Shown: positions 1 to 64,000 of the stretch, in pieces | Position numbering within the stretch: position 1 is the first letter of the stretch | How the letters are laid out: the number at the start of each line of letters is the position of its first letter | Origin: a virus | Lineage: Duplodnaviria; Caudoviricetes | Direction: 5' to 3' (one strand) | Virus record (IMG/VR): IMGVR_UViG_3300007965_000002 | Coordinates: 25,862-89,861 of that record | Length of the DNA stretch: 64,000 nucleotides | The notes under the pieces: generated by a model | Told to the model about the DNA's origin: nothing | The model's input: only the letters and a program-made list of their open reading frames with translations | The model's database searches: none | Program-made: the position numbers and the translations under genes

Positions 1-285
1 CAGTGTTCTGTGTTGAACCATGTAAACGACTTCTTGCTTGCCTGAAATAAACATAATTTTGAATCCTAGCTTAGTGGGTTGAAATTATTTTCTTACCCGA
101 CAAAGACAGTATAGCACACTGATAAATCATATCAACTATTTATTTGGTCTAAAATGAAAAACATTGTTCTTACCAGGAACCAACCAGGGTTACCGGCAGG
201 TAAACCTGCCCAGCCAGCCAGCCTAGGCAAATATACCTATTTCTTGCAAAAGTCGCTTAAATCGCTGTTTTGGCGGCTTCCTGTC

Positions 286-476
286 GGTGGATAATGTATA
301 AGGGCTGTTTCAATGATTTTTTTATCCACAGGTTATTAACAGGTTATACATTATCAACAGGGTTTATAGGCCACCAGCAACATTTTGACAATGGTAAGAC
401 CAATTGACCAAGTTATCCACAAAATTATTTTGTTTAATGTATAACTCACCTGTTAATAAGTCTAGACTTATCCACA
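286..476. promoter_or_regulatory. DnaA-box cluster 1
   Basis: Perfect TTATCCACA at 322-330, 413-421, 468-476; near-matches at 286-294 (rc), 333-341, 351-359, 451-459 (rc). Confidence 0.85.
371..378 (-). other. Chi octamer GCTGGTGG
   Basis: CCACCAGC on + strand. Confidence 0.5.
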
Positions 477-522
477 AGTACCACACATGCAAGAATCATG
501 CCAAAAAATTTTCGGCGCGGCG

Positions 523-587
523 AAATGAGAATGATTCTCATTTGCATTCAACCCAGTGAGCTACCAGGATGAGAATGATTATCATTT
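523..587. promoter_or_regulatory. Two Fur boxes
   Basis: AAATGAGAAT-G-ATTCTCATTT (523-543, perfect 10-1-10) and ATGAGAAT-G-ATTATCAT (569-585) match the TGATAAT-N-ATTATCA Fur consensus. Confidence 0.75.
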
Positions 588-609
588 GCATATGCAAGTT
601 TGCTAATAC

Positions 610-742
610 AAGTTGGCATGGTTTTTGTTGCGAACTATTATCATATGCGTTTTTGCTAATATACCTATATGCAAGTTTGCTAATATTAACATTAGATTCT
701 ACTAATATAAGTTGGCATGGTTTTTGTTGCGAACTATTATCA
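610..742 (+). repeat. 34-bp direct repeat AAGTTGGCATGGTTTTTGTTGCGAACTATTATCA (610-643, 709-742)
   Basis: Exact duplication; each copy holds a sigma54-like motif and a weak Fur-like site (TGCGAAC-T-ATTATCA). Confidence 0.9.
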
Positions 743-873
743 ACAAGAATCGTGCCAAGTCAAGAATCGTGCCATAACAGTAAAATCTAATATATAGCTC
801 TAGAACGCGCTATAACGTGATTTGCCGGTACTATTATTTTTTGAAGCCCTAGTATCAAAACCTTTTTAAAATG

Positions 874-881
874 CCACCAGC
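874..881 (-). other. Chi octamer GCTGGTGG
   Basis: CCACCAGC on + strand. Confidence 0.5.
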
Positions 882-895
882 AGCCAAAGCGTGAC

Positions 896-1189
896 TTATC
901 CACAAAGTTATCCACAAGCAATGGGGTTGACATTCTCAAAAGGCCATTTCTATCCACAATTTGCTAGTTATACATAAAAAATCTGTGGATAAGTGAATAA
1001 CTAGCATGTTTTACAAATGTCAAATTTATTTGAAATAATGCTTAACAAAGTTATCCCCACCTGGTAGAGCCTGGACGTGCCCCTTGTGGATAACTATTAC
1101 CAAATAGGCCGATTCCTTGGATTCTAGGAAAGTTATCCACAAAATTACAAACCAGGAAAATTATCTGTGGATAAGTGCCCTGTGGATAA
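896..1189. promoter_or_regulatory. DnaA-box cluster 2
   Basis: Perfect TTATCCACA at 896, 908, 1133; reverse TGTGGATAA at 984, 1085, 1166, 1181; near-matches at 950, 992, 1051. Confidence 0.85.
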
Positions 1190-1318
1190 GTACCAAATAG
1201 CACCAGATTCAACAATCTATTTGTTTTGATATACGACTGACCAAAAAATTAAAGTCGCTTAAATCGCTGTTTTGATGCCTTTACGGGCATATTAGTTATA
1301 TCTAATATATAACCATGT

Positions 1319-1334
1319 TGGCATGGTTATTGCT
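1319..1334 (+). promoter_or_regulatory. sigma54-type -24/-12 motif
   Basis: TGGCATGGTTATTGCT, GG-N10-GC spacing. Confidence 0.6.
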
Positions 1335-1534
1335 ACGCGCTCGCACCTGTTTCTTTTATAAACTAGCCCAGGCTTATGCATTCTAGTTATAACTTATATT
1401 AACTAGTTATTAGACGGTATTTTTTAAACGTGGTCTAATAGCTTCATTGAAACGGGACATCATTTCAATGTTATTTTTACCCTGTGATGTGAAGCGGCTT
1501 TGATTAGCGCGAGGTACTAGGAAAAAATAAAAGC

Positions 1535-1564
1535 TTGACAATAAAAACGGTTCCATGCAATAAT
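1535..1564 (+). promoter_or_regulatory. Pre-early sigma70 promoter
   Basis: A-rich UP element, TTGACA (1535-1540), TGcAATAAT -10 region, upstream of the first pre-early gene. Confidence 0.7.
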
Positions 1565-1592
1565 AGCTCCACTGATTAGGCAGCATCCTAAA

Positions 1593-1606
1593 CGTTCTTT
1601 AACAAT
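1593..1606 (+). promoter_or_regulatory. rrn-like boxA antitermination element
   Basis: CGTTCTTTAACAAT versus rrn boxA TGCTCTTTAACAAT, about 25 nt downstream of the predicted start site. Confidence 0.45.
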
Positions 1607-1715
1607 CTGGTAACAAAAAAGTTTCACTTGCCTAGTTAAAGTTATCATTAATCACATTATTTATTAGTAGTGTGATTATTGACTAACTTTTAGTCAATAC
1701 CACTAACTAAAATCA

Positions 1716-2117
1716 TTGGAGATTTTAAAAATGGCAAAGGCACCTAAAACCCAAGAAACGAAAAAAGCTACCGTATTGCGTAAAAATCACGGTACTAAGG
1801 GCAATTTTCCCCCTAAAAAATCTTGGGTAACATTAAACGGAAGGATTAAAACCGAAGTCGTTTTATGTTCTGGAAATTTCGAACCAATGCGAACGGGCGA
1901 CAAAGACAAAGACGCCGAAGCAATGCGACTTTATCGCGAAGCATACCGCGCCGATTTGCGAACGCTTGAACGCCAAAAACCTGTTAAGCCTAAAACATTA
2001 TTCGACCTTTATGTGTTGAACGGTGGCAAGGCAAGACACCCGAAACAGCTAGCAGGCCAAATTGTGCAAATGCTCGGTTATTCGCATAATTCAAGCGCTG
2101 AAATTCGCATTATTTAG
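1716..2117 (+). CDS. Pre-early hypothetical basic protein (likely start ATG 1731)
   Basis: ORF, Lys-rich, GGAG upstream of ATG 1731, first gene after the promoter. Confidence 0.7.
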   Translation: MEILKMAKAPKTQETKKATVLRKNHGTKGNFPPKKSWVTLNGRIKTEVVLCSGNFEPMRTGDKDKDAEAMRLYREAYRADLRTLERQKPVKPKTLFDLYVLNGGKARHPKQLAGQIVQMLGYSHNSSAEIRII

Positions 2118-2120
2118 GGG

Positions 2121-2327
2121 ATGCTAATGTTTATATTATTTGTTGCTATATACATGTTAGCGGCTTATTTAATTGGTTTATTAACAGGCCAATTATTGGA
2201 GTCAAGAGATAAAACTTTCTTTACCTCAGAGCCTATCCACGGCCACGTTTTATGTGTATTGTGTTTGTTCTGGCCTATCCTGCCCTTGCTTACGCAAGCC
2301 AGCAGGTTAAGGAAATTTAAACCGTAA
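2121..2327 (+). CDS. Pre-early small membrane protein
   Basis: 68 aa, two hydrophobic segments. Confidence 0.6.
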   Translation: MLMFILFVAIYMLAAYLIGLLTGQLLESRDKTFFTSEPIHGHVLCVLCLFWPILPLLTQASRLRKFKP

Positions 2328-2416
2328 TATAGAGTTATCTTAAAGAGCGTTTATTAAGCGCTCTTTGTGGCTAACTTTAGCCATTAACTAACTAACCCTT
2401 TCTAGGAGATTTACAA

Positions 2417-2884
2417 ATGACTACAACTAAAACACCAGCTAAAAAATTCGCTTGGAATGATGAAACCTGTTCACAAGCTGCCGCGCTTTATGCTGAATTA
2501 CTAGGTGCAACTTACAACCCTGTTACTAAAACGCTGGATTTTGAAGTTGGTTCGAAGCCTACTGTCGATTTACACACGGTAGCAAACAGCGAAAAAGCTT
2601 TAAATGCAATCGCTGTTAAAATTGGGGCGAAATCTGGTCGTGCTGTTCGCGGTAAGTTATCAAAAGAGGGCGTTTATATTACCCTTGAAGCCGTCCCAAC
2701 TCCAAGCACCTCGACACGTATCTCAAAAGGTCAGTACGTGCGTTCAATTGCCGAGGGTTTAGGCGTTGACCTTGAAACAATCCAAACGCTTGATAAGGCC
2801 AATTTAGAAGCGTTGGAAACCTTAACAGCGAAATTAAACGGAGTGTTGAAAGCTGCCGAAATGCCAGAAATCACTGTTAAGTAA
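2417..2884 (+). CDS. A2: T5 A2-like DNA-binding pre-early protein
   Basis: KKFAWNDE N-terminus, AVRGKLSKEGVY and KGQYVRSIA motifs resemble T5 A2; position upstream of A1. Confidence 0.85.
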   Translation: MTTTKTPAKKFAWNDETCSQAAALYAELLGATYNPVTKTLDFEVGSKPTVDLHTVANSEKALNAIAVKIGAKSGRAVRGKLSKEGVYITLEAVPTPSTSTRISKGQYVRSIAEGLGVDLETIQTLDKANLEALETLTAKLNGVLKAAEMPEITVK

Positions 2885-2945
2885 TTGTTAACTGGGCGTT
2901 AATTCTAGCGCCCTTTAATTTCCCGTAATGACGGAGTATTAAAAA

Positions 2946-3383
2946 ATGTTTTCACCCAAACTCAACTTATCTGATTTAGTCGCAGAGCATAAAGGCCATA
3001 TTGCAGCCGTATTAGATACCCAGTCCGAAATTGAGCGCTTAAAGGAACTAGCATTTCAGCAAAAAGAAGCGGCTAAACTTGACCGTGATACGTTAACGCA
3101 ATTAATACGCCAATTGTCTAACGAGCGTCACCCAAGCAACAACGGCATGTTGCAAGAAGCAAATGTTAGCGCTTTGCTTGGCGCAATCAATATTAACTTT
3201 ACTGCTTATAACAGCTCAAATGATGAAGTTAGACTAGCGTATGATAAGGCCGTTAACGTCTACAATGACGCAATGGTAAAGCTATTTAAAGCAAAAATAG
3301 CATATATCGAAAGTTGTGCTGTTTATGGTAGTATGGCAGGCTTATCGGTTAACTGGCAAGCGCTAGAAAAACGTAGCAAGTAA
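2946..3383 (+). CDS. Pre-early hypothetical coiled-coil protein
   Basis: 145-aa ORF with strong RBS (conserved CCCGTAATGACGGAG leader). Confidence 0.75.
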   Translation: MFSPKLNLSDLVAEHKGHIAAVLDTQSEIERLKELAFQQKEAAKLDRDTLTQLIRQLSNERHPSNNGMLQEANVSALLGAININFTAYNSSNDEVRLAYDKAVNVYNDAMVKLFKAKIAYIESCAVYGSMAGLSVNWQALEKRSK

Positions 3384-3423
3384 GCAACCCCTTTAAATTT
3401 TCCCGTAATGACGGAGTAACAAA

Positions 3424-5097
3424 ATGAAACAAGTTAAAAACCTATCTGTAGCGACACAAGCGGCATTGTTAAATCTTGCTCAAAATGAGTTTAATTATTA
3501 TGGCAAGCGTACCCGTTCAACTCGCCTAACTTGTGCTGAACAAATGCTTAGAGAATGTGAGTTAATCGGAACGGTAGAAAGTGCCGATTTAGTGGAATGG
3601 CTGGCAGAAAATAAACCAGCACCAGCACCAGCCAAAGAAAAAGCCGAAAAAGTTAACGCTCCGTTAGTTCCTACTTTCAACGGCGAGTTAATGCATCGTG
3701 ACGATATTATGCAAAGCTTACCTGATGGCGTTTATATTATTTCTAGTGCGCAAAATAATACATTGCCGCACCCTACACTAAAATCATTAAAAACTTTAGC
3801 GGGTGTTTTAGAGGCTCAACTTTTATTGATGCCTATTAAATACACAACAACGCTTGATAGCTTGGAACGCAAAACGCCAACTTATGACGATAGTGTTACA
3901 CCTTATCTAGTAGAGAATAATATCTGGCTAGGTGGTCGTGGCTGTGTTCGCTTGGCAGTTGGGGCAAATATCCTGCCAACCGCTAAGCAGCCAATTAACA
4001 CGGCAGCAAACTTGAATAAAGGCGAGTCGTTAACCGTTGTTGCCTCACCTAAAAAGCAACTCAAAACACTAGCCCGTTCAAAAGATGGTGCACATCGTTG
4101 GGTATATACAACGGGTTCATGTACACAACGCCATTACACTGACACCAGAGCAGGCGAGGAGGGATGTGATTCACATACGTTCGGGGCATTAGTTGTCACT
4201 GTTAATGAGGGTTATGTCGAGCATCAAGAAATTGTGGCAGATGAAAGCGGGGCATTTTATTATGATATGGCCTGTTATGATGGTTTTAACATAACAGAGA
4301 TTCACAAGACACCAGCACTAGTTTTAGGTGACTTACATTGTGAAAAGATGTGCGAAAACTCGCTTGTAAGAGCATTAGCCCAAATTGATATTTATCAGCC
4401 CTCACAAGTTATTTTACACGATACACTAGATTTTATGTCTAGAAATCATCACAATCGAAATAGCGGTTTGTTTCTATATACAATGGGTTCCCGCTCTGTT
4501 TTAGATGATTTAAATGATGCTGTTCATGTTGTAAATAGAATTGCTGCCCAATGCGATAGCGTTTTTATCGTTTGCAGTAATCACGACTTAGCCCTTGATA
4601 GCTGGCTTGATGACCCAAAATACAACGCTGATAAAGACCCTATCAACGCTAAAACGTATTATTTCTTGAAACATGCTGTTTTAGAAGCAATTGACAGCGG
4701 GGACGAACTAGACGCACCACGCTTAGCAATGTTTGATTTAGCAATCACTAAACTAGTCGAGCAGTTAGCGGAACCATTAGCCAGTAATGTTATATTTGGC
4801 CGTCTAGATATGAGCCATAAGATTAACGGATTCGAATGTGGTTCTCATGGGCATTTAGGTAACAGCGGCGCACGTGGTTCGCAACGCTCGTTTAAAGCTT
4901 ATCAGATGCCTTGGATTAGCGGCCATACACATTCACCCGCCCGTGATGGTAATGTGTTAACCGTGGGCGTTACTGGTTCGCTGGAAATGGGCTACAATAA
5001 AGGTGGTACTATGTGGGATAGAGCAAACGCCTTAATCCTGCCAAATGATACAGCCGTATTAATTCCCACGTATGCAATAGGAGAGCAGCAAGCATAA
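3424..5097 (+). CDS. A1: T5 A1-like protein (metallophosphoesterase-fold nuclease; host DNA degradation / second-step transfer)
   Basis: 557 aa; EFNYYGKR, SSAQNNT, GDLH, SNHD, GHTHS motifs; synteny. Confidence 0.92.
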   Translation: MKQVKNLSVATQAALLNLAQNEFNYYGKRTRSTRLTCAEQMLRECELIGTVESADLVEWLAENKPAPAPAKEKAEKVNAPLVPTFNGELMHRDDIMQSLPDGVYIISSAQNNTLPHPTLKSLKTLAGVLEAQLLLMPIKYTTTLDSLERKTPTYDDSVTPYLVENNIWLGGRGCVRLAVGANILPTAKQPINTAANLNKGESLTVVASPKKQLKTLARSKDGAHRWVYTTGSCTQRHYTDTRAGEEGCDSHTFGALVVTVNEGYVEHQEIVADESGAFYYDMACYDGFNITEIHKTPALVLGDLHCEKMCENSLVRALAQIDIYQPSQVILHDTLDFMSRNHHNRNSGLFLYTMGSRSVLDDLNDAVHVVNRIAAQCDSVFIVCSNHDLALDSWLDDPKYNADKDPINAKTYYFLKHAVLEAIDSGDELDAPRLAMFDLAITKLVEQLAEPLASNVIFGRLDMSHKINGFECGSHGHLGNSGARGSQRSFKAYQMPWISGHTHSPARDGNVLTVGVTGSLEMGYNKGGTMWDRANALILPNDTAVLIPTYAIGEQQA

Positions 5098-5136
5098 TGT
5101 TAGATAGAGATTATAACGGCTACCCCATTAAGTAAC

Positions 5137-5172
5137 TTAACCCGCTTTGTTCCACGTGGAACAAAGCAACCC
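5137..5172. repeat. 36-bp repeat copy 1 with parS palindrome TGTTCCACGTGGAACA (5148-5163)
   Basis: Perfect 16-bp parS inside a 24-bp palindrome (5144-5167); identical copy at 5432-5467. Confidence 0.8.
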
Positions 5173-5194
5173 CCCTTTTTACGGAGTTACCCAA

Positions 5195-5431
5195 ATGTCA
5201 CAAGTTAATATCACGTTTACCAAAGACACCCCAGAATCATTCGAACCTGAAACAGGGCAATTTTTTCAGGTTAATGAATGCCATACAAACGAATTGATTT
5301 TAATAACTGACGACACCCATGTGTGCGTTATTTTATCTAGTGGTCAATTAATGGACGTTGAAAACCTAGACGAAAAGCTTACCCGCGATAACTTAGTTAT
5401 TGATTTAAAAATCGAAGCAACCATTAAATAA
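5195..5431 (+). CDS. Pre-early hypothetical protein (78 aa; ORF track start 5147 overlaps the palindrome)
   Basis: GGAG RBS upstream of ATG 5195. Confidence 0.7.
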   Translation: MSQVNITFTKDTPESFEPETGQFFQVNECHTNELILITDDTHVCVILSSGQLMDVENLDEKLTRDNLVIDLKIEATIK

Positions 5432-5467
5432 TTAACCCGCTTTGTTCCACGTGGAACAAAGCAACCC
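5432..5467. repeat. 36-bp repeat copy 2 with parS palindrome (5443-5458)
   Basis: Exact duplicate of 5137-5172. Confidence 0.8.
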
Positions 5468-5497
5468 TTTTTCCCCGTAATGACGGAGTATTAAAAA

Positions 5498-6121
5498 ATG
5501 AGCCAATTTAAGCCAAAGCATATTACAATTTTTGACCTAGACAGAACCGTTATAGATAGCGACCATCGCACCCCCTACGATAATGATGGCAACCTAGATT
5601 TAGCAGCATATCGCGACAACCAAACACACGCTAACATTATGAATGACACACTTTTACCCTTAGCTAAACTTATGCAATCGCGCATAGCCCAAGGGGAAAC
5701 CGTGGTAATCGTTACTGCAAGGCGCATGATTAAGAGTGATTACATATACCTAAGAAAGAACGGATTAAAAACCGCGTATACTTGCAGTCGTGACCAATTA
5801 TTCAAGCGCTTCGATAATGAAACCGCATCAATGATTTATAATCTTAATGATGCAAACTACAAATGGCATTGGTTTAACCATTTACAGAACCGTTTTCCTC
5901 TTGCCTCGTTTACTGTATACGATGACCATAAAGGCGTATTAAAGGTGGCGCAATCGTTTGGCTTTCAAGTGTACGATGCAATTAGTGTTAATAGTATGCT
6001 GGCTGATTTTCTTGATATGGGATTTGAAGAAGGATTTGCGCAAGGATTAGACGCGGGTTATCTGGACGGGGAAATGAGCGCTATTCATCAGGTAATTGAA
6101 TTTGACAGCAGAGCAGCCTAA
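5498..6121 (+). CDS. dmp: Deoxynucleoside-5'-monophosphatase (HAD family)
   Basis: IFDLDRTVIDSDHR motif I, VTAR motif II, YDDH motif IV; last pre-early gene as in T5. Confidence 0.9.
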   Translation: MSQFKPKHITIFDLDRTVIDSDHRTPYDNDGNLDLAAYRDNQTHANIMNDTLLPLAKLMQSRIAQGETVVIVTARRMIKSDYIYLRKNGLKTAYTCSRDQLFKRFDNETASMIYNLNDANYKWHWFNHLQNRFPLASFTVYDDHKGVLKVAQSFGFQVYDAISVNSMLADFLDMGFEEGFAQGLDAGYLDGEMSAIHQVIEFDSRAA

Positions 6122-6201
6122 GCGCAATGCTGGTAGTATATGCATCAATGCTAATATAGTGCAATATGTTAGCATTGCATTATCCCCCTGTTAGAGCATT
6201 A

Positions 6202-6232
6202 GCCCTTACTAATATATAGTAAGGGCATTTTT
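6202..6232 (+). terminator. Rho-independent terminator after dmp
   Basis: GCCCTTACTA-atata-TAGTAAGGGC followed by ATTTTT. Confidence 0.8.
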
Positions 6233-6241
6233 ATTATGTAC

Positions 6242-6348
6242 AAATGATAATCAATATCAAATGAGAATCATTCGCATATGATAAGCCAGGAACAAATGAT
6301 AATCATTCGCATTTAGGGTGGGGGCGGTAATGAGACTCATTCTCATTT
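6242..6348. promoter_or_regulatory. Four Fur-box-like sites at the presumed terminal-repeat boundary
   Basis: 6242-6262, 6259-6279, 6294-6314, 6328-6348, all TGA(T/G)A(A/C)T-C-A(T/A)T(A/C)(T/G)CA. Confidence 0.7.
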
Positions 6349-6443
6349 GACCCAGGCCCCACCCCTTTTCATGTAACTACTATGAAAAATTAGAGGAAAT
6401 GGCTTAGGCCGCCTCTAAGAGCAACTAAGCGGTTCCCTGAAAG

Positions 6444-6597
6444 CAACTATGCATAATTCCCCAACTATGCATAATTCCCATAACTATACATAATTCCCAT
6501 AACTATGCATAATTCCCCTAACTCCCTATACTCCCTTTACTTCCCAACTTCCTATACTCCCTTTACTTCCTATACTCCCCGCACCCCTCCACTCCCA
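6444..6597 (+). repeat. Tandem 18-19 bp repeats (x4, YAACTATRCATAATTCCC) followed by a C/T-rich tract
   Basis: Units at 6444, 6462, 6481, 6500; CCTATACTCCC repeats 6524-6580. Confidence 0.85.
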
Positions 6598-6698
6598 AAG
6601 AGACTACTAATCTAAAAGACTCCAAATACAATTCTTAATTTTTTAATTTAAAAATACTTGGCTAGTACCTTACTTGCATCCGAGGTAGAAAATTAATC

Positions 6699-6727
6699 TT
6701 TACATATATTAATAATAACGTTATAAT
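6699..6727 (+). promoter_or_regulatory. Promoter for packaging genes
   Basis: TTTACA-17-TATAAT. Confidence 0.75.
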
Positions 6728-6763
6728 AACCCTATTATTAACACACATCTAAGAGGAAAGTAT

Positions 6764-7249
6764 ATGTCTACCCAAGATAAACTAGTAGAGTATGATGACG
6801 CGTTGCTCCCAGAGACTATTAGTCCCCAGGGATTATTAATTGCAGACACATACCTAACCAATGGCCAAGATGCTAAGAAAACAGCTCTAGCTTTAAAGAT
6901 TGATGAACAAGAAGTTCGTAGATTATTAAGAACACCAGAAGTCCGTTCGTATACTAACGCAGTATTCATGGAGACAGGCTTCAGAAATAGACACCGCATG
7001 TTTGGTGCCTTAGACGAGATTATTAACCGTAAGTTAGAAGAAATGGAAGAAACTGGTACTACTACAGATGCAGATATTTTAGAACTAATGGTTAAGTATC
7101 ATAACATGAAAATGGCAGAGATGAAAATGGAAAAGGAACTACACGAAGCTAAGTCCCCTACCATAGGTCGTCAGAATAACGTACAAGTTAACCTTAATGG
7201 CGGCAGCAACTACGACAATCTTCTAGCCTCCCTAGCCAAAGGAAATTAA
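6764..7249 (+). CDS. terS: Terminase small subunit
   Basis: ISPQGLLIADTYL, VFMETGFRNR resemble T5 TerS; directly upstream of TerL. Confidence 0.85.
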   Translation: MSTQDKLVEYDDALLPETISPQGLLIADTYLTNGQDAKKTALALKIDEQEVRRLLRTPEVRSYTNAVFMETGFRNRHRMFGALDEIINRKLEEMEETGTTTDADILELMVKYHNMKMAEMKMEKELHEAKSPTIGRQNNVQVNLNGGSNYDNLLASLAKGN

Positions 7250-8557
7250 ATGGAACTCTCTAGAGATTTTATTTCACGTACTAGCATAACCAACTACCCT
7301 GTCGGGGAAAGATTTTTCAAATTGCCTGTCGAAAATATGATGTTGCAGGAAGGAATTATCCCCAACGAGCCACAAATAGCTATCATTAATGCGTTGAACG
7401 ATCCTAACATACGCTTCGTGGTCGGCTGCGTTTCTAGGCGTGTCGGAAAATCTTTCATCGCCTATACTTTAGGATTCTTAAAAGCTTTAGAGCCTAATGT
7501 AAAAGTACTAGTTGTGTGCCCCAACTACTCGCTAGCGAATATTGGTTGGACACATATCAAAGGACTTATACGTAAGTATGGTTTAGAAACAGAGAAAGAA
7601 AACGCCAAGGATAAAGAGATTGAGTTATCTAATGGTACTCTTATTAAACTAGCTTCTGCTGGTAATGCTGACTCCGCTGTTGGTCGTTCTTACGACTTTA
7701 TTATATTTGACGAAGCGGCTATCTCACCTAAGGGTGGGGATGCTTTCTCAATTCAGTTACGCCCTACACTTGATAAACCTAACTCTAAAGCTTTGTTTAT
7801 TTCAACACCTCGAGGTGCTAACTGGTTCCAAGAGTTCTACCGTCGTGGGTTTAGTAGTGATCCCTTGTTATCTAAGTGGTGTTCATTACATGGTACTTAC
7901 CGTGATAACCCTCGTGCTAGTAAGGAAGATATTGATGAAGCACGTGCTAATAATAGCCCTGCATTCTTTAAACAAGAATACGAAGCTGACTTTGCAACGT
8001 TTGAGGGTCAAATTTACGAATCATTCGATTACGAGGAACATGTATTCAATGATGAGGACTTATATGGCCGCTTAATGGTTTCGGAAGATTGTGAGGGTAT
8101 CCTAGGTATTGACCCAGGTTATCGTGACCCAACTGCCATGACAGGTATTAAGTATGATGACGAATCTGACTGCTACTATATTCTAGATGAGTATGAAGAA
8201 GCAGGTGCTCAGACTTCTGTTCACGCTAAGTTTATTAGACAGTTCGAAGATAGATTTGATCCTCACTATATATTCGTTGACTCGGCGGCTGCTCAGTTTA
8301 TTGCTGACTTAGCTTACGATTATGATATATCTAGTGCGAAAGCTAATAAAGCTCAGTCCGAGGGGATTGGACACTTAGCATCATTAATACATGCAGGTAA
8401 GATAAAAGTATGGCATAAGTGTACTAAGACTATTAGTATGTTTATGAACTATAGATGGGATGATAAAGAAGGCTTAACTTCAGAACGTCCTTTACACAAT
8501 GAATACTCTCATATGGCAGATGCCGTGAGATACGCAATTTATACACACAATAGATAA
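7250..8557 (+). CDS. terL: Terminase large subunit
   Basis: SRRVGKS Walker A, FIIFDEAA Walker B, ISTPRG, GIDPG and HMADA nuclease motifs. Confidence 0.97.
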   Translation: MELSRDFISRTSITNYPVGERFFKLPVENMMLQEGIIPNEPQIAIINALNDPNIRFVVGCVSRRVGKSFIAYTLGFLKALEPNVKVLVVCPNYSLANIGWTHIKGLIRKYGLETEKENAKDKEIELSNGTLIKLASAGNADSAVGRSYDFIIFDEAAISPKGGDAFSIQLRPTLDKPNSKALFISTPRGANWFQEFYRRGFSSDPLLSKWCSLHGTYRDNPRASKEDIDEARANNSPAFFKQEYEADFATFEGQIYESFDYEEHVFNDEDLYGRLMVSEDCEGILGIDPGYRDPTAMTGIKYDDESDCYYILDEYEEAGAQTSVHAKFIRQFEDRFDPHYIFVDSAAAQFIADLAYDYDISSAKANKAQSEGIGHLASLIHAGKIKVWHKCTKTISMFMNYRWDDKEGLTSERPLHNEYSHMADAVRYAIYTHNR

Positions 8558-8577
8558 TTCTTAGGAGAAATTATAAC

Positions 8578-8856
8578 ATGGCAGATACAATTAATGCAGT
8601 ACCAGTTTACGGTGACCAGTACTACTCATTGAATGCACTCACAGGCACGCCTGTGGGAACTGCAATAACAATACAAAATCAAGGAGACTCAGTGCTAGCC
8701 ATTAATGTTGGAGCTACTAAGCCTGCTGCTACTACTAAGGCTAGACGTTTAGTCCCTACAGATATAGGCTTTATTGCTTATATAGAAGCGGGCTCGTCAG
8801 AAGTCTGGGTTAAAGCTATTAATGGGGCTACTGACGCACATGTAGAGGTGGCTTAA
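8578..8856 (+). CDS. Hypothetical beta-rich (possible virion) protein
   Basis: 92-aa ORF, AGGAG RBS, overlaps the next start. Confidence 0.7.
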   Translation: MADTINAVPVYGDQYYSLNALTGTPVGTAITIQNQGDSVLAINVGATKPAATTKARRLVPTDIGFIAYIEAGSSEVWVKAINGATDAHVEVA

Positions 8857-9707
8857 TGAGTATACTAATTAGAGGTGGTGGTGTAGTACCTCCTCTTACT
8901 AACTTAGCACTTACTAGACTTAGTACCTATATTGCTCAACTACTAAGCTCAGGTCAATTATCCTTTACTTCTCAACCACAAAGTAAAGCAGTTGACCAGT
9001 ATTCCCTAGCTACCTTTAGTTGTGTTATTTTAGGGGGGGTAGGACCATATACTTATCAGTGGAAGAAGAATGGTATTAACGTAGGTACTAATAGTGATTC
9101 ACTATCTTTTGTAGCTGCTACTACGGATAAAAATGCATCGATTACGGTTACTGTGACTGATAGTGTTGGCACTATAATTACTTCTAGTGCCGCAATTTTA
9201 GGTGTGACGAGTTATGTATACCAATTAGACGGTGTGGCTCAATACCACAAGTTGAGCAACCAAATACCTTTTGATGCCAATACAGTAATAAAGATTAAAT
9301 TTTTAGGTGTGCCGTCTTTTTTTGGGGCGTATCGAAAGTTTATAGAGTCAGCAGATTATGCAACGAGAGTTGACTCTAATGCTTCTGGAAACACATTTAG
9401 ACTTAATAGCTGTACCGCTAAACTTGATGGTATAGCTATATCAACAGGAACAGCAATACCGACTTCAGGGTGGCATACATTAGAAATAACTCCAACATCT
9501 ACCAGCTCATTGGCTACAATAGGAAGTCGTGGATCTGGAGAATTATCAATATGGGGATTATTTGGATTTGAAGTAATTAAATCAGGAGTTATATCTAATA
9601 ATATACCATTAAATAATAAATCTGCTGGTGCTAACCAGCTTGCTACTGCTGGAAGCATCAACGCTACGATAGTTAATTATAATCCAGCGGGGTGGGTAGC
9701 ATTATGA
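8856..9707 (+). CDS. Ig-like plus lectin/LamG-like domain protein, probable virion surface protein
   Basis: GGVGPYTYQWKKNG...VTVTDS Ig signature; C-terminal beta-sandwich with GWHTLEI. Confidence 0.7.
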   Translation: MSILIRGGGVVPPLTNLALTRLSTYIAQLLSSGQLSFTSQPQSKAVDQYSLATFSCVILGGVGPYTYQWKKNGINVGTNSDSLSFVAATTDKNASITVTVTDSVGTIITSSAAILGVTSYVYQLDGVAQYHKLSNQIPFDANTVIKIKFLGVPSFFGAYRKFIESADYATRVDSNASGNTFRLNSCTAKLDGIAISTGTAIPTSGWHTLEITPTSTSSLATIGSRGSGELSIWGLFGFEVIKSGVISNNIPLNNKSAGANQLATAGSINATIVNYNPAGWVAL

Positions 9708-9985
9708 TACAATTAGATACTTGGGTTAATTCTGGTATGTATATATTTGTTATATTATCTGAGGAGGGTTATCAGGCTAATGAGATAGCTAAGACAACTT
9801 GGCCTAGTGCAGCTATATATGGCGACTATCGATTAGTTAATTTTCATAAAGATAACGTAGAGGAGTTTATAGCACAATTAGACTCCCTAGGTTATACTCC
9901 TACGTATGGTTTAGGAGGAAATACTCCTATGCTAGTTACTTGGGAAGAGGCTAAAGAATTTACTGCACAATATAATATTGAGTGA
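9692..9985 (+). CDS. Hypothetical protein
   Basis: 97-aa ORF coupled to the upstream gene. Confidence 0.6.
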   Translation: MGSIMIQLDTWVNSGMYIFVILSEEGYQANEIAKTTWPSAAIYGDYRLVNFHKDNVEEFIAQLDSLGYTPTYGLGGNTPMLVTWEEAKEFTAQYNIE

Positions 9986-10002
9986 TTTAATACTTGTAAA
10001 AG

Positions 10003-10036
10003 TACAACCATACTAGTTAGTTCTGGTATGGTTGTA
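10003..10036 (+). terminator. Hairpin after the three-gene insertion
   Basis: TACAACCATAC...GTATGGTTGTA inverted repeat. Confidence 0.55.
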
Positions 10037-10103
10037 TTATAAATATTACTTTACAAATCTAAATATTACTTTATAATAGATTCTAAGTTAGAGGAACAAA
10101 TAC

Positions 10104-10565
10104 ATGGCAACAAACACTAGAAGTGTTATCAAGTGGATTAGGGACTTAGCTAAAAGCCATTATGCAAAAGATACAAAATGTGCAATATGTGGTGTGGAAC
10201 ACGAACTGGAGTTCCATCACTATAATACGGTTTCCTTGACCGTTAACAACTACGTCAAACAACACGGAATATCTGTGGATACTAAAGAAGATATTCTTGC
10301 TATGCGAGAACCATTTTTAAAAGAGAAGTGGCGTGAGATGGTTGAGGAAGCTGTAACCCTTTGTGCTAGTCATCATAAGTTACTGCATAAATTATATGGT
10401 AAAGAGCCTGCTCTAAATACCGCAAAAAAACAAGAAATCTGGGTTGAGCGTCAAAGAGAAAAAGTAGCTAGTGGAACCGAGGGTGCTTTAATAGTATCAC
10501 TACCCTCTAGTCTAACCCAATTTTGTACCGATTCACAACCACTAAGTAATTTCATAACGAGGTAA
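10104..10565 (+). CDS. HNH endonuclease (T5 nicking-endonuclease position)
   Basis: CAICG...EFHH...VTLCASHHKLLH; immediately upstream of portal; TTTACA-17-TATAAT promoter upstream. Confidence 0.85.
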   Translation: MATNTRSVIKWIRDLAKSHYAKDTKCAICGVEHELEFHHYNTVSLTVNNYVKQHGISVDTKEDILAMREPFLKEKWREMVEEAVTLCASHHKLLHKLYGKEPALNTAKKQEIWVERQREKVASGTEGALIVSLPSSLTQFCTDSQPLSNFITR

Positions 10566-10567
10566 TA

Positions 10568-11776
10568 ATGGGACTTTGGCACTCAATAGTAGAGAAACTA
10601 AATCCATCACAAGAAAGAATAAAAAATAGTGATCCCGGTGGTAAACGTACTACTAGTGATCCTTATACCATATCACAAGCTTACCGTGAGGTAGAGTTTG
10701 TAAACAGAGCGGTTAACATGTTTGTTGATTCTTGCTCTGAAGTTACATATGACGTAAAGGAAAAACATGCTGGTGTAATATCGCATGGTACGGGTGTACG
10801 AAAGGATCAACTACAAAAACTTTTAAATGTTCAACCAAATCCATATATGGATGTAAACTTATTCCGTCGCCTAGTCTTTATGGACTTAATTATGGAAGGA
10901 GCAGCCTACATCTTCTGGGACGGCGCAGGTTTATACCCGCTACCAGCATCCCAGATGGAAGTAGTTATGGACAAGAAAAAGTTTATTAATAAGTTTGTAT
11001 TTGCTGGTAAGGATGATTATCGTCCAGACCAAATTATCTTTATTAAAGATAACGCATACTATGCAAATACAGTTATGACTAGCGGATATAGTCGTCTAGC
11101 TTCTTCACTAGCTAGTATCAAACGTCTACGTAAGTTAGCAACCTTTAAAGAAAAGTTCTATGATAATGGAGCTGTACTTGGTTTAGTTATTGAAACTGAC
11201 CAATTATTAAGTAAAAAACATAAACAACGTTACGAAGAAGAAACTTCTATTAGGTATAATCCTAGTACAGGTAAATCTAGCGTACTAGTTTTAGATGGTG
11301 GGTTTAAGGCAAAGTCGGTATCAAATACTAGTTTCCGTGATATGGGGACTAAGGAAGATCAGGATGATTTACGTGTGTCTATAGCAACAGCTATTGGTAT
11401 ACCTCCTATATTATTTGACTCCGGTAATAATGCTAATATCAGACCTAACCTAGATTTATTTTACTCTATGACTGTAATGCCTACACTACGTAAGGCAGAG
11501 GCTGCGATAGAGTTCTTCTTCGGTTATGATGTTAAGCTAATGACAGAAGATGTTATGGCTCTAGCACCAGATAAGAAGATTCAAGCAGACTATGTTAGTG
11601 CACTTGTTAATAACGGTATTATTACTGGTAATGAGGGTCGCGGAATGCTACGTCTAGTTGAACTAACAGACGAGGAAATGACTAAGATCAGAATACCTCA
11701 GAATATTGCAGGCTCAGGAACTGGAGTTACTGGACAAACCGGTGGTAAACCACCCGCAAAAGAGGAAAAGAAATAA
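10568..11776 (+). CDS. pb7: Portal protein (HK97-type, T5 pb7)
   Basis: 402 aa, PNPYM, GIPPIL, GIITGNEGR motifs; synteny. Confidence 0.95.
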   Translation: MGLWHSIVEKLNPSQERIKNSDPGGKRTTSDPYTISQAYREVEFVNRAVNMFVDSCSEVTYDVKEKHAGVISHGTGVRKDQLQKLLNVQPNPYMDVNLFRRLVFMDLIMEGAAYIFWDGAGLYPLPASQMEVVMDKKKFINKFVFAGKDDYRPDQIIFIKDNAYYANTVMTSGYSRLASSLASIKRLRKLATFKEKFYDNGAVLGLVIETDQLLSKKHKQRYEEETSIRYNPSTGKSSVLVLDGGFKAKSVSNTSFRDMGTKEDQDDLRVSIATAIGIPPILFDSGNNANIRPNLDLFYSMTVMPTLRKAEAAIEFFFGYDVKLMTEDVMALAPDKKIQADYVSALVNNGIITGNEGRGMLRLVELTDEEMTKIRIPQNIAGSGTGVTGQTGGKPPAKEEKK

Positions 11777-13198
11777 ATGATTGAAACATGGCCTAATGAG
11801 ATAATGGAAGAGTTATTACAGATATTTAATGGTACTATACCTGAGAGCCATATATTCTATGCACATAGTGGTACCCCTACAAGAGCACAGTTATATGATT
11901 TTATAAAGAGATATAAACAAGGCGACCTTGAGAACCGTAAAGAACTTGATTTATGGAAGGACTTCTTAAATGTTTATACCTACTATGTAGCTAATAGAAA
12001 GTTTAATAGTCTTAATCTAAGTGAGTTACGTACTAACAGTGGTTATGATACATATTTAGCTTCATTAAGTGATTTAATTAATAATACTGGTAGTACATAT
12101 GTTACTGATATTCAAGTAAATGCTATAGCAGAAGATATTGCTCTAGGTACTTTGGATTTAAACGCTTATAATTTTATTATTAAACAAATAGTACCAGGAC
12201 CACTACAGACTAGTGGTTACTGGGTAGCTGGTACACTTTCTGGGGATGGCGATACACTAATAAGTGCTCGTAGGTATAACTCTACTGCGGCTATAAGCCG
12301 AGATTCTGGACTTAATTGGTCTGAGTTTACTGTCCCAGGTGCTACTAATAAAACTTATAAATTTATTACTAATTTTGATGGTAATACTATTATAGCACTA
12401 GATACAGGTATTAGTGAGGATATAGTAAATTACTCTATAGATGGTGGTCTAAATTGGATTACATTACCTGCCTTACCCACAGGTACGGCAGCATTAGTAT
12501 CTGGCTTTAATAGTGGTTGGGTATCTGATGATAGTAGTATTATTAGACTAATCTCTGCTACTGGTGAGTTTTTACTTGAGTACTCAAGTGGTTCTTGGAG
12601 TACTTTAACAAATCCATATACACAAACAGCTGTTGTATTTAGCGAGTATGCTTCACTAAATAATCCTATAATTCTTAATAATGTTGAGGGTGATACCTGT
12701 ATTATAATAAACGATAATAAGATATTTATTAGTAAAGATGGTTGTAGAAACTGGTCACTACAGGAAATACAATTTAGCGGGTACTGGTCTAGTGCAAGCA
12801 TGTCGCATAATACTAATAGTATAGTGATATGTGATGGTAACGATGCTGCTCATATAGTTTCTTATGATGGTGGTGCTACATGGAATAATTTAGTTCTACC
12901 TACTGATTTACTTTCTGATTATTTACAAGTAAATATATCATATGACGGTAAGCAGTTATTCGGATTTGTCCAAGGCTCTAATAACGAAGCTGTATTAGGT
13001 TACTCTCCAGATAGAGGAGCTACTTGGACTAGAAATGTATTAAGTACAGCTGGTGTAGGAGAGTTTCTACAGTGGCAAGACTTAGGTAATAATGGTGTTA
13101 CTTATGTATTAGCAGCTAGAAATACAACTAGTACCCTTAGAACTGGAGATTCAGGCCAAAATTGGCATCTCAGTAGCACTGTAGGAGCAGTATTATAA
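11777..13198 (+). CDS. Capsid decoration-like protein: pb10-type N-terminal anchor fused to an Asp-box (BNR) beta-propeller
   Basis: IFNGTIPESHIFYA resembles the T5 pb10 N-domain; six SxDxGxxW-type boxes. Confidence 0.7.
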   Translation: MIETWPNEIMEELLQIFNGTIPESHIFYAHSGTPTRAQLYDFIKRYKQGDLENRKELDLWKDFLNVYTYYVANRKFNSLNLSELRTNSGYDTYLASLSDLINNTGSTYVTDIQVNAIAEDIALGTLDLNAYNFIIKQIVPGPLQTSGYWVAGTLSGDGDTLISARRYNSTAAISRDSGLNWSEFTVPGATNKTYKFITNFDGNTIIALDTGISEDIVNYSIDGGLNWITLPALPTGTAALVSGFNSGWVSDDSSIIRLISATGEFLLEYSSGSWSTLTNPYTQTAVVFSEYASLNNPIILNNVEGDTCIIINDNKIFISKDGCRNWSLQEIQFSGYWSSASMSHNTNSIVICDGNDAAHIVSYDGGATWNNLVLPTDLLSDYLQVNISYDGKQLFGFVQGSNNEAVLGYSPDRGATWTRNVLSTAGVGEFLQWQDLGNNGVTYVLAARNTTSTLRTGDSGQNWHLSSTVGAVL

Positions 13199-13422
13199 TG
13201 ATTGATAAACTATTTAAAACTTTTGGGGATACACTACCTGAGCGCCATGTATTCTTTGCATCGGAGGGAGCACCTACACGTGCTCTTCTTTTCAAGGAGT
13301 TTGGTAGCTGGGTATCATTTAATAATGAGTATTACCGTTATGTAGCTGTACAGAAAGCTTTGGCAGCTTCTAAAACTAAAAATGTAGCTGTAAAAGCTAA
13401 AGGAGCTACTAATGCAAAATAA
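13198..13422 (+). CDS. pb10: Stand-alone pb10-type capsid decoration anchor domain
   Basis: TFGDTLPERHVFFA similar to T5 pb10 IFGEKLPESHIFFA; pb10 locus between portal and protease. Confidence 0.65.
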   Translation: MIDKLFKTFGDTLPERHVFFASEGAPTRALLFKEFGSWVSFNNEYYRYVAVQKALAASKTKNVAVKAKGATNAK

Positions 13423-13987
13423 CCCTGAAATTACTGCGTATATTAAATCAGTATCTTTAACTGAAGATACTGGTGATATTATTATACGTGGATATGCAAA
13501 TACAGTTACCAAGGATAGAGCTGGGGATGTTATTCCTACTGAAACTTGGAAATCTAGTAATGCATTAACAAACTACATGAAGAATCCAATTCTTCTTGCA
13601 TTCCATGACCATAAACTACCTATTGGCGAAGTAACAGAATTGAATATTACACCAGAGGGATTGGAAGTAGTCGCTAGAGTTGTTAAGTCAGCACCTGCTA
13701 GTGTATATGGACTAATCAAGGATGGTATATTAAAAGCTTTCAGTGTTGGTTTCCGAATCTTAGATGCGGATTACGAACATGAGAAAGGTATTTTCTTAAT
13801 AAAAGACTTAGAACTACTAGAACTTTCAGTAGTATCAGTACCTTGTAACCAAGATTCTATCTTTAGTCTAGAAAAAACCTTATGTATGAAAGACTATATA
13901 GAACTAAAGCAAAAGTTCATTAAATCTGAACCTGAGCCTTTAAACGAGATTGAAAAACTTCTACTAATGTTAGGTTCCCTAGACTAA
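13412..13987 (+). CDS. pb11: Prohead maturation protease (HK97-type)
   Basis: FHDH, FSVGF, ELSVVSVPCN motifs. Confidence 0.95.
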   Translation: MQNNPEITAYIKSVSLTEDTGDIIIRGYANTVTKDRAGDVIPTETWKSSNALTNYMKNPILLAFHDHKLPIGEVTELNITPEGLEVVARVVKSAPASVYGLIKDGILKAFSVGFRILDADYEHEKGIFLIKDLELLELSVVSVPCNQDSIFSLEKTLCMKDYIELKQKFIKSEPEPLNEIEKLLLMLGSLD

Positions 13988-14090
13988 AATATAAAAGTTG
14001 GTTTACAAAACCTAACTATTTAGTATATAATAATTCTATCTTAAATTAAGACCAAATTTTTTACAACGATATAATCATAGGAGATTAATT

Positions 14091-15485
14091 GTGCCAAATT
14101 CATTAGATATTAACAAATTAAGAGATCAACTTGGTCTTACCGCAATCACTGACGCTCTAAAGCAAGTTAGTGACGAAAATGCTAAAACTCAGGCAGCTAA
14201 AGCTCTAGCAGCAAAAGCAGCAGAAGAAGAAGCTCGTGTAACTAAGTTAATCGAAGCGTCTACTGGAGAACAACGCGAAGCGTTGATCGCAGCAAACGAT
14301 ACAATCAAAGCTTTAGAAAGCAAACTTGATACAGGCAATACAGCATTCGCTAAAGCATTAGAACAAATGCAAGCAGAAGTTGTTGGCTATCAAGATCAAA
14401 TTAAACAAGTTTTAGCATCACGTGAAAACAACCACTCTTTCGTGGCTGGTGCAGTTGGTAAAGCTATGTTCGGTAACGACCAAGAAACTTTTGAAAAAGA
14501 AGTTGAAAATGTTGCTTTAGTAAGTTTCATTACTGAAAAAGGCATGTTCGAAACCAAATATGGTGAAGCTCACTTAAAAGCTGTTAACGCAAGTTCAAGC
14601 ATCCAAGTTTCTAGTGAAAACTACGAAACAATCTTTTCTCAACGTATTCTACGTGATATGCAGAAGTTAATGGTTGTTGGTAACATGTTCGAAGAATTAC
14701 CGATGACTAGTAAGTTACTTACTATGATGATCGAACCTGATTCACAAGTTGCAACATGGGTTGATTCTAGAACTTATGGTACTGACGCTACTACTGGTAA
14801 CGAAATTACAGCTGCTCTAGGTGAAACAACTTTCCGTACATTCAAACTAGCTAGTAAAGCTTACATGACTGATGAAACAGAAGAAGATGCTATCGTAGCA
14901 TTACTACCTATTATCCGTCGTCACTTAGTTGAATCACACGTTAAAGCTATCGAAATTGCTTTCATGAGTGGTACTGGTACTGGTCAACCTGCTGGTCTAC
15001 TAACTATGGCTGCTGCAGATTCTATGAAGAAAGCTACTTTAGCTACTCATACTGGTACTGTTAAAGTTACAGCTAAAATGATTCACGTGTTACGTCGTAA
15101 CATGGGTCAATACGGTTTAGATTTATCTAAACTAGCACTAGTAGTTTCAATGGACGCATACTTCGATCTTTTAGAAGATGAAGAATGGCAGGACGTTAAC
15201 CAAGTTGGTGCTGATAATTCGTTAAAGCTTCAAGGACAAGTTGGTCGTATCTACGGTCTAGCTGTTGTAGTTTCTAACTACTTCCCTGCAAAAGCTTTAG
15301 GTTCAGAATTCTGTGCTATCGTATATCGTGAGAACTTCGTTGTTCCTCGTCAACGCACAATTACTGTTGAACGCGAGCGTCAAGCTGGTAAGCAACGTGA
15401 TGCGTACTACGTTACACAACGTCTTAACCTACAACGTATGATTGCTGGTAAAGGTATTGTTACAGGTACTTACGCGGCTGCTTAA
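14091..15485 (+). CDS. pb8: Major capsid protein with N-terminal scaffolding delta domain
   Basis: 464 aa, coiled-coil N-terminus, HK97-fold motifs, T5 synteny; promoter at 14002-14031. Confidence 0.95.
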   Translation: MPNSLDINKLRDQLGLTAITDALKQVSDENAKTQAAKALAAKAAEEEARVTKLIEASTGEQREALIAANDTIKALESKLDTGNTAFAKALEQMQAEVVGYQDQIKQVLASRENNHSFVAGAVGKAMFGNDQETFEKEVENVALVSFITEKGMFETKYGEAHLKAVNASSSIQVSSENYETIFSQRILRDMQKLMVVGNMFEELPMTSKLLTMMIEPDSQVATWVDSRTYGTDATTGNEITAALGETTFRTFKLASKAYMTDETEEDAIVALLPIIRRHLVESHVKAIEIAFMSGTGTGQPAGLLTMAAADSMKKATLATHTGTVKVTAKMIHVLRRNMGQYGLDLSKLALVVSMDAYFDLLEDEEWQDVNQVGADNSLKLQGQVGRIYGLAVVVSNYFPAKALGSEFCAIVYRENFVVPRQRTITVERERQAGKQRDAYYVTQRLNLQRMIAGKGIVTGTYAAA

Positions 15486-15501
15486 TCGCATAACCCAAAT
15501 G

Positions 15502-15531
15502 AGGGCAGGGCTTCTAGCCTTGCCCTTTTTT
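15502..15531 (+). terminator. Terminator after MCP
   Basis: AGGGCAGGGC-ttcta-GCCTTGCCCT plus T6. Confidence 0.85.
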
Positions 15532-15545
15532 ATTGAGGAAAATAT

Positions 15546-16052
15546 ATGGCACAAATAATTAGTGTAGCGGACTTTAAAGCCGCTGAGGGTATTAATAGCC
15601 CCGATTCAGATGCTCAGATTACCACAATAGTAAATGGTGTTAACTCGTACTTATCTGATATATTAGACCTAGATAATACTTCTGATTATCTAGAAAAGGT
15701 AGAAACTACAGAGTCATTTTTCTTAGATACTCTAGATAGGGCTGCTGATATTATAGTTACTGATGTAGATGGAGTACCTCTTACTGGCTTAACAGGTAGT
15801 AGAGGTAGATATACATTAACTAATGATTATGTTGGTATTGTTAATTTTACATACTCAAATCATATCCCCCTGACTGGTGGGACTTATCCTGCAGATATTA
15901 TACTAGCAGCACATACGTTAGCTAGATACTACAAGCGAGAAGAATATAAAGCTAGTGCATCAGCTGCTGGCCAATCTATTAGCTTTGTAACCTTATCAAG
16001 TAATATACCAAAACATATATTGTCCTTAGTAGCGCACTATAGGCCACTATAA
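15546..16052 (+). CDS. Head completion protein (T5 p144-like)
   Basis: Size, position, YYKREEYK motif. Confidence 0.75.
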   Translation: MAQIISVADFKAAEGINSPDSDAQITTIVNGVNSYLSDILDLDNTSDYLEKVETTESFFLDTLDRAADIIVTDVDGVPLTGLTGSRGRYTLTNDYVGIVNFTYSNHIPLTGGTYPADIILAAHTLARYYKREEYKASASAAGQSISFVTLSSNIPKHILSLVAHYRPL

Positions 16053-16789
16053 TGTCTTTATCTAGTTTTGCAAAAGAGGTAGTTGATAAGCTGATTAATA
16101 AACTATACTCTAAAAATGATGATGGGACAATAAGCTATAGTCTAGAGATTAATAGTAGTAGGGCTGATCCCGACGTATTTACTACTAACTTTAAATTTAA
16201 GAAACCTATACCTGAAGCTGATCTAGAAAAGATTATGCCTGATTTTATAAATATCCTATCTACTAACCTATCCGCTAGACGCTTAGGTGTTATAGGTGCA
16301 ATACTAGGTAAAGCAGGTATAGACCCAGAAAGTATAGGTAAAAGTACTAAAGTTATGGGTTCCCTACCTATTAGGGGTACAGGTAAGGGCACTGAAAATA
16401 TAGGTTCTCTATTATCTATACGTACTAAGTCCGGTAGATTTATTGGTATAGAAGCTTTCAAAGGTTTAGTTAGCTTACTAATGAAACCTTATATAGTTAA
16501 AGATATGGTTAGTCCTTCTTTAGTATATAGAACTGGTAGATTTGTAGCTAGTACTTATGTTAGTAATGTACAGGTTTATAATAGTCCTAGTAGTTCATTA
16601 CCTATACTAGAAATAACTTTTGGGTACCAAATGTATCCATACCATACTTTTGATCCAGCAGGGCCGAATGGTTTAGGATTAGCTACTCCAGAAAGAAATC
16701 CTCGTAAGATTATAGGAGAAGCAATTACTAAGGTACTAGATGATTTAGTTTCTAGTAGGCAATATAATATAAGGATTAACCAATTATGA
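16052..16789 (+). CDS. Tail completion protein (T5 p143-like)
   Basis: YRTGRFVAS, YHTFDP, RNPRKIIG motifs; synteny. Confidence 0.75.
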   Translation: MSLSSFAKEVVDKLINKLYSKNDDGTISYSLEINSSRADPDVFTTNFKFKKPIPEADLEKIMPDFINILSTNLSARRLGVIGAILGKAGIDPESIGKSTKVMGSLPIRGTGKGTENIGSLLSIRTKSGRFIGIEAFKGLVSLLMKPYIVKDMVSPSLVYRTGRFVASTYVSNVQVYNSPSSSLPILEITFGYQMYPYHTFDPAGPNGLGLATPERNPRKIIGEAITKVLDDLVSSRQYNIRINQL

Positions 16790-17244
16790 GGGGTTCAATA
16801 GTAGACTCTTTAGCAGCATTAATAAAAGCAGGAGTAGATGGTTCTGATTATGCAAACCTTTATGGTAATGTATCAACTAAGAATCTACACTTCGACCAAA
16901 TACCCGACTTCCCATACTGTACTGTCTCCCCTGGCCCTAGTACAATTACTCTAGAAAGTTCTGGAATAAAATGGAAGTATTTAGATGTATATATAAGATT
17001 ATATGTTCGAAGCGAAGAAGATGCTCAAGGCAAATTAGAGCTGCTCATCGCAGATATAGAAAATATAATTGACTCTAATTTACAATTAGAGTATACTATC
17101 ACTAAAGCATCAGGGGATACAATAACAGGTTATACCGCAGACTCTAATATTCGTAGTGTAACTACTGATGAAGGAATTCTCGCCCCATTGGCTTTCGGGG
17201 AAATAACCACACAAATTAGGTATCAAAATATTCAAAGGAGATAA
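16786..17244 (+). CDS. Tail terminator protein (T5 p142-like)
   Basis: SVTTDEGILAP motif; synteny. Confidence 0.8.
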   Translation: MRGSIVDSLAALIKAGVDGSDYANLYGNVSTKNLHFDQIPDFPYCTVSPGPSTITLESSGIKWKYLDVYIRLYVRSEEDAQGKLELLIADIENIIDSNLQLEYTITKASGDTITGYTADSNIRSVTTDEGILAPLAFGEITTQIRYQNIQRR

Positions 17245-17247
17245 TTG

Positions 17248-18462
17248 ATGAGTTCTAATATTCAACTACTTCGTAATGCCAGACTTTGGGTAAGCACAGC
17301 GCCTACTCAAGCAGCTATTACTAAGTTAAACACAAAAGAAATTTTATTACAGGATGACTTATCATTCTCACAAGGTACATCTACAAGTGATGTTAGTTTG
17401 GATGAAGCTGGTTATGCCCCTGCGCGTGGTTCTGCTCGTTTTAACGAGGCTTTAGATCCAGTTGAGTGGAGCTTCTCTACTTATACTCGTGCATTCCAAG
17501 AACTAGATTTAAATGGCGATGGTACTGCTACTGACTCTGGTGTTTTAGCACTAGACTCAATCTTATGGCACTGTCTAGCAGGTTCTGGCCCTTATGATCC
17601 AGCTGACCCTACTAATAGTGTAGCGTCTAATGCAGCTAACATGATAGTTAATTTTGAAGATAACCAAGTACATACTTTAACTACATTTACTATCTATATT
17701 ATGATGGGTTCTGTATGGTATAAAATATCAAACTGTCAAGTAGGTCAAGCCGAAATTAGTTTTGATATATCTGCTATTACAATGGCTGCTTGGAGTGGTT
17801 CTGGTACTAAGTTAGAAACTTTACCTACTCAACCATTTGACCCAGCAAGTACTGATTATAAGTTATCAGATGCTATCTTTAACTCGGCTACTTATATTAA
17901 AAATAAGTTAACAGTTATTAAGTGTAAAGATAATAAAGATAGTGTAGAATATGTTATCCCTATTACTGGTGGTTCTATGACTATTAGCAATAATATTACA
18001 TACTTAACACCATCTACTTTATCTCGTGTAGACCAAGCAATTGGTTCGTTCACAGGTTCTTTTGAAGTTACTGGAAGCTTAACAGCTTATCTACGTAATG
18101 ATACGGGCGCAGGAGATAAGTATACTGCGGAATTACTAGCTAAGATGCAGGGTGATACCTCTACTACTAATAGCTTCGAATTTGCTATCTGTTTAGGTGG
18201 TATCTCTTCTAAAGCTGTTATTGATAATACAAATACAGCTACTCAGTTGAAGAATCCTTTACTTATGGTTCTACTACCAACATGTCACCTATCAACACCT
18301 ACTGTTGAGTCTGGTGATGTAATCGGTACTAGTATTGAATTTAAAGCTATTCCATCATCATTTGGTACTTCTGATTCTATCTATATCGGTATTACTAATG
18401 ATGCTAACGCAGGTTACGTTGCTAACTTCATTGCTAACCAGGATATGAATATACCTGTATAA
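17248..18462 (+). CDS. pb6: Major tail tube protein (pb6-like, apparently without the C-terminal Ig domain)
   Basis: IQLLRNARLWVST, RFNEALDPVEWSFSTY; about 404 aa versus about 464 for T5 pb6. Confidence 0.88.
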   Translation: MSSNIQLLRNARLWVSTAPTQAAITKLNTKEILLQDDLSFSQGTSTSDVSLDEAGYAPARGSARFNEALDPVEWSFSTYTRAFQELDLNGDGTATDSGVLALDSILWHCLAGSGPYDPADPTNSVASNAANMIVNFEDNQVHTLTTFTIYIMMGSVWYKISNCQVGQAEISFDISAITMAAWSGSGTKLETLPTQPFDPASTDYKLSDAIFNSATYIKNKLTVIKCKDNKDSVEYVIPITGGSMTISNNITYLTPSTLSRVDQAIGSFTGSFEVTGSLTAYLRNDTGAGDKYTAELLAKMQGDTSTTNSFEFAICLGGISSKAVIDNTNTATQLKNPLLMVLLPTCHLSTPTVESGDVIGTSIEFKAIPSSFGTSDSIYIGITNDANAGYVANFIANQDMNIPV

Positions 18463-18477
18463 CCTTTAGGAGGTTTA

Positions 18478-19362
18478 ATGAATTTTTCATTTAAACGCAA
18501 CTCCGAACTATACGTGGTTAAAGATGGTATCGGCTACTTACTAAACTCTGTAGCCGATTTTTCTCTAAACCAAACGGTTTCGGAGAAAACTATTAATAGA
18601 AAAAGTCAGTTTGCTAGTATAGCACCCAAGAGTATTATTAATAGGTCTAAGAACTTAGGTTCTGGCTCTATTGAGGTATACTTCAATAGGGAATGTTTAG
18701 CTATTCCAATACTACTAGAAACATTAGACTTTACTACTAATAATAATGCTGAGTATACTTTTGATAATAATTATACGACTAGAGTACAAGGTATTGACAT
18801 AGTACTATTTAATAGGGTATCTAATACATATCATAGAATAATTGATGCAGTAGTAACAAACTTAGACTTTGGTCTATCTGCTAGTGGTATGAGTAGAATG
18901 GTATTTGGTATTGAGTTCTCTGATATACAGAAAACTAATATAGCAGTATTGCAACCAAGTCCTGAACCAGAAATAAGAAGTCCATCGTACATAGACTTTA
19001 AACTAGGTACACAGAATTTTCCAAGTGTTGTTAGTGCAGCATTTACAATTACTAGAAGTATTAATAGACTTAACAAAGGAGCTACTCAGTTTAACTTAGG
19101 CTCTCTTGCTACACCTACTAATCCAGTAGTAACGGGGTACGATATTACTGCAATGGTAACATCTAATATGGGGTTTAATCCACTATTATCTAATAATGGT
19201 TTACCTTTTGATGAAGATGTTCACTTAGGTAATAAAGTATTCTTTATAGATATACCAAACGCAAAGATTACATCGAGAGAAGAACCGTCTGAGGTTTTCA
19301 AGGTATTCTTTGATATTAAACATCAATCTCTTAATTCCATTACCTTAGGAGGGTACAGCTAA
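18478..19362 (+). CDS. Baseplate tube protein (T5 p140-like)
   Basis: NFSFKRNSELY N-terminus, 294 aa, synteny. Confidence 0.75.
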   Translation: MNFSFKRNSELYVVKDGIGYLLNSVADFSLNQTVSEKTINRKSQFASIAPKSIINRSKNLGSGSIEVYFNRECLAIPILLETLDFTTNNNAEYTFDNNYTTRVQGIDIVLFNRVSNTYHRIIDAVVTNLDFGLSASGMSRMVFGIEFSDIQKTNIAVLQPSPEPEIRSPSYIDFKLGTQNFPSVVSAAFTITRSINRLNKGATQFNLGSLATPTNPVVTGYDITAMVTSNMGFNPLLSNNGLPFDEDVHLGNKVFFIDIPNAKITSREEPSEVFKVFFDIKHQSLNSITLGGYS

Positions 19363-19778
19363 TGTCAGCTATTTCAATTAAAAGTATTAAACTAAACACT
19401 AAAACAATCGATTTAAATTTCCCAGAGTATCCTACTTTTGTGGTTCAAATCGGTTACTTATCAACAGAACTAAGCCGTAAGATGTATAAAGAATCTTATG
19501 TAACTAAGTTAGACCCAGAATCTGGCGTACCATTTGAAGAAGTGGATAATAACGTATTCGCAGAGCAATTCTGTAGACACGCTATTAAAGGCTGGTCAGG
19601 TTTAACTTATGAGATTCTTAGTAATCTTATGCTTATTGAGATTCCAGACGATGTTGACCCATCAGTAGAAATTGATTACTCACCAGAGAATGCTCTGGCT
19701 CTATACTTAGAGAGCGTAGCGTTAAATCGCTGGGTAACCACGTCGTGTAAATCTTTAACAAAATTTCGCACTAAGTAA
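19362..19778 (+). CDS. Tail assembly chaperone G (p139-like)
   Basis: IKGWSGLT motif; position. Confidence 0.8.
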   Translation: MSAISIKSIKLNTKTIDLNFPEYPTFVVQIGYLSTELSRKMYKESYVTKLDPESGVPFEEVDNNVFAEQFCRHAIKGWSGLTYEILSNLMLIEIPDDVDPSVEIDYSPENALALYLESVALNRWVTTSCKSLTKFRTK

Positions 19779-19857
19779 TATAGACAAAGTATATACCGAG
19801 TTTAAGAAGTATTTAGATAATACTTCTCTTGGTATTACTAAGGATAAATTCCTAGCT

Positions 19858-20157
19858 ATGCGTACACAATGGATAGAGATAGGCCAACCGCCTCAGCCTA
19901 TGTCAGACTGTCCAGCTGCTTTAGAGGACTTCCCTTCACTAGTTTTAACTAGTTTAGATATATTCTCCAATCTACCGGATATTTATATCCCTAGAATGGA
20001 GGGAACTCCTTATTATCAGGGCAAAGATAAAAGTTGCCTAGACTTATTATTTAGGCTACACTTTATTGACTCCCCTGAAGAGCAACTTATTATTCTCAAC
20101 TTATTAAATATACTAGAAGCTAGAGCTAAAAAGGATATGAACAGGGTTAAGAAGTAG
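19858..20157 (+). CDS. Tail assembly chaperone T segment (p138-like; frame open from 19759)
   Basis: Upstream of TMP; frame open 33 codons before the first ATG. Confidence 0.7.
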   Translation: MRTQWIEIGQPPQPMSDCPAALEDFPSLVLTSLDIFSNLPDIYIPRMEGTPYYQGKDKSCLDLLFRLHFIDSPEEQLIILNLLNILEARAKKDMNRVKK

Positions 20158-20189
20158 TTTTCCTCCAAAAGGCAATTAAGAGAGGGTTT

Positions 20190-20222
20190 AGCCTTGGTGA
20201 TTATATTGCCAAGGCTTTTTTT
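20190..20222 (+). terminator. Terminator-like hairpin before TMP
   Basis: AGCCTTGGTGA-ttata-TTGCCAAGGCT plus T7. Confidence 0.7.
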
Positions 20223-20235
20223 ATAAGGAAAAAAC

Positions 20236-23200
20236 ATGGCTAATAAATTAATCGAAGAGCTAATTATTAACGTTAAACAGAAAGGTCTAACTACTGTCAC
20301 TAATAATGTTAAGAAGCTCCAAGATAATATGGTAAATGCTGCTGCTGGTGCTGAACTATTAGACAGTTCCCTTAAACCTATCCCAGAATCTTTAAAACAA
20401 ATTCTAGCCGAGGCTAAACAAGTTGATCAGATAATAGGTAACTTAGGTATGGGGGCAGGTACTGATAGACTAGAAGCAGTTCTGCAAGAAATTGAAGATA
20501 GTATGCTAGAACTAGTGGGTTCATCTGTTAAAATGAATGAAACCTTAGAGCAAGGCTTTAAAAGTATGTCATCTAATAGTGCTAATGAAATTCATGATTT
20601 AATAGTACAGTTAGAGAGATTAGAAGATACTACTGAGAACGTAGGTAGACGTAATACACTTCAAACTCAATTAAATGAAAAACTAGCTGCATCACAAGAA
20701 CGAGTAAATAGAGGCCTAGGGCGTACTAATGCTCAAGGTAGGGGGCAGGCGAGAAACTTTGCTAATATAGCTAGAGTAGCTGGACCACTACCAGGTCTAT
20801 ATGCTGTTATAGCTGCTAACGTATTTACTTTATCTGAGGCTTTCCGTGTAATGACAGAGGGAGATCAGTTAAATAGGTTAGAAAAAGTTGGTACTATACT
20901 AGGGGCACAAGTTGGTGTTCCTATACAAAGTATTGCTCGTGATATGGAAGAAGCAACAGGTTATACTATTAGTTATGAGCAGGCACTAAGACAAGCTACA
21001 TCTGCTGCCACATATGGGTTTGGTGCAGAACAAATTACTGATATGACCATAGCTGCTCGTAGAGCCTCAGTTGCTCTAGGTGTAGATATGACAGATGCGC
21101 TAAACCGTATTATACGTGGTGTGTCTAAGTTAGAGATTGAATTATTAGATGAATTAGGTATTACAGTTAGGTTGACAGAAGCCTATGATACGTATGCACG
21201 TAGTATCGGTAAGACAGCAGATTCTTTATCTGGTTATCAAAAACAACAGGCATACTTAAACGCTGTTCTTAAAGAATCTGAAGCAAGACAGTCTGCAGTA
21301 GACCCCCTTACCCAAGCTACTGGTTGGGAAAGATTAGGTGCTTCACTATCTGGAGCAACTACTAGAGGTAAACAGTGGATTTCAGGATTCCTAGAACCAG
21401 CGGCTGCAGCAGCTGCTAATATATTTAGTGAAGATAATCTTACTAAAGGTCAAAAAGTTATAGAAGCTAATCTTGAAACTCTTAAGAAGTCTATTGAGGC
21501 AGGGGATAAAGGTAGTGTATATAGTATGTTAACTGGAGATGCTAAAGCGCAAGCACAGTATAAAAAGTTAAATGCTGATATGTTAAACCTACAATATCAA
21601 GCTGAACTTATGAGAGATACTTTAGCGGCAACACCAGATAACTTAGGGAAGAATTTAATTTATAGACAGATTAGTGGTATAGAGTCAGCTATTGATGCAG
21701 TAACTGCTAAGATGAGAGTGTATAATGAGGCCCTTGAGTCAGGTAAGACGTATTTGAATAAGCACTCAGATGCACAAATAGAAGCAGGTAATGAGGCGTA
21801 TAAAGAAGCTGCATCTATTGCTAAAAGTGCAGAAGAATATACAAAGATTACTTCAGCAGTAAAGGGGGTAGCTAAACCTTATGAAGTACTACAAAATAAT
21901 TTAACTAGTGTAAGTGAGGGGTTAGCTAACTTTATAGCTATTGGTGGTACGGCTGAGGAGTTCTATAAGGAAATTAAAATCTCCAAGGAGACTATAGATG
22001 GTTATACTAACCTACAGGCTGCAATGGAGAAAGTAGCAGTTGCTACTGCCACACTTGGGGCATCACAAGCAGCTATTACTTGGTCTGATGCACAGAAAGG
22101 GGTTGCTACAGAAACTACTGCACTTAAGTTACAACAACAAAGTATTAATCTTCTAACTAAAGAGATAGCACTAGCTAAGCAAGCTTCTGCAACTAAATCA
22201 GAGGGTTCAATATTAGAACTAGAAGCTCAGCGTAATACTTTAATAAGTGAGCGTGGTTTCTTATTACAAGCAGAGGCTAGAGCACTATTAGATGCATCTC
22301 AGTCTACTAGAGAACTATCATTATTACAGGCTACATATATTGATCAAGTAGCTAATGCTTCATCTGAGTATGTTAGACAGAAAGCTATAACAACTCAACA
22401 GTTGATATTCCAACAGGAACAACTAGATTTAGCAGTAGCACAGAATAAACCACTAGCTGAGCGAGCTGCTCTTGAGATGCAGATACTACAAACTAAACAG
22501 AAGAGTACGGACTTAGATAAAGCTGAGTTAACTAACAAGTTTGGTAAAGAGACAGATGCATTAAATCAAGGTAACTCTACTGGTAATGCTGGGCCTATTA
22601 GTGACCTAACTAAGCAGGTACAGCTAGCAGAGCAACAAACTGCTATTGCACAAGCTAAAGGAGCTGAGTTCCATGATCAATACTTAGAGCGTTTAAGTAA
22701 TGAACTAGCATTAAAAGTCCAATTACAGCAGATGGAATTAAGTAGGGAGGCTACATTACAAAACCTATTTATGTCTAGAATAGGTATGCAGTCTACTATA
22801 GCTATGAATATGGAAGAAGAGTTGGCCTACCAAAACCAAATTGGGGCATCAATATACGAATCATCTAGAGCTGTATTAGATGGTTTTGACCCAGCTATGG
22901 GATCTATGTTCGATGGCCTAGAGAAGTTTACTTACGCATTGAAAAATATGGGTAATACTTCAGAGGGGGTTTGGAATGGTGTTAGCTCAGGTATCCAAGC
23001 TGCTGCTGGTGTTATGTCATTTATGTCAGACCAAGCTATTCAGGATATTGATAAGCAAATAGAGGCAGAAAAGAAAAAGGATGGTAAATCTGCTGAGTCT
23101 AAGAAAAAGATAGCACAACTAGAAGCTAAGCGTAAAAATGAAGAAATGAAAGCCAAAAGAATCAGTATTGTTTCAAGTACTGCTGCTGGTATCATGCAAT

Positions 23201-23703
23201 CATTTGCTCAGTTAGGTCCATGGGGCGCAGTACCTGCTGCTATGATTGCAGCTATGGGTGCTATGCAGCTATCTTCACTTGATTCTGGAACCGTTGCTGA
23301 CCCTTCAGGGGCTGGTAATATAGGTAAACTAGAGTTAGGTAGTAGAGATAACGTTGTTAACCTAGATAAAGGAGCTACAAGTGGAGAACTAAACTATGTT
23401 CGCGGTAATAGCGGTGTTGGTGGAATTCAAGACTTTGTACCTAGAGCACGTGGTAATAACATGAGTCCTAACGTTTCTTATGCTACTGGTGAACATGGCA
23501 TAGAGGTTGTATCTTCTGATAGTTCTAGAACTAGTGTTACTTCTGCTGAGAATGTAGATGGAACTTCTTCAGGAAGAAAAGGTATAGGTATGGCACTTAC
23601 TATTAATGCACTTGACTCTCAGTCTGTTATAGATAGAGCTGCTGAAATCTTTGCTGCTGTAGAGGCAGAAGCAAACTCTAGGGGTTATACTTTAGAGAGA
23701 TAA
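20236..23703 (+). CDS. pb2: Tape measure protein (pb2-like)
   Basis: 1155 aa helical Ala/Gln-rich, C-terminal hydrophobic segment; synteny. Confidence 0.92.
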   Translation: MANKLIEELIINVKQKGLTTVTNNVKKLQDNMVNAAAGAELLDSSLKPIPESLKQILAEAKQVDQIIGNLGMGAGTDRLEAVLQEIEDSMLELVGSSVKMNETLEQGFKSMSSNSANEIHDLIVQLERLEDTTENVGRRNTLQTQLNEKLAASQERVNRGLGRTNAQGRGQARNFANIARVAGPLPGLYAVIAANVFTLSEAFRVMTEGDQLNRLEKVGTILGAQVGVPIQSIARDMEEATGYTISYEQALRQATSAATYGFGAEQITDMTIAARRASVALGVDMTDALNRIIRGVSKLEIELLDELGITVRLTEAYDTYARSIGKTADSLSGYQKQQAYLNAVLKESEARQSAVDPLTQATGWERLGASLSGATTRGKQWISGFLEPAAAAAANIFSEDNLTKGQKVIEANLETLKKSIEAGDKGSVYSMLTGDAKAQAQYKKLNADMLNLQYQAELMRDTLAATPDNLGKNLIYRQISGIESAIDAVTAKMRVYNEALESGKTYLNKHSDAQIEAGNEAYKEAASIAKSAEEYTKITSAVKGVAKPYEVLQNNLTSVSEGLANFIAIGGTAEEFYKEIKISKETIDGYTNLQAAMEKVAVATATLGASQAAITWSDAQKGVATETTALKLQQQSINLLTKEIALAKQASATKSEGSILELEAQRNTLISERGFLLQAEARALLDASQSTRELSLLQATYIDQVANASSEYVRQKAITTQQLIFQQEQLDLAVAQNKPLAERAALEMQILQTKQKSTDLDKAELTNKFGKETDALNQGNSTGNAGPISDLTKQVQLAEQQTAIAQAKGAEFHDQYLERLSNELALKVQLQQMELSREATLQNLFMSRIGMQSTIAMNMEEELAYQNQIGASIYESSRAVLDGFDPAMGSMFDGLEKFTYALKNMGNTSEGVWNGVSSGIQAAAGVMSFMSDQAIQDIDKQIEAEKKKDGKSAESKKKIAQLEAKRKNEEMKAKRISIVSSTAAGIMQSFAQLGPWGAVPAAMIAAMGAMQLSSLDSGTVADPSGAGNIGKLELGSRDNVVNLDKGATSGELNYVRGNSGVGGIQDFVPRARGNNMSPNVSYATGEHGIEVVSSDSSRTSVTSAENVDGTSSGRKGIGMALTINALDSQSVIDRAAEIFAAVEAEANSRGYTLER

Positions 23704-23717
23704 CTAGTAATCATAAT

Positions 23718-23744
23718 GGGACAGTCAATTGGCTGTCCCTTTTT
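23718..23744 (+). terminator. Terminator after TMP
   Basis: GGGACAGTC-aatt-GGCTGTCCC plus T5; new promoter TTTACA-17-TATAAC at 23775-23803. Confidence 0.85.
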
Positions 23745-23838
23745 ATTTTAATAAATTTAGATTAAAAACTTTACTTTACAAATCTTTTATAGTATGATAT
23801 AACACATATAGTTTAATAAACATCATTGAGGAACTAAA

Positions 23839-24465
23839 ATGACAACTTTACGATTACCAGATCCACTTACTAACCCTAATGCACCTGGGTTCACAGATGT
23901 ACGTCTGATTGATAATTACCCAATCTATAGGGATAGACTAGCCGGAGGTAGCGTAGTTACTTTAGCTAGCGGTGCACAATATTGGAGTATATCCCTAACT
24001 TACTCTGAGTTATTCCCTGAAGAGCAATACATTTTAAGTACTTCCTTACTAAACTGCAAACATAAGGGTCAACCTTTAATGGTTTTACTACCACAGTATG
24101 AGAATTTCCATACAATAGGAGATCCTAGTAGTATCACAATTGCAGCAGGACAACAAGGTAATAACCTTACTATGCAGAATTACAATCTAACTGGGGCACC
24201 AAAAGCTGGTGACCTATTTCAGTTAACTAACCATAGTAGCAAGGTATATAAGATAACTAATGTAGTATTAGTAGGTACTATACTAACACTAGAAGTTTAT
24301 CCTAATTTACGAGTACCTACTACAGGTAATGAAAAGCCTGTATTTAATGGTATACTATTTCAAACAGTACTAGCTAAACCAGAAGCAGTAGAATCTACCT
24401 TTACTTCAGATAGACATTACTCTGGGTTTACTCTAGAACTAGAGGAGCATGTAACAAATGGCTAA
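23839..24465 (+). CDS. pb9: Distal tail protein (pb9)
   Basis: LRLPDPLTNPNAPGF, QYWSISLTY, GDLFQ. Confidence 0.88.
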   Translation: MTTLRLPDPLTNPNAPGFTDVRLIDNYPIYRDRLAGGSVVTLASGAQYWSISLTYSELFPEEQYILSTSLLNCKHKGQPLMVLLPQYENFHTIGDPSSITIAAGQQGNNLTMQNYNLTGAPKAGDLFQLTNHSSKVYKITNVVLVGTILTLEVYPNLRVPTTGNEKPVFNGILFQTVLAKPEAVESTFTSDRHYSGFTLELEEHVTNG

Positions 24466-27295
24466 TATTAACTTATTAAAAGATAGGTTGCATACTCTAC
24501 GTGCAGCCTTAATAAGACTAGAAGATCCTAATAGTACTGAGATAGCACCTATCTATAAGTACTATACTGACTTCGGTAGAGATTTAACATATAATGGTGT
24601 AGTATACCAATCTAACGTAGTTAAAGAAGTAAAAACTATCAAGTTTACGAAACAACTAACTGCACATAAGACTAAAATATCCTTTACAGGGTTAGATCAA
24701 GAACAGCTTAGTTTAGCTATTGATTCTTCTTCTTCCTTTCTAAATAAGTCTTTACGTATATCTCATGTATTCTTTGACTCTGTAACTGAAGAACCTATTG
24801 GTGAAGAAGTTATCCTTATGGAGGGTATTATTACCGGAGCTTCTGTTGATGATAAACGTGGTTCTGGGGTAGGTAGTTCTACTATTGAATGGGAATGTGC
24901 TAACCACTTCCAAGATTTCCAACAAGTAACTGGTCGTATTACAGATGATTACGCCCATAGAGGTATGGTAGTAGAGAATGGTGTATGGGTTCCCTCTGTA
25001 GCAACTAAGAAACCAGAGTATGCCTTTGATAAAGGATTCTTCCACGCGAATAAAAGTACAACATTCCTAGCGCAATACCAGACTGAAGAAACTAAGTATA
25101 AGCTTAATAAAAAGTCTAGCTGGTTTGGTTTGTCTAAAAGCTATTCTATGCAAGAGTATACTGAAGTAGTAACTAAAGAGGTTGATTTACGCTTTGATTT
25201 AAGTGCTAAATTTATCCCTGTTATATATGGTACTCAAAAAGTACAAGGTATACCTATCTTTGCTGATACAGATAGAAATGATCCATCTCAGGTGTGGATT
25301 GTATATGCATTCTGTGAGGGAGAGATTGAGGGGTTCTTAGACTTCTACTTAGATGATGCACCAATTATATGCTTTAGTGAGGCTGACTCAGGTGGTAGAG
25401 TATGTTTTGGTAGAAAAGAAGTAAATGGTGATACTATTAATTTAGTAGCTGGCTCTCCAGGAGCTACTTCTCCAGTTAGTGTACATGGTCAAGAATATAT
25501 TATTGACGATGGGCAAGGGGAAGTGTCTATACGAACTTTTCATGGTTTAGCTAATCAATTAGCTTCTTCTACTATGGTAACAAAAGCAACTAATGGGGAA
25601 TTCTATCTTCAAGGATTAAATAACCAAGGCCCAGAGTATTGGGACTCTAGCTTTAAACTACTAGATACAGCTTATGTTATTTGTAGATATAGTTTAAGTG
25701 ACTTAGAGGGTGGTAGAACATCTATACCTAAGCTAGAAGCAGAACTACGTGGAAAGATTATTAGTACATACTCAGCAGGGTTTGAGCAGACTCAAACTAC
25801 TACTAGTAATAACATGGCTTGGCAACTACTTGACTACATTAAATCACCTGTATATGGGCTTACATTACCCATAAGTCAGTTTGATATACAGTCATTCGAA
25901 GATGTTGCTAATAAGTTTGAGCTTATTGATGATTCCTATGAAGCATCTTGGGTTCCTTATTGGAGATATTTAGGTTGGACAGATTCTATTGATAGCCAAC
26001 GTACAACTATGCAGACTAATATGGTTATTCAGACCGAAGATACTGTATTTAAAAATATTCAATCTATGCTTAACCAAACCCAATGTTCTTTAAATAAGTT
26101 TGGTGGTAGATACTTCTTAAAGGTAGAAAGTGATGACCATGCTGTAATATCTATTGACTTAGATGATAATAGTATAGATGATATTACTGTTAAGGATATG
26201 ACTGGAACTAAGAAGTATAATACTGTTTCTGCATCTATACTAGATCCTGCTAAAGGATGGGCTACTAATACTATTACATTCTATGATGGGGTATATAAGA
26301 CTGAGGATAGAGGTGTTGAGAAGAAGTTAAATATATCTTTCCCATTTGTTACTAACTACTATACAGCTAGATCGATTGTAGATAGAGAGTTAAAGAAGTC
26401 TAGATTCTCTAGATCTATTAGCTTTACTTTACCATATTACTACTTAGGCAGCCTATCTCCAAATGATAATATTAATATTACATATAAGAGATTCTCTTGG
26501 ATTAATAAACGTTTCATTGTAGATTCCCTAGATATACTTAGTAATGGTAAGATACAAGTAACAGTTATGGAGTTTCCACCTGATGTATTTATTAACTCTG
26601 GACAGGCACAAGTAGGGGATAATGAGGGAGTAGTACATACACCTGCTACACTCCCTGTTAGAGATTTAACCTATACACCTAATACTACAGAATCTATTGC
26701 TAATTTAAATGGTATAGTATCTTGGCTTCCTAGTTTAAGCACAGATATATCGCACTATACAGTATTCTATGATGGTGCTCCCCAGCTTATAATAGTAGCT
26801 AAACCTACTACAGGTACACAGACTACTAGAGTTGAGTATCCAGTTGTTGACTTACCTATCGGTTCCTATACATTTACAGTTAAGGCCGTAAATCTAGCAG
26901 GTAAATTTAGTGCACCTACTAGTATTCAGGTTAATGTAACACCAACTAAATATCTTCCAGATGTTACTAACTTTGTAGTAAATAATCTGGAACCTGGGCA
27001 CACTAATAGGTTTATACAAAACTATGTTCATTTACAATGGGATAGTATCCAAAGTTCGCTTCCCTCTATAATATATAGGTTGCAAATTTTAGATATTAAT
27101 GATACTATATTACGAGAAATAGAGATAGCAGATTCCGGCACAGCAACAGGTACTTTTACCTATACCTTCACACAAAATATTGAAGACTATACCCGTACTA
27201 TAGGGTCACTAGGAGCTAATAGACAGTTGAAGTTTAAAATACGAGCTGAAAGTGGAGGTACTGCCGCATCATATAATTGGAGTACAATAAATTGA
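24458..27295 (+). CDS. pb3: Baseplate hub protein (pb3-like, with FnIII domains)
   Basis: 945 aa, GRITDDYAHRG, IPVIYGTQKV, C-terminal FnIII repeats. Confidence 0.9.
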   Translation: MANINLLKDRLHTLRAALIRLEDPNSTEIAPIYKYYTDFGRDLTYNGVVYQSNVVKEVKTIKFTKQLTAHKTKISFTGLDQEQLSLAIDSSSSFLNKSLRISHVFFDSVTEEPIGEEVILMEGIITGASVDDKRGSGVGSSTIEWECANHFQDFQQVTGRITDDYAHRGMVVENGVWVPSVATKKPEYAFDKGFFHANKSTTFLAQYQTEETKYKLNKKSSWFGLSKSYSMQEYTEVVTKEVDLRFDLSAKFIPVIYGTQKVQGIPIFADTDRNDPSQVWIVYAFCEGEIEGFLDFYLDDAPIICFSEADSGGRVCFGRKEVNGDTINLVAGSPGATSPVSVHGQEYIIDDGQGEVSIRTFHGLANQLASSTMVTKATNGEFYLQGLNNQGPEYWDSSFKLLDTAYVICRYSLSDLEGGRTSIPKLEAELRGKIISTYSAGFEQTQTTTSNNMAWQLLDYIKSPVYGLTLPISQFDIQSFEDVANKFELIDDSYEASWVPYWRYLGWTDSIDSQRTTMQTNMVIQTEDTVFKNIQSMLNQTQCSLNKFGGRYFLKVESDDHAVISIDLDDNSIDDITVKDMTGTKKYNTVSASILDPAKGWATNTITFYDGVYKTEDRGVEKKLNISFPFVTNYYTARSIVDRELKKSRFSRSISFTLPYYYLGSLSPNDNINITYKRFSWINKRFIVDSLDILSNGKIQVTVMEFPPDVFINSGQAQVGDNEGVVHTPATLPVRDLTYTPNTTESIANLNGIVSWLPSLSTDISHYTVFYDGAPQLIIVAKPTTGTQTTRVEYPVVDLPIGSYTFTVKAVNLAGKFSAPTSIQVNVTPTKYLPDVTNFVVNNLEPGHTNRFIQNYVHLQWDSIQSSLPSIIYRLQILDINDTILREIEIADSGTATGTFTYTFTQNIEDYTRTIGSLGANRQLKFKIRAESGGTAASYNWSTIN

Positions 27296-30200
27296 TTAAC
27301 TTAGCACCACAAAAAATGGTTATATCTGAGGTACGTGGTGGTTTTAATAAGCTATATGTATCTCACTCTACCTCTGGAGACTATGATGCTCTAGGTAGAA
27401 TATTCTGGGTTCAGGAGGACGGCTCTGCGCTGCCTCCTACTACCTACAAGTTAGATCCTTTTAGTAATTCAGCCTCTTTAGGTGGATTACTAGCAAATAA
27501 AAGTTATACTGTAACAGGTGCATTTTATGATAGTTTTAGTAATGATGCTACCTTGGATGCTAAAGTACTGATAGAAGTATCCGACCCTTATACAGTAGTA
27601 ACACAAAGTGGTCCTAGTATAACAGGTATTACTTTTGAAACATTAGACGTAGATATTGGTGTAACTATACCTAATCTTAACTTTGCCTTAGTAGGTGCAT
27701 GTGATGTACTTATAGTAGAGTATAGAGAGGGTACTGCCGCATGGGAGCGTATTTACTCTGGACCAATGAGTTCTAGTGTTGTTATACCTGCTCCTAAACT
27801 AGGTTCTTTAGAGTTTAGAGTTAAAGGTGCATTCTATAATGGTGTTGGTGTTATTGAAGAAGGCTCTAACTATGTAGTATGGCCTAATATTGTGGATGTA
27901 GGGCTTAACTTTTCTAATCCTAGTACACCAAGTACCCCTACAGCTAAAATAGCTAAAATTAATGATTCCTTTGAACGATACGATGTAAAATTAACTTGGA
28001 ATTGGGTTAAAGGTACGGGTGCAGGATTAAGAGGTTTTGTTGTTGAATATACATCTACTGCTGATTATGCAATTAATGGTTTCGATAAAGCAAAAACACT
28101 AGCTGTTGGTAATACATTATCTACTATTATTACTAATTTTCCATTTAATATACCACATAAGATTCGCATAGTATCTATGTCTTATGGTGAAGTTAACTAT
28201 AGAGCCAATTCTGGGATACTAGATTTAACTATTACCAGTAGCTCTGTATTAGATAATAGCTTTACTAAAGAAACTCTTATTGATATAAACTATAATGGTA
28301 TTACCGCGTATAGAAATGGCCCACTAGCTAGGATAGTAACATTTAAACTAGATGCTAATACAGGTAATGCTGGTTTTGGTACTCCTATTTTTGGTAAGCA
28401 TCCGATACAGATTGATGGAACCACTGGTGTATTGTCTGTAGATGGTGGTGTAATAACAAAGAAAATTAATGCGGCTAGTTTCGTACTTACTAACTTTACT
28501 GGTACAGATAACCCTGCCCTTTATACTGAGGGTAAGACATATGCTAGTGGCGTTTCAGGTATATGGACTGGTTACGATAATACTAGTGGTATTTATAAGT
28601 TTGATTTAGGTAACTCTGCTAAGTATATACGCTGGGATGGATCTAAGTTACTAATATCGGGTCAAGTAGTTATTGGTACTGTTAATGGGGATATTCCACT
28701 AGAAGATACTATTGCTAAGCGTTTTGTTTATGTATATAAGTCTAGTGCCACACAAGAATCTCCTACAGGTAATGCTTATCCACCAGCTGGGTGGTCTACT
28801 ATACCAGTTGCCCCTGCTAATAGTAATGAAAATGTTTGGGTATCTCAGGGACTTCTTAACGATGTTACAGGGGTATTACAAACAGGATATAGTTGGAGTG
28901 CTAGTATACGTTTTAGTGGTATTAATGGTGTTAATGGTATTAATGGGGCTAATGGAGCTAATGGTGTACCTGGCTATAATAACGCTACAGTATTCTTATA
29001 TAAAAGAAGTGCTAGTACCCCTGCATTACCTACTACTAATAGTATCTATACTTTTACTACTAAAACTCTTACAGGATTTGATAATGGGTGGACTATAGGT
29101 GTACCTGCAGGTACTGACCCAGTTTATATAATAGCGGCCACAGCAAGCTCTGCCTCTAGTTCTGATACTATAGCGAGTAATGAATGGACTTCCCCTACTA
29201 TATTAGCCTCTGATGGAGCAGATGGTAGTGATGGTGTAAATACCGCAGCTATTTTCTTATATAGAAGATCTACTGTAGTACCTACTAAACCTTCAGTATC
29301 TACTACGTATACATTTGCTAGCGGTGTACTAACTGGAGCTAACAATGCTTGGGTTCAAGGAATACCTTCAGGTACTGATCCACTATATGTTACTACGGCA
29401 ACCGCAGTATCTACTAGTAGTACTGATGTAATTGCTGCGACTGAGTGGGCTACTCCGGTAGTTTTAGCACAAAATGGAGACGTAGGCTCTAGGGGCGCGG
29501 GTACATTTACTATTGCTACATCTACAGGTGCTTGGAGTGATACTACTGCTGCATCTGCTGTTCCAGGTTACCCAGTTCAGGATGATGTAGTTACTATCTA
29601 TAAAGCAACTGACTTCTCTATAGCTAATACTAAAAGATTTAATGGATCTAGTTGGGTAACTCCTGGACTTATGGTACATGGAGATATGATAGCATCCGGC
29701 TCAGTATTAGGTGATAGGTTTGTAGCTGGTACAGAAATAAAAGCACCTGTAATTAATGGTGGTACTGTGCAGATGATTGGATCTACTATTATGCGAGTTA
29801 CTAGTTCTACTCCATTTGGCCCACATAGCCTAATTGAATGGACGGGGCCAAGATTAGTTGATGAACTAGGTAATCCTTCGTGGAACTCATTACTAAAGAG
29901 TAATGCTATAACCTACTTAACAGCTACTGGTGATGCTTACTTTGGTGGTAGTTTAAGTGCTGGTGTTCTTAAATCAGGAGTTACAAACTCTTTAAAGACA
30001 GAATACGTACTTAATACATATCCTGTAGAGGTAGGGCCTTTTGCTACCAATGGTGGGTCTAAGACTGTTGTTGTATCATATTCCCTAGCAGCTAGTAGCA
30101 GTACAAGCACTGCGCCAGGTACTCTAACGCAACCGAGCGTATCTTGGACATTAGAACGTAGCATTGGTGGAGCGGCATTCACAGTGTTGACTTCTGGTAC

Positions 30201-30408
30201 CTTTAGTGGTTCCACTACTTCTAGATCTAATCCCGAAACGGGGCAGTATGATGTTACTGAATTTGTGGATGGTTCTTTAACATTCCCAGATACTTCAGCA
30301 GCTACAGGAGACTTTATTTATAGAGTTAAAATAACAGCGTATACTAGATATCATGTAACTTCTAGTGTACAAGCACAGACATTAACATTAATCTCTACGG
30401 AGGGTTAA
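27277..30408 (+). CDS. pb4: Central straight fibre protein (pb4-like), extended
   Basis: N-terminal FnIII-like domains, RGAGTFTI...PGYPVQDDVVT segment; extra repeats and a collagen-like GXX stretch. Confidence 0.75.
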   Translation: MEYNKLINLAPQKMVISEVRGGFNKLYVSHSTSGDYDALGRIFWVQEDGSALPPTTYKLDPFSNSASLGGLLANKSYTVTGAFYDSFSNDATLDAKVLIEVSDPYTVVTQSGPSITGITFETLDVDIGVTIPNLNFALVGACDVLIVEYREGTAAWERIYSGPMSSSVVIPAPKLGSLEFRVKGAFYNGVGVIEEGSNYVVWPNIVDVGLNFSNPSTPSTPTAKIAKINDSFERYDVKLTWNWVKGTGAGLRGFVVEYTSTADYAINGFDKAKTLAVGNTLSTIITNFPFNIPHKIRIVSMSYGEVNYRANSGILDLTITSSSVLDNSFTKETLIDINYNGITAYRNGPLARIVTFKLDANTGNAGFGTPIFGKHPIQIDGTTGVLSVDGGVITKKINAASFVLTNFTGTDNPALYTEGKTYASGVSGIWTGYDNTSGIYKFDLGNSAKYIRWDGSKLLISGQVVIGTVNGDIPLEDTIAKRFVYVYKSSATQESPTGNAYPPAGWSTIPVAPANSNENVWVSQGLLNDVTGVLQTGYSWSASIRFSGINGVNGINGANGANGVPGYNNATVFLYKRSASTPALPTTNSIYTFTTKTLTGFDNGWTIGVPAGTDPVYIIAATASSASSSDTIASNEWTSPTILASDGADGSDGVNTAAIFLYRRSTVVPTKPSVSTTYTFASGVLTGANNAWVQGIPSGTDPLYVTTATAVSTSSTDVIAATEWATPVVLAQNGDVGSRGAGTFTIATSTGAWSDTTAASAVPGYPVQDDVVTIYKATDFSIANTKRFNGSSWVTPGLMVHGDMIASGSVLGDRFVAGTEIKAPVINGGTVQMIGSTIMRVTSSTPFGPHSLIEWTGPRLVDELGNPSWNSLLKSNAITYLTATGDAYFGGSLSAGVLKSGVTNSLKTEYVLNTYPVEVGPFATNGGSKTVVVSYSLAASSSTSTAPGTLTQPSVSWTLERSIGGAAFTVLTSGTFSGSTTSRSNPETGQYDVTEFVDGSLTFPDTSAATGDFIYRVKITAYTRYHVTSSVQAQTLTLISTEG

Positions 30409-30409
30409 T

Positions 30410-30802
30410 ATGGAAAATAATCCAACATTTAATTTATATGTAGATTCAGGTATGTTATATGAAATATACCTGGGTCTGGCCAACTTGGTCGAAGACGCCC
30501 AAACAGGCCAAACAACAAAGACCCCAATAGACTTATCTGACATAGTTAGTTTATCTGGAGATATAAAAAAGAATTATAGTAGTAGTGCTTCATTAGTAGC
30601 CTCGTTTAACGTTTCTATTGAGAATGCAACTGCTGGTGAAATTTTAGTTACTTTACCAGCCTCTGCTAGTGCGAATATAGAGTTAGGACCTGATCCTACA
30701 TACCTATGGGGTTACTATGATATAGTAGCTACCAATAACTTAGGTACTAAAATTAAGATAGTTGGAGGTAAAGTATACCTAAACCAAGTATTAAATAAAT
30801 GA
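30410..30802 (+). CDS. Collar / L-fibre anchor protein (p132, BppU-like)
   Basis: PIDLSD, GEILVTLP, GYYDIV motifs. Confidence 0.8.
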   Translation: MENNPTFNLYVDSGMLYEIYLGLANLVEDAQTGQTTKTPIDLSDIVSLSGDIKKNYSSSASLVASFNVSIENATAGEILVTLPASASANIELGPDPTYLWGYYDIVATNNLGTKIKIVGGKVYLNQVLNK

Positions 30803-30812
30803 GGATAATAAC

Positions 30813-33800
30813 GTGATTATAGTAGAGTTTTTTAAAAGAGATAGCCAAACTAATGCTGAGACTGGTGTAGGTTCTGTTGTACAAGTACTTACAGCAGGTC
30901 TTAGTGGTATTAGTAGATCTGAGCTAGATCAAATTAGATCGGATGCATTAGCTAGTGCTAATAGTGCGGCGGCGGAAGCATTAGCTGCAAGTAACTATGC
31001 ATCAAGCGCTAGTTCCAGTAATACTTCTGCACAGGCGTACTCTTTAGCTGCTGCAGCAGAGGCAGATGATGCTGCTGCTAGTGCAGCTAGTGCTTTGGCT
31101 TCAGCTAATACTGCTAATACTAAAGCTACTATAGCTACTAACCAAGCTACTATAGCTACAGATGCTGCCACTACTGCTACTAATGCTACAAATAGTGTTG
31201 TACTTATTTCTAATAATATAGATTCAGTAGCATTAGCTGTTGATGCAGATGCAGCTAGTGCAGCTAGCTCAGCTAGCTCAGCTTTATCTAGTAAGACAGC
31301 TGCGGCAGCTAGTGCTGGTACAGCAACTAGCCAAGCTAATATAGCTACTACTAAAGCAACTGAAGCAAGCGCCAGTGCTACTTCTGCACTAGCTAGTGCT
31401 AATAGCGCAGCAGCTGATAAGGTAGCGGCTGCCGATAGTGCTATAGCTGCGGCTAGTAGTGCTTCTAGCGCTAATACTAATATTGATACTATTATTGCTG
31501 CTAAAGATAGCGCTGAGGCTGCTGCTTTATCTGCCGAAAATTCAGATACATCAGCACAACAAGCAGCTACTAATTCTGCTAACTCAGCTACTGCTGCCAG
31601 CACTTCAGCTACTTCAGCTAATAGTGCAGCTAGTATAGCTTCTTCTAGTGCTACTTCTGTATTAAGTGTAGCGGCAAATATACAAGGGCTAGTGGATGAA
31701 ACGGCTACTAATGCTCTTGCAGCAGCTACTAGTGCTACTACTGCTACTAGTAAAGCTACTTCTGCAACTAACTCCGCAACTTCTGCAACTAATAGTGCTG
31801 CTAATGCATCTGCTTCTGCTATATCTGCTAGTACTGATGCAGTTAGAGCAAAAAATGAGGCTGATAGAGCACAGTCTATTGCAGATAGTATGGGTGGAAC
31901 TGGTGGAGGAACTTGGGGAGGTATCGTAGGTACTTTATCAGACCAAGCAGATCTTCAATTAGTATTAGACGGTAAGCTAGATGCAGCAGCTAATGCAGTT
32001 TCTGCAACTAAGCTAACTACAGCTCGTACAATAAGCTTTACAGGTGATGCAACTGGATCTACTACTTTTGATGGTACAGCTAATAAAGCAGTAGCTTTAA
32101 CTGTAGCAAAAGCAGCTAAATGGACTACTGCTAGAACTCTTAGTGTAACTGGGGATGCTACTGGTTCTGTTATTATAGATGGTTCAGGTAATATGTCACT
32201 GGCTTTAACAGTTGGTGGATTAAGTGCATCTATTCCATTTAGCCAGATTACTAGTAAACCAACAACCTTAGCTGGTTATGGAATTACTGATGCTGCTACT
32301 AGTGGACATACACATACTTTTGCTTCAATTACTGGTAAACCAACAACCTTAGCTGGTTATGGAATTACTGATGCTGCTACTAGTAGTCACACACATAGTC
32401 CTACTCAAGTTGGGTTAGGTAATGTAGTTAACGTATTACAATACTCTGCTAGTAATACCAACATTGGAACAGGTGCTACAAATTATGCAGCAGGGAACCA
32501 TGACCATAGCTCAATCTCTGGTACATCTGGGTCTTCATTATATTTAGTCCGTCAAGATACTCGTACAGAAAATTTACCACCATCGGGTTACTCTGACTCT
32601 GGTGTTGGATACCACTTTAAACAAAATACTGCTGATGGATTTACTGCGGGTGGGGGGACTTATCACCGAGTACTAAACCTTGACGCTTGGGGTGGCATCT
32701 CTGGAGGGTTAAGTGGGCAACTGGCCTTTGGGGACAATGGGGTGGTCGGCTATCGTGGTTCTGTCTCTGAGGCTACTTGGAGTGGCTGGAAAACCTTTGT
32801 TTTCACAGGTGAGAATATTGGGGGTGGGGCTAGTAATTATGCTGCGGGGAACCACTCACATAGTCAGTATGTCTTAAACAATGGTTATGATGAAGTTCAA
32901 GAACTTACTTTTCAGGGGGGTATTAGTGACCCAAACTTTACTAATAATGATTCATCATGTTGGAATAATAATGGTACTGTGCCTTTTAAGATAGTTAGAG
33001 GGAATAATGCTGCAGCGATATGGCTTAAAAATGGTGATGTGAGTAACAGCCGTGAGTTAAATATTCAGTGTGGCCATTCCTCTACGGGATACGCATATAT
33101 TGGGGGGATTATTAACCTAAACCCTAATGGTGGTACAGTTATGGCTAATGGTAACCCCCTTTACCATGCCGGTTATAATAATATTGGTAGTGGGGCGACA
33201 AACTATGCGGCTGGCAACCACGGCCATTTAAACCAGTATATTGGTAGCCAATATGCTAATGGTTATGCTGGTATACTTGGGCAAGATAACAGTAATGCCA
33301 CTTGGGTAAGAACTACGACATTAGGTATTCTACCTTACCAAGCAGGAGGTTATAGTAGTATTGGTACAACTACGTGGCCATTCTCTGCTATTTACTCTAC
33401 TAATTTTTATGGTACGTTTAAAGGTCATGCTGATACTGCTACATGGGCGGATACTGTTGATGTTAACTCTAATAATTTATCAGCCTATTGGTATGACGTT
33501 GTATGGCATTCTGGAGATACAGTATATTCATCTGCAAATGTTGAGATTCAGGGTTCAACTGGGACACTTAGAGCTGCACGTCTACAGGTAGGCACTGCAA
33601 CTGGTTACTTCTATGGTGATGCAAACTATACCCAATTTACAGGTGGTAATATGTACTTCAATACTGGGGTAGGTATTTTCTACAACTATGCTGGTACTAC
33701 ATATCACGGTAATACTTCTGGTTGTGACCAGAACTTTAGGGGTAATAACTTATATGGTAATTCTTGGAATATACTTGCGAGTGGTGCAATTAATGTTGCG

Positions 33801-34817
33801 GGTGGCACGGTAGCCCAAAACGGCTACCTTGAGTTTGCAGGTAATAGTACTTGGGGTGGAATATTACGCGTAGGCGGCAATGGCCGAACTATTACCACAG
33901 CTCTTGGTAGCTCAATAGCTTCGACAAATGGCAACCTCCATATTGATTGTGGGACTACGGGGACACTACACCTGAATTATTATAGTGGTAATGGTGGCAT
34001 AATTTTTGGTAACGGTGCAAATGGAAACGTAGGCAATTTGAGCAGTTCAGGGAGTTTAACTTTAAGTGGGGCGATAACTGTTGCGGGTAATGTTAACTCC
34101 AACGGGGATACCTATTATGGGGATGGTAAAGGGGTTATCCAGTTTAGTGACAGTTGGTTACGCATTAATCCCCTTAACGCCTTCTCGTCAGGAATATATT
34201 GTGGCAGTAGTGTCTTACGAACGGACGGTCAACTTGAGGTTGGAAGTAATGGCGGGAGTTTTAAAGTTACTTCTACGGGTACCGTAAGTATGGCAGGAGA
34301 CCTAACTGTAGGTAGTGGAACCGCTAGCAATATTTATATGACAGATACAGATAACACTACTAGACGAATACATTGTAACTCCAATCGTATTGGGTTCTTG
34401 AACTCGTCAAGTGGGTGGAGCGCGTGGTCTGATAATACTGGTAATTGGGTGTGTGCTTATACCGTCTATGGTGCTGACTGTATCTCAACCTCAGATATTC
34501 GAGTTAAGTCTAATCTAGAATTAATTCAGAATGCTCGTTGGATGGTTAATCAACTTGATGGTTGGACCTTCGATCGAAGTGATATGGATGGTCGTCGTCA
34601 TGGTGGTGTGATTGCTCAAAAGGTAGAGGAAGTCTATCCTGTGGCAATCTTTAAAACTGAAGATGAAGTACTAGGTGAGAAGCTTAATGTCTCATCTACT
34701 GCGCTTATCGGCTTATTAGTTGCTGCGTTTAAAGAGCAAGATGCTGTTATAACTAAACAACAAGCTGAGATAGATAGTATTAAACAGATGCTACTAGACT
34801 TGAATATAGGTAGATAA
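30813..34817 (+). CDS. pb1: Lateral tail fibre with C-terminal intramolecular chaperone (peptidase S74)
   Basis: Ala/Ser/Thr coiled-coil N-terminus, fibre repeats, SDIRVKSN...GVIAQKVEEVYP autocleavage domain. Confidence 0.9.
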   Translation: MIIVEFFKRDSQTNAETGVGSVVQVLTAGLSGISRSELDQIRSDALASANSAAAEALAASNYASSASSSNTSAQAYSLAAAAEADDAAASAASALASANTANTKATIATNQATIATDAATTATNATNSVVLISNNIDSVALAVDADAASAASSASSALSSKTAAAASAGTATSQANIATTKATEASASATSALASANSAAADKVAAADSAIAAASSASSANTNIDTIIAAKDSAEAAALSAENSDTSAQQAATNSANSATAASTSATSANSAASIASSSATSVLSVAANIQGLVDETATNALAAATSATTATSKATSATNSATSATNSAANASASAISASTDAVRAKNEADRAQSIADSMGGTGGGTWGGIVGTLSDQADLQLVLDGKLDAAANAVSATKLTTARTISFTGDATGSTTFDGTANKAVALTVAKAAKWTTARTLSVTGDATGSVIIDGSGNMSLALTVGGLSASIPFSQITSKPTTLAGYGITDAATSGHTHTFASITGKPTTLAGYGITDAATSSHTHSPTQVGLGNVVNVLQYSASNTNIGTGATNYAAGNHDHSSISGTSGSSLYLVRQDTRTENLPPSGYSDSGVGYHFKQNTADGFTAGGGTYHRVLNLDAWGGISGGLSGQLAFGDNGVVGYRGSVSEATWSGWKTFVFTGENIGGGASNYAAGNHSHSQYVLNNGYDEVQELTFQGGISDPNFTNNDSSCWNNNGTVPFKIVRGNNAAAIWLKNGDVSNSRELNIQCGHSSTGYAYIGGIINLNPNGGTVMANGNPLYHAGYNNIGSGATNYAAGNHGHLNQYIGSQYANGYAGILGQDNSNATWVRTTTLGILPYQAGGYSSIGTTTWPFSAIYSTNFYGTFKGHADTATWADTVDVNSNNLSAYWYDVVWHSGDTVYSSANVEIQGSTGTLRAARLQVGTATGYFYGDANYTQFTGGNMYFNTGVGIFYNYAGTTYHGNTSGCDQNFRGNNLYGNSWNILASGAINVAGGTVAQNGYLEFAGNSTWGGILRVGGNGRTITTALGSSIASTNGNLHIDCGTTGTLHLNYYSGNGGIIFGNGANGNVGNLSSSGSLTLSGAITVAGNVNSNGDTYYGDGKGVIQFSDSWLRINPLNAFSSGIYCGSSVLRTDGQLEVGSNGGSFKVTSTGTVSMAGDLTVGSGTASNIYMTDTDNTTRRIHCNSNRIGFLNSSSGWSAWSDNTGNWVCAYTVYGADCISTSDIRVKSNLELIQNARWMVNQLDGWTFDRSDMDGRRHGGVIAQKVEEVYPVAIFKTEDEVLGEKLNVSSTALIGLLVAAFKEQDAVITKQQAEIDSIKQMLLDLNIGR
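32258..32385 (+). repeat. Direct repeat in the fibre gene (KPTTLAGYGITDAATS x2)
   Basis: GTAAACCAACAACCTTAGCTGGTTATGGAATTACTGATGCTGCTACTAGT duplicated. Confidence 0.85.
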
Positions 34818-34819
34818 CT

Positions 34820-36061
34820 ATGGCTAATCATGCATTTAATGTAACAACTGTGAGAAATACAAGTACTGACTATAGTATTTCTATTACTCCTAGTACCAGT
34901 TCAGGTAGCCCCTTAACTATTACTGAGGGGGATACGGTTACTTTTACTTGGATAAGCTCTGTTGCTGGAGCACCTCCGAGTCAACTTAATTTTGGTAATA
35001 TATCTACTAATACATTTACAGATGGCTCTTTAGCTACTTTGTATAGTGTTGGTAGTTCATTTACACGTACAGTAAAGACAGGCGGCACTATTCCTAATGC
35101 GGATAGTTGTCGTGTGTCTACTACTGGCTCAGGGTTTTCATACTGGTACCTATATCGTGTATCTAGTATTGATACCTTACCCGATAATTTTAGCTTAGGT
35201 ACTGACATTGTTAACGCTAATCCTTTACAAACTTATTATACAGATATAGTTACTATTACAGGCATTAATACACCAGTAACTGCTTCTGCAAATAATGGTG
35301 GTTTGATTAGTAAGAATAACGGTTCCTATGCTTCGTCACAGACGATATCTAATGGGGATAAAATACGAGTTAAGATTATATCTAATAGTAGTTATAGTTC
35401 CACTAAAGTAACTAGCGTTACAGTAGGTTCTAGAGTAGTTACTTTTAATGTTACTACTATGGCATCTCCTGCTGCTGGTCAGATTATACCTATAGGTATA
35501 ACTAGTGGGAATATAAGTATTAGGGATTTATCAGACTTATTTGGTAAACCAAGATATGATGTTAACGTACCTCTTAGTAACTACTTAAAGGCTCCTGGAG
35601 GAACTAGAGTACCAGATATTAGTCAAAATAGTGCAGTATCTAGTTCTCTACCTTTAAGTTTAAGAAGCTTCTTAGGATCTGCTACTTCATTTTATGTATC
35701 AACCTATCCAGCTAATAAAATTATATCTTATGATACTACGTCACAAGGTGGCACATTCTATTTACGATGGGAAGTAGGTGTTGACTGGTTCCTAGGATTC
35801 CATCCTGATGTAATGAATATAGCAGAATATAGATATGTAGTTACCGAGACAGGTTCTAGTACTGGGGTCTCAGCTTCATCTGCAGTAGCTATAGGAACAT
35901 GGAGCAATCTTAATAGAGACATACAGATAGGTATAACGGTACCTTCGTATGTAGAGAGACGTTATCAAGGACAGATTACAATATACGCAAGACACCCAAA
36001 AGCACCTACTCAAGTAGTAAGCTGCACAACTAACTACTGGTTCGAGTTCTACGGACCATAA
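34820..36061 (+). CDS. Putative fibre-tip adhesin / receptor-binding protein
   Basis: Beta-rich; DTLPDNF...TFNVTT repeat-type domain and SGNISIRDLSDLFG...LSNYLK segment typical of fibre-tip proteins. Confidence 0.6.
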   Translation: MANHAFNVTTVRNTSTDYSISITPSTSSGSPLTITEGDTVTFTWISSVAGAPPSQLNFGNISTNTFTDGSLATLYSVGSSFTRTVKTGGTIPNADSCRVSTTGSGFSYWYLYRVSSIDTLPDNFSLGTDIVNANPLQTYYTDIVTITGINTPVTASANNGGLISKNNGSYASSQTISNGDKIRVKIISNSSYSSTKVTSVTVGSRVVTFNVTTMASPAAGQIIPIGITSGNISIRDLSDLFGKPRYDVNVPLSNYLKAPGGTRVPDISQNSAVSSSLPLSLRSFLGSATSFYVSTYPANKIISYDTTSQGGTFYLRWEVGVDWFLGFHPDVMNIAEYRYVVTETGSSTGVSASSAVAIGTWSNLNRDIQIGITVPSYVERRYQGQITIYARHPKAPTQVVSCTTNYWFEFYGP

Positions 36062-36082
36062 TAAATTATCGAAGGAGATAAT

Positions 36083-36460
36083 ATGTTTACAATTAAATTT
36101 AGAGATCCACAAGGCACTGTATATAATAACGCAGTTGTAACAGTTAAAACTATTAATGAGAATACTAATACATCATCTAGTAATATACTAGATACTAGTG
36201 ATTTATTAAACCCTACGTACAATGGTACTACGTCTAATAATAGAAATATTAACTATACTGCTGTATACTGGCCTGACCAAGCTAGTTATGATTCTGGACT
36301 AGTTCCTTATATACTATATAATTATAATAGTATGGGTATATACGGTGATCCTACCTTTAACGTACCTATGCTTTCTGAGTATGATGGTTTACCTGCACTA
36401 GATATCTGTGAGTTACACTTAAATAGTGAAGTACTTGATACTAACTTTCCTGTAGCTTAG
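36083..36460 (+). CDS. Hypothetical tail-fibre-associated protein
   Basis: 125-aa ORF, GGAG RBS, last + strand gene. Confidence 0.7.
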   Translation: MFTIKFRDPQGTVYNNAVVTVKTINENTNTSSSNILDTSDLLNPTYNGTTSNNRNINYTAVYWPDQASYDSGLVPYILYNYNSMGIYGDPTFNVPMLSEYDGLPALDICELHLNSEVLDTNFPVA

Positions 36461-36465
36461 GCAAT

Positions 36466-36504
36466 AAAAAACCCCATAACTATTTAGTTATGGGGTTTTC
36501 TTTT
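36466..36504. terminator. Bidirectional terminator between convergent late and early operons
   Basis: AAAAAACCCCATAAC-tattta-GTTATGGGGTTTTCTTTT. Confidence 0.9.
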
Positions 36505-36718
36505 ATCCCTCTGAGGGAATATACTCGGCCTGTGTAAGTGCCTTTAATCTAGTTACTTCATCCACTAACATATTAGGTGTTATATTACCTTCTTCATTAG
36601 CTTGAAGCTGTAATACATTTACAATTGCTTGTAAAATACCACTAAGTTCTGCTATTTGCTCGCCCTTATCAAATAAGTTAGCTTTAAGTTTAGTAATTGT
36701 TTCGTCTTTGTCTTGCAT
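36503..36718 (-). CDS. Hypothetical coiled-coil protein
   Basis: 71-aa ORF with GGAG RBS. Confidence 0.7.
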   Translation of the reverse strand: MQDKDETITKLKANLFDKGEQIAELSGILQAIVNVLQLQANEEGNITPNMLVDEVTRLKALTQAEYIPSEG

Positions 36719-36734
36719 AATAATCTCCTATTAT

Positions 36735-37178
36735 TTATTTTAGTTTAATGTCACAACCGGAACTACCAAACCCGCCCGCTCCGCGGTCAGTATTGGTTAA
36801 CTCGGTTACAAGGTTGAATTTTGGGGATAAATGAGGTACTACTATTAGTTGGCACACTCTATCTCCTTTATACATGGTAATATTTTTTGTCCCTATATTA
36901 CGTAGTTTAACTTGAATCTCTCCACGATAATCAGAATCAATAACTCCTATTGTATTTTTAAGTACAATGTGTAGTCCTTCATACTTACCCATACTCGATC
37001 GTGGAGCTACAATGCCTACCGTATTCTTTGGTAATTCTACAGAAACCCCTGTCCCAAAGCTTATCTCTTTACCTGGCTCTAGGCAGAAGTCTACTGAAGT
37101 CTTTAAGTCCATACCAGCAGCATCTTCGCTGCCAATAACTGGAACTAATTCTTTATCTATGCATACTATATTTATCAC
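36735..37178 (-). CDS. dut: dUTPase (trimeric)
   Basis: AAGMDL, PRSS, GVIDSDYRGEI, RGAGGFGSSG. Confidence 0.97.
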   Translation of the reverse strand: MINIVCIDKELVPVIGSEDAAGMDLKTSVDFCLEPGKEISFGTGVSVELPKNTVGIVAPRSSMGKYEGLHIVLKNTIGVIDSDYRGEIQVKLRNIGTKNITMYKGDRVCQLIVVPHLSPKFNLVTELTNTDRGAGGFGSSGCDIKLK

Positions 37179-38046
37179 TACGAATGTCCTTTAATGTATT
37201 TTCTAGTTTAGTAAAGTAATCACCATCATATGTATTACTAGCGTGTTCAATAGCATCATCAGAGTATGAAATTAAATCCATTAACTCTAGATTGCGAAGA
37301 AGAACTTCTTCACCACTACTATTAAGATTCTGTACAAATAATTGCTTACCAGGAATTGGTAATGCCCCTACTAGGTCATGAACTGAGCCATACTCCCTAA
37401 CTAGGTTATAAGCGCGTTTAACACCAATACCATCAATACCTGGTACAGAGTCTCCTCGGTCTCCCTGAATTGCTTTTACATGAGAATACTGTTCTGGGCT
37501 ATCACACCCATGTTCATCATAGAAGTTATCAATTGTAAACTCTTTCTGACTAGTATACGCCCAACGTTTTACTTTATCGTTAAGGAGTTGATCCCAATCT
37601 TGGTCAGTTGATATTAACCAAATAGTATCGTAACGATCGTATAAATGCTGTGCAAAGTAAGCTGCCAAGTCATCAGCCTCTACACCTTTTAGTTTTATGA
37701 TACAATGACCTGTTTCTTCTACTAACTCAACTGCACGAATATACCCATCAAAGAAGTCAGCCCAAGATTGAGATTCTTCCTCTGTTTGTGTTTCACGCTT
37801 AGCTTCACGGTCGCCTTTGTACGTAGGCAGTAGCTCTTTACGGTAAGTTGACTTACCAAAGTCTGATAAGTGTAATACATCTTTAGCACCATAAGAGGCT
37901 GCTAAAGAGTTAATAGTTGCTAGATATTCAGCACCAAATATATTATGGCCTCTATGCTTGAATCTCATTGCTAAGTTGATTCCGTCTACTATGATAAGGT
38001 TATTACCTGTACCACGACGATTTTGTTGTTCCCAGCTTATTGTCAT
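37153..38046 (-). CDS. D15: Flap endonuclease / 5'-3' exonuclease
   Basis: IVDGINLAMR, YKGDR, GVEADD, ISTDQD, GDRGDSVPGIDGIG. Confidence 0.95.
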   Translation of the reverse strand: MTISWEQQNRRGTGNNLIIVDGINLAMRFKHRGHNIFGAEYLATINSLAASYGAKDVLHLSDFGKSTYRKELLPTYKGDREAKRETQTEEESQSWADFFDGYIRAVELVEETGHCIIKLKGVEADDLAAYFAQHLYDRYDTIWLISTDQDWDQLLNDKVKRWAYTSQKEFTIDNFYDEHGCDSPEQYSHVKAIQGDRGDSVPGIDGIGVKRAYNLVREYGSVHDLVGALPIPGKQLFVQNLNSSGEEVLLRNLELMDLISYSDDAIEHASNTYDGDYFTKLENTLKDIRSDKYSMHR

Positions 38047-38531
38047 TTTACAAAATACTCCGCTTTTGTTGTTTCTAGTAGGCTTTCAAATAGGAATACA
38101 ACTACTTGCATTTCACCTTTATTAAATGTAATGTTTGGTTCTGGTATTTTGTATTCTACTGGTAAATCTTCTACATTGAGAGCAACCAACCATTTACCTC
38201 TGTCTTTCTTAAATACTAGCATTGGCATAGCATTCATTTGAATAGACTCTCGTACTGTTTGTTCCCAGAACTTTTCTAATTGGGAGACTGTAGTATTGAA
38301 TAGATTACTATTAACTACGTCATCTTTATAGTGCTTTACTTCAATAGTGAAAGCAGCTATTTTACCTGTAGGGGTAGGGAGATAAATATCCCCCTTTAAC
38401 CCATGTGAAGCACCAAATCCACCAGAACCAGGAACTCTATCCCACTCTAGCTTAGTTGCTTCTCTAAGCATGTCTCTTACTGCATATTCTGCACGTTGGC
38501 CTTTAGCCCTTGAATCAACTCCAGTCGCCAT
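38043..38531 (-). CDS. D14: D14-like Holliday-junction-resolvase-type nuclease
   Basis: DSRAKGQRAE, RVPGSG, KGDIY, IEVKHY. Confidence 0.9.
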   Translation of the reverse strand: MATGVDSRAKGQRAEYAVRDMLREATKLEWDRVPGSGGFGASHGLKGDIYLPTPTGKIAAFTIEVKHYKDDVVNSNLFNTTVSQLEKFWEQTVRESIQMNAMPMLVFKKDRGKWLVALNVEDLPVEYKIPEPNITFNKGEMQVVVFLFESLLETTKAEYFVK

Positions 38532-40638
38532 TCTCTAACCTCGATATGTTATTCTCCTTTATAACTTTTAATACCTCTACTAGAGGATGCTGGTAGTTGT
38601 GACTAACAACAAAAGTGTTTAGGTTATGTTCTTTAATTAAGACCTCTATTAAATCTTCCATGCCTTCTTCGTCAATAGTAGAGACTACCTCGTCTAGGAA
38701 TAATGCATTCAAGCTATTCTTAGATACTGCTGACATTAGGCTTCTAATAGATAGAAGTGTTGATATGTTTACTTTACTAAGTTCACCGGAACTAAGTGTT
38801 CTTATGTTAACTTGTTTACCAGAGGAGAACATTATTACTTTAAGATTAGCTTCATCCAGTTCAAATCCTAAAGCGAACTTCCCACCAGAAATACTAGATA
38901 GGTATTCGTTAACTTTATTCTCAAATACCTTTACACAGGATTCTAGCTTATAAGCTATTAAACCTTTCGGTCCGAATATCTTAGCTAGTACATCTATGTT
39001 AGTTAATCTAGTTTGTAAGGTTACTTTATCTTGCATAATACCTTTAAGTTCTACTACAGCTTTATTATAGGATTCTTGAAGAATATCGAGTTTCATATTG
39101 TTCTTAGCAGCTTCGATATTATATTCTTGAGCACGTTTAATTAGTTTATCTCTTTCTATAATATCTAACCTAAGCTCGGCTATAGTTTTGTCTATAGATG
39201 TTATCTCTGCTTTAAGTGCTTCTGATTCCTCTTTTATATTTATTGTCGGTTTTGCACTTAGTAAATCTACCATCGGTTTTGCACTTAGTAAATTAGTCAT
39301 CGGTTTTGCACTTAGGACAGCTTCAATATTTGCCCCTAAGCTTTTTGCAAATTCTGCTTGTTTCTTTGCTAAAGATTTCTCAGCGTATACTACAGCTTGT
39401 TCTGCTACTTCAAAACTATATTTTGCATCTTTATACAATTTACTCTCTAAGGATAGGCTCTTATGTTCACGCTGTAACGCTACTAATTCTGCTTGTAAAC
39501 TATCTCTTTGTGACTTACATTGTATAAATAGCTGCTTCTTATTCTCTGCTTCCTTTGCTGCCTGTGCTTTATCTAATGGTGAATTACACGCAGTACATAT
39601 AGTCTCTAAGGCATCAGCAGTAAATGTTTTGTAAAGCTTTTTAGTCTCATCCATATCCCATTGAAGTTTTCGTATAGTCTCCTCAAGGCGCGAAATAGCA
39701 TCACTTATAGATGAAATATTAGATTCATCAGGTGGCTTCAACGTATCTAAGTATTCCTTAGATTGCTTAGCTTCAGGGATTAGTTTATTATCTAAGATAT
39801 TAATATCATTATCTATACTTTGACATATGGCTTCTTGTCGATTCCACTCTTGTAGCTTATGTTTATGAATCTCTGCATCTTTAAGCGCATTAGCCTTTTC
39901 CGTATCTACACGTTCTTGCAAGTTATCAAGACTATTACGTGCTATAGATTTAGCCTCACTAAGCTTTAGAATACCATCATGGTACTTATCCGCTAAGGAC
40001 TCAGGTACTTCTATCTCTAACATAACATCAGGTATAATAGTACTTTTAATAGTAGCTTCTAACCTATCTGATTCCCTAGTAAGATTAGTCATGGTATTAG
40101 CCACATCCTTTCTTTCTTCCTTTATTCTAGTTTCTATACTAGGATACTTTTCAAGGTTAAGTAGATTGATTAAGAACTTTTTACGATTACCATCTGTAGC
40201 AGTTAGGAAGTCTAAGCTTGAAGTAAGAGATTGATAAACTAGTTTGGAGAATGTGGTCATATCCATACCTAGTATATCAGCTACTATCTTATAAGTTTGT
40301 GTGGCTGTATGTCCACCTATATTAACGCCATCAGACATTAATGTTACTTTTGCTGTGGTCTTAACTACTTTCTCAATACTATATGGTGTTCCATTTACTT
40401 TGAAGTCTAGCTTCATAGTATACTCGGTAGCTCCTGAGAATCTATTAAGTATATCCCCTTTTGCAACACCCTTTGAGTTTTTATTGTAAAGTATTTCTTC
40501 TAGTATTAATGGGATCGAGCTTTTACCAGAACCATTCTTACCTACTAATTGAGTTGTAACATTTTTAGCTAAGTCAATTTCAATATTATCCCCAAAAGGT
40601 AGGCAATTACTAAATTGTAACTTACCTAATTCAATCAT
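38515..40638 (-). CDS. D13: SbcC/Rad50-like ATPase
   Basis: GKNGSGKS, central CTAC hook, LSSGE, LFLDE. Confidence 0.93.
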   Translation of the reverse strand: MIELGKLQFSNCLPFGDNIEIDLAKNVTTQLVGKNGSGKSSIPLILEEILYNKNSKGVAKGDILNRFSGATEYTMKLDFKVNGTPYSIEKVVKTTAKVTLMSDGVNIGGHTATQTYKIVADILGMDMTTFSKLVYQSLTSSLDFLTATDGNRKKFLINLLNLEKYPSIETRIKEERKDVANTMTNLTRESDRLEATIKSTIIPDVMLEIEVPESLADKYHDGILKLSEAKSIARNSLDNLQERVDTEKANALKDAEIHKHKLQEWNRQEAICQSIDNDINILDNKLIPEAKQSKEYLDTLKPPDESNISSISDAISRLEETIRKLQWDMDETKKLYKTFTADALETICTACNSPLDKAQAAKEAENKKQLFIQCKSQRDSLQAELVALQREHKSLSLESKLYKDAKYSFEVAEQAVVYAEKSLAKKQAEFAKSLGANIEAVLSAKPMTNLLSAKPMVDLLSAKPTINIKEESEALKAEITSIDKTIAELRLDIIERDKLIKRAQEYNIEAAKNNMKLDILQESYNKAVVELKGIMQDKVTLQTRLTNIDVLAKIFGPKGLIAYKLESCVKVFENKVNEYLSSISGGKFALGFELDEANLKVIMFSSGKQVNIRTLSSGELSKVNISTLLSIRSLMSAVSKNSLNALFLDEVVSTIDEEGMEDLIEVLIKEHNLNTFVVSHNYQHPLVEVLKVIKENNISRLENGDWS
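39244..39315 (-). repeat. 27-bp tandem repeat x3 in D13 (LSAKP(M/T))
   Basis: CATCGGTTTTGCACTTAG units with period 27. Confidence 0.9.
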
Positions 40639-41620
40639 TATAGTCGTCCAGAATCACAATATTGTGAAGCTCTGATATTAAATCAGCTGTATCATCGGTA
40701 GATAATCCTAGTATAGCCGTACAGTACGCACTAACCTCATTAGGTATATCTCCATCTAATCCCGGTAGCTTAGCGTCTTTACTAATACCAGTATTTATTT
40801 TCTTATCTAATAGCTCAGAGTTATCTACTTTACCTAATGCAATAACATCACCAACTAACTCATAAACTATTCTGTGGAAGTTATCTGCTACTATCTTATC
40901 TGTTGAGTCAACTGTGCGTCTAACTAACTGTGGTAGCCCAGTTAACTCTACCCATTCAGTATTACCAGTATCGGTATCTACTATAAAAACTCCATGTGTT
41001 GACTTTGGAATTTCTCTTGAGAAAGAAGTATTGAAAGGAGAGCCTGGATAAAGTAACGGGATGTTTGGGGTGTTTTGGCAACATTCTACAGAGTGGAGAT
41101 CTCCCGCAATAACCTGATTATACCCGTGTTCTTCAAATCTATTTAGTGAAATCTCTGGCTTCACGTGAGGGTCTATAGCCCCACGAACATGTGTAAAACA
41201 AATCGTCGATAGTGCAGGCACCCACGTCTTTTTGTGTAACTCAGTATAGTCAATAATATCGAAGTCTTTAGAACGATATGGCTCTGTAATAACTCTAGCA
41301 TAGGGATTACATCTAGAAGTTTCTGCTGCTAAGCTAGTTAAGCAGCTTTGTGAGTTTTTTAACATTTCATGATTACCAGAGTATAGTAAAATATCACCAG
41401 TTAGTCGGGCAATACACTCAAAGTATAAATCTAAATCGTCTGTTGATGGGTTAGCTACATCTAGTATGTCCCCACCAATAATATGTAATTCGCAATTATG
41501 TTCTTTGTAAATAGCATTTATAGCGTCTACCATTAGTAGGAATCTATTTCTTTGCCATTCATCGGGAATATTGCGCTTCCCTAATTTTATATGCCAATCG
41601 GCACTGAATAGTATTTTCAA
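40631..41620 (-). CDS. D12: SbcD/Mre11-like nuclease
   Basis: SADWH, GGDILD, GNHE, THVRG, GDLH, YPGSP. Confidence 0.93.
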   Translation of the reverse strand: MKILFSADWHIKLGKRNIPDEWQRNRFLLMVDAINAIYKEHNCELHIIGGDILDVANPSTDDLDLYFECIARLTGDILLYSGNHEMLKNSQSCLTSLAAETSRCNPYARVITEPYRSKDFDIIDYTELHKKTWVPALSTICFTHVRGAIDPHVKPEISLNRFEEHGYNQVIAGDLHSVECCQNTPNIPLLYPGSPFNTSFSREIPKSTHGVFIVDTDTGNTEWVELTGLPQLVRRTVDSTDKIVADNFHRIVYELVGDVIALGKVDNSELLDKKINTGISKDAKLPGLDGDIPNEVSAYCTAILGLSTDDTADLISELHNIVILDDYND

Positions 41621-41693
41621 GTTATATTATCCTTTATATTTATAATACCTGCACGCGGGTGTTTAAGTACTAGGTAGAATGCGGTGGTAATTT

Positions 41694-41900
41694 TTACCAT
41701 CTAATACCCTCTTTAAAGCCTTCGTCTAAGGTATATACTTCACCATCATCTCTACGTACAACACTAAGTGTTTTGGGATTGCCTTTAATAATTTCATTTA
41801 AGTATTTGGTTAACTGACTTTTAGTTAACATACCCTCGTATCTTTGAGTTGAATTATTAGAACAGGTGAACATTACTAGTAAGTTATATTTAGCTTCCAT
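41694..41900 (-). CDS. Hypothetical protein
   Basis: 68-aa ORF coupled to upstream gene. Confidence 0.6.
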   Translation of the reverse strand: MEAKYNLLVMFTCSNNSTQRYEGMLTKSQLTKYLNEIIKGNPKTLSVVRRDDGEVYTLDEGFKEGIRW

Positions 41901-42259
41901 TATTTAATACCTCTTAAATATCCCGCAAGTGTTTGTATCTTCTTCTCTAAAGCCAGTACTAATGCTACCTTACTAGGATCATTTGCCTGATACTTTAATT
42001 CTTTTAGTAGTGGGGAAATAGAATATATTACATTAATCTCTCTTTCATGCATACTTTCCAGCATGTCCTGTTTAATACTTTCATTATAAATAAACATGGC
42101 TTCTGCATCAGAAAGATTATCTTGATAGTGATCGGGGAAATACCTAATATAACGTAGTTCTGGGATAGTTGCTTTGACAGCTTTAAGAGGTTTATCTCCT
42201 TCTTTAAGAGGTGGTTCTTCAATAATAGATATGTTTATTAGGTCTTTTAAAGATTTCAT
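41900..42259 (-). CDS. Hypothetical protein
   Basis: 119-aa ORF with GGAG RBS. Confidence 0.65.
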   Translation of the reverse strand: MKSLKDLINISIIEEPPLKEGDKPLKAVKATIPELRYIRYFPDHYQDNLSDAEAMFIYNESIKQDMLESMHEREINVIYSISPLLKELKYQANDPSKVALVLALEKKIQTLAGYLRGIK

Positions 42260-42268
42260 AGTTACTCC

Positions 42269-42295
42269 AAAAAGAAAAGGGAGCCGAAGCTCCCT
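42269..42295 (-). terminator. Terminator after D11
   Basis: AGGGAGC-TTCG-GCTCCCT plus T-run on - strand. Confidence 0.85.
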
Positions 42296-42302
42296 AAGTT
42301 AT

Positions 42303-43016
42303 TTAGTCTTCAAGCTCGTTAATAGCTTCTTGACTTGCTTCGTGCGTAGAGTTACCATCAGCATCTTCTTCTTTAGCTTCTTTCTCACCAGACATCCAAG
42401 ACGCTAAAGCTGCTTTGACTTCGTCGTATGTTGGGCGCGGGAATAAGCTAGAAATATCATCGCATTCGTCAATAAGTAATTGGTCTGCGGCACGTTCTTC
42501 GTCAGTTTGCTTGTAAGCACCACACTTTAACTGCTGAACAGTATATTTTGTGTCACTCCAAGTTGAACCTGTTTTCTGAACAAAGATATCGAAGTCTAAT
42601 GGAGACTTACCTAATTGAGCTGCTGTATCGCTAGTACCATCGAAGATTGATTTTTTAAGGTCAATTGCTTCTACTTTACCAGTTGCGCGATTAATAGCTA
42701 GACACACATAAGCACGTTTGCACTTTAATGGGACTAACTTACCAGCATCTTTTCCTTCACCTTTCTGCGTTAATCCCGCTTCACGGATAGGGTCTTTAGC
42801 TGAGTTATCAAAGCGCTCTGTTGCACGATTAAATGCTAAACATTCGAAAGTACGTGGCTTACCCTCTGCGTTATTAACCCAGTATACGTAACGAGGTACG
42901 ATACCGCTGATAATACGGAATTGGTTATCTTTTTGAAACTTCATAAACGGTAGGCCGTTCTTTGCTGCTTCGCCTTTAGATTCGCCCCATGCAAGTGCTT
43001 GATTAGTTTGTGTCAT
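42303..43016 (-). CDS. D11: D11-like ssDNA-binding protein
   Basis: RIISGIVPRYVYW, FECLAFNR, acidic C-terminal tail. Confidence 0.9.
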   Translation of the reverse strand: MTQTNQALAWGESKGEAAKNGLPFMKFQKDNQFRIISGIVPRYVYWVNNAEGKPRTFECLAFNRATERFDNSAKDPIREAGLTQKGEGKDAGKLVPLKCKRAYVCLAINRATGKVEAIDLKKSIFDGTSDTAAQLGKSPLDFDIFVQKTGSTWSDTKYTVQQLKCGAYKQTDEERAADQLLIDECDDISSLFPRPTYDEVKAALASWMSGEKEAKEEDADGNSTHEASQEAINELED

Positions 43017-43363
43017 TTAGTATTTCCTTCTGTTTTGAATATTAAGTTAGGTTGGTTTATTTCGATTAGTGGATTGTTTTCGACAACATATTTGGAAACC
43101 CAAGGCGGTATTCTTGAAATATGGAGATTAGTTTTCTGTGTTAGTTTATAGTCCGAGTATAACCTTAGACTGCATAAACCTACAAATTCAGCTTTTTCGC
43201 GATCAGAATACTTGTCGCTAAACAAGATTGCGGTATTAACTAAGAAGTTTAAACCTAGTAGATTCTGATAATTTCCGAGAGCACGAGCTTGTAGGTATTT
43301 GACAATTAGCGAGCTATCGCCTTTTGATAGTAAATATATTGCGGAGTAATTGAATAAGATCAT
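43013..43363 (-). CDS. Conserved T5-like hypothetical protein (start likely ATG 43363)
   Basis: MILFNYSAIYLLSKGDS; synteny between D10 and D11. Confidence 0.7.
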   Translation of the reverse strand: MILFNYSAIYLLSKGDSSLIVKYLQARALGNYQNLLGLNFLVNTAILFSDKYSDREKAEFVGLCSLRLYSDYKLTQKTNLHISRIPPWVSKYVVENNPLIEINQPNLIFKTEGNTK

Positions 43364-43587
43364 ATTATACAAGATTATAATCAAGTTGTAAAGAAGAATT
43401 TAACTTTTATTTCAACATCGTTATACCCTTTGTCCCCTTTGCTATTTCGATATAAATATTATACTTTAATCTAAGTAGCCAGTAAAGCAATTTTTAAAAC
43501 TAATTGCTTTACTGTGTTTTCAGAGCTAGAGACTTTTTCCCTCAAACTTTAAGAAACTATTATACAAACTATTTAGCATTTAGTAAA
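43364..43587 (-). promoter_or_regulatory. Three tandem early promoters
   Basis: TTTAC(A/T)-17-TATAAT at 43392-43364, 43486-43458, 43587-43559. Confidence 0.75.
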
Positions 43588-43601
43588 GAACTTATTCAGT
43601 A

Positions 43602-44603
43602 TTATTTACCCTGCAATAGTTCAGCCATATTAGTATCAGTCATTGGTATAATGTTCCATTCGTTCTTTGCGTAGCAAGCATATCTCATAGATCTATGTCT
43701 AGTACCTGTTTGTCCTCCAAGCCCAATATCAACTATAACTGGGTCTAACTTGTCACTTGTAATACGCATAATACGTCCAGCTAACTGCTCTACAAGAGAT
43801 TCATTATTAGTAGAAGTTGTATTCACTAAACAAGATAACTCATTTAGAGAAACACCCTCAGAGAATATAGAAATACTAGCATTTAAAGCTGTTGGTGGCC
43901 CATTAGCTACTGCTGCCATGATTTTATTTCTATTCTCTAGCTTACTAGTCTCTCCCTGACCAATTATAAGGTAAGACCCCTCTATATTCTCATGAATCCA
44001 TTCCAAGAACTCTACCCTATCAGATACTACTAATACCTTGTGCCCCATATCAATATAGGCTCTAGTTAGGTTTAGTACTAGCTCTCTATACTTAGGATTC
44101 TCAATTAATTCATTTATTCTATGTGCCCATGGCGTAGCCATGTTACCAGGGATAGGAATCTTAGTAGAATACCCATGTATTACTGGTTTTATAGTATTGC
44201 TAACTGCTGGAATAAATACTTTCTCACTGAAGTAACCTCTAAAAGTGGCTTCAAGTCCATCTTTACGTTTCAGTGTACCTGTTAGTCCAATAGTATATCT
44301 AGCTCTACTTTCATCGATAATTTGAGTAAATGTAGCAGCACAACAGTGATGGGCTTCATCTATTACTAGTATACCGAACTTAGCACTTAGCGCCACACCA
44401 TGCTTTCTTACTGTTTGTATATTAGCTATTACTATTGGTGGGTCAATATTGAACTTACCCGAACCAATGATTCCTGGAGTAAACCCAAACCACTTCTTTA
44501 CTTCTGCTACCCATTGATCTCTAATAGTTGTTGTTGTACATACTACTAGTGTTTTTTGTTGTAGTTTATGTGCGATAGCTAATGCTGTAATTGTCTTACC
44601 GAA
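43602..44603 (-). CDS. D10: D10 SF2 helicase, exon 2
   Basis: Begins FGKT; DEAHH, GLTGT, SEGV, QLAGR; spliced product 452 aa. Confidence 0.92.
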   Translation of the reverse strand, partial: FGKTITALAIAHKLQQKTLVVCTTTTIRDQWVAEVKKWFGFTPGIIGSGKFNIDPPIVIANIQTVRKHGVALSAKFGILVIDEAHHCCAATFTQIIDESRARYTIGLTGTLKRKDGLEATFRGYFSEKVFIPAVSNTIKPVIHGYSTKIPIPGNMATPWAHRINELIENPKYRELVLNLTRAYIDMGHKVLVVSDRVEFLEWIHENIEGSYLIIGQGETSKLENRNKIMAAVANGPPTALNASISIFSEGVSLNELSCLVNTTSTNNESLVEQLAGRIMRITSDKLDPVIVDIGLGGQTGTRHRSMRYACYAKNEWNIIPMTDTNMAELLQGK

Positions 44604-45623
44604 CAAGACTTATGTTACATGTACCCCGTTAGGTACACTCTCTAGATTTCTCTAGAGTTCGGACTATATCTTCAATATTATTAATACTATTTATTAGTAT
44701 AAACTCTATATTTTGTTCCCTACACCATAGCTTCTTTTCCTCTATATTATTGGAATAGTCTTCAGTGCTTTGTAGGTTACCAGAGGTTACTTCTATTATA
44801 GTATTAAGTTGTTCTGAATAGAAATCTGCAATCCAACGTCGTTTAGTATTACCTATACACGCATAAGGTACCTGTATCTCAAATGATTCATCTAAATATT
44901 TATCTTCTACTAACTGCTCTATACATGATATATTAGAATTACATATATCACACCGCAATCCTTTCCCTTTAGAGAAAAGATGACCTAAAGTCGTAGTTGA
45001 GTATTTCTTAGTATGTGAACACTTTAAAAATTTTACAGTACAGTACGCCTGTGTAGTTTCTTTATTATAACCCAAATACTCTACAACCTCCACTAGCTTT
45101 AAATATGCGGGTGGACGCCTACTATTTATCTGGGCTACCTTAACTTCGTCAGGTATATTCTTCTGTGCACCATTACATATTCCACAAAATATGTTACCTT
45201 TCTTATGCCAGCGTATAAACGTTTGGTCTTGAATTTCTGTGGTGTAATTACAGTTGGAGCAAAGTATACTCCTAGACGTATAGTTACTATATCGTATAGA
45301 CTTTAATACTTCTACTTTCATTTGTTTTGCACGGTCTAAACATACACTTGATGTTGGTATTTCTTTCATTTTATATTGCTCCCCGTTTCGCCACCCGTTA
45401 GTAGCTACTCTATTTCTAGATAGTCTCTGAACTTTATTCTTGATATTATTTTACCAAAACTAAATGGATTTGTAAATAATATTATTAGAATCTTAGCTGC
45501 TGATTGCCCAATCAACTTAATTTTCAAACATTCACGCTCACTATTTCTAGTCACGTTGTAGTTTAAGTTGCTCTAAGGGGGTTCCAGCAATTAAAGGAGT
45601 TTATACCAAGCCTCGGATTTCTA
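44604..45623 (-). mobile_element. Group I intron (IA2-type), 1020 nt, in D10
   Basis: P AATTGCTGGAA (45592-45582), Q AATCAGCAGC (45505-45496), R GTTCAGAGACTA (45432-45421), S AAGATATAGTC (44672-44662), P1 with U.G, P10, terminal G. Confidence 0.93.
44629..45369 (-). CDS. Intron-encoded putative homing endonuclease (two Zn ribbons plus PD-(D/E)xK / Vsr-like domain)
   Basis: CSNC..CGIC, CSH..CDIC; SCIEQ...WIADFY...IIEVT. Confidence 0.8.
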   Translation of the reverse strand: MKEIPTSSVCLDRAKQMKVEVLKSIRYSNYTSRSILCSNCNYTTEIQDQTFIRWHKKGNIFCGICNGAQKNIPDEVKVAQINSRRPPAYLKLVEVVEYLGYNKETTQAYCTVKFLKCSHTKKYSTTTLGHLFSKGKGLRCDICNSNISCIEQLVEDKYLDESFEIQVPYACIGNTKRRWIADFYSEQLNTIIEVTSGNLQSTEDYSNNIEEKKLWCREQNIEFILINSINNIEDIVRTLEKSRECT

Positions 45624-45980
45624 ACCTGGTTTACCGTTGATAATACAGGAATCCTCAAACTCATTGTATATAGATTCTTGATCCCCCCGGAGTGTAAATG
45701 TAGGTGCTGGTATCTCTGCTGGTACTACACTACGTTTATCAATAATAACGTATTCATCTGCTGCTAATACATCCTTTACATAATCTATATTACCTAAAGG
45801 TGCCCACCATACATCTTTGGCTACCTTACCAATACGTTTAACAAATCTAGGTTGCGTACTCATTCCCATAGATTCTATTTGGTATGTTAGCGCCTTTTCT
45901 AATATTGCCAGTTTCTTATTATCTGTACAATTAAAAAATAACTTGTTTGATAATACTAGCTTCTTTATATCTTTCTCCAC
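45624..45980 (-). CDS. D10: D10 SF2 helicase, exon 1
   Basis: Ends LRGDQ...IINGKPG at the 5' splice site. Confidence 0.92.
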
Positions 45981-46465
45981 TCTACCTCCTTAGTAGGTTT
46001 GGTGTTGCTTGTATCAAATATATGACGGCCTCCCTTGTAAGAGATTATACCTAAGTAATTATACGGCTCTTGTGTCACAAAATGATAAGGCTCTCCTTGT
46101 ACTATGGCAGCATAGAATTGTCCATCTGCACTTACTATATTTTTACAAGGTTTCCATTCTACTTTAGTAAGTTCTTTAGGTTTATACGTGGTAATATGAC
46201 CAGTACTATCAATGAACTTATTGTACTTTAATAATCTATAGGTTTTATTTACCTGTATTACTGTAGTACACTTATATTTTAATGGGTATATTTTATATTC
46301 ATACTCTCTAGCTAGCATTAGTACTCTACGCTCTAGAAAGCTATCTGAATCAATATTCTTATCATCTAGCACATATCTAGTATAAAAGGTATTAATATAT
46401 ACTATATTATCTATTTCTTCTATTAACTCATATTGTCTTAGTGCGAATACTGGATATTTAATCAA
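45965..46465 (-). CDS. Conserved T5-like hypothetical protein between pol and D10
   Basis: 166 aa, IKYPVFALR, KFIDSTG. Confidence 0.75.
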   Translation of the reverse strand: MIKYPVFALRQYELIEEIDNIVYINTFYTRYVLDDKNIDSDSFLERRVLMLAREYEYKIYPLKYKCTTVIQVNKTYRLLKYNKFIDSTGHITTYKPKELTKVEWKPCKNIVSADGQFYAAIVQGEPYHFVTQEPYNYLGIISYKGGRHIFDTSNTKPTKEVEWRKI

Positions 46466-46513
46466 TTATTTACTCCCAGAAGCAAGAAAGGACGCTTGCG
46501 CGTCCCTTCTGAG

Positions 46514-48922
46514 TTATCCTTTAAGTTCATATAACTCTGGGTATTGCTTAGCAAACTTACCACAACTATAGTCATCAGAACCACCTTTCTCTGAGTCTGA
46601 TTCAACACCAACACCATGACCACCGAAGTTAAGTCCACGGTCGCGTTGAATACACTCAATTACTAAAGCAGTATATTCATCTACTTGATCCTCTCGTACA
46701 ATAGCTACGATAGAGTCATGTACCAACATACGAATACTAGCATCCATTCCTAGCTCTTGGATTCTATTTTCTGCTTCTACTGCACCTAATAAAAGTACAT
46801 CAGAAGATGCTCCCTGAATAATAGCGTTAAATCCTGAACGTAATTCTTCACCTACAGTTTCTCTAGATGCTGAACGAATATTACGTAGTCTACGTTTACG
46901 ACCAAAATGGCTATAAATGAAACCATGTTGCTTAATCTGTTCATGTGAATCTTCAATCCAACGTTTTAAGTCAGGGAATCTATTGAAGTATGTATCAATA
47001 TAGCCTTGAGCATCTATCTTATCAATAGGCTCGTATGGGCAACCCGTCTTAACATGTTGTTCGAATAACGACTCATTAATAGATTCTGCTACTTTAGAGG
47101 GCCCACTACCGAATAGAATACCGAATGAAATAGCTTTAGATGCCTGACGTAAAGCAGGGAACATCTCTTTTAATTCATGTGCTAAACAGTTAGGTCTAAA
47201 TACCATGTGTGCAATAGAACTATGGAAGTCGGCAGAAATAACAGACTTGTCAGCCATATCATTGAATACTTTCTGTAGGTTTTTATCACCACTTAAAGCA
47301 GCAGCTACCCACATTTCCGCAGTTTCCATATCCACAGCAACAATCTTATAACCCTCTGGGGCTACGATACACGCTTTAACCATAGCATCATCACGAGGAA
47401 GTTGCTGTAGGTTTAGTTTACCAGACGAGCTAAGACGACCCGAAGTGGTCGTATGTTGACTGAACCCTGTACGTAAACAACCATCACGGTCAATATTGTC
47501 TAGCATTTTGATAATGTATGTGTTAAGTACTTTTGTTGCTTTACGAATTTCCAATAGTAACTTTGGTAACTCATGAGTTTCACCTAACTTCTCTAGTACT
47601 TCCGCATCTGTTGAGATAGCACCAGTACCAGTAAACTTATTAAGTGGTGTAATTTTAGCAATATCGAATAATAAGGTTCTTAATTGCATAACTGAACCAG
47701 GGTTTAACTTCTTACCCATCTTAGCTTCGAACTCAGCTACTTCTGGTCTAGTATATAGACGTTCATTTAATACATTAATTTTATCATATAATGCATGCTT
47801 ACACTTAATTAAACGCTCTTTATCTGTAGGAACACCACGGTCTTCCATAGTAGTTAAGAACTGTAGTCCTGGTAGCATTACATTGTAATATAAGCTACTT
47901 AATGCAGGGTTACTATCAACAAGAGGCTTGAACTTCTTAGCTAATCGTAGAGTTGCGTCAGTATCTCCAGCAGCATAAGGCCAGATAATATCGAATGGGA
48001 TTAAGTCATATGAGAAATCTTCTTGCTTTAGTTTATGCAACGAGCAATATTCTTTCTTAAAGTCATCAAGTGCTTCATCATAGTTACCCATATCTGTGTA
48101 CTTGATAGTTAATGATTTTAACCCGTGTGTACCACTACGTTCATCTAGAACATAATGTAGTAGCATTGTATCGTGTAAACGATGTTCTCTAAATGCTTTA
48201 GCAAACTGCCAATGGAAGTGATATGTAAAAAACTTCATATCGAACTTAGCATTATGTAGGAAAATATCTACATTAGGATTATCTAATACTTCCTTTTGGA
48301 AACGGAAGGATACTAAGTCACTTAAAGCATCTGCATGAATATACACACCTTGATGTGTTTTATGCGAAATACTCACGCCTAGAACATAACCATCACGAGG
48401 ATAGAATGCTGTAGTTTCCGAGTCAAGACCAATAGCTTGTACCTTTTCTGCCTGTAGCAAATCTAAGTAAGCTAAGGCTTCTTCCTCTGTAGTAATTGCT
48501 TTATAATCAACAGGTGCTTTACTAACTGTTTTACCAGAAATAAGCGATATGATTGCATTTACAGAGGTCTCTAGTATAGGTTTGATTTCAGGTTTAAAGT
48601 GTTGCATAGCTGGGTTTACAATAGCGTATAACCCATCATGTTCTTTGCCCTCAAACTCTTTACTAGTTTTTAATTTTACATTACGACCAGTAGCGTCTGA
48701 TATTGCTGTAGACTTAGAGAAGATTTTTAAGGCATCTGCTCCTACTAATACTACATGTGCATAATCGAAGATAATATTCATATCTAAGGTTACGTGCTTT
48801 TTGTATAATGTCTTTACTTTTTCTTCTGTTAGATATACAACATCAACAGGCATTCCCCCTAATAGTTTAGAATAATCTGTTCTATTAGGATTTTTATCAA
48901 TAACTAATACCTTATCTTTCAT
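46514..48922 (-). CDS. pol: DNA polymerase (family A) with 3'-5' exonuclease
   Basis: LDSET, HNAKFD, TGRLSS-like TSGRLSS, KAISFGILFG, VHDSI; promoter TTTACT-17-TATAAT at 48981-48953. Confidence 0.97.
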   Translation of the reverse strand: MKDKVLVIDKNPNRTDYSKLLGGMPVDVVYLTEEKVKTLYKKHVTLDMNIIFDYAHVVLVGADALKIFSKSTAISDATGRNVKLKTSKEFEGKEHDGLYAIVNPAMQHFKPEIKPILETSVNAIISLISGKTVSKAPVDYKAITTEEEALAYLDLLQAEKVQAIGLDSETTAFYPRDGYVLGVSISHKTHQGVYIHADALSDLVSFRFQKEVLDNPNVDIFLHNAKFDMKFFTYHFHWQFAKAFREHRLHDTMLLHYVLDERSGTHGLKSLTIKYTDMGNYDEALDDFKKEYCSLHKLKQEDFSYDLIPFDIIWPYAAGDTDATLRLAKKFKPLVDSNPALSSLYYNVMLPGLQFLTTMEDRGVPTDKERLIKCKHALYDKINVLNERLYTRPEVAEFEAKMGKKLNPGSVMQLRTLLFDIAKITPLNKFTGTGAISTDAEVLEKLGETHELPKLLLEIRKATKVLNTYIIKMLDNIDRDGCLRTGFSQHTTTSGRLSSSGKLNLQQLPRDDAMVKACIVAPEGYKIVAVDMETAEMWVAAALSGDKNLQKVFNDMADKSVISADFHSSIAHMVFRPNCLAHELKEMFPALRQASKAISFGILFGSGPSKVAESINESLFEQHVKTGCPYEPIDKIDAQGYIDTYFNRFPDLKRWIEDSHEQIKQHGFIYSHFGRKRRLRNIRSASRETVGEELRSGFNAIIQGASSDVLLLGAVEAENRIQELGMDASIRMLVHDSIVAIVREDQVDEYTALVIECIQRDRGLNFGGHGVGVESDSEKGGSDDYSCGKFAKQYPELYELKG

Positions 48923-48973
48923 TATAACCTCATTTGTTTTATTAACTTAATTATTATAGCAATTTCCAACTAA

Positions 48974-49831
48974 TTAGTAAACTAGTTTATCAATCTCTGC
49001 GCTAATAAGATGTACTTCTTGTTCCTCTAGTGATCCTGGGTCTTTGTCAAAAGGTAAGTATTCGTTGAATATGTGTACTGCCATACTAGTTTTAATTTCT
49101 ATTATCTTTTTAAGATAAGCAGCCGCTGAATTACCAGCCTTGTCATTATCTAATAATAGTATTACTTCCTGTACCCCTGATAACATTAAAGGTGTTATCT
49201 TATCTAGTATGTTTCTTTCAGATAGAGACTTTGTGCCGAATAGACAGGCTACATTAGTCATACCATGTTTTTCTAGATTTAGCATATCGAATATACCCTC
49301 TACTAGTACAACATACTTACCAGCAACATGGGGATAAATTGGTATAGCCCTACTCTCTGGGTATACTTTGTACTTAGGTGGCACTGTTGAATAGAAGTTT
49401 CTACCTATAATATTAGTAATTTTACCACTAATATCTGTAATAGGGAAACATAGTCTATCCTCAAAATTAGGATGCTGAAAAGTTTTGTACTTCTTATATA
49501 ACTTAGGAGGTATATCTCTATAGTCTCCTAGGTAAAACTCGGAACCTTCAGGTATTTCTATACCTGAAATATCCATCATTATATTTGATATTTTATTCTT
49601 TAGCTCTGCTGCTTTTCTACTAATAGGGTTGTAGTACTCATTAAAGTATTCAAATATATTCTGTCCTGCAAATCCACAAGCAAAACAGTTATACTTACCT
49701 ACAGTCTTATCTATTCGCATAGAGGGGCTAGAGTCATTATGGTCAGGAGATAGGCAACAAACTAATGCGTCGTTGCCTTTCTCAATATATGGGATTTGCT
49801 TTCTATTCAGTAATTCTAATACCTTACTCAT
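48974..49831 (-). CDS. pri: DNA primase
   Basis: CLSPDH..CFAC zinc finger, TOPRIM VEGIFD / DND. Confidence 0.93.
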   Translation of the reverse strand: MSKVLELLNRKQIPYIEKGNDALVCCLSPDHNDSSPSMRIDKTVGKYNCFACGFAGQNIFEYFNEYYNPISRKAAELKNKISNIMMDISGIEIPEGSEFYLGDYRDIPPKLYKKYKTFQHPNFEDRLCFPITDISGKITNIIGRNFYSTVPPKYKVYPESRAIPIYPHVAGKYVVLVEGIFDMLNLEKHGMTNVACLFGTKSLSERNILDKITPLMLSGVQEVILLLDNDKAGNSAAAYLKKIIEIKTSMAVHIFNEYLPFDKDPGSLEEQEVHLISAEIDKLVY

Positions 49832-51309
49832 TAGTCAAGCTCCATAGCTGCTGGTGTTCCCCATTCCTTTGATTCATCATCTTTTTTCTTTCCACGTTTT
49901 TTAGGCTTCTCATCTTCATTACCTGCACTAGATAAATCAGCTCCCATTATAGAAGCTAACTGTTGAGGAGATAACTCAATACTACTAATAGTAAGCTTAT
50001 CCCAATCTATACCAGTGGCAAAGTCAATTGTAGGTAGCGAACGTGCTTTAGTTCCTGTCCATTTTAATGCACCCATAGATTCTCCATTTTTACTATGAAT
50101 TGCTTCTACGGTAAATGCAAAGTCACATGAGTCTAAGATACCCTTGGCCATTCTAGCCTCGCCATTCTCGTCAATCTGGTACGGCGCGAATATAGTTACA
50201 TCGTGCTTACGCGCCAGAGCTTTTAGTCTCTTGGCAATTACTATCTGATTTTTCCAATCATACATGTTGGCATCGTTAGAGCCGTCTACTACTATTTGGT
50301 TTATATAATCCACAATAACTGGCCCTAGTTTTTTACCGTATTTGGCTTTTAGGTTGGTAAGATACATGTCTATAGAAGATAGTTTTAGTTCCGGGTCATC
50401 AATTACAATTAAACCTTTGTCTGGGTCATCTATGCCTTGGGTCTGTAGCAGTTTTTCTAACTTAATAAAGTCATCAAATTCTACTAAGGTACCACAACTA
50501 GCTAGAATCTCTCTACCATTTATAAACATATCGGCACGAACTCTAGCCATGTTCTCTAAATCTGTAATGGTATAGTCTTGGTTACGAACTTTAATTGCAT
50601 CAATACCTGCACATATACCTATATAACGTAGCATTGTTTCTTCTGCTGACATTTCTATAGAGAAATAAGGTACAAATAACTTTTCTTCTTGCACGGACTT
50701 TTTAGCAATATTAATACATATTACTGATTTACCTGCACCACGTCTACCACCTATAAGGAATACTTCACCACGACGTAACGCTCCATACTCTGCATCCAGT
50801 TTATTACTGATACCTGAGTACATAACTTCTTCTGCGGCATCTTCTTTTGTTTTGAAGATGGTAATATCTCTAGCTGTATGCATATATGATGATGGTTTTA
50901 TAGATTCTTCTAGAGTTACAGGAATAGAGTTTGCTAGTTCCATTATCTCCGAAGATGACTTTAACGAAATATCATCAATTGCTTTAGATATCAACGTTAA
51001 AAATTGTTGTTGGGTATATTGATCCTTTAAGGTTTCTATTGCTAAGTCAAAGTCAGTAATGTCAGGTATATCTAGTGATTCTAATGCTGCTATACTAATG
51101 CTAAGCATAGGACTACGAGAACTATCTAACTTCAGCTCCCCTAAAGTGGGCATTTTACCATGTCTATCATAAAACCTAGATATAGCTTGTAGAATCGAAG
51201 TATACGCAGGGGTAAAGTACTCTCTCTTTACTTCTGTATACCTAGTTAACGCTTCCTCTCTTGACTCTGATTTTAGCAGCAGATATATTACTACTGCTTC
51301 TACATTCAT
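49831..51309 (-). CDS. D6: Replicative DnaB-like helicase
   Basis: GGRRGAGKS, SIEM, IVDYIN. Confidence 0.92.
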   Translation of the reverse strand: MNVEAVVIYLLLKSESREEALTRYTEVKREYFTPAYTSILQAISRFYDRHGKMPTLGELKLDSSRSPMLSISIAALESLDIPDITDFDLAIETLKDQYTQQQFLTLISKAIDDISLKSSSEIMELANSIPVTLEESIKPSSYMHTARDITIFKTKEDAAEEVMYSGISNKLDAEYGALRRGEVFLIGGRRGAGKSVICINIAKKSVQEEKLFVPYFSIEMSAEETMLRYIGICAGIDAIKVRNQDYTITDLENMARVRADMFINGREILASCGTLVEFDDFIKLEKLLQTQGIDDPDKGLIVIDDPELKLSSIDMYLTNLKAKYGKKLGPVIVDYINQIVVDGSNDANMYDWKNQIVIAKRLKALARKHDVTIFAPYQIDENGEARMAKGILDSCDFAFTVEAIHSKNGESMGALKWTGTKARSLPTIDFATGIDWDKLTISSIELSPQQLASIMGADLSSAGNEDEKPKKRGKKKDDESKEWGTPAAMELD

Positions 51310-51614
51310 TTATTCATCTTTTCTTCTGTATCAGATACTACTTCATCTAATATCTCCCTAAACTGGGTAATTACATCTGTTATTAACTTATCTTTTGCAA
51401 TATTATAATACTCTTTGTCCTTAGAGTCAACTAGAATATTCGCAATCTTCTCGGCTAATAGAGTTTGAGCACAGAAATATAAGTTGGCGTAATCATTGCC
51501 AGAGGATGGTAGAGCAATTACCGTTGCGTAGGAGCCATGAGCAAGCTTAGCCTGCTCAATTGCTTGTTGGGGGGAAATAGATTCTTCATCTGGTGAAATA
51601 ATTAATACTCTCAT
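51306..51614 (-). CDS. Hypothetical protein
   Basis: 102-aa ORF overlapping both neighbours. Confidence 0.65.
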   Translation of the reverse strand: MRVLIISPDEESISPQQAIEQAKLAHGSYATVIALPSSGNDYANLYFCAQTLLAEKIANILVDSKDKEYYNIAKDKLITDVITQFREILDEVVSDTEEKMNK

Positions 51615-52444
51615 TAGTCCTCCAGGATTTTAAATTCAGCTACATCATCATATCCTGTAATAGTAAAAGCAGCAGCATTTACTATTTCTACGTCTTTAAT
51701 AAACTTTGTATTACTAGAGGAATCCTCATCTTTACATAAGAAACTAAAACCTACTGATACGTATTTAAAGTTATTATTTGGCATTAAGTTAAAATGGGCA
51801 CCAATACTAAATAATCCATTATGAACAGATTCAAATAGTTCTGTTATTACACCAACTGGAGGTAAATCCTCTCTATAATCTTCTAGTATTACCATTGGAA
51901 GCTTAACCTTAGATACAGCTAATCTTAGTTCATCTACTGAGATTACATAACTACCTCTACCATACATAGCTATATTTTCTTTAGTTGGATTAGCTATAAT
52001 TGACATTATACTATCGGTTTTGCACTTAATCATTTTTGTTTCTCCTAATAGATGTACAGGGGCAATATCGTCATAAGCTAAGGACTTTTCAATAAAGAAT
52101 AGCTTTATTCTAAATGCTAGTAGCTCTATCTCTTCATTTTTACCTAGGGTAGGTACACAGGTAAAACCTATAGATAACTTTAATTTATCATCTAATAGTT
52201 CCTCATGTAGCTCAAATATAGCACCTATGCTTTTCTCACCTAAATACTCTGACCTAAATAATTCTACTACATTACCTATTATATTATCTTTATCCTTACT
52301 AAACTGAATTGGCATAGGTAACTCTACCTTTTCCATTGCAGCGAATAAGTCCTCCTCTGTAATACAGACTGCTTGTATATTACTAGTGTGCTGCAGAGCA
52401 TTACCTTTAGTTGACATTATACTATCGGTTTTGTACTTAATCAT
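51614..52444 (-). CDS. Tandem-duplicated protein resembling a degenerate prohead-protease fold; internal start at 52033
   Basis: Two MIK(Y/C)KTDSIMS repeats 137 codons apart, each with its own RBS; S(I/V)GF motifs. Confidence 0.7.
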   Translation of the reverse strand: MIKYKTDSIMSTKGNALQHTSNIQAVCITEEDLFAAMEKVELPMPIQFSKDKDNIIGNVVELFRSEYLGEKSIGAIFELHEELLDDKLKLSIGFTCVPTLGKNEEIELLAFRIKLFFIEKSLAYDDIAPVHLLGETKMIKCKTDSIMSIIANPTKENIAMYGRGSYVISVDELRLAVSKVKLPMVILEDYREDLPPVGVITELFESVHNGLFSIGAHFNLMPNNNFKYVSVGFSFLCKDEDSSSNTKFIKDVEIVNAAAFTITGYDDVAEFKILED

Positions 52445-52459
52445 TTTGTTGTTCCTAAT

Positions 52460-52487
52460 AAAAAAGGGGAGACCGAAGCCTCCCCTT
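52460..52487 (-). terminator. Terminator after D5
   Basis: GC-rich stem with TTCG loop plus T6 on - strand. Confidence 0.8.
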
Positions 52488-52508
52488 AATGGTTATAAAA
52501 CGTGTTGC

Positions 52509-53255
52509 TTATTCAGCAGAATCTTTCTTTGCGTCTAATGAGGCACGTTTCTTAGCACCATCATGGTCAAGACAGCTAATACCACGGCGGGTTAGCATAT
52601 TCTTTAATCCACGAGCTGACATATTAGTAGCGGTACATAAAGCTTCTAGTGTAGAACCAGCGATATCTAAACCATCTAATGGGTCTTTACGACGTGCAGC
52701 CGTTGAAGTTGCTTGTACTGGTTGAGCTGTTAAGCGACCCTCACGAACAAGGCTTAAACCTTTACCGCGAGCTGAAACAACTGAAACACCAAGTGCTTCT
52801 GCAATATCTTCTAGAGATGCGTTTGCTTCTGCCATTTCAACATAGATAGCTTCTTGTTCAGGGCTATAAGTACGTTTTGCTTCACGCTTAGGAGTAGGTT
52901 TAACTGAACCAGTTAATTCCATGCTGAGGATTTTACCTTGAACTTGCTTATCAGTAATGCCAGCACCACTAAATAATACTTGAGCAATTTCAGCATATGT
53001 GTGAGTTGCATCATGTGATTCTAGGAATGAACGTAGTTCAGCTTCCATTTCAGCAGTCCAGATTGACGCTTTAGCTGATGCTTTTTCTACTTCGTGACCA
53101 AGTTTACGTAACTTAGCACCTACTGAACGTGTACTTCCACCCATAGCTTCTGCGATTTCAGCAACAGTTGCTTGAGATACAACTTCCATTCCAGCTACTG
53201 AAGCTTCTAGAGTTGCGGTGTTTTCTTCGTTCCAAGTGATTTTATTGTTTGACAT
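52509..53255 (-). CDS. D5: D5 DNA-binding transcription/replication regulator
   Basis: WNEENT, RSVGAKLRKLG, KQVQGKILSMELT; synteny. Confidence 0.88.
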   Translation of the reverse strand: MSNNKITWNEENTATLEASVAGMEVVSQATVAEIAEAMGGSTRSVGAKLRKLGHEVEKASAKASIWTAEMEAELRSFLESHDATHTYAEIAQVLFSGAGITDKQVQGKILSMELTGSVKPTPKREAKRTYSPEQEAIYVEMAEANASLEDIAEALGVSVVSARGKGLSLVREGRLTAQPVQATSTAARRKDPLDGLDIAGSTLEALCTATNMSARGLKNMLTRRGISCLDHDGAKKRASLDAKKDSAE

Positions 53256-53284
53256 GTATAGTTTTCCTCCAAGGAAATTTTATT

Positions 53285-54055
53285 TTAAGAAGTTAGTTGT
53301 TTAATAGTAACAATGGGGATTCCCATAGCTACAGCTTTCTTATAAGATGCACTTGACTTCTTCGAGTCATCCTCACAAATAAGATGAGTTACTACTTTAG
53401 TAACTGAGGTTTTTGATTCCCATCCTAGAGGCAATAAGAAAGCTTCTGCTGCTCCACGATTAGGAAAGTCATTTAATTTGCCAGTAATACAAACACACCC
53501 TTTAATTGCAGTGGTACTTGTTAAACTTACTGGACTTTGCAAATCAAGATCTAAAGCTAATACCCTATCGCATAAAGGACTTTCAATAAAGCTAACAAGA
53601 CTAGCATGTTTAACTTTACCTAACTCTTTTACGAATGATTCAGTTAGTAACTCTGGAGACCTAAGCGCTTCTATCTTCTTAATCTTGTTTGCAATTATTT
53701 TGCTTGAAGATAATGCGATAGATTTAATACCTAAGCCTTGAATAAATAACTCTAGCTTTTGTGACCTTGACGCTATGATTCCGTCATATATCTTTGTACC
53801 GTTGGCGATACCAAGAATATCGGTTAATTCATCTAATGTAATTTCGTATAATTGAGGAATACTAATGAATCCATGTTCAAATAGTTTCTCAATAGATTTC
53901 TCTCCCAACCCTTTAATCTTCATCACTTTAGTGAAGTTCTCTAATCTCTTAGTATTCTGAGCAGGACAATCTTCAGTATTTCTACAGAATAATTCTGTAG
54001 CTGTCATTTCAAGCAGTTCACCACAAGACGGGCAATATTTTGGTATTTGAATCAA
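53285..54055 (-). CDS. ligB: NAD-dependent DNA ligase subunit B (Zn finger, HhH, BRCT)
   Basis: CPSCG..FCRN..CPAQ, IKGLG, CITGKL BRCT. Confidence 0.92.
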   Translation of the reverse strand: MIQIPKYCPSCGELLEMTATELFCRNTEDCPAQNTKRLENFTKVMKIKGLGEKSIEKLFEHGFISIPQLYEITLDELTDILGIANGTKIYDGIIASRSQKLELFIQGLGIKSIALSSSKIIANKIKKIEALRSPELLTESFVKELGKVKHASLVSFIESPLCDRVLALDLDLQSPVSLTSTTAIKGCVCITGKLNDFPNRGAAEAFLLPLGWESKTSVTKVVTHLICEDDSKKSSASYKKAVAMGIPIVTIKQLTS

Positions 54056-54072
54056 TTTCTTAATTCCTTATT

Positions 54073-54284
54073 AGTATACTAGTTAAGTGACAAGCCAGTC
54101 AAGCAAATTTTTAATCTATTTAGGTTTGCTATTCGCTTGCTGCTCATTACCTAATTTCTAAAACTATTATAACTGATATAAATCGATTAGTAAAGAAATA
54201 TTTTAAACTTCTGTGCCTCACAGTATTTAGTGGATTGCTTCAAAAGAGAAAATATATTATAGCTAAGTAAATGCTAAACGTCAA
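54073..54284 (-). promoter_or_regulatory. Three promoters between ligA and ligB
   Basis: TTGACG-17-TATAAT (54284-54256), TTTACT-17-TATAAT (54194-54166), TTGACT-18-TATACT (54102-54073). Confidence 0.7.
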
Positions 54285-54310
54285 GATTACTTTATAATTT
54301 AGGTTAGGAG

Positions 54311-55309
54311 TTATTCAACCATCCCAATAATACACGGGATAATTTCTCCAGAACGAATAATCTTCACTTTACAACCCACATAAAGTCCCATAGCTTCAAT
54401 AAATTTAGGATTGTTTAAAGTGGCCTTAGATACTTTGGCTCCATCAATTTCTATTGGTTCAATAATAGCTTTAGGCACTACTTTACCAGTTCTACCTGTA
54501 TTCCACTCAATAGATAGTAACGTAGTTACCATAAACTCTTTATCTTCTTTTATCGAGAATGCACCTCTTGGGAACTTAGCAGTAAATCCTAGTTTATAAA
54601 ACTGAGCATTATCATCCATACGAAGCACTCTACCATCAAATGCAATTTTTAGCATCGGTTTTGCACTTAGTAATTCTGGTACTCCCAGTACAGTATTAAA
54701 ACCAAATTTATCAAGCTCTACCATATCTTGGGTATATGTAGCTGTAAGAGGTACTGTACCTTTACCAGTTACATTGTAGGCAAAGAACATAAGTCCTAGT
54801 TTAGCGGCTTCTTCTGCAAACTCTGTATCACTAGATAACTGTAATTTACCACTAGCTAAGTTACGGGCGTTATCTACATCTTTAGTAGCTGCTACTTCGC
54901 CATTAACTTGGATAAAGTCGTGTACTGAGTTTAGTTCAAAAGAACTTGGTATTTTTAAGTGGGCATGGCGAATATGCGGAACTATCATACCAGCAGCTAC
55001 ACTACCACGAGTAACTATACGATTTAATACGTATAAATCAACACCTACTTTCTCGTATACTAGCTCTAAAGCAGCACCGTCTAGCTTATTGGATTCTACC
55101 CATCCTACATGATTTGGTAATGTATCACCACGACAAGGGTAGAACTTCTGTAGCGAGTACATAGGATTTAGATGATCTATGTCACCTGTTGGCCCTATAC
55201 TAGTTTCGCTATCTTCGTTGTGGGAAACAAGAGCATCATACTGTTCGTCAGTAATCAAGGGATTACCTAAGTAGTAAGCTTCTTGGTATTTTGCAATTAA
55301 GTCTTTCAT
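54311..55309 (-). CDS. ligA: NAD-dependent DNA ligase subunit A (adenylation and OB domains)
   Basis: YYLGNPLITDEQYD, MYSLQK, KLDG, NGE, GRTGKVVP, GEIIP. Confidence 0.93.
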   Translation of the reverse strand: MKDLIAKYQEAYYLGNPLITDEQYDALVSHNEDSETSIGPTGDIDHLNPMYSLQKFYPCRGDTLPNHVGWVESNKLDGAALELVYEKVGVDLYVLNRIVTRGSVAAGMIVPHIRHAHLKIPSSFELNSVHDFIQVNGEVAATKDVDNARNLASGKLQLSSDTEFAEEAAKLGLMFFAYNVTGKGTVPLTATYTQDMVELDKFGFNTVLGVPELLSAKPMLKIAFDGRVLRMDDNAQFYKLGFTAKFPRGAFSIKEDKEFMVTTLLSIEWNTGRTGKVVPKAIIEPIEIDGAKVSKATLNNPKFIEAMGLYVGCKVKIIRSGEIIPCIIGMVE

Positions 55310-55500
55310 TTATATTCCTTGTTCATCTTATTAACTAGGTAGTTTATATGGGATGCATCCCTAGAAGTTGTACCCGTATCTTTCCAGTAGCTAATAATAC
55401 CTAATAAGCTACATTTCTCTTGTACTACGTACATTGAGTACTTACGTCCTTTTTGAACTACAAGTCTCAGCTTTACTCTGTACTTATCGGTATTTTTCAT
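55306..55500 (-). CDS. Hypothetical protein
   Basis: 64 aa; promoter TTGACT-17-TATAAT at 55558-55530. Confidence 0.6.
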   Translation of the reverse strand: MKNTDKYRVKLRLVVQKGRKYSMYVVQEKCSLLGIISYWKDTGTTSRDASHINYLVNKMNKEYK

Positions 55501-55569
55501 TATTAGCCCTTTCTCAATTCAATAAAGATATTATACGCTAATTTAAGCATATAGTCAATAAAAGAATAC

Positions 55570-55597
55570 AAAAAAGCCCACCTATTCAGTGGGCTTT
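55570..55597 (-). terminator. Terminator
   Basis: AAAGCCCAC...GTGGGCTTT plus T-run on - strand. Confidence 0.75.
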
Positions 55598-55884
55598 CTT
55601 AGGTCGATGCCATGCTCTAGTAGCTTAGTTATTACTTCGCCTTCGCTCATTAGCGATACTAAAGAACCCCATAGACTAGCAACAGAGTCGATAGTATAGG
55701 GTAATGTTACACCTTCTTTGGTTGGGTAATAAGTTTCTTCATCAAAAGATAGCTTCCACCATCTTAATGATACATATAGCGTGTCCCTAAACTCGGAGAC
55801 AGCCAACCTAAGCTGTTTGTCTCCTTTGTCACACACTATCTTAGAACCCAAGTCCTCTAGTTGCTCAATTTCCTCGGGAAACAC
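55582..55884 (-). CDS. PC4-like ssDNA-binding protein / coactivator
   Basis: LAVSEFRDTLYVSLRWW...YPTKEGVTLP. Confidence 0.8.
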   Translation of the reverse strand: MFPEEIEQLEDLGSKIVCDKGDKQLRLAVSEFRDTLYVSLRWWKLSFDEETYYPTKEGVTLPYTIDSVASLWGSLVSLMSEGEVITKLLEHGIDLRKPTE

Positions 55885-56185
55885 GAGCAGACTTTTTCAA
55901 TTCAGCATTTAAACTAGTTACTTGTTTAATAGATTCTAGTGATAGAGTGCGGAATTTATCTTTAGAATAGGAGAAGATTAACACTTCGCCCTCACCTACT
56001 TCTGGTCTAGGGGAACCATACGTAGCTTTATTCTTAGCTTCGATTCGAGCTATATGTTTATCATTGAAGTCGGTTGTGCCAACTACGAATGTTGATTTTC
56101 TTCCGTTAATGACAGTTTCAGGTGTGTACGTAATAAACGACACACCATATTTAGTCATTAAATCTTCGAATTTATTTGCATCCAT
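55865..56185 (-). CDS. Conserved T5-like hypothetical protein
   Basis: VGTTDF..KHI, FSYSKDKFR; synteny after D3. Confidence 0.75.
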   Translation of the reverse strand: MDANKFEDLMTKYGVSFITYTPETVINGRKSTFVVGTTDFNDKHIARIEAKNKATYGSPRPEVGEGEVLIFSYSKDKFRTLSLESIKQVTSLNAELKKSARVSRGN

Positions 56186-56197
56186 GACAAGCCCCTA

Positions 56198-56623
56198 TTA
56201 TTCAGAATCTGATTGAATTGTTAATAACACGCTAGTAACGTAATCTGCGGCTTTACCTGTTAACTTTTCAATAACTTCCATATCTACTGCATCTTCACCA
56301 GCCATTGCTTGAATAGCGGCAACTAAGTCTGCATGTGATTCGGCTTTACCACGACGTTTGCCTGCTACAGCACCATCTTTAGGTGTAGCTTTGGCTTTAG
56401 CTGCTGCTTTAGAGATATAGACGGATGTACCATCTGGATTTTTAGCACGTTGTAAGATTGTGCGAAGTGAGTTTAAAGTACAACCTAACTCTTGGGCTAA
56501 GCCTTCCGCAACTTCTTGTGTGTGGCTAGGACGATCGTTTTCCGCTACTTCTTCAATACGGTTCTTGTATTCTTCAACAGCAACAGCACGTAACTCGTCA
56601 GTCCATTTGAATGGTGTAGTCAT
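56198..56623 (-). CDS. D3: D3 DNA-binding protein
   Basis: MTTPFKWTDEL, RRGKAESHADL; promoter TTTACT-17-TATAAT at 56689-56661. Confidence 0.88.
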   Translation of the reverse strand: MTTPFKWTDELRAVAVEEYKNRIEEVAENDRPSHTQEVAEGLAQELGCTLNSLRTILQRAKNPDGTSVYISKAAAKAKATPKDGAVAGKRRGKAESHADLVAAIQAMAGEDAVDMEVIEKLTGKAADYVTSVLLTIQSDSE

Positions 56624-56697
56624 ATTTGTATTTCCTTTGTAGTCAATTGATTAAGTAATTATTATACGTTTTTATAAGTAATGAGTAAAGTAGATTT

Positions 56698-56997
56698 TTA
56701 ATCTTTATCGTAGGACTCTATCAACTCTAGAATCTCTAAATACCTACCAGTTGCTACTAAGGTATCTACCCTAGTATATAAATCTTGTAACTCCCTGGTA
56801 GAGATTCTCAGTGCTAGCTCTAACATAGTCTGTACTATATAGATTTTATACGTAAGCATTCTGCCTTGATTACTATCGTCAGCAAAAGGCATATCTACCT
56901 TAACACTATTTTCCCTAAAAGGATTAGGTTCATCCATTATCCCCATTATAAATCCCACTCTAGTAATGCCCTTTCCATTAATTGTGTGGCATTCCAA
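56698..56997 (-). CDS. Hypothetical protein (start uncertain)
   Basis: ORF in the operon. Confidence 0.5.
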   Translation of the reverse strand: MECHTINGKGITRVGFIMGIMDEPNPFRENSVKVDMPFADDSNQGRMLTYKIYIVQTMLELALRISTRELQDLYTRVDTLVATGRYLEILELIESYDKD

Positions 56998-57152
56998 AAT
57001 ATAGCGGTGTCTTCACGTACTAGGTTAGTATAAGTCATTAATACTTCTGCACCTAAACCTTCTTCCTTAGCATATTGTAGCATATCTAGAGCTACGGATG
57101 CATACTCAGCTTTTTGCAAACTGGTATCTTCTACTATTGATATACCTGACAT
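56946..57152 (-). CDS. Hypothetical protein
   Basis: 68-aa ORF coupled to D2. Confidence 0.6.
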   Translation of the reverse strand: MSGISIVEDTSLQKAEYASVALDMLQYAKEEGLGAEVLMTYTNLVREDTAIFWNATQLMERALLEWDL

Positions 57153-57871
57153 TATTTATCCCCTTTAACTTTTGCAGACATACGAGCCTGCTTTAATGCT
57201 TCACTTAAACAAATATCTCTATCTTCTTTACTCATAATACTTCCTAGCTTAGTTACATCTAGGCCAAGAGCTTGTAAGTGACGTAAGCTACCTAACTCAT
57301 ACCATGCGTAGTAAACATAACGATGTTTATCACGGTCTAGTAAGTAGATGCGATATGTAGTTTCAGCTTGGTCTGGTACAATGGCATCAATCTCACCTAA
57401 GCAGTTATAACCAGCTACCCAAACATGTTCTTTAAGAGCGAAGTGTTCTTCTACGCATTCGTCTGGAATCATTGGTGGGTTCATTGGGTTAACTGTTTTA
57501 CGTGATTTAAGCATTGCTCCATGTTGTTCTAGCTTTAACTTAATTAAAGGCATTGGTCGGAATGTGCGTTTTGAAATTTCTTCCATAGACTCACCATCGA
57601 AATAACGCTCAATAATATCAATCATTTCTGCATCAGACACAGGAGTACCTCGCTTAGATTTACGTAAGCGTAGTTCATTCTCCTTTTCTTTAGTATACGT
57701 TTCAATTAGTGTAGTAAGACGAGTTGTATTATAAGCAATGTTTAATATTTCACAAGCAGCTTTCTTAGTGGCACCATTCTCTAGTGCAGAAATAGCTGCT
57801 TTATATTGTTCGTCTGAAATATCTGCTTTGATTCTTGGTGCCATGTGTTCGCTCCTTAAAAGGTGTTTCAA
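57152..57871 (-). CDS. D2: D2 protein (likely start MAPRIK at 57844)
   Basis: LENGATKKAACEIL, YVYYAWYELGSLRHL; promoter at 57912-57884. Confidence 0.88.
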   Translation of the reverse strand: MKHLLRSEHMAPRIKADISDEQYKAAISALENGATKKAACEILNIAYNTTRLTTLIETYTKEKENELRLRKSKRGTPVSDAEMIDIIERYFDGESMEEISKRTFRPMPLIKLKLEQHGAMLKSRKTVNPMNPPMIPDECVEEHFALKEHVWVAGYNCLGEIDAIVPDQAETTYRIYLLDRDKHRYVYYAWYELGSLRHLQALGLDVTKLGSIMSKEDRDICLSEALKQARMSAKVKGDK

Positions 57872-57920
57872 TTCAATAAAGCTATTATACGCTTTATATA
57901 TCGTTTAGTAAAGAATAATT

Positions 57921-58163
57921 TTACTTTACTGGGTTAAATGTATTCAGTGCGCCTGTACGAATATACACTATTCTAGTGGAGATTAGAGCTTTGCTCCATA
58001 GGGAATAAGTCTCACGCTCTACTCTAAACCAAAAGGTTCCGTCATGCTTGATATACTCCGTATCCCCAAATAAAGGATTAGTGTACTTAGGAGACTTCTT
58101 CCAAATACTTTCGTTTATAGTACGACTTCTCATTCTGATTTCCATCCAATAACATTTTCCCAC
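57921..58163 (-). CDS. Hypothetical protein (start probably 58139)
   Basis: ORF in the operon. Confidence 0.5.
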   Translation of the reverse strand: MGKCYWMEIRMRSRTINESIWKKSPKYTNPLFGDTEYIKHDGTFWFRVERETYSLWSKALISTRIVYIRTGALNTFNPVK

Positions 58164-58384
58164 TTACAGCTCTTAAAGTGTAATGCGTCCATATCCCAGA
58201 AGATAACGTTTTCTGGGGGTATAGGTCTAGCCATTTCAGGGTTCTTAGTAGCTTTTGGCTTTGGTAAGTAATCTACACTCATTGAAGCATAAATAGTACG
58301 TGCTTCACCATTTGTTTTAATGAAGTTTAACTCTACAATACCTTTGGTTAAATCTTCGCGTAGTTTTTCAATTGTTGATTCCAT
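58130..58384 (-). CDS. SH3/WYL-like small phage protein
   Basis: GIVELNFIKTNGEARTI...FWDMD...FKSCKW pattern. Confidence 0.65.
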   Translation of the reverse strand: MESTIEKLREDLTKGIVELNFIKTNGEARTIYASMSVDYLPKPKATKNPEMARPIPPENVIFWDMDALHFKSCKWENVIGWKSE

Positions 58385-58393
58385 AATAAACTC

Positions 58394-58606
58394 CTATCTG
58401 TTATATTCTACGGTTGGTGGTGGAGTGCGTCCATGTAACGATCTTTGTATAGTTTTACACATAATAACACTAAAGATAATCTCACGTGTACTCTCTTTAT
58501 AGGTAGCTGTGTGTTGCCCAATAGGAGCATACCCTTCTTCTACCTTTGTACGGAGTTTACCCTCAAATGCTGTTTTTGTGCCTTCTATTAAAATATAGTC
58601 TAACAT
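58394..58606 (-). CDS. Hypothetical small protein
   Basis: 70 aa, EEGYAPIG. Confidence 0.6.
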   Translation of the reverse strand: MLDYILIEGTKTAFEGKLRTKVEEGYAPIGQHTATYKESTREIIFSVIMCKTIQRSLHGRTPPPTVEYNR

Positions 58607-58615
58607 AATGTGTTC

Positions 58616-59197
58616 CTAGTAATTTGCGGAGTACTGTATCCCGTACCAAGTATTAACTTCTACGGGACTGTTAAGTTTAACTAGACAGCCTAAGTAATCT
58701 TTAGCTGCTAAGGATACATAGCTTCCATCCGATAGGTTGGTAGTACCATGAAATCTGAATTTCTCTGAAAATCTATCAAAGTCAATGTTTGGTATAAAGT
58801 CGTCATATACAGGAGGGTAATCTGTAGTGTAGAATCCACGCTCTAGATGAACTGCGGGACGAAACCCATGGTCTAGTGTATACTCTACTTTACCATTCAC
58901 TGTTCTAGCAGTCCAAGAATCAGATACCTTTTCATCCCAGTAGTAGGTTTCTGGACGCATACCACTACAAGATAGTCCATTACCACAAGGGTAAGTATAT
59001 GGTTCTAGCGTAGTCTCGGAGAACTCTGCTTGTACATACTTCTCTGTAATCGCTATGCATTCAGATACTTTGGATACATGACTGTCAAGACCATAATATG
59101 TAAAAATAGCAGTAGCAAGGGTAACACCTGTTACAATAACTGGTGTTTTCACTGAGCTTTCGATATTTTGCCAGCTCGTTATGATTTTATTCAGCAT
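58616..59197 (-). CDS. Membrane-anchored hypothetical protein
   Basis: N-terminal TM helix, Cys-containing domain; promoter TTTACT-17-TATAAT at 59256-59228. Confidence 0.7.
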   Translation of the reverse strand: MLNKIITSWQNIESSVKTPVIVTGVTLATAIFTYYGLDSHVSKVSECIAITEKYVQAEFSETTLEPYTYPCGNGLSCSGMRPETYYWDEKVSDSWTARTVNGKVEYTLDHGFRPAVHLERGFYTTDYPPVYDDFIPNIDFDRFSEKFRFHGTTNLSDGSYVSLAAKDYLGCLVKLNSPVEVNTWYGIQYSANY

Positions 59198-59494
59198 GTT
59201 TGCCTCTGTTTATTAATTTATAAAACTATTATACGTTATATTCATCGGATAGTAAAGAACAATTATCATCTTGGGGCTCCGAGACGGTAATTAGCGCACC
59301 GCGCTCAGCTGAGTTGCTCATTTACTGAAGAACTTTACGTCAATAATATTACTGATATTGTCTATATTAAATACGTTGCTTTCATGGGAATAGATGCTTC
59401 TTGCGAGTAATCTTTTTCTTTTATATATGGGAAAAATTTTCTCCCAGCGAAAAAGGCTCATACGTTTATTCACTCCGGCCACTGGAAAGAAATC

Positions 59495-60337
59495 CTATAA
59501 TTTCCAATCTAATACTTCCTCAATGTCTTTTATAGCAGCAAGCTCCGCTAAATCTTCGGGAGTTAAACAAAAGCAAGGTATATCTCTTTCATCTGTCCCC
59601 ATAAGATGTGGATACCTACGTTTTTTAAAACGCTTCTCCATACAGTACTTAATCACCTCAGCGTACTTCGTATGCCAAGACTTTCTTTCAGAATGCTCCC
59701 ACCCCTCCCAAGTTTTATGCCCAATTTCAAAGTTAGGTATCTCGTCATATAATACTGCCATAGCAGTAGCACTAGTATACTCACAACCTAGAGCATATAA
59801 TTGTGCTAGTACTGGGTCGGAACCTTTAAACCATTTTAAGTCTAGGGTAACAAATGAATATAACTCTCTATTAGCTTGCTTTACTATATAGAAAATCTCA
59901 CGGTTAATCCTATCCATGTCTATCCATAAAACTCCTCGGTAAGGCGCGTGAATACCTTTTATGGTAACATGCTCAGGGAACTTATCTCTCAAGTTTATAG
60001 GTACAATTCCGGTAGAAGTATCTTCACGTTTTAGTTTACCAGCACAAGCTTGACAAGGAGTCTTACCTGCTAGTACTACTTCTGGTATCAGCTCCATCTT
60101 AGTATCACAAACAACGCATTCACACAATACTCTAGTCTTATTATTTGTAAAGGTACCAAGTACATTATAGTTATCTTTAACTCTATACTGGAACACTTCT
60201 GTTTTCTGTTCGGGGGTCAGGCTACGTTTCATATTACCATTAGCAGTAACGTAATCCTTAAACTTAACTTTCCAGTCTACTACACTAGTTAGTTTACTCT
60301 TATTATTTTGCGCGCGTAACTTTTCCAAGCAATTCAT
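59495..60337 (-). CDS. Zn-ribbon protein, possible free-standing homing-endonuclease relative
   Basis: CECVVC...PEVVLAGKTPCQAC. Confidence 0.55.
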   Translation of the reverse strand: MNCLEKLRAQNNKSKLTSVVDWKVKFKDYVTANGNMKRSLTPEQKTEVFQYRVKDNYNVLGTFTNNKTRVLCECVVCDTKMELIPEVVLAGKTPCQACAGKLKREDTSTGIVPINLRDKFPEHVTIKGIHAPYRGVLWIDMDRINREIFYIVKQANRELYSFVTLDLKWFKGSDPVLAQLYALGCEYTSATAMAVLYDEIPNFEIGHKTWEGWEHSERKSWHTKYAEVIKYCMEKRFKKRRYPHLMGTDERDIPCFCLTPEDLAELAAIKDIEEVLDWKL

Positions 60338-60635
60338 GGTATTTTTCCTTTATAATTAGTTCTGGGTATATGCCGTTCTCTTTATTCATATCTAGCAACT
60401 GTGGTGAATTAATCCAATCAGCAGGCACAACACGACATATATTATCATAGTCAACATCTTTACGTTTAGTACCAAAGTTATTCCCTAACTCTCTTAACTC
60501 CTCGTCAGGGATAACTCTTTCTAGTTTTCTAACATAGGCTTCGTATTCTTCTCTACCAGTAATCTTCTTACCAGTATTTTTCTTACGAAACCTTTCATTA
60601 TCTGGTACACGAGTAGTACCCCACTTCTTCTCCAT
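60303..60635 (-). CDS. Hypothetical protein downstream of obp
   Basis: 110-aa ORF coupled to obp. Confidence 0.65.
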   Translation of the reverse strand: MEKKWGTTRVPDNERFRKKNTGKKITGREEYEAYVRKLERVIPDEELRELGNNFGTKRKDVDYDNICRVVPADWINSPQLLDMNKENGIYPELIIKEKYHELLGKVTRAK

Positions 60636-63421
60636 TATACTAGCTCCAGCACTGATTGCATCTTCAGTGCACTTTCTTCTTCGGTTAAAAACTCTGTAGG
60701 AATGTCAATATTATTATCAATACAAAATATTCTATACCAGTTAATAATATTTGTAAACTCACTTGGTTCGATGATACCAGCTTTCTTCAAGTATATTTTA
60801 AAGAACCTAGCATTAGCATTGCAACCAGTATCTAGATAAAAATCTCTTTTATGATTTTTTAACGAATCAATAAAGGGTTGAAATCCATTAGTACACAGTT
60901 TAATATGTTTCCAAAAATTCTTATACAACTTATGAAAGAACTCTGCTGCTTTATCTGGTTTTTCTTCTAGGTATCGATTAATAACTATTTCATCTACATC
61001 AGTAGTACTATCTAGTTGGTAGTACCTAATAATAGCTAGCTTAACTTGGTACGCATCATTATGTCTAGGTGGACTATAAGTTAAAGTTGACTCAAGAACC
61101 GCGTTAATACGTTGTTCCTTGTAGGATAACTCCGCGTCTTTAGTATCCCCTAAGTCGCCCCAGGATTCTTCGATAATCTTAATCTTACAACCCTGCTCCA
61201 TTAGATAGTACCTAAATGTATTTTGGAAGTGCATACTTTCAATCTCTCTACGCTTAGCATAAAGGTGTTGAGCTTTATCAATCCAATCCTCGTCAATATT
61301 ATACTGGTCAGAACCTGCTTGGAATCCTCTAGTACCTGGGTCGGTATAGTAGAAGATACTCTGGGCACCCCTGTCTCGACGTAGAGCTTGGAATCTAAGG
61401 TTAGGGGTATGATTATTACTTAGTGTCAAAACGAACACGTTATCAAAATACCTAAAGTCTACACCACTAGTTACTGACGGACTACAAAGTAGCCCATCAA
61501 TTTTCTGATGCTTTAACTCTTCGTTGGTATAGTCTAAGATTCTACGAATATCTTCATCCTCTGTAGAAGATGAATGAACCTCTTTAATAACTGCACCAGT
61601 CTGTTGCCGTAAAACCATAGCTTTCTCATTTAAATCATCTGGGCTACAGTCAGATACTAAGATACACTTTTCTCCCAACTCTAGGCAGGACTTAAAAGCC
61701 GACCAAATAGATTTTTCATCGCAAAACTCATAAGCATCACTTTCAGCTAGCATTTTACGTCTATGGTCGATTGCTGTAATAGGTTTATTATAGTCAATTA
61801 AAGAACCATATGCACTAATAGTTTCCTCACTAATATCACCATCACTAAGGATAATATAGTCTGCCTTACTCATAATTTCATGTAAGGTATCAATACACTC
61901 TTTACGTTTCTTTAGAATAGGACTAAATAATAAGTCATTCATTACAGCATCACATTCATCAATAAACAAGAAGTTAATCTTATCTGCTGTTGGGGCAAAC
62001 TTCTGTAAACTATGGATAGTAGTACTCATACGCGTTTGTGTACCTGACATAAAGTCAAGCATATCCATAGTCTTACTATACTGTCCAGCACCGAATTTCT
62101 CCGCGTTAGAGGATACTAGAGATCTAGTGTTAGTAATCGCCAAGAAGTTACCTTTAACCATACCAGTCTTTAACCAGTTAACTACAGCAGTAGTCTTACC
62201 AGTACCTAGACTAGCTTTTACAAAAGTAACTGAACCTTTAGGTGGCAATGTACGCATCTTTAAGAACACTTCATCTTCCTCAGATGTGGTATCTAGATAG
62301 GTTACACGCACACCATCAATCATGCTAGGAATTAGACGTCTAGCTTCGCCTAAGAAAGCGCGTAGTGCCTCAGCTCTACCATTATCTAGGTAATCCTGCA
62401 CACTTCTATCCCTACGATCAGCATAATAGATATACTGTTCTATAATTGGTGTTATTTGCTTCTCTAACCATTTAATATTCACACCATTCTGCCAAGCTTT
62501 ATGATACAGCTTAGGCATAATACGTAAGAATACACCATCCTCAGCATTAATTAATTCATCGATAGTTCCCTGCACTTCTTTTGGAAAAGAACGTTTACCA
62601 TCAATCATATCAAACAATATAAAGTCATCCTTTACAACATCAGCTTTACGAGAAACGAACTCAGGTAAGTGATTAGGGAAGATAGCTGTATCACCCTCTC
62701 TATACACAATTCTAGAACGACCTTTAAATGGGTCTACAATACCATCATTAAAGATAGGATCTGCAAAGAAGTGTGGTTGAGTAGCTGAATAATAGTTTAA
62801 ATCGGCAATCTCAAATTGAAACATTGTTTTAGCCTTAATATTTACCTCACTAAAGAAATACTTCAACTGACTCTGTGTAACTGGGATATTAGCTTCAAAA
62901 AGCATGTGCATACGCACACCTTTCTTTAGCCCAGCACTACTAGAGGCATGTGCAATAAAGCCCATGTCCTCACTGAATACATCTGGACTTATTTGTACAA
63001 AACAATCTATGATATACTCTGCCCATTTCTCAATATTTAAATTATCCATAGCTAGACTAGCGGGTAGCGGAACACTATCCACGTCCAACGCCACAATCTT
63101 ACTAGGTACGGCAGAGTTAAAATTCTTTCTATTACGCTTGAAAGGTTCAATCGTAACTGTCTTTTGCGCTCTAATAGCAACTAAACTAGGGTTAGCAGCT
63201 AACTTATTAATTAAGGTGAACGCCTCTTCTAAATTATCTGGATTAGCTTCCTCAACCAGATTAAATTTGCTAGGTAGCATTGCAGGGGCAGCACTGTGCT
63301 TATTATCGTTGTTTAAACGAAACACTTTGGCAAAAACCCAATCATTAGCACCGATAAAATCCCAGTTGCCCATAACTTGATTAAAGTGATACCCCTCATG
63401 CCCTTTCAATATGCTAAACAT
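60635..63421 (-). CDS. obp: Replication origin-binding protein (UL9-like helicase)
   Basis: 928 aa; KASLGTGKT, FIDECD, SPSVTSGVD, QALRRDR. Confidence 0.92.
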   Translation of the reverse strand: MFSILKGHEGYHFNQVMGNWDFIGANDWVFAKVFRLNNDNKHSAAPAMLPSKFNLVEEANPDNLEEAFTLINKLAANPSLVAIRAQKTVTIEPFKRNRKNFNSAVPSKIVALDVDSVPLPASLAMDNLNIEKWAEYIIDCFVQISPDVFSEDMGFIAHASSSAGLKKGVRMHMLFEANIPVTQSQLKYFFSEVNIKAKTMFQFEIADLNYYSATQPHFFADPIFNDGIVDPFKGRSRIVYREGDTAIFPNHLPEFVSRKADVVKDDFILFDMIDGKRSFPKEVQGTIDELINAEDGVFLRIMPKLYHKAWQNGVNIKWLEKQITPIIEQYIYYADRRDRSVQDYLDNGRAEALRAFLGEARRLIPSMIDGVRVTYLDTTSEEDEVFLKMRTLPPKGSVTFVKASLGTGKTTAVVNWLKTGMVKGNFLAITNTRSLVSSNAEKFGAGQYSKTMDMLDFMSGTQTRMSTTIHSLQKFAPTADKINFLFIDECDAVMNDLLFSPILKKRKECIDTLHEIMSKADYIILSDGDISEETISAYGSLIDYNKPITAIDHRRKMLAESDAYEFCDEKSIWSAFKSCLELGEKCILVSDCSPDDLNEKAMVLRQQTGAVIKEVHSSSTEDEDIRRILDYTNEELKHQKIDGLLCSPSVTSGVDFRYFDNVFVLTLSNNHTPNLRFQALRRDRGAQSIFYYTDPGTRGFQAGSDQYNIDEDWIDKAQHLYAKRREIESMHFQNTFRYYLMEQGCKIKIIEESWGDLGDTKDAELSYKEQRINAVLESTLTYSPPRHNDAYQVKLAIIRYYQLDSTTDVDEIVINRYLEEKPDKAAEFFHKLYKNFWKHIKLCTNGFQPFIDSLKNHKRDFYLDTGCNANARFFKIYLKKAGIIEPSEFTNIINWYRIFCIDNNIDIPTEFLTEEESALKMQSVLELV

Positions 63422-63777
63422 TTATTTCTCCTACTTAGGCAATTTCCTATGAGAAGTATACTATAATTTGCGACAGTATGTAAAGAAGATTTGTAATTTT
63501 CGTGTATTAAAATATTTTGAAATCCAAAAGATATTTTATAATGTTTTACGCAGACTGTCAAGAATAATCCAGTAGACACTCGTTATTAATTATAAATGAA
63601 AACGCGAGTTGTACCCTATAAATTTTCCTCGTTCGAGAATATATTTTCTCAGGTACACATTCATACACGTAACTTCTGAGATTTAATATTCGATTTTGGG
63701 GTACGGCGCCGCACCAAGATTTAATTGTGGAGTAACGCTCTTTAAAGATCTTTTTAGTAAGTAAATTAAAAATGTAC

Positions 63778-63806
63778 TTGCAACCCACCTCAATTTGGCG
63801 TATTAT
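63778..63806 (+). promoter_or_regulatory. Divergent early promoter
   Basis: TTGCAA-17-TATTAT. Confidence 0.65.
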
Positions 63807-63872
63807 AGTAAGTGAATTAAAACACAAGCCACGAGTAATTTACTCCTATGGCGAGCCTATAAGGGGATATAC

Positions 63873-64000
63873 ATGTCTAATAACACATCTATGACTAGAA
63901 AACAAAAACGTTGCGAAAGAAAAGAACGTAGAGAACTTCGTAGAAGCAGCTCTAAGAAAGATTCTAACGTAGTTAATGTTGACTTTTCACAGGAGAAGAA
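63873..64000 (+). CDS. 5' end of a gene truncated by the window edge (basic N-terminus; PhoH-like is possible by T5 synteny)
   Basis: AAGGGG RBS; MSNNTSMTRKQKRCERKERRELRR..., open to the window end. Confidence 0.55.
   Translation, partial: MSNNTSMTRKQKRCERKERRELRRSSSKKDSNVVNVDFSQEK

Follow-up and report, generated by a model that had tools for sequence, protein, structure and literature searches.

Conserved arrays of predicted host-protein sites in the predicted terminal repeat of a marine T5-like phage

The gene-free DNA of the predicted pre-early terminal repeat of a marine T5-like phage carries arrays of sites that match the consensus of several host DNA-binding proteins, and comparison with relatives shows that selection maintains these predicted sites. 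The reading that we favour, by a modest degree, is that a complex of host proteins on the arrays would hold, organise or shield the first-injected DNA. To our knowledge, the T5 stop after 8% entry, and the protection of that DNA during destruction of the host chromosome, have been open questions since the 1960s. The sites provide concrete host candidates for this long-unexplained pause in T5-type DNA injection. In the literature, DnaA and possibly IHF/FIS are the only candidates named for it, and a 2026 paper still describes the stop region by nothing beyond repeats, palindromes and DnaA boxes. Should the arrays indeed be bound by the proteins whose sites they resemble, the question could be addressed with T5 itself in E. 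coli K-12, for which fur, lexA and dnaA strains exist. The presence of DnaA boxes in T5-type repeats is already published; the conserved parS and sigma-54 sites appear to be new.

Layout of the pre-early segment

The window, meaning the whole 64,000-nt stretch analysed, belongs to a linear record of 89.9 kb that is approximately 77% complete and holds the pre-early block in one copy. Its source is a T5-like (Demerecviridae) marine phage, and the segment is most of a predicted T5-type pre-early terminal repeat, including the pre-early genes. A1, A2 and dmp lie together in one block (close relatives match Pfam Phage_T5_A2 and T5 dNMPase), and the terminase genes come next; T5 has this order (A2, A1, dmp) together with the divergent small-gene operon, and the order is also that of the Vibrio phages Brizo, Chloris and Chester. 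A terminal repeat of 7,590 bp with the same content is present in Chloris. The preliminary description of this DNA had taken the segment to be injected first, and homology with T5 and Chloris does place it in the first-injected terminal repeat; the segment would probably lead a presumed two-step entry. The putative genome end, at about 6363, is placed by homology only. Relatives were gathered by tblastn, plus a protein search with contig look-ups; megablast of the segment against phage records gave no match, and an A1 query against viral contigs found no relatives. The features are as follows (window positions, with strand where assigned).

249-279: direct repeat, copy 1 (24 nt exact, 31 nt at 90%)
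322-476, plus strand: three perfect DnaA boxes (322, 413, 468), by motif scan
371-378, minus strand: Chi octamer, facing the injection-stop-side end
488-503, minus strand: full sigma-54 -24/-12 box; same word in the upstream block and in relatives
524-542 and 568-586: two Fur-type 19-bp palindromes, by motif scan and family profile
613-740, plus strand: two copies of a 41-nt repeat with a degenerate sigma-54 box inside; sigma-70 fit equal (TTGGCA, 17 nt, TATTAT)
744-774, minus strand: two degenerate sigma-54 boxes (-12 = TTGA)
874-881, minus strand: Chi octamer, by motif scan
896-1189: seven perfect DnaA boxes, by motif scan; pair 896/908 separated by 3 bp
1251-1281: direct repeat, copy 2; its aligned counterpart in relatives is a conserved element ~65 nt before the sigma-54 box
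1319-1334, plus strand: full sigma-54 -24/-12 box; in five phages, no island upstream of the pre-early operon is better conserved
1535-1564, plus strand: strong sigma-70 promoter of the pre-early operon (11/12 matches, with TG)
1594-1602, plus strand: boxA-like word in the operon leader, ~30 nt past the sigma-70 promoter; position conserved in relatives
1716-6121, plus strand: pre-early operon, including the A2-like gene, A1 and dmp
2417-2884, plus strand: A2-like DNA-binding protein
3424-5097, plus strand: A1
5148-5163: perfect chromosomal-type parS, 3' of A1
5195-5431: small ORF between A1 and the second parS
5443-5458: perfect chromosomal-type parS, 3' of the small ORF
5498-6121, plus strand: dNMP phosphatase dmp, last listed gene of the operon
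6202-6226, plus strand: intrinsic terminator, 3' of dmp
6243-6347: four Fur-type boxes, spacing 17, 35 and 34 bp
6358-6368: predicted physical genome end and first DNA to enter, by homology with the Chloris terminal-repeat end

Both copies of the direct repeat said to frame the motif blocks were confirmed, and the region is rich in further repeats without a known match. The likening of 249-1250 to the T5 stop region did not hold. That block corresponds to the divergent-promoter block of T5 (repeat regions 1/2), and the repeat regions of the two phages are colinear (paired DnaA boxes, direct-repeat-C/D-type units). The stop region is distal in the T5 record, and its counterpart here (record bases 22.5-24.1 kb) precedes the window by ~2 kb, which rejects 249-1250 as the injection stop signal itself.

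Enrichment and conservation of the sites

Every motif count in the preliminary description was correct on recount, and DnaA, Fur-type and sigma-54 motifs all lie far above their shuffle means. All motif classes are restricted to the pre-early block, whose island extends ~2.3 kb upstream of window base 1 with four more DnaA boxes, two full sigma-54 boxes, four Fur-type boxes and a LexA-type palindrome. The control motifs CRP, FNR, IHF, ArgR, TyrR, CpxR, matS and GATC are not enriched in these blocks, and the G+C content of the region is 0.381, compared with 0.366 for the genome.

Ten perfect DnaA boxes (TTATCCACA) occur at 322-1189 and none in the window's other 62.8 kb (shuffle mean 0.62, maximum 4); these consensus 9-mers are clustered as in oriC- or datA-like DnaA-box clusters. 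The phage has 14 such boxes in all, compared with three in T5, and the 3-bp spacing at 896/908 is that of paired DnaA boxes in T5 (Davison preprint), whose origins are located mid-genome (Davison). Of the window's three Chi octamers, two fall in the segment (371 and 874), each on the minus strand. The octamers are real, but the proposed shielding of the leading end is not tenable: in this orientation, identical in T5 and all other relatives, only RecBCD that comes in at the last-injected end would meet them, and they therefore cannot protect the leading end.

Six Fur-type 19-mers (≤3 mismatches) start at 524, 568, 6243, 6260, 6295 and 6329, with none elsewhere in the window and a shuffle mean of 0.35; two weaker motifs at 629 and 728 have three mismatches each to the 7-1-7 core. 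The whole repeat contains ten Fur-type sites, which depart from the family profile at no more than three positions and from the 7-1-7 core at 1-3. This profile, a symmetric one of 19 bp derived from 38 Fur-type sites, prefers G/C four bases from the centre, on both sides, where the Fur consensus has T/A. Bacterial Fur operators (Chen et al. 2007, PMC2189734) are likewise clustered 19-bp palindromes with the same core. They differ from the phage boxes in this G/C preference, in their position on promoters and in spacing: overlapping bacterial sites are 3 or 6 bp apart, compared with ~35 bp in the phage arrays, a spacing frequent in T5, Klebsiella, L024/L025 and this phage. The exact phage consensus word was found in more than 120 bacterial contigs, and 77 of the 80 sites examined were intergenic, beside genes for FUR, FeoA, FTR1, ZnuA-type and iron-type binding proteins, TonB-receptor plug domains and ECF sigma factors. 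The boxes are not peculiar to this phage; they are the same as the direct-repeat-C/palindrome elements of T5 itself.

The two perfect parS 16-mers (TGTTNCACGTGNAACA) are the only ones in the 89.9-kb record, and five related contigs (A1 70-76% identical) hold 16 instances, compared with a chance expectation of 0.0002. All 14 consensus positions are invariant over the 16 instances, while the two free positions vary without compensation and the flanks in the related contigs are unrelated and not palindromic, a pattern pointing to selection on the positions read by ParB rather than on a hairpin. In this phage the parS sites lie within a 24-bp palindrome, and relatives have unrelated hairpins at that place; a mere RNA hairpin or terminator was rejected, given that in closer relatives the 16-mer has no palindromic flank and varies only at the free positions. 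The sites resemble parS of the Bacillus or Vibrio chromosome I type in their perfect match to the 16-bp consensus, in having several copies and in being conserved within the clade. Plasmid-prophages such as P1 and N15 have parS/ParB systems of their own, whereas the carrier here is a virulent T5-like phage with sites between pre-early genes in the first-injected DNA. No gene for ParA, ParB, Fur or a sigma-54 activator (PF00158) was found in the 89.9-kb record, which is ~77% complete, so that the rest of the genome could encode a ParB or an activator; an activator could also come from the host. For a virulent phage without parAB to conserve chromosomal parS would, if true, be a new phage use of the host segregation machinery. 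Eight further viral contigs, not T5-like, contain the same 20-nt parS palindrome.

Eight matches to TGGCAY-N5-TTG occur in the window, six of them at 490-1332 (shuffle mean 0.68). The six sigma-54 motifs reported before are thus present, but a full -12 TTGC is found only at 488-503(-) and 1319-1334(+); the other four lack the -12 GC, and two of those are equally sigma-70-like. With -24 GG and -12 GC at exact spacing, there are two boxes in the window and two upstream. The box at 1319 is kept as a conserved footprint in the alignment and forms the best-conserved island in the marine lineages, and copy 2 of the direct repeat (1251-1281) may be an enhancer site. Several sigma-54 boxes are oriented into gene-free DNA or antisense to genes. 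Rfam gave two sub-threshold chance matches only, with no known RNA and no Qrr-type sRNA behind the sigma-54 box. The boxA-like word has one mismatch to the rrn/lambda-type boxA and a putative role in antitermination; that of D17 is a longer match to rrn boxA. The word is there as described, but it does not qualify as a landing site on DNA, boxA being an RNA signal for antitermination.

The expectation that the sites would be conserved across relatives was borne out: the flanking DNA diverges and the positions read by host proteins are kept. In T5, Klebsiella Kpn13-P2, Proteus PL1, Chloris, Chester, D17 and this phage, the non-coding order runs from GTGCRAAWCCGA-type repeats through Fur-type boxes to the LexA-type palindrome with DnaA boxes, and these last three classes occupy matching places in T5 and the Klebsiella, Proteus and Vibrio phages. 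T5 shares the paired DnaA boxes with a LexA-type palindrome beside them, and the direct-repeat-D-type and Fur-type direct-repeat-C/palindrome units. In contrast to T5, this phage and its marine kin have sigma-54 -24/-12 boxes, its own clade has parS, and the phage itself has an 8-bp periodic met-box-like array. The motifs are unchanged between phages with A1 only 34% identical, and Shewanella 1/4, a non-Demerecviridae with an A1-like gene, shows none of these non-coding elements.

Candidate functions of the arrays

On the explanation that we lean towards, the DnaA boxes, the LexA-type palindrome and the Fur-type palindromes would be ancestral to the family; sigma-54 boxes would have been gained later by marine lineages, and parS of chromosomal type by the clade of this phage. 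Host proteins would load on the entering DNA while no phage protein is yet present and assemble a nucleoprotein complex on these selected predicted sites, which may hold, organise or shield the first-injected DNA during the injection pause until A1/A2 release or bypass it. Separately, the strong sigma-70 promoter and the boxA leader would drive the pre-early genes via host Nus factors. Several points count against such a complex, among them the G/C preference of the Fur-type profile, the invariant non-Fur flank of the box nearest the genome end and the incomplete record. Thalassavirus phages, in which two-step injection is presumed as well, have no parS and few Fur-type boxes, and it is physically unclear how proteins on DNA already inside would halt DNA still entering. 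A stronger version is tentative and rather doubtful: a docking platform for DnaA, Fur and LexA, joined in marine hosts by sigma-54 holoenzyme and ParB-CTP clamps and loaded in a matter of seconds, would itself be the injection stop, anchor or shield, and because A1/A2 would have to dismantle a host-built complex, host physiology could gate the second step.

Alternatively, the sites could be regulatory sensors, that is, operators and promoters tying pre-early or early transcription, or continued injection, to the state of the host (iron through Fur, damage through LexA, a sigma-54 activator). Each host protein does report a physiological state, the central block lies between divergent promoters, and the sigma-54 box at 1319, itself conserved, faces the pre-early operon and has a conserved element ~65 nt upstream, where an activator site is expected. 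However, 83% of Fur clusters in E. coli overlap a promoter (Chen et al. 2007, PMC2189734), whereas the phage boxes overlap none of the strong promoters, being 60-125 bp upstream or far off. Simple iron-dependent repression is therefore not supported. With several sigma-54 boxes facing gene-free DNA or running antisense, no activator gene found in the ~77% complete record and arrays far bigger than operators require, we consider sensing possible, although rather improbable.

Phage proteins (A2, A1, the small terminase or a virion protein) could instead read the repeats for injection restart, end cutting or packaging, the likeness to host sites being coincidence or mimicry. The second step requires A2, which binds DNA; Davison has proposed that A1/A2 cleave the DNA at these palindromes; and the profile shows a systematic departure from the Fur consensus at a single symmetric position. 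The block at 6321-6348 is invariant in six phages; its end-proximal Fur-type box lies ~20 bp from the Chloris genome end and is invariant together with a non-Fur flank, and this invariant flank suggests a phage function for that box, such as terminus cutting. As a general account, reading by phage proteins is unlikely. Five separate motif classes are at or near a perfect match to five host consensus sites, the motifs stay constant despite the divergence of A1, the Fur-type word is found beside iron genes in bacterial genomes, and parS retains precisely the positions specified by ParB. Moreover, the T5 pause needs no phage protein synthesis.

We regard it as very unlikely that the repeats act as a sponge, with hundreds of copies after replication soaking up DnaA, Fur, ParB, LexA and sigma-54 and thereby switching regulons or blocking replication or segregation. 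Each repeat carries many predicted high-affinity sites and a genome would have two such repeats; DnaA titration, moreover, has a precedent in the E. coli datA locus. However, T5-type phages destroy host DNA within minutes, hence there is little to gain from altering host regulons or segregation; the sites on one infecting genome are too few to titrate abundant Fur, and the specific location in the first-injected repeat is left unexplained.

Chance matches in an AT-rich, repeat-rich region have a negligible probability: the region does hold many unmatched repeats, and four sigma-54 and two Fur motifs are weak, but the shuffles, the absence of the motifs from the record's other ~80 kb, the unenriched controls, a G+C content near that of the genome and conservation across phages rule chance out for the DnaA, Fur-type and parS sites and the two full sigma-54 boxes.

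Layout of the predicted first-injected end

The source record is linear, 89.9 kb long and ~77% complete, and the window covers its bases 25862–89861. Its A1 protein is 49% identical to that of the Vibrio phages Brizo and Chloris (Thalassavirus, Demerecviridae) and ~34% identical to T5-group A1, and the gene order is the same as in Brizo, Chloris and Chester. The annotation of the T5 record identifies the left terminal repeat as first-step-transfer DNA, which runs from the physical end through dmp, A1, A2, a divergent promoter block and a small-gene operon to the injection stop signal on the far side; the window map has an identical layout with the orientation reversed. The Chloris terminal repeat is 7,590 bp long and ends 93 bp past dmp, and this end, aligned to the phage, maps to ~6363. 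Given this alignment and the analogy with T5, the segment at 249–6365 would span the central non-coding block to the genome end that enters first. Block 249–1250 is the counterpart of T5 repeat regions 1/2, and the motif island is larger than the segment, continuing upstream of the window (locus L001, record 22.5–25.9 kb) in a block colinear with the T5 injection-stop region.

Features (window positions unless marked)
1716–6121: pre-early ORFs for an A2-like DNA-binding protein, A1 (557 aa) and the dNMP phosphatase dmp
from 6764: small and large terminase subunits, next after the pre-early ORFs
322–1189: ten perfect DnaA boxes
524, 568, 6243, 6260, 6295 and 6329: six Fur-type 19-mers
488 (minus strand) and 1319 (plus strand): sigma-54-type motifs with a full -12 element
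5148 and 5443: two perfect parS 16-mers, both within a perfect 36-bp repeat
record 22.5–25.9 kb: upstream block with four DnaA boxes, two full sigma-54 boxes, four Fur-type boxes and one LexA-type palindrome
record 22.5–25.9 kb, same upstream block: T5 direct-repeat-D-type repeats and an 8-bp periodic met-box-like array
L001:5843–5862 (record 23844–23863): the LexA-type palindrome, AT-rich CTGT-N8-ACAG, adjoining DnaA boxes

Recounting reproduced all motif numbers of the preliminary description. No perfect DnaA box occurs in the remaining window (shuffle mean 0.62), the Fur-type count compares with a shuffle mean of 0.35, and the two Chi octamers share the minus strand. The six reported sigma-54-type motifs hold up as relaxed matches (six of eight within 490–1332), but a complete -12 element is present only in those at 488 and 1319, and the copies at 613 and 712 are an equally good match to a sigma-70 promoter. 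None of eight control motifs is enriched in the blocks, and the G+C content of the blocks is near the genome value. GATC occurs 82 times in the 89.9-kb record against ~350 expected for a 4-mer, which points to avoidance of a host enzyme specific for GATC. Three pre-early genes share a ~25-nt leader with a small stem directly 5' of the Shine-Dalgarno sequence (2919–2948, 3399–3428 and 5471–5500), a candidate signal for RNA processing or translation.

Conservation of the sites

The same motif scan was applied to T5, Klebsiella Kpn13-P2, Proteus PL1, Chloris, Chester and D17. All six share an order of direct-repeat-D-type units, Fur-type boxes and a LexA-type palindrome with DnaA boxes, with a second LexA/DnaA group in the central block, constant Chi orientation and a boxA-like word downstream of pre-early promoters. 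The LexA-type word occurs once in the whole 89.9-kb record, and such a palindrome lies beside DnaA boxes in each Demerecviridae repeat examined. The T5 stop region has Fur-type boxes at 9552–9715 and a near-consensus LexA-type palindrome at 9409 (T5 locus L008:9409–9428); another T5 palindrome is at 6211–6230. The scan finds none of these elements in Shewanella phage 1/4, whose A1-like gene sits in other surroundings. The met-box-like array consists of ten tandem 8-bp units near the MetJ met-box word, in exact register (L001:5520–5600, record 23519–23600), with a second pair at L001:7125–7140; Chloris and Chester have similar arrays near the terminal-repeat start, whereas the closer relatives L024 and L025 do not.

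A protein search identified closer relatives (A1 70–76% identical), and their contigs carry one to five parS sites each, located after A1, after the following small ORF or between small genes of the divergent operon. Across 16 parS sites the 14 specified positions are invariant, variation is confined to the two free positions and shows no compensation, and the flanking sequences bear no relation to each other, which indicates selection for a protein-binding DNA word rather than an RNA hairpin; the chance expectation is 0.0002. parS is absent from the Thalassavirus, D17, T5, Klebsiella and Proteus phages scanned, and no ParB, Fur or sigma-54-activator gene is found in the ~77% complete record. 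An identical 20-nt parS palindrome occurs in eight IMG/VR viral contigs that are not T5-like (L015–L022).

The 38 Fur-type sites give a symmetric profile whose main departure from the classical box is G/C at a distance of four bases from the centre, and 35-bp spacing is frequent in the arrays. A search of 185,579 bacterial genomes for the exact phage consensus word gave at least 120 stretches, and 77 of the 80 sites examined are intergenic. Flanking ORFs match FUR, FeoA, FTR1, ZnuA-type and iron-type binding proteins, TonB-receptor plug domains and ECF sigma factors. Because of this intergenic position and the iron-type and FUR neighbours, we identify the word, from its genomic setting, as a Fur-family operator in bacteria. 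In E. coli, 83% of Fur clusters overlap a promoter (Chen 2007, PMC2189734), whereas the boxes in the phage lie clear of strong promoters. The 28 bp at 6321–6348 combine a G-rich flank with a Fur-type palindrome whose centre is degenerate. This block does not vary among six phages and sits ~20 bp from where the Chloris genome ends; a role in terminus cutting is possible, in addition to or in place of Fur binding.

Upstream of the pre-early operon, the sigma-54 box at 1319 and its immediate flanks form the sole long invariant island in an alignment of five phages; in D17 the spacer is altered and the -24 and -12 elements are retained. A conserved element lying ~65 nt upstream of this box, plausibly at an enhancer position, corresponds in the alignment to the direct repeat at 1251. 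The boxA-like word holds its position downstream of the sigma-70 promoter in relatives and probably recruits Nus factors, carrying transcription through intergenic hairpins. The orientation of Chi suits RecBCD that enters at the last-injected, injection-stop-side end, not the leading end.

A possible host-built complex

DnaA boxes of the T5-type region are already published (including the Davison preprint), and in the literature searched we found no paper linking Fur, LexA, sigma-54 or parS to T5-type first-step DNA. What this analysis adds is evidence on parS across the clade, a sigma-54 footprint, a reciprocal test of the Fur-type word in bacterial genomes and a map of the non-coding blocks relative to T5.

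The preliminary description saw the first-injected DNA as a possible landing pad for host DnaA, Fur, sigma-54 and ParB. These comparisons show the sites to be real, selected and matched to what host proteins read; that such proteins load on the entering DNA we infer from the high quality of the sites. They would assemble on the first-injected DNA in a complex that holds, organises or shields it, extending Davison's DnaA model (Davison preprint).

We lean slightly towards such a complex because the T5 injection pause requires no phage protein synthesis, and because the arrays far exceed operators in size and avoid promoters. Against it, a physical way of halting DNA is hard to see, the end-nearest box is invariant along with its non-Fur flanks, which suggests a role in genome-end cutting, and Thalassaviruses get by with a much smaller number of sites.

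The stretch separating the predicted repeat end from the small terminase gene has tandem 18–19-bp repeats followed by C-rich 9-bp repeats (6445–6600), which may be a packaging signal.

Follow-up and report, generated by a model that had tools for sequence, protein, structure and literature searches.

The gene-free block between two divergent pre-early operons of a marine T5-like phage contains six motifs of the sigma54 (-24/-12) type. On a modest balance of the evidence, these motifs would be recognition sites for the host sigma54 holoenzyme (E-sigma54, RpoN), with the two outer sites acting as enhancer-dependent promoters and the four inner sites being non-initiating, and the block would be a divergent control region and not an injection stop. 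This mixed model was adopted because the evidence for and against promoter function both stand and because of the literature on closed complexes (PMC3844500).

The window analyzed here is the whole 64-kb stretch covering bases 25862-89861 of an 89.9-kb IMG/VR record, whose completeness is estimated at 77%. Contig coordinates refer to the full record. The A1 product encoded in the window (557 amino acids) shares 49% identity with the A1 "DNA transfer protein" of Vibrio T5-like Demerecviridae. Relatives were obtained by protein search and contig look-ups. The hosts of the cultured relatives are Vibrio harveyi, V. campbellii, and V. parahaemolyticus, and the close uncultured relatives share the gene order small ORF, A2 (PF26822), A1, dNMPase, and small terminase. 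The metagenome contigs of three relatives (L010, L011, and L012) end at or just before the A2/A1 genes; these breaks are consistent with assembly failure in repeat-rich terminal-repeat blocks. Cultured phages were searched with the 1.7-kb block for near and distant nucleotide matches, with no useful result, and a search of IMG/VR with back-translated A1 gave no match. An Rfam search of the block found no RNA family, and its sole match was a sub-threshold one to a plant snoRNA model. The features of the block and its flanks are collected in Table 1.

Table 1. Features of the gene-free block and the adjoining operons, in window coordinates; regulatory elements are predictions.
Feature	Position	Strand	Details
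Start of leftward pre-early operon	1-55	-	ATG at 55-53; ORF continues past the left edge of the window
Gene-free block	56-1715		1.66 kb; holds all six motifs, between two divergent operons
Sigma70-like promoter, leftward operon	108-135	-	TTGATA-16-TATACT
Left DnaA cluster	322-476		Three perfect boxes; includes the 16-mer TTATCCACAGGTTATT
Full-consensus sigma54-type element	488-503	-	TGGCATG-ATTC-TTGCA; directed left at the leftward pre-early operon
Two Fur-box-like palindromes	523-541, 569-587		GAGAATGATTCTC and GAGAATGATTATC; between sigma54 sites 1 and 2; kept in L007
Sigma54-type element, TTGT at -12	614-629	+	Within a 41-nt direct repeat
Second TTGT-type element	713-728	+	In the 41-nt repeat copy, 98% identical to the first
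Sigma54-type element, TTGT at -12	742-757	-	Convergent with 713-728
Sigma54-type element, TTGA at -12	759-774	-	Tandem with 742-757 at 17 bp
Right DnaA cluster	896-1189		Seven perfect boxes
Full-consensus sigma54-type element	1319-1334	+	TGGCATG-GTTA-TTGCT; directed right at the operon with A2 and A1
Sigma70-like promoter, rightward	1535-1564	+	TTGACA-18-AATAAT, 11/12 positions; between the 1319 site and the first ORF
First ORF of rightward pre-early operon	1731-2117	+	Followed by A2 (2417-2884) and A1 (3424-5097)

The pattern TGGCAYGRTTNTTG has six zero-mismatch matches between window positions 488 and 1334, on both strands, at 490-503(-), 614-627(+), 713-726(+), 744-757(-), 761-774(-), and 1319-1332(+). 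One further match, with one mismatch, occurs in the 64 kb. The chance expectation from 100 dinucleotide shuffles is 0.20 per 64 kb, and a count of seven was reached in no shuffle. A sequence-only reading of this DNA had reported six motifs within about 850 bp in both orientations, two of full consensus and four with TTGT or TTGA at -12. The count of six was reproduced exactly, both outer sites fit TGGCAYG-N4-TTGCW, and the variants were verified at the remaining four. This strict 16-mer has four copies in the 89.9-kb record, all within two repeat blocks, and two of them precede the window at contig 23773(+) and 24044(-). The six window motifs and these two upstream sites form a set of eight in two non-coding pre-early (terminal-repeat) blocks. 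GG and GC are exactly 10 bp apart in both outer sites and in both strict upstream sites; at the four inner sites, GT or GA replaces GC. Site 488-503(-) has a copy at contig 24044-24059 and is kept in the uncultured relative L007, and the DnaA box at 468-476 overlies its predicted start region. Site 614-629(+) is kept in L007 as TGGCACGGTTTTTGTT and can also be read as a sigma70-like TTGGCA-17-TATTAT.

The sigma54 character of these motifs was examined by anchoring on TGGCA only in 27 non-redundant oriented control regions, which comprised this phage, two T5-like relatives, and 24 IMG/VR stretches carrying the 19-mer core of the 1319 site. At 97 unique TGGCA-anchored sites, TTGC stands at the exact -12 offset in 55 and TTG in 8 more, with a chance for TTGC of 1/256. 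The spacers vary (GGGTA, GACTC, GAAAA, GATTC, and AGATA, among others), and TGGCA is followed by C or T and TTGC by A or T. Because TGGCA alone was the anchor, the bipartite signature is not an artifact of the search pattern. The RpoN ChIP-seq motif of V. cholerae is tGGcacnnttttTGC with an AT-rich spacer and T at -14 (Dong and Mekalanos 2012, PMC3439928). The phage motif fits it in a comparison of consensus strings. Both have the TGGCAC-N5-TTGCW layout, an AT-rich spacer, T at -14, and tolerance of TTGA at -12. The V. cholerae sites supported by ChIP-seq or RNA-seq include variant -12 elements, namely, TTGA (flaA) and TTTA (flgIJ) (PMC3439928), and the inner phage sites therefore lie within natural variation. 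Unlike bacterial RpoN promoters, the phage sites are found in a virulent phage, are clustered in both orientations with some copies 17-31 bp apart, lack a recognized enhancer and an activator gene, and are predicted sites only. The identification of the six motifs as sigma54-type sites is well supported by sequence and comparison. The sigma54 assignment made in the sequence-only reading is upheld against chance and against a phage operator. A second sigma54 site, TGGCATGACTCTTGC, recurs in seven IMG/VR loci (L015, L025, L032, L036, L040, L046, and L050), and 15 nt of it are identical to the core of the V. cholerae flrBC promoter (PMC3439928).

The sites are conserved among T5-like phages whose A1 proteins are 36-76% identical, cultured Vibrio phages included. 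In four uncultured relatives (L006-L009, A1 76% identical), sites 1, 2, and 6 (the 488-, 614-, and 1319-types) are kept by position, and the sequences align through a module of sigma54 site, GC motif, two Fur boxes, and sigma54 site. In Vibrio phage Cody (A1 49%), the site ahead of A2 is retained at a similar distance: it precedes A2 by 438 nt, and in the present phage it precedes the first ORF by 412 nt. About 30 Vibrio Thalassavirus records share a 26-nt core of the 1319 site with 100% identity, and the two copies per record place it in both terminal repeats. At least four strict sites, next to DnaA boxes, are present in Vibrio phage VPG01 (genus Vipunavirus). Three distant uncultured T5-like phages carry 5-8 sites each. 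One of them (L076) has the same "one plus, two minus" layout as the window sites, another (L078) has five sites in about 120 bp, and the third (L077) has five sites, all directed at a leftward gene and four of them at a 59-bp period. These four tandem consensus sites of L077 (3043-3308) keep the period exactly, with the fifth site 88 bp further, and the repeat unit also keeps the flanks CTAAGT and TAGTATATT. At the 1319 site, the spacer GGTTA and the following CTACGCG are exactly conserved. This conservation exceeds the known requirement of sigma54, and it weighs against the sigma54 reading.

The left end of T5 (positions 1-12000) contains no TGGCAYG-N4-TTG and no GGCAY-N5-TKGC. Vibrio-type hosts keep the sigma54 activators of flagellar genes active, and enterobacteria are not known to use sigma54 for flagella. 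It can be speculated that the absence of the motif from T5 reflects this aspect of host biology.

The element is also found in phages that are not T5-like. The 19-mer TTGGCAYGGTTATTGCTAC of the 1319 site occurs in 37 IMG/VR stretches, of which only 2 encode A1 or A2, both from one Vibrio-phage record. The other stretches belong to several lineages with different terminases, some with a primase-helicase and a family-A DNA polymerase, and marine phages without A1 or A2, including Zobellviridae podophages, carry the element. Conservation at these loci ends about 4-6 nt on either side of the element. Twenty loci extend at least 800 nt downstream of the 19-mer, and in every one of them (20/20) it faces a plus-strand coding block on that side; where upstream sequence suffices, the upstream coding is always on the minus strand, which places the 19-mer at a divergent junction. 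It is often preceded by DnaA boxes and by one or two more full-consensus sigma54 sites. A search for a candidate shared phage factor found no early protein family common to the 19-mer lineages and the T5-like phages; because no such family is shared, the only common factor would be a host one. In 596 Gb of bacterial genomes, the 19-mer has 21 scattered matches, which is about the chance level, and none is in Vibrio; a copied host promoter was ruled out on this basis. Taken together, the element appears to be a portable module that heads gene blocks, usually beside DnaA boxes, in several unrelated marine lineages. Single sigma54-like matches in Pseudomonas phages PollyC and GP100 and Vibrio phage 275E43-1, which are short BLAST matches with E-values of 1-4, are only suggestive.

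Several other elements accompany the motifs. The 64-kb window has ten perfect DnaA boxes (TTATCCACA), every one of which falls within 322-1189, in two clusters on either side of the sigma54/Fur core. A strict sigma54 site ahead of the window has a DnaA box immediately next to its -24 element (contig 23764-23788). In the unrelated marine phage loci L014, L025, and L039, Fur-like boxes (AATGAGAATCATTATCA) near-identical to the window palindromes stand immediately before the first early start codon. The core of DnaA, sigma54, and Fur elements is bracketed by a 31-nt direct repeat (249-279 and 1251-1281, 90% identical, 1002 bp apart), and in L007 and Cody, a related element, GCTTAAATCGC, stands in front of the site that precedes A2. 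A scan with simple patterns returned one IHF-like site at 130 and one 12-bp TTGCATATGCAA palindrome at 586. The leftward promoter with its leader (window 52-138) is duplicated at contig 25030-25116 (87%), before a second leftward gene block. A sigma70 scan yielded 15 promoter-like sites against 7.7 expected, and single sigma70 calls are weak for this reason.

The gene order of T5 provides the reference for the position of the block. In T5, dmp, A1, and A2 read leftward and are separated from the divergent operon ORF011-017 by Repeat Regions 1 and 2. Repeat Region 3, beyond the ORF011-017 operon, is the candidate for the injection stop (Davison 2020, bioRxiv 10.1101/866236). The 16-mer TTATCCACAGGTTATT is identical to part of the T5 inverted repeat D in Repeat Region 2. 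Gene order and this 16-mer identify the motif block as the divergent promoter region, which corresponds to Repeat Regions 1 and 2 of T5. The block that matches Repeat Region 3 lies outside the window, at contig 22.56-24.1 kb, and contains the two strict upstream sigma54 sites. Because the block lies between divergent operons and carries the inverted-repeat-D 16-mer, the six sites are not at the injection stop. Repeat Regions 1-3 of T5 have their position between or beyond the pre-early operons, their DnaA clusters, and the 16-mer in common with this phage. In contrast, DnaA boxes alone enter the injection-stop model of T5 (Davison 2020, bioRxiv 10.1101/866236), and the sigma54-type motif is absent from the T5 left end. 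In that comparison of 25 T5-like phages, the words "sigma" and "Vibrio" do not appear. The Repeat Region 3-equivalent block also contains runs of AGACGTCT-type octamers (MetJ-box-like) and other short tandem motifs (contig 23500-23600 and 25130-25150). A near-perfect sigma70 promoter, TTGACA-17-TAAAAT, at contig 22512-22545 faces a GC-rich, ORF-free stretch of about 100 nt, which could be a small RNA.

Evidence on promoter function points in two directions. The orientation rule of the 19-mer is in its favor, as is the outward direction of the consensus sites, which face both operons. The conserved distance of the 1319-type site from the A2-containing operon speaks for it as well. On the other side, both operons already appear to be served by strong sigma70-like promoters. 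Each outer site precedes its operon by about 400 nt, and a sigma70-like promoter lies within that interval. The inner four are directed at one another or at non-coding DNA, and no gene of the same orientation lies downstream of them. The sequence-only reading held that the motifs have no gene to drive; this is true of the inner four and fails for the outer two, which are followed by the operon ATGs at 55 and 1731. Its further claim that the sites are for binding or decoy and are not promoters is likewise divided. It agrees with the inner four, which are unlike ordinary promoters in that they converge or stand 17 bp apart and have non-consensus -12 elements, and it conflicts with the genes downstream of the outer two. 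The footprint of a sigma54 closed complex is about 30 bp, and neighbors at 17 bp are thus too close for simultaneous holoenzyme binding. Tight arrays, such as the five sites in L078 and the 17-bp neighbors of the window, fit a binding array better than a set of promoters. These observations suggest that the outer sites are probably enhancer-dependent promoters and that the inner sites are probably binding-only.

A binding-only role has parallels in bacteria. Stable closed complexes of E-sigma54 form in the absence of an activator, and a role in repression or transcriptional interference has been suggested for orphan sites (PMC3844500). The orphan or intragenic sigma54 sites of Salmonella, E. 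coli, and V. cholerae resemble the phage sites in being consensus-like with no obvious gene to drive, and action via closed complexes, interference, or small RNAs has been proposed for them (PMC3844500). They are scattered singly in chromosomes (PMC3844500), whereas the phage DNA bears a dense conserved array. In the 89.9-kb record, there is no match to PF00158 (Sigma54_activat) above the cut-off, no match to Sigma54_DBD, and no GAFTGA motif. These searches rule out a phage-encoded sigma54 or activator for the 89.9-kb sequence. NtrC-, LuxO-, and FleQ-type enhancers were not recognized by simple patterns. Since the phage encodes no activator and no enhancer was recognized, firing of the promoters would depend on a host activator.

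Other explanations of the motifs were weighed against this one. The sequence-only reading had proposed decoy or roadblock sites, at which a non-initiating E-sigma54 clamp helps to halt DNA transfer at the injection stop. Stable closed complexes that need no activator, the proposed repressive or interfering role of orphan sites (PMC3844500), and the missing activator gene all agree with a clamp, as do the converging and overlapping inner sites and the tight arrays of relatives. Two strict sites do sit in the Repeat Region 3-equivalent block, upstream of the window. The clamp is nevertheless distinctly unlikely, because the six sites themselves belong to the counterpart of Repeat Regions 1 and 2 and because the motif is missing from the 12-kb left end of T5, the phage that served to demonstrate two-step injection. 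Furthermore, marine phages without A1/A2, Zobellviridae podophages among them, carry the element at the head of gene blocks, the orientation rule holds in 20/20 loci, and a DNA-bound complex in the cytoplasm has no obvious way to stop ejection. The inner sites could instead be sigma70 promoters whose sigma54 resemblance is secondary, since TTGGCA can serve as a -35 element for TATTAT at 613-641 and 712-740 and TTGACT-16-GATAAT is found at 763-736 (10/12 positions), and T5 pre-early regions are known for strong sigma70 promoters, which are annotated in T5. This reading is improbable: L007 loses the -10 hexamer and keeps the TGGCAYG-N4-TTG core, the most conserved site (1319) has no -10 hexamer at the right spacing, and single calls carry little weight in a scan with about twice the expected number of sites.

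An operator for a phage DNA-binding protein, either A2 or another pre-early protein, with a resemblance to sigma54 sites only, would explain the exactly conserved spacer and 3' flank of the 1319 site among the T5-like phages, and sites 713(+) and 744(-) make a long inverted repeat. It is less probable still, as the motif occurs in lineages with no early protein in common with the T5-like phages, T5 has A2 and yet no motif, and the element is asymmetric and bipartite with a spacer that varies across sites. It is scarcely credible that the motifs are functionless repeat debris left by duplication of one ancestral segment. Sites 614 and 713 do lie in a 41-nt duplication, and site 488 is part of a module duplicated at contig 24044; however, the core persists in otherwise unalignable flanks, both within the genome and across phages with A1 36-76% identical.

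Under the preferred mixed model, host E-sigma54 would dock on the phage DNA after its entry into the cell. The outer sites, 488-503(-) and 1319-1334(+), would serve as enhancer-dependent promoters that precede the sigma70 promoters of both operons and would fire while a host activator ATPase is active, a host activator being invoked because the phage encodes none. At the inner four sites, E-sigma54 would probably stay in closed complexes that do not initiate, and no more than one holoenzyme would occupy each overlapping pair. Sigma54 binding, promoter activity, and the identity of the activator are what we infer here from the motifs and their arrangement. A broader hypothesis, which is possible but rather unlikely, is that a shared, portable module of consensus RpoN sites and DnaA boxes, often with Fur boxes, heads a gene block and loads closed-complex E-sigma54 and other host proteins on the first-entering DNA and does not serve ordinary promotion. 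Such loading could set the timing of early transcription, insulate it, or link it to the state of the host. The lineages concerned, unrelated virulent marine phages, include T5-like siphophages, Zobellviridae-like podophages, and several uncultured groups.

One validated sigma54-like promoter is reported for Pseudomonas phage YuA (Ceyssens et al. 2008, as cited and re-detected in PMC10914365). YuA is likewise a phage that uses a host sigma54-type promoter without a sigma54 of its own. It is reported with a single promoter (PMC10914365), whereas the present sites form a multi-copy pre-early array with a core common to unrelated marine lineages. A Salmonella rpoN mutant resists a T5-like phage, and this effect was traced to RpoS and glutamine (PMC8744999). 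Literature searches turned up no account of sigma54 sites for either T5-like or Zobellviridae phages. The sites look like a conserved and undescribed way of engaging host transcription that is common to Vibrio T5-like phages and unrelated marine phages and is not found in T5.

T5-type phages are the classical model of staged DNA entry and of strong sigma70 early promoters. If host E-sigma54 docks on the pre-early region, early expression or shut-off would hinge on a host route that needs an activator ATPase. In Vibrio-type hosts, the sigma54 route is tied to motility, nitrogen, and envelope stress. The shared 19-nt core appears to mark a mobile regulatory module and could aid the annotation of early regions in marine viral metagenomes. 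If the proposed model is true, it would provide a testable link between host physiology and infection, and the cultured phages Cody and VPG01 carry the same sites.

What the first reader, a model, noticed from the sequence alone, without database searches (positions are those of the whole stretch)
5137..5467. Two perfect chromosomal parS centromere sites in a lytic phage pre-early region
Seen: TGTTCCACGTGGAACA at 5148-5163 and 5443-5458. Each sits in a perfect 24-bp palindrome, duplicated as an identical 36-bp unit in the intergenic gaps either side of a small gene. I recognise no parA/parB gene in the window. Established: this 16-mer is the chromosomal parS consensus form (as in Pseudomonas); ParB loads on it as a CTP clamp, spreads and can recruit SMC; E. 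coli has no chromosomal ParABS. Inference: the phage uses host ParB to position, coat or pull its DNA, or sequesters ParB to disturb host segregation. It also suggests a ParABS-positive gammaproteobacterial host rather than an E. coli-like one.
Basis: partly seen in the sequence, partly recalled or inferred. Interest (0 to 1): 0.85.

Follow-up and report, generated by a model that had tools for sequence, protein, structure and literature searches.

The report
Host centromere sites on T5-like phage
An uncultured groundwater relative of phage T5 carries, in the first DNA it injects, two exact copies of the bacterial chromosome's centromere sequence (parS) but no ParB of its own; six related lineages keep the same sequence, so it most likely borrows the host's ParB, a trick known so far from Bacillus phage phi29.

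Summary
TGTTCCACGTGGAACA lies at 5148-5163 and 5443-5458, each in a perfect 24-bp palindrome inside an identical 36-nt unit. The units flank a 78-aa ORF between the pre-early genes A1 and dmp.

Six related lineages (A1 70-76% identical) all carry TGTTNCACGTGNAACA in the same gap. Over 11 sites the 14 fixed bases never vary, while the flanks hold 0.4 bits. Only the two N positions change, and not in a compensating way. Both orientations occur, and several sites form no RNA hairpin. This is a conserved double-stranded DNA site identical to chromosomal parS.

No ParA or ParB gene was found in the 89.9-kb contig or in 9.4 kb more. T5-like phages with A1 at or below 57% identity lack the site.

In this phage the palindrome probably also serves as an mRNA hairpin. 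ParB binding and its purpose are inferred, not shown. The host is unknown. The phage also carries a MetJ-box array, which points to an Aeromonas-, Shewanella- or Vibrio-like host rather than Pseudomonas or E. coli.

The closest precedent is phi29, which carries host parS sites. This scan has already reported orphan host-type parS on several other phages. I class this as a new variant of a known kind.

The parts
5148..5163 (.). parS site 1, TGTTCCACGTGGAACA (perfect palindromic consensus)
   Evidence: invariant core across 11 sites of 7 lineages
5443..5458 (.). parS site 2, identical 16-mer
5137..5172 (+). 36-nt unit, copy 1, containing the 24-bp palindrome 5144-5167. It starts 1 nt after the stop of the micro-ORF. 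The RNA hairpin is 10-12 bp.
   Evidence: D4, I1; fold -20.1 kcal/mol, z -4.6
5432..5467 (+). 36-nt unit, copy 2, containing the 24-bp palindrome 5439-5462. It starts directly after the stop of the 78-aa ORF.
   Evidence: fold -19.9 kcal/mol, z -4.3; terminator-like by the consensus scan
5195..5431 (+). 78-aa acidic ORF enclosed by the two units. It has homologues in two relatives (46% and 30% identity) that are also enclosed by two parS sites. Its sequence is weakly WD40-blade-like and its function is unknown.
   Evidence: AF2 pLDDT 60.6
3424..5097 (+). A1 (DNA transfer protein), a T5 pre-early gene
   Evidence: phrog_1745, E 2e-145; 48-49% identical to Vibrio T5-like phages
5097..5135 (+). 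Conserved 12-codon micro-ORF (MLDRDYNGYPIK) whose ATG overlaps the A1 stop (TAATG)
   Evidence: sequence; DYNG(W/Y)P(I/V) is kept in L125, L129, L130 and L167
5498..6121 (+). dmp-type deoxynucleoside 5'-monophosphatase (HAD), the last gene of the pre-early operon
   Evidence: phrog_415; PF26880 on the identical gene in L168
2417..2884 (+). A2 homologue (pre-early, DNA-binding in T5)
   Evidence: PF26822 on L168 8994-9461, mapped through the 99.99% alignment in which window 1 = L168 6578
6202..6226 (+). Terminator-like hairpin plus T-run that ends the pre-early operon
   Evidence: the RNA contig of run X19 ends at 6188 (weak hint); homologous hairpins in relatives
6241..6596 (.). Non-coding repeat block: four Fur-box-like palindromes (6241-6346), four 19-nt repeats (6445-6523) and C-rich 9-nt repeats (6514-6596). 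By synteny this is the likely boundary of the terminal repeat and the injection-stop region.
   Evidence: Fur-like boxes conserved in relatives; the repeat of Vibrio phage River4 ends just after dmp
322..1189 (.). Cluster of 10 perfect DnaA boxes (TTATCCACA) in non-coding pre-early DNA. It shows that this repeat collects sites for host proteins.
   Evidence: 14 of the contig's 15 perfect boxes lie between window -2116 and 1181

Best explanation
The two 16-mers are real host-type parS sites. They are double-stranded DNA docking sites for the chromosomal ParB of the unknown host, acquired once at the base of a clade of uncultured T5-like phages and kept by selection ever since. The phage appears to have no ParA or ParB, so the sites can only work with the host protein. 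By synteny with Vibrio T5-like phages they lie in the terminal repeat. That places them about 1 kb from its inner boundary, in the first-step-transfer DNA close to where injection stalls. It also places them about 1 kb from the right end of the genome, giving four sites per virion genome. My proposed mechanism is inferred, not shown. Host ParB-CTP clamps load at these sites as soon as the first DNA segment is in the cell. Together with the DnaA, Fur and MetJ sites in the same repeat, they make this DNA a nucleoprotein copy of the host origin region. The purpose would be to hold, position or protect the phage DNA. Draining ParB from the host is a less likely purpose. In this particular phage the site has been extended to a 24-bp palindrome. 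That palindrome also takes over the role of the mRNA stem-loop that relatives keep as a separate element just upstream.
For: 1. Exact match. The sequence is the published perfect parS.
2. Presence in all close relatives. Six further lineages with A1 70-76% identical all carry TGTTNCACGTGNAACA between A1 and dmp, in 1-3 copies.
3. Conservation of the site itself. Over 11 sites all 14 fixed positions carry 2.0 bits, against 0.40 bits in the 20-nt flanks (alignment A3).
4. Pattern of variation. Changes occur only at the two N positions and give only the half-sites GTTCCAC and GTTTCAC, the two half-parS forms listed for P. aeruginosa (PMC7022226).
5. Changes are not compensatory. C5/A12 breaks a pair. 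Both orientations occur, including a flip between two phages at least 90% identical in A1 (L131 against L171). The hairpin next to that flipped site changes by compensatory substitutions.
6. No RNA structure at several sites. L125 site 2 and L129 site 2 have fold z-scores of +0.7 and -0.3. In L129 site 1 and L130 the parS lies outside a separate hairpin.
7. Single origin. The seven lineages form one group in the A1 tree with support 97/99.
8. Absence in more distant relatives. No parS with up to 2 mismatches was found in about 215 kb of loci from A1 relatives at or below 57% identity.
9. No partition genes. No ParB_N, HTH_ParB, AAA_31 or CbiA match in the 89.9-kb contig. None in 9.4 kb more of the genome.
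10. The 16-mer is not a chance word in viruses. It occurs in at least 120 IMG/VR contigs (capped), against 3 for the reversed control.
11. A matching host type exists. In Aeromonas, 25 of 26 genomes carry exactly these two variants, 15-23 kb from parB where both lie on one contig, and 13 of 13 genomes searched have ParB.
12. Context. The same repeat holds 14 perfect DnaA boxes, 14 Fur-like boxes and a 10-unit met-box array. Davison proposed that DnaA boxes in the injection-stop region of T5 bind host DnaA (bioRxiv 10.1101/866236).
13. Precedent. phi29 carries five parS sites that work through host Spo0J (PMC2731898).
Against: No binding data exist and the host is unknown, so the cognate ParB cannot be named. 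About 17 kb of the roughly 116.7-kb genome was not examined, so a phage-encoded ParB-like protein is not excluded. The nearest cultured relatives, the Vibrio T5-like phages, infect ParABS-positive hosts yet lack the site, so it is not a general need of T5-like phages in such hosts. All sites lie 17-39 nt upstream of a start codon inside a transcribed operon. A role in expression control, such as a ParB roadblock or an operator, is therefore as possible as positioning. Two to four sites per genome is a weak sponge. In T5 the host DNA is degraded early, which makes interference with host segregation of doubtful value. The location in the terminal repeat rests on synteny with River4, not on mapped ends.
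Confidence: 0.7

Rival explanations
1. The palindromes are only mRNA elements, such as an intergenic stem-loop acting as a leaky terminator, stabiliser or RNase III site, and the match to parS is a coincidence.
For: Both copies fold into stable hairpins (-20 kcal/mol, z about -4.5). Both are followed by C/T-rich tracts, and copy 2 passes the terminator scan. All T5-like relatives, including those without parS, have some GC-rich stem-loop directly after A1. The region is transcribed in aquifer RNA libraries.
Against: Relatives keep the 14 parS bases and not the pairing: C5/A12 is a mismatch. Four of the ten A1-dmp sites are unstructured or lie outside the hairpin, and both orientations occur. 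The neighbouring true hairpins change sequence freely with compensatory changes while the parS does not. The T-run starts 5-8 nt after the stem, not at it. A 16-bp palindrome matches one of the four palindromic parS forms by chance at about 6e-5 per palindrome.
Confidence: 0.07
2. The site is the operator or docking site of a phage-encoded protein, such as the DNA-binding pre-early protein A2 or a ParB-like protein in the unsampled part of the genome, and it merely resembles parS or has converged on it.
For: A2 binds double-stranded DNA as a dimer in T5 (bioRxiv 10.1101/866236). The sites always lie just upstream of a pre-early gene start. About 17 kb of the genome was not seen. Phages with private ParB and site pairs are known (earlier finding e1-3506915).
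Against: A2 is present in all T5-like relatives, but the site occurs only in one clade. The site matches the universal chromosomal consensus at 16 of 16 positions, and its variation is confined to the known degenerate positions. No ParB_N or HTH_ParB match was found in 99 kb examined.
Confidence: 0.13
3. The 36-nt units are recombination boundaries of a mobile small-gene cassette, like the stem-loops that flank shuffled ORFs in T4-type phages. On this view the duplication has no function of its own.
For: The 78-aa ORF is absent from the Vibrio phages and from three lineages of the clade (P0005, P0006 and P0099). Sister lineages P0004 (ORF, 2 sites) and P0005 (no ORF, 1 site) differ by exactly one ORF plus one site. 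The units are 100% identical while the sequence after them has diverged.
Against: This explains the duplication but not why the single-copy lineages keep the exact 16-mer, nor why only the parS core is invariant. It is compatible with the ParB reading rather than a replacement for it.
Confidence: 0.05

Closest known systems
Host-type parS sites of virulent Bacillus phage phi29 (and Nf), bound by host Spo0J/ParB (Meijer et al. 2005, as summarised in PMC2731898)
   Same: A virulent phage with no partition proteins of its own carries several copies of the host chromosome's parS consensus. The phage depends on the host ParB. Sites for other host DNA-binding proteins (Spo0A boxes there; DnaA, Fur and MetJ boxes here) occur on the same genome.
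   Different: The phi29 sites serve spore entrapment in a sporulating Firmicute. Here the phage is T5-like, and its relatives infect Gram-negative bacteria that do not sporulate. The sites lie in the terminal repeat, in the first-step-transfer DNA between A1 and dmp, so the purpose must differ. No experiment exists here.
Chromosomal parS of ParABS systems (TGTTNCACGTGAAACA; P. aeruginosa and P. putida TGTTCCACGTGGAACA; V. cholerae chrI NGTTNCACGTGAAACN; PMC7022226, PMC4368675)
   Same: The sequence is identical, 16 of 16. The same two half-site variants (GTTCCAC, GTTTCAC) occur. Aeromonas chromosomes carry exactly the two variants found in the phage clade.
   Different: The sites are not near an oriC or a parAB operon. 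They are on a lytic phage, inside a transcribed operon, with no cognate protein encoded in the DNA examined.
DnaA-box arrays in the injection-stop region of T5 (Davison, bioRxiv 10.1101/866236)
   Same: Sites for a host origin-region protein in the non-coding DNA of the first-step-transfer segment of T5-like phages. This phage also has 14 perfect DnaA boxes there.
   Different: A different host protein, ParB, is involved. Davison's model is itself an untested hypothesis. parS is restricted to one clade, whereas DnaA boxes are reported in all 25 T5-like phages he compared.
Plasmid and phage-plasmid partition cassettes (P1 parABS, N15 sopABC)
   Same: Centromere-like sites on a phage genome that recruit a ParB-type protein.
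   Different: Those elements encode their own ParA and ParB and have private site sequences. They belong to temperate, plasmid-like prophages. None of this applies here.

Membership tests
Chromosomal-type parS (ParB loading site) | 16-bp sequence matching TGTTNCACGTGNAACA | tested here: met
   16 of 16 at both sites. 11 of 11 sites in the clade match with 0 mismatches.
Chromosomal-type parS (ParB loading site) | Selection acts on the double-stranded DNA sequence and not on RNA pairing | tested here: met
   2.0 bits at all 14 fixed positions against 0.40 in the flanks. The N-position changes are not compensatory, both orientations occur, and some sites are unstructured.
Chromosomal-type parS (ParB loading site) | Bound by ParB, with CTP-dependent clamp loading | not testable with these tools
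   No DNA-protein assay or modelling was available, and the host is unknown.
Chromosomal-type parS (ParB loading site) | Lies near oriC and the parAB operon of the same replicon | tested here: not met
   No ParB_N, HTH_ParB, AAA_31 or CbiA match in the 89.9-kb contig, nor in L295. It is an orphan site on a phage.
phi29-type borrowing of host ParB by a virulent phage | Virulent phage without its own ParA or ParB that carries at least 2 host-type parS sites | tested here: met
   T5-like gene set (A1, A2, dmp, terS, terL, portal). Two sites are present and no partition genes were found in 99 of about 116.7 kb.
phi29-type borrowing of host ParB by a virulent phage | Host ParB-dependent segregation of the phage genome (into the forespore) | not testable with these tools
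   Requires a cultured host. Sporulation is unlikely, because all cultured relatives infect Gammaproteobacteria.
Intrinsic terminator or structured intergenic RNA element | Stable stem-loop whose pairing is kept by compensatory change across relatives | tested here: not met
   The stem-loop is stable in this phage. In relatives the parS core is not paired at 4 of 10 A1-dmp sites, and covariation is seen only in the separate neighbouring hairpin.
Intrinsic terminator or structured intergenic RNA element | U-run directly after the stem | tested here: inconclusive
   The T5 run begins 8 nt after the stem in copy 1 and 5 nt after it in copy 2. Only copy 2 passes the scan. RNA contigs break at the 36-nt repeat for assembly reasons, so read-through cannot be judged.

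The most novel reading that the evidence does not exclude
The terminal repeat of this T5-like clade is a deliberate copy of the host origin region. It is an ordered set of docking sites for DnaA, ParB, Fur, MetJ and sigma-54. Host proteins assemble on the first-injected DNA, and this assembly is part of the two-step injection mechanism itself. ParB-CTP clamps, loaded about 1 kb from the stall point, would hold or ratchet the DNA, or tether it at the ParB/ori pole, until A1 and A2 restart transfer.
Probability: 0.15. Interest if true: 0.85.

Novelty: new variant of a known kind. Interest (0 to 1): 0.62.

Why it matters
How T5-type phages stop and restart DNA injection has been open since the 1960s, as has what the crowded non-coding DNA of their first-injected segment does. 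A conserved, exact host centromere in that segment gives a concrete handle. ParB is easy to purify, image and delete, and the site can be mutated without touching a gene.

It also adds a Gram-negative, non-sporulating case to the single studied example (phi29) of a virulent phage that borrows the host's segregation protein. The parS 16-mer is at least 40 times commoner in IMG/VR than a reversed control, and none of the 120 loci sampled had a ParB gene nearby. This scan has also reported several other cases. Together these suggest that orphan host parS sites are a recurrent and largely unstudied phage strategy.

The combination of parS and MetJ boxes also serves as a sequence-only clue to the host of an uncultured phage.

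Tried and rejected
- **Similarity searches.** Megablast of the region against GenBank phages found nothing. Single-protein scans for A1 in IMG/VR and in bacterial genomes found no relative. The alignment-based scans of IMG/VR and of metagenome contigs returned only distant relatives at or below 57% identity, none with parS.
- **False lead.** L031, an IMG/VR fragment with a dmp-like gene, a terS-like gene and a parS, is not a T5-like relative.
- **Host identification.** There is no cultured phage above 49% A1 identity. The 20-mer with flanks occurs in at least 120 genomes of many phyla and so does not discriminate. Aeromonas fits on parS variants, ParB and MetJ, but its much higher G+C (about 60%, from memory) against 36.6% for the phage leaves it only a candidate. 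Shewanella and Vibrio could not be surveyed for lack of handles.
- **The 78-aa ORF.** The word-based search found only itself. The profile search found about 10 small homologues and weak WD40-repeat similarity. The AF2 model is poor (pLDDT 60.6), so no fold search was run. No link to ParB emerged.
- **RNA contigs.** The contig upstream of the first palindrome has a higher word depth than those after it in run X19 (35.5 against 7-10), but not in X20. Contig depth cannot rank genes, and contigs break at the 36-nt repeat for assembly reasons, so I draw no conclusion about termination. The uncovered stretches (301-1200, 6301-6600) are recorded only as uncovered.
- **Whole-genome search of relatives.** The complete 116.7-kb and 104.7-kb assemblies could not be searched as wholes.
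- **Side observation.** The ~100-kb IMG/VR contig family with a conserved parS (L082 and others) could not be identified.

Full report
**Observation**

TGTTCCACGTGGAACA occurs at 5148-5163 and 5443-5458 and nowhere else in the window, even with three mismatches allowed; no shuffle gave two matches. Each copy is the centre of the perfect 24-bp palindrome GCTTTGTTCCACGTGGAACAAAGC. Each palindrome lies in a 36-nt unit, 5137-5172 and 5432-5467, and the two units are 100% identical.

The window is part of an 89,861-base IMG/VR contig, and these are its only two copies. Looser matches are at chance level: five 3-mismatch hits against 3.9 expected. The 16-mer is the published perfect parS of Pseudomonas aeruginosa and P. 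putida (PMC4368675; PMC7022226 Table 1).

**Setting**

The genes are those of a T5-type pre-early operon:
- A2 at 2417-2884 (PF26822 on the identical gene in L168)
- an ORF at 2946-3383
- A1 at 3424-5097 (phrog_1745)
- a 12-codon micro-ORF at 5097-5135 that overlaps the A1 stop
- unit 1
- a 78-aa ORF at 5195-5431
- unit 2
- the dmp-type phosphatase at 5498-6121
- a terminator-like hairpin at 6202-6226
- a repeat-rich gap
- the small and large terminase genes from 6764

The nearest cultured phages are Vibrio T5-like Demerecviridae, at only 48-49% A1 identity. The same phage, at 99.99% identity, occurs as contigs of about 116.7 kb in many groundwater and aquifer metagenomes. It is also present in four aquifer RNA libraries, whose contigs cover the pre-early genes and the terminase region.

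**The decisive comparison**

If relatives keep only the hairpin pairing and not the parS bases, the element is an RNA hairpin.

I recovered six further lineages whose A1 is 70-76% identical to this one: P0002, P0003, P0004, P0005, P0006 and P0099. Every one carries TGTTNCACGTGNAACA with no mismatch in the gap after A1, in one copy, two copies, or two plus a third further upstream.

I anchored the 11 distinct sites on the 16-mer. All 14 fixed positions carry 2.0 bits of information. The 20 nt on either side average 0.40 bits (alignment A3).

Variation is confined to positions 5 and 12, and it is not compensatory. Eight of the nine sites in relatives read TGTTCCACGTGAAACA, where C5 faces A12. 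The other two sites (L131, and the upstream site in L125) read TGTTTCACGTGGAACA, which is the same sequence in the opposite orientation.

Two phages at least 90% identical in A1 (L131 and L171) differ at both N positions, which flips the site. The stem-loop immediately upstream of it differs between them by paired, compensatory changes: gcgacc/ggtcgc against gcggcc/ggccgc. A true RNA stem and the parS therefore sit side by side and evolve under visibly different rules.

RNA folding agrees with this:
- The second sites of L125 and L129 have no structure (z +0.7 and -0.3).
- In L129 site 1 and L130 the parS lies outside a separate hairpin.

The only half-sites seen are GTTCCAC and GTTTCAC, the two half-parS forms listed for P. 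aeruginosa ParB (PMC7022226). A site that tolerates inversion and conserves both halves is what a dimeric protein binding double-stranded DNA would select. An RNA element would not behave this way.

**Distribution**

The seven parS-bearing lineages form one group in an A1 tree with support 97/99. That is consistent with one gain followed by retention. I found no parS with up to two mismatches in about 215 kb of loci from A1 relatives at or below 57% identity. Those loci include the Vibrio phages, and two whole Vibrio phage genomes were also searched. These relatives do have a GC-rich stem-loop after A1, each with a different sequence.

**What happened in this phage**

Relatives L129, L130 and L167 have the order micro-ORF, hairpin (AAAGCGGG-loop-CCCGCTTT), then parS. 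Here the left arm of that hairpin is gone and its right arm (CCCGCTTT) remains. AAAGC has been added to the right of the parS, and this produces the 24-bp palindrome.

The palindrome therefore probably does double duty, as parS in the DNA and as the intergenic stem-loop in the mRNA (fold -20 kcal/mol, z -4.5). The RNA reading is not wrong for this phage. It simply cannot explain the conservation.

The duplication goes with the small ORF. Its homologues in L125 and L129 (46% and 30% identity) are also enclosed by two parS sites. Sister lineages P0004 and P0005 differ by exactly one ORF plus one site, as expected from recombination between the repeats. The ORF itself gave no functional clue.

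**Whose protein binds the site?**

No ParB_N, HTH_ParB, AAA_31 or CbiA match exists in the contig. None was found in a further 9.4 kb of the genome. A tblastn search with an Aeromonas ParB found nothing either. About 17 kb of the genome remains unseen. A2 binds DNA in T5, but it is present in every relative, including those without the site. The host's chromosomal ParB is therefore the best candidate.

**Host**

The host is unknown. The same terminal region holds:
- 14 of the contig's 15 perfect DnaA boxes
- 14 Fur-like boxes
- sigma-54-like motifs
- ten tandem 8-bp met boxes

This partly confirms earlier first-reader notes on this genome.

MetJ was found in 13 of 13 Aeromonas genomes and in 0 of 16 Pseudomonas genomes. 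In Aeromonas, 25 of 26 genomes carry TGTTCCACGTGGAACA. Some also carry TGTTCCACGTGAAACA about 2.5 kb away. Where parS and parB fall on one contig they are 15-23 kb apart, and 13 of 13 genomes searched have ParB. These are exactly the two variants seen in the phage clade.

That fits a freshwater host with both MetJ and ParABS, such as Aeromonas, Shewanella or a Vibrio-like genus. It argues against Pseudomonas and against enterobacteria. It is an inference only, and the phage's 36.6% G+C is far below that of Aeromonas.

**Position and likely mechanism**

In Vibrio phage River4 the terminal repeat ends just after dmp. By synteny the repeat block at 6241-6596 would be the inner boundary of the repeat and the likely injection-stop region. 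That puts the parS sites about 1 kb from the point where first-step transfer stalls, and about 1 kb from the right end of the genome. It also implies four sites per genome.

I propose that ParB-CTP clamps load there as soon as the first segment is in the cell. They would form, together with DnaA and the other host proteins, a nucleoprotein complex resembling the host origin region, one that holds, positions or protects the DNA. This is inference. Davison's untested proposal that DnaA boxes in the T5 injection-stop region bind membrane-associated DnaA is the nearest published idea (bioRxiv 10.1101/866236).

Two other possibilities stand:
- Every site lies 17-39 nt upstream of a start codon inside a transcribed operon, so a ParB roadblock or silencing role in expression is equally possible.
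- Titration of ParB seems least likely, given so few sites and the early destruction of host DNA in T5.

**Comparison with what is known**

The principle is established for phi29, which carries five parS sites and uses host Spo0J for spore entrapment (PMC2731898). What is new here:
- the phage family
- a host type that does not sporulate
- the location in the first-step-transfer terminal repeat
- comparative proof of selection on the site

The phenomenon looks broad. The exact 16-mer occurs in at least 120 IMG/VR contigs (capped), against 3 for the reversed palindrome. None of the 120 loci encodes a ParB detectable with the Aeromonas protein. This scan has already reported orphan host-type parS on several unrelated phages.

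**Verdict**

Its reading as a host-type parS is well supported by comparative evidence. Binding and purpose are untested. I class it as a new variant of a known kind, with interest 0.62.

Noticed in passing
window 5097-5135: A conserved 12-codon micro-ORF (MLDRDYNGYPIK) starts on the A of the A1 stop codon (TAATG). Four related lineages keep DYNG(W/Y)P(I/V) at the peptide level (L125, L129, L130, L167). L131 and L171 lack it. It may be a translationally coupled micropeptide or a regulatory leader.
   Followed up: partly
window 6241-6346, with homologous places in L126, L129, L130 and L131: Three to four Fur-box-like palindromes (AATGATAATCATTCGCAT, GGTAATGAGACTCATTCTCATT) lie just after the dmp terminator and are conserved across the clade. 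All 14 Fur-like hits of the contig lie between window -2251 and 6329.
   Followed up: partly
window 322-1189 and contig positions before the window (window -2116 to -1988): 14 of the contig's 15 perfect DnaA boxes (TTATCCACA) are packed into about 3.3 kb of non-coding pre-early DNA. About 0.7 would be expected by chance in the whole contig. This resembles the DnaA-box arrays Davison described for T5.
   Followed up: partly
G000 contig 23522-23601 (window -2340 to -2261): Ten tandem in-register 8-bp units resemble the met box AGACGTCT, with no met gene nearby. MetJ is present in 13 of 13 Aeromonas genomes and 0 of 16 Pseudomonas genomes, so the array may help to place the host.
   Followed up: partly
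window 6445-6596: Four 19-nt direct repeats (AACTATGCATAATTCCC...) are followed by C-rich 9-nt repeats (TCCCTATAC-like). By synteny with Vibrio phage River4 this is where the terminal repeat should end. It may be the injection-stop or terminus region.
   Followed up: no
window 6699-6761: RNA contigs of three aquifer metatranscriptome runs begin at 6751, 6753 and 6761, just downstream of a promoter-like site at 6699-6727 (TTTACA-17-TATAAT). This is a weak hint of the transcript start for the terminase operon. The pre-early contig of X19 ends at 6188, before the terminator hairpin.
   Followed up: partly
window 5170: The C-run after parS site 1 is one base shorter in all four RNA runs and in the 116.7-kb assemblies (spacing 294 instead of 295), which is a length polymorphism.
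   Followed up: no
IMG/VR loci L015, L032, L070, L074, L075, L076, L082, L088, L110: A family of contigs, many about 100 kb and most from one sample (3300045988), shares the exact parS 16-mer in a conserved intergenic context (...gaatTGTTCCACGTGGAACAatgg...). There is no ParB nearby and no match in GenBank phages. It may be another phage group with an orphan host parS.
   Followed up: partly
IMG/VR loci L058, L089, L122 and L021: Some viral contigs carry two different parS variants 8 nt apart (TGTTCCACGTGGAACA then TGTTTCACGTGAAACA). L021 carries two exact copies 297 bp apart, each followed by the same TTTTTGGTTATTAA. This arrangement recalls the one studied here, but the sequence is unrelated.
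   Followed up: no
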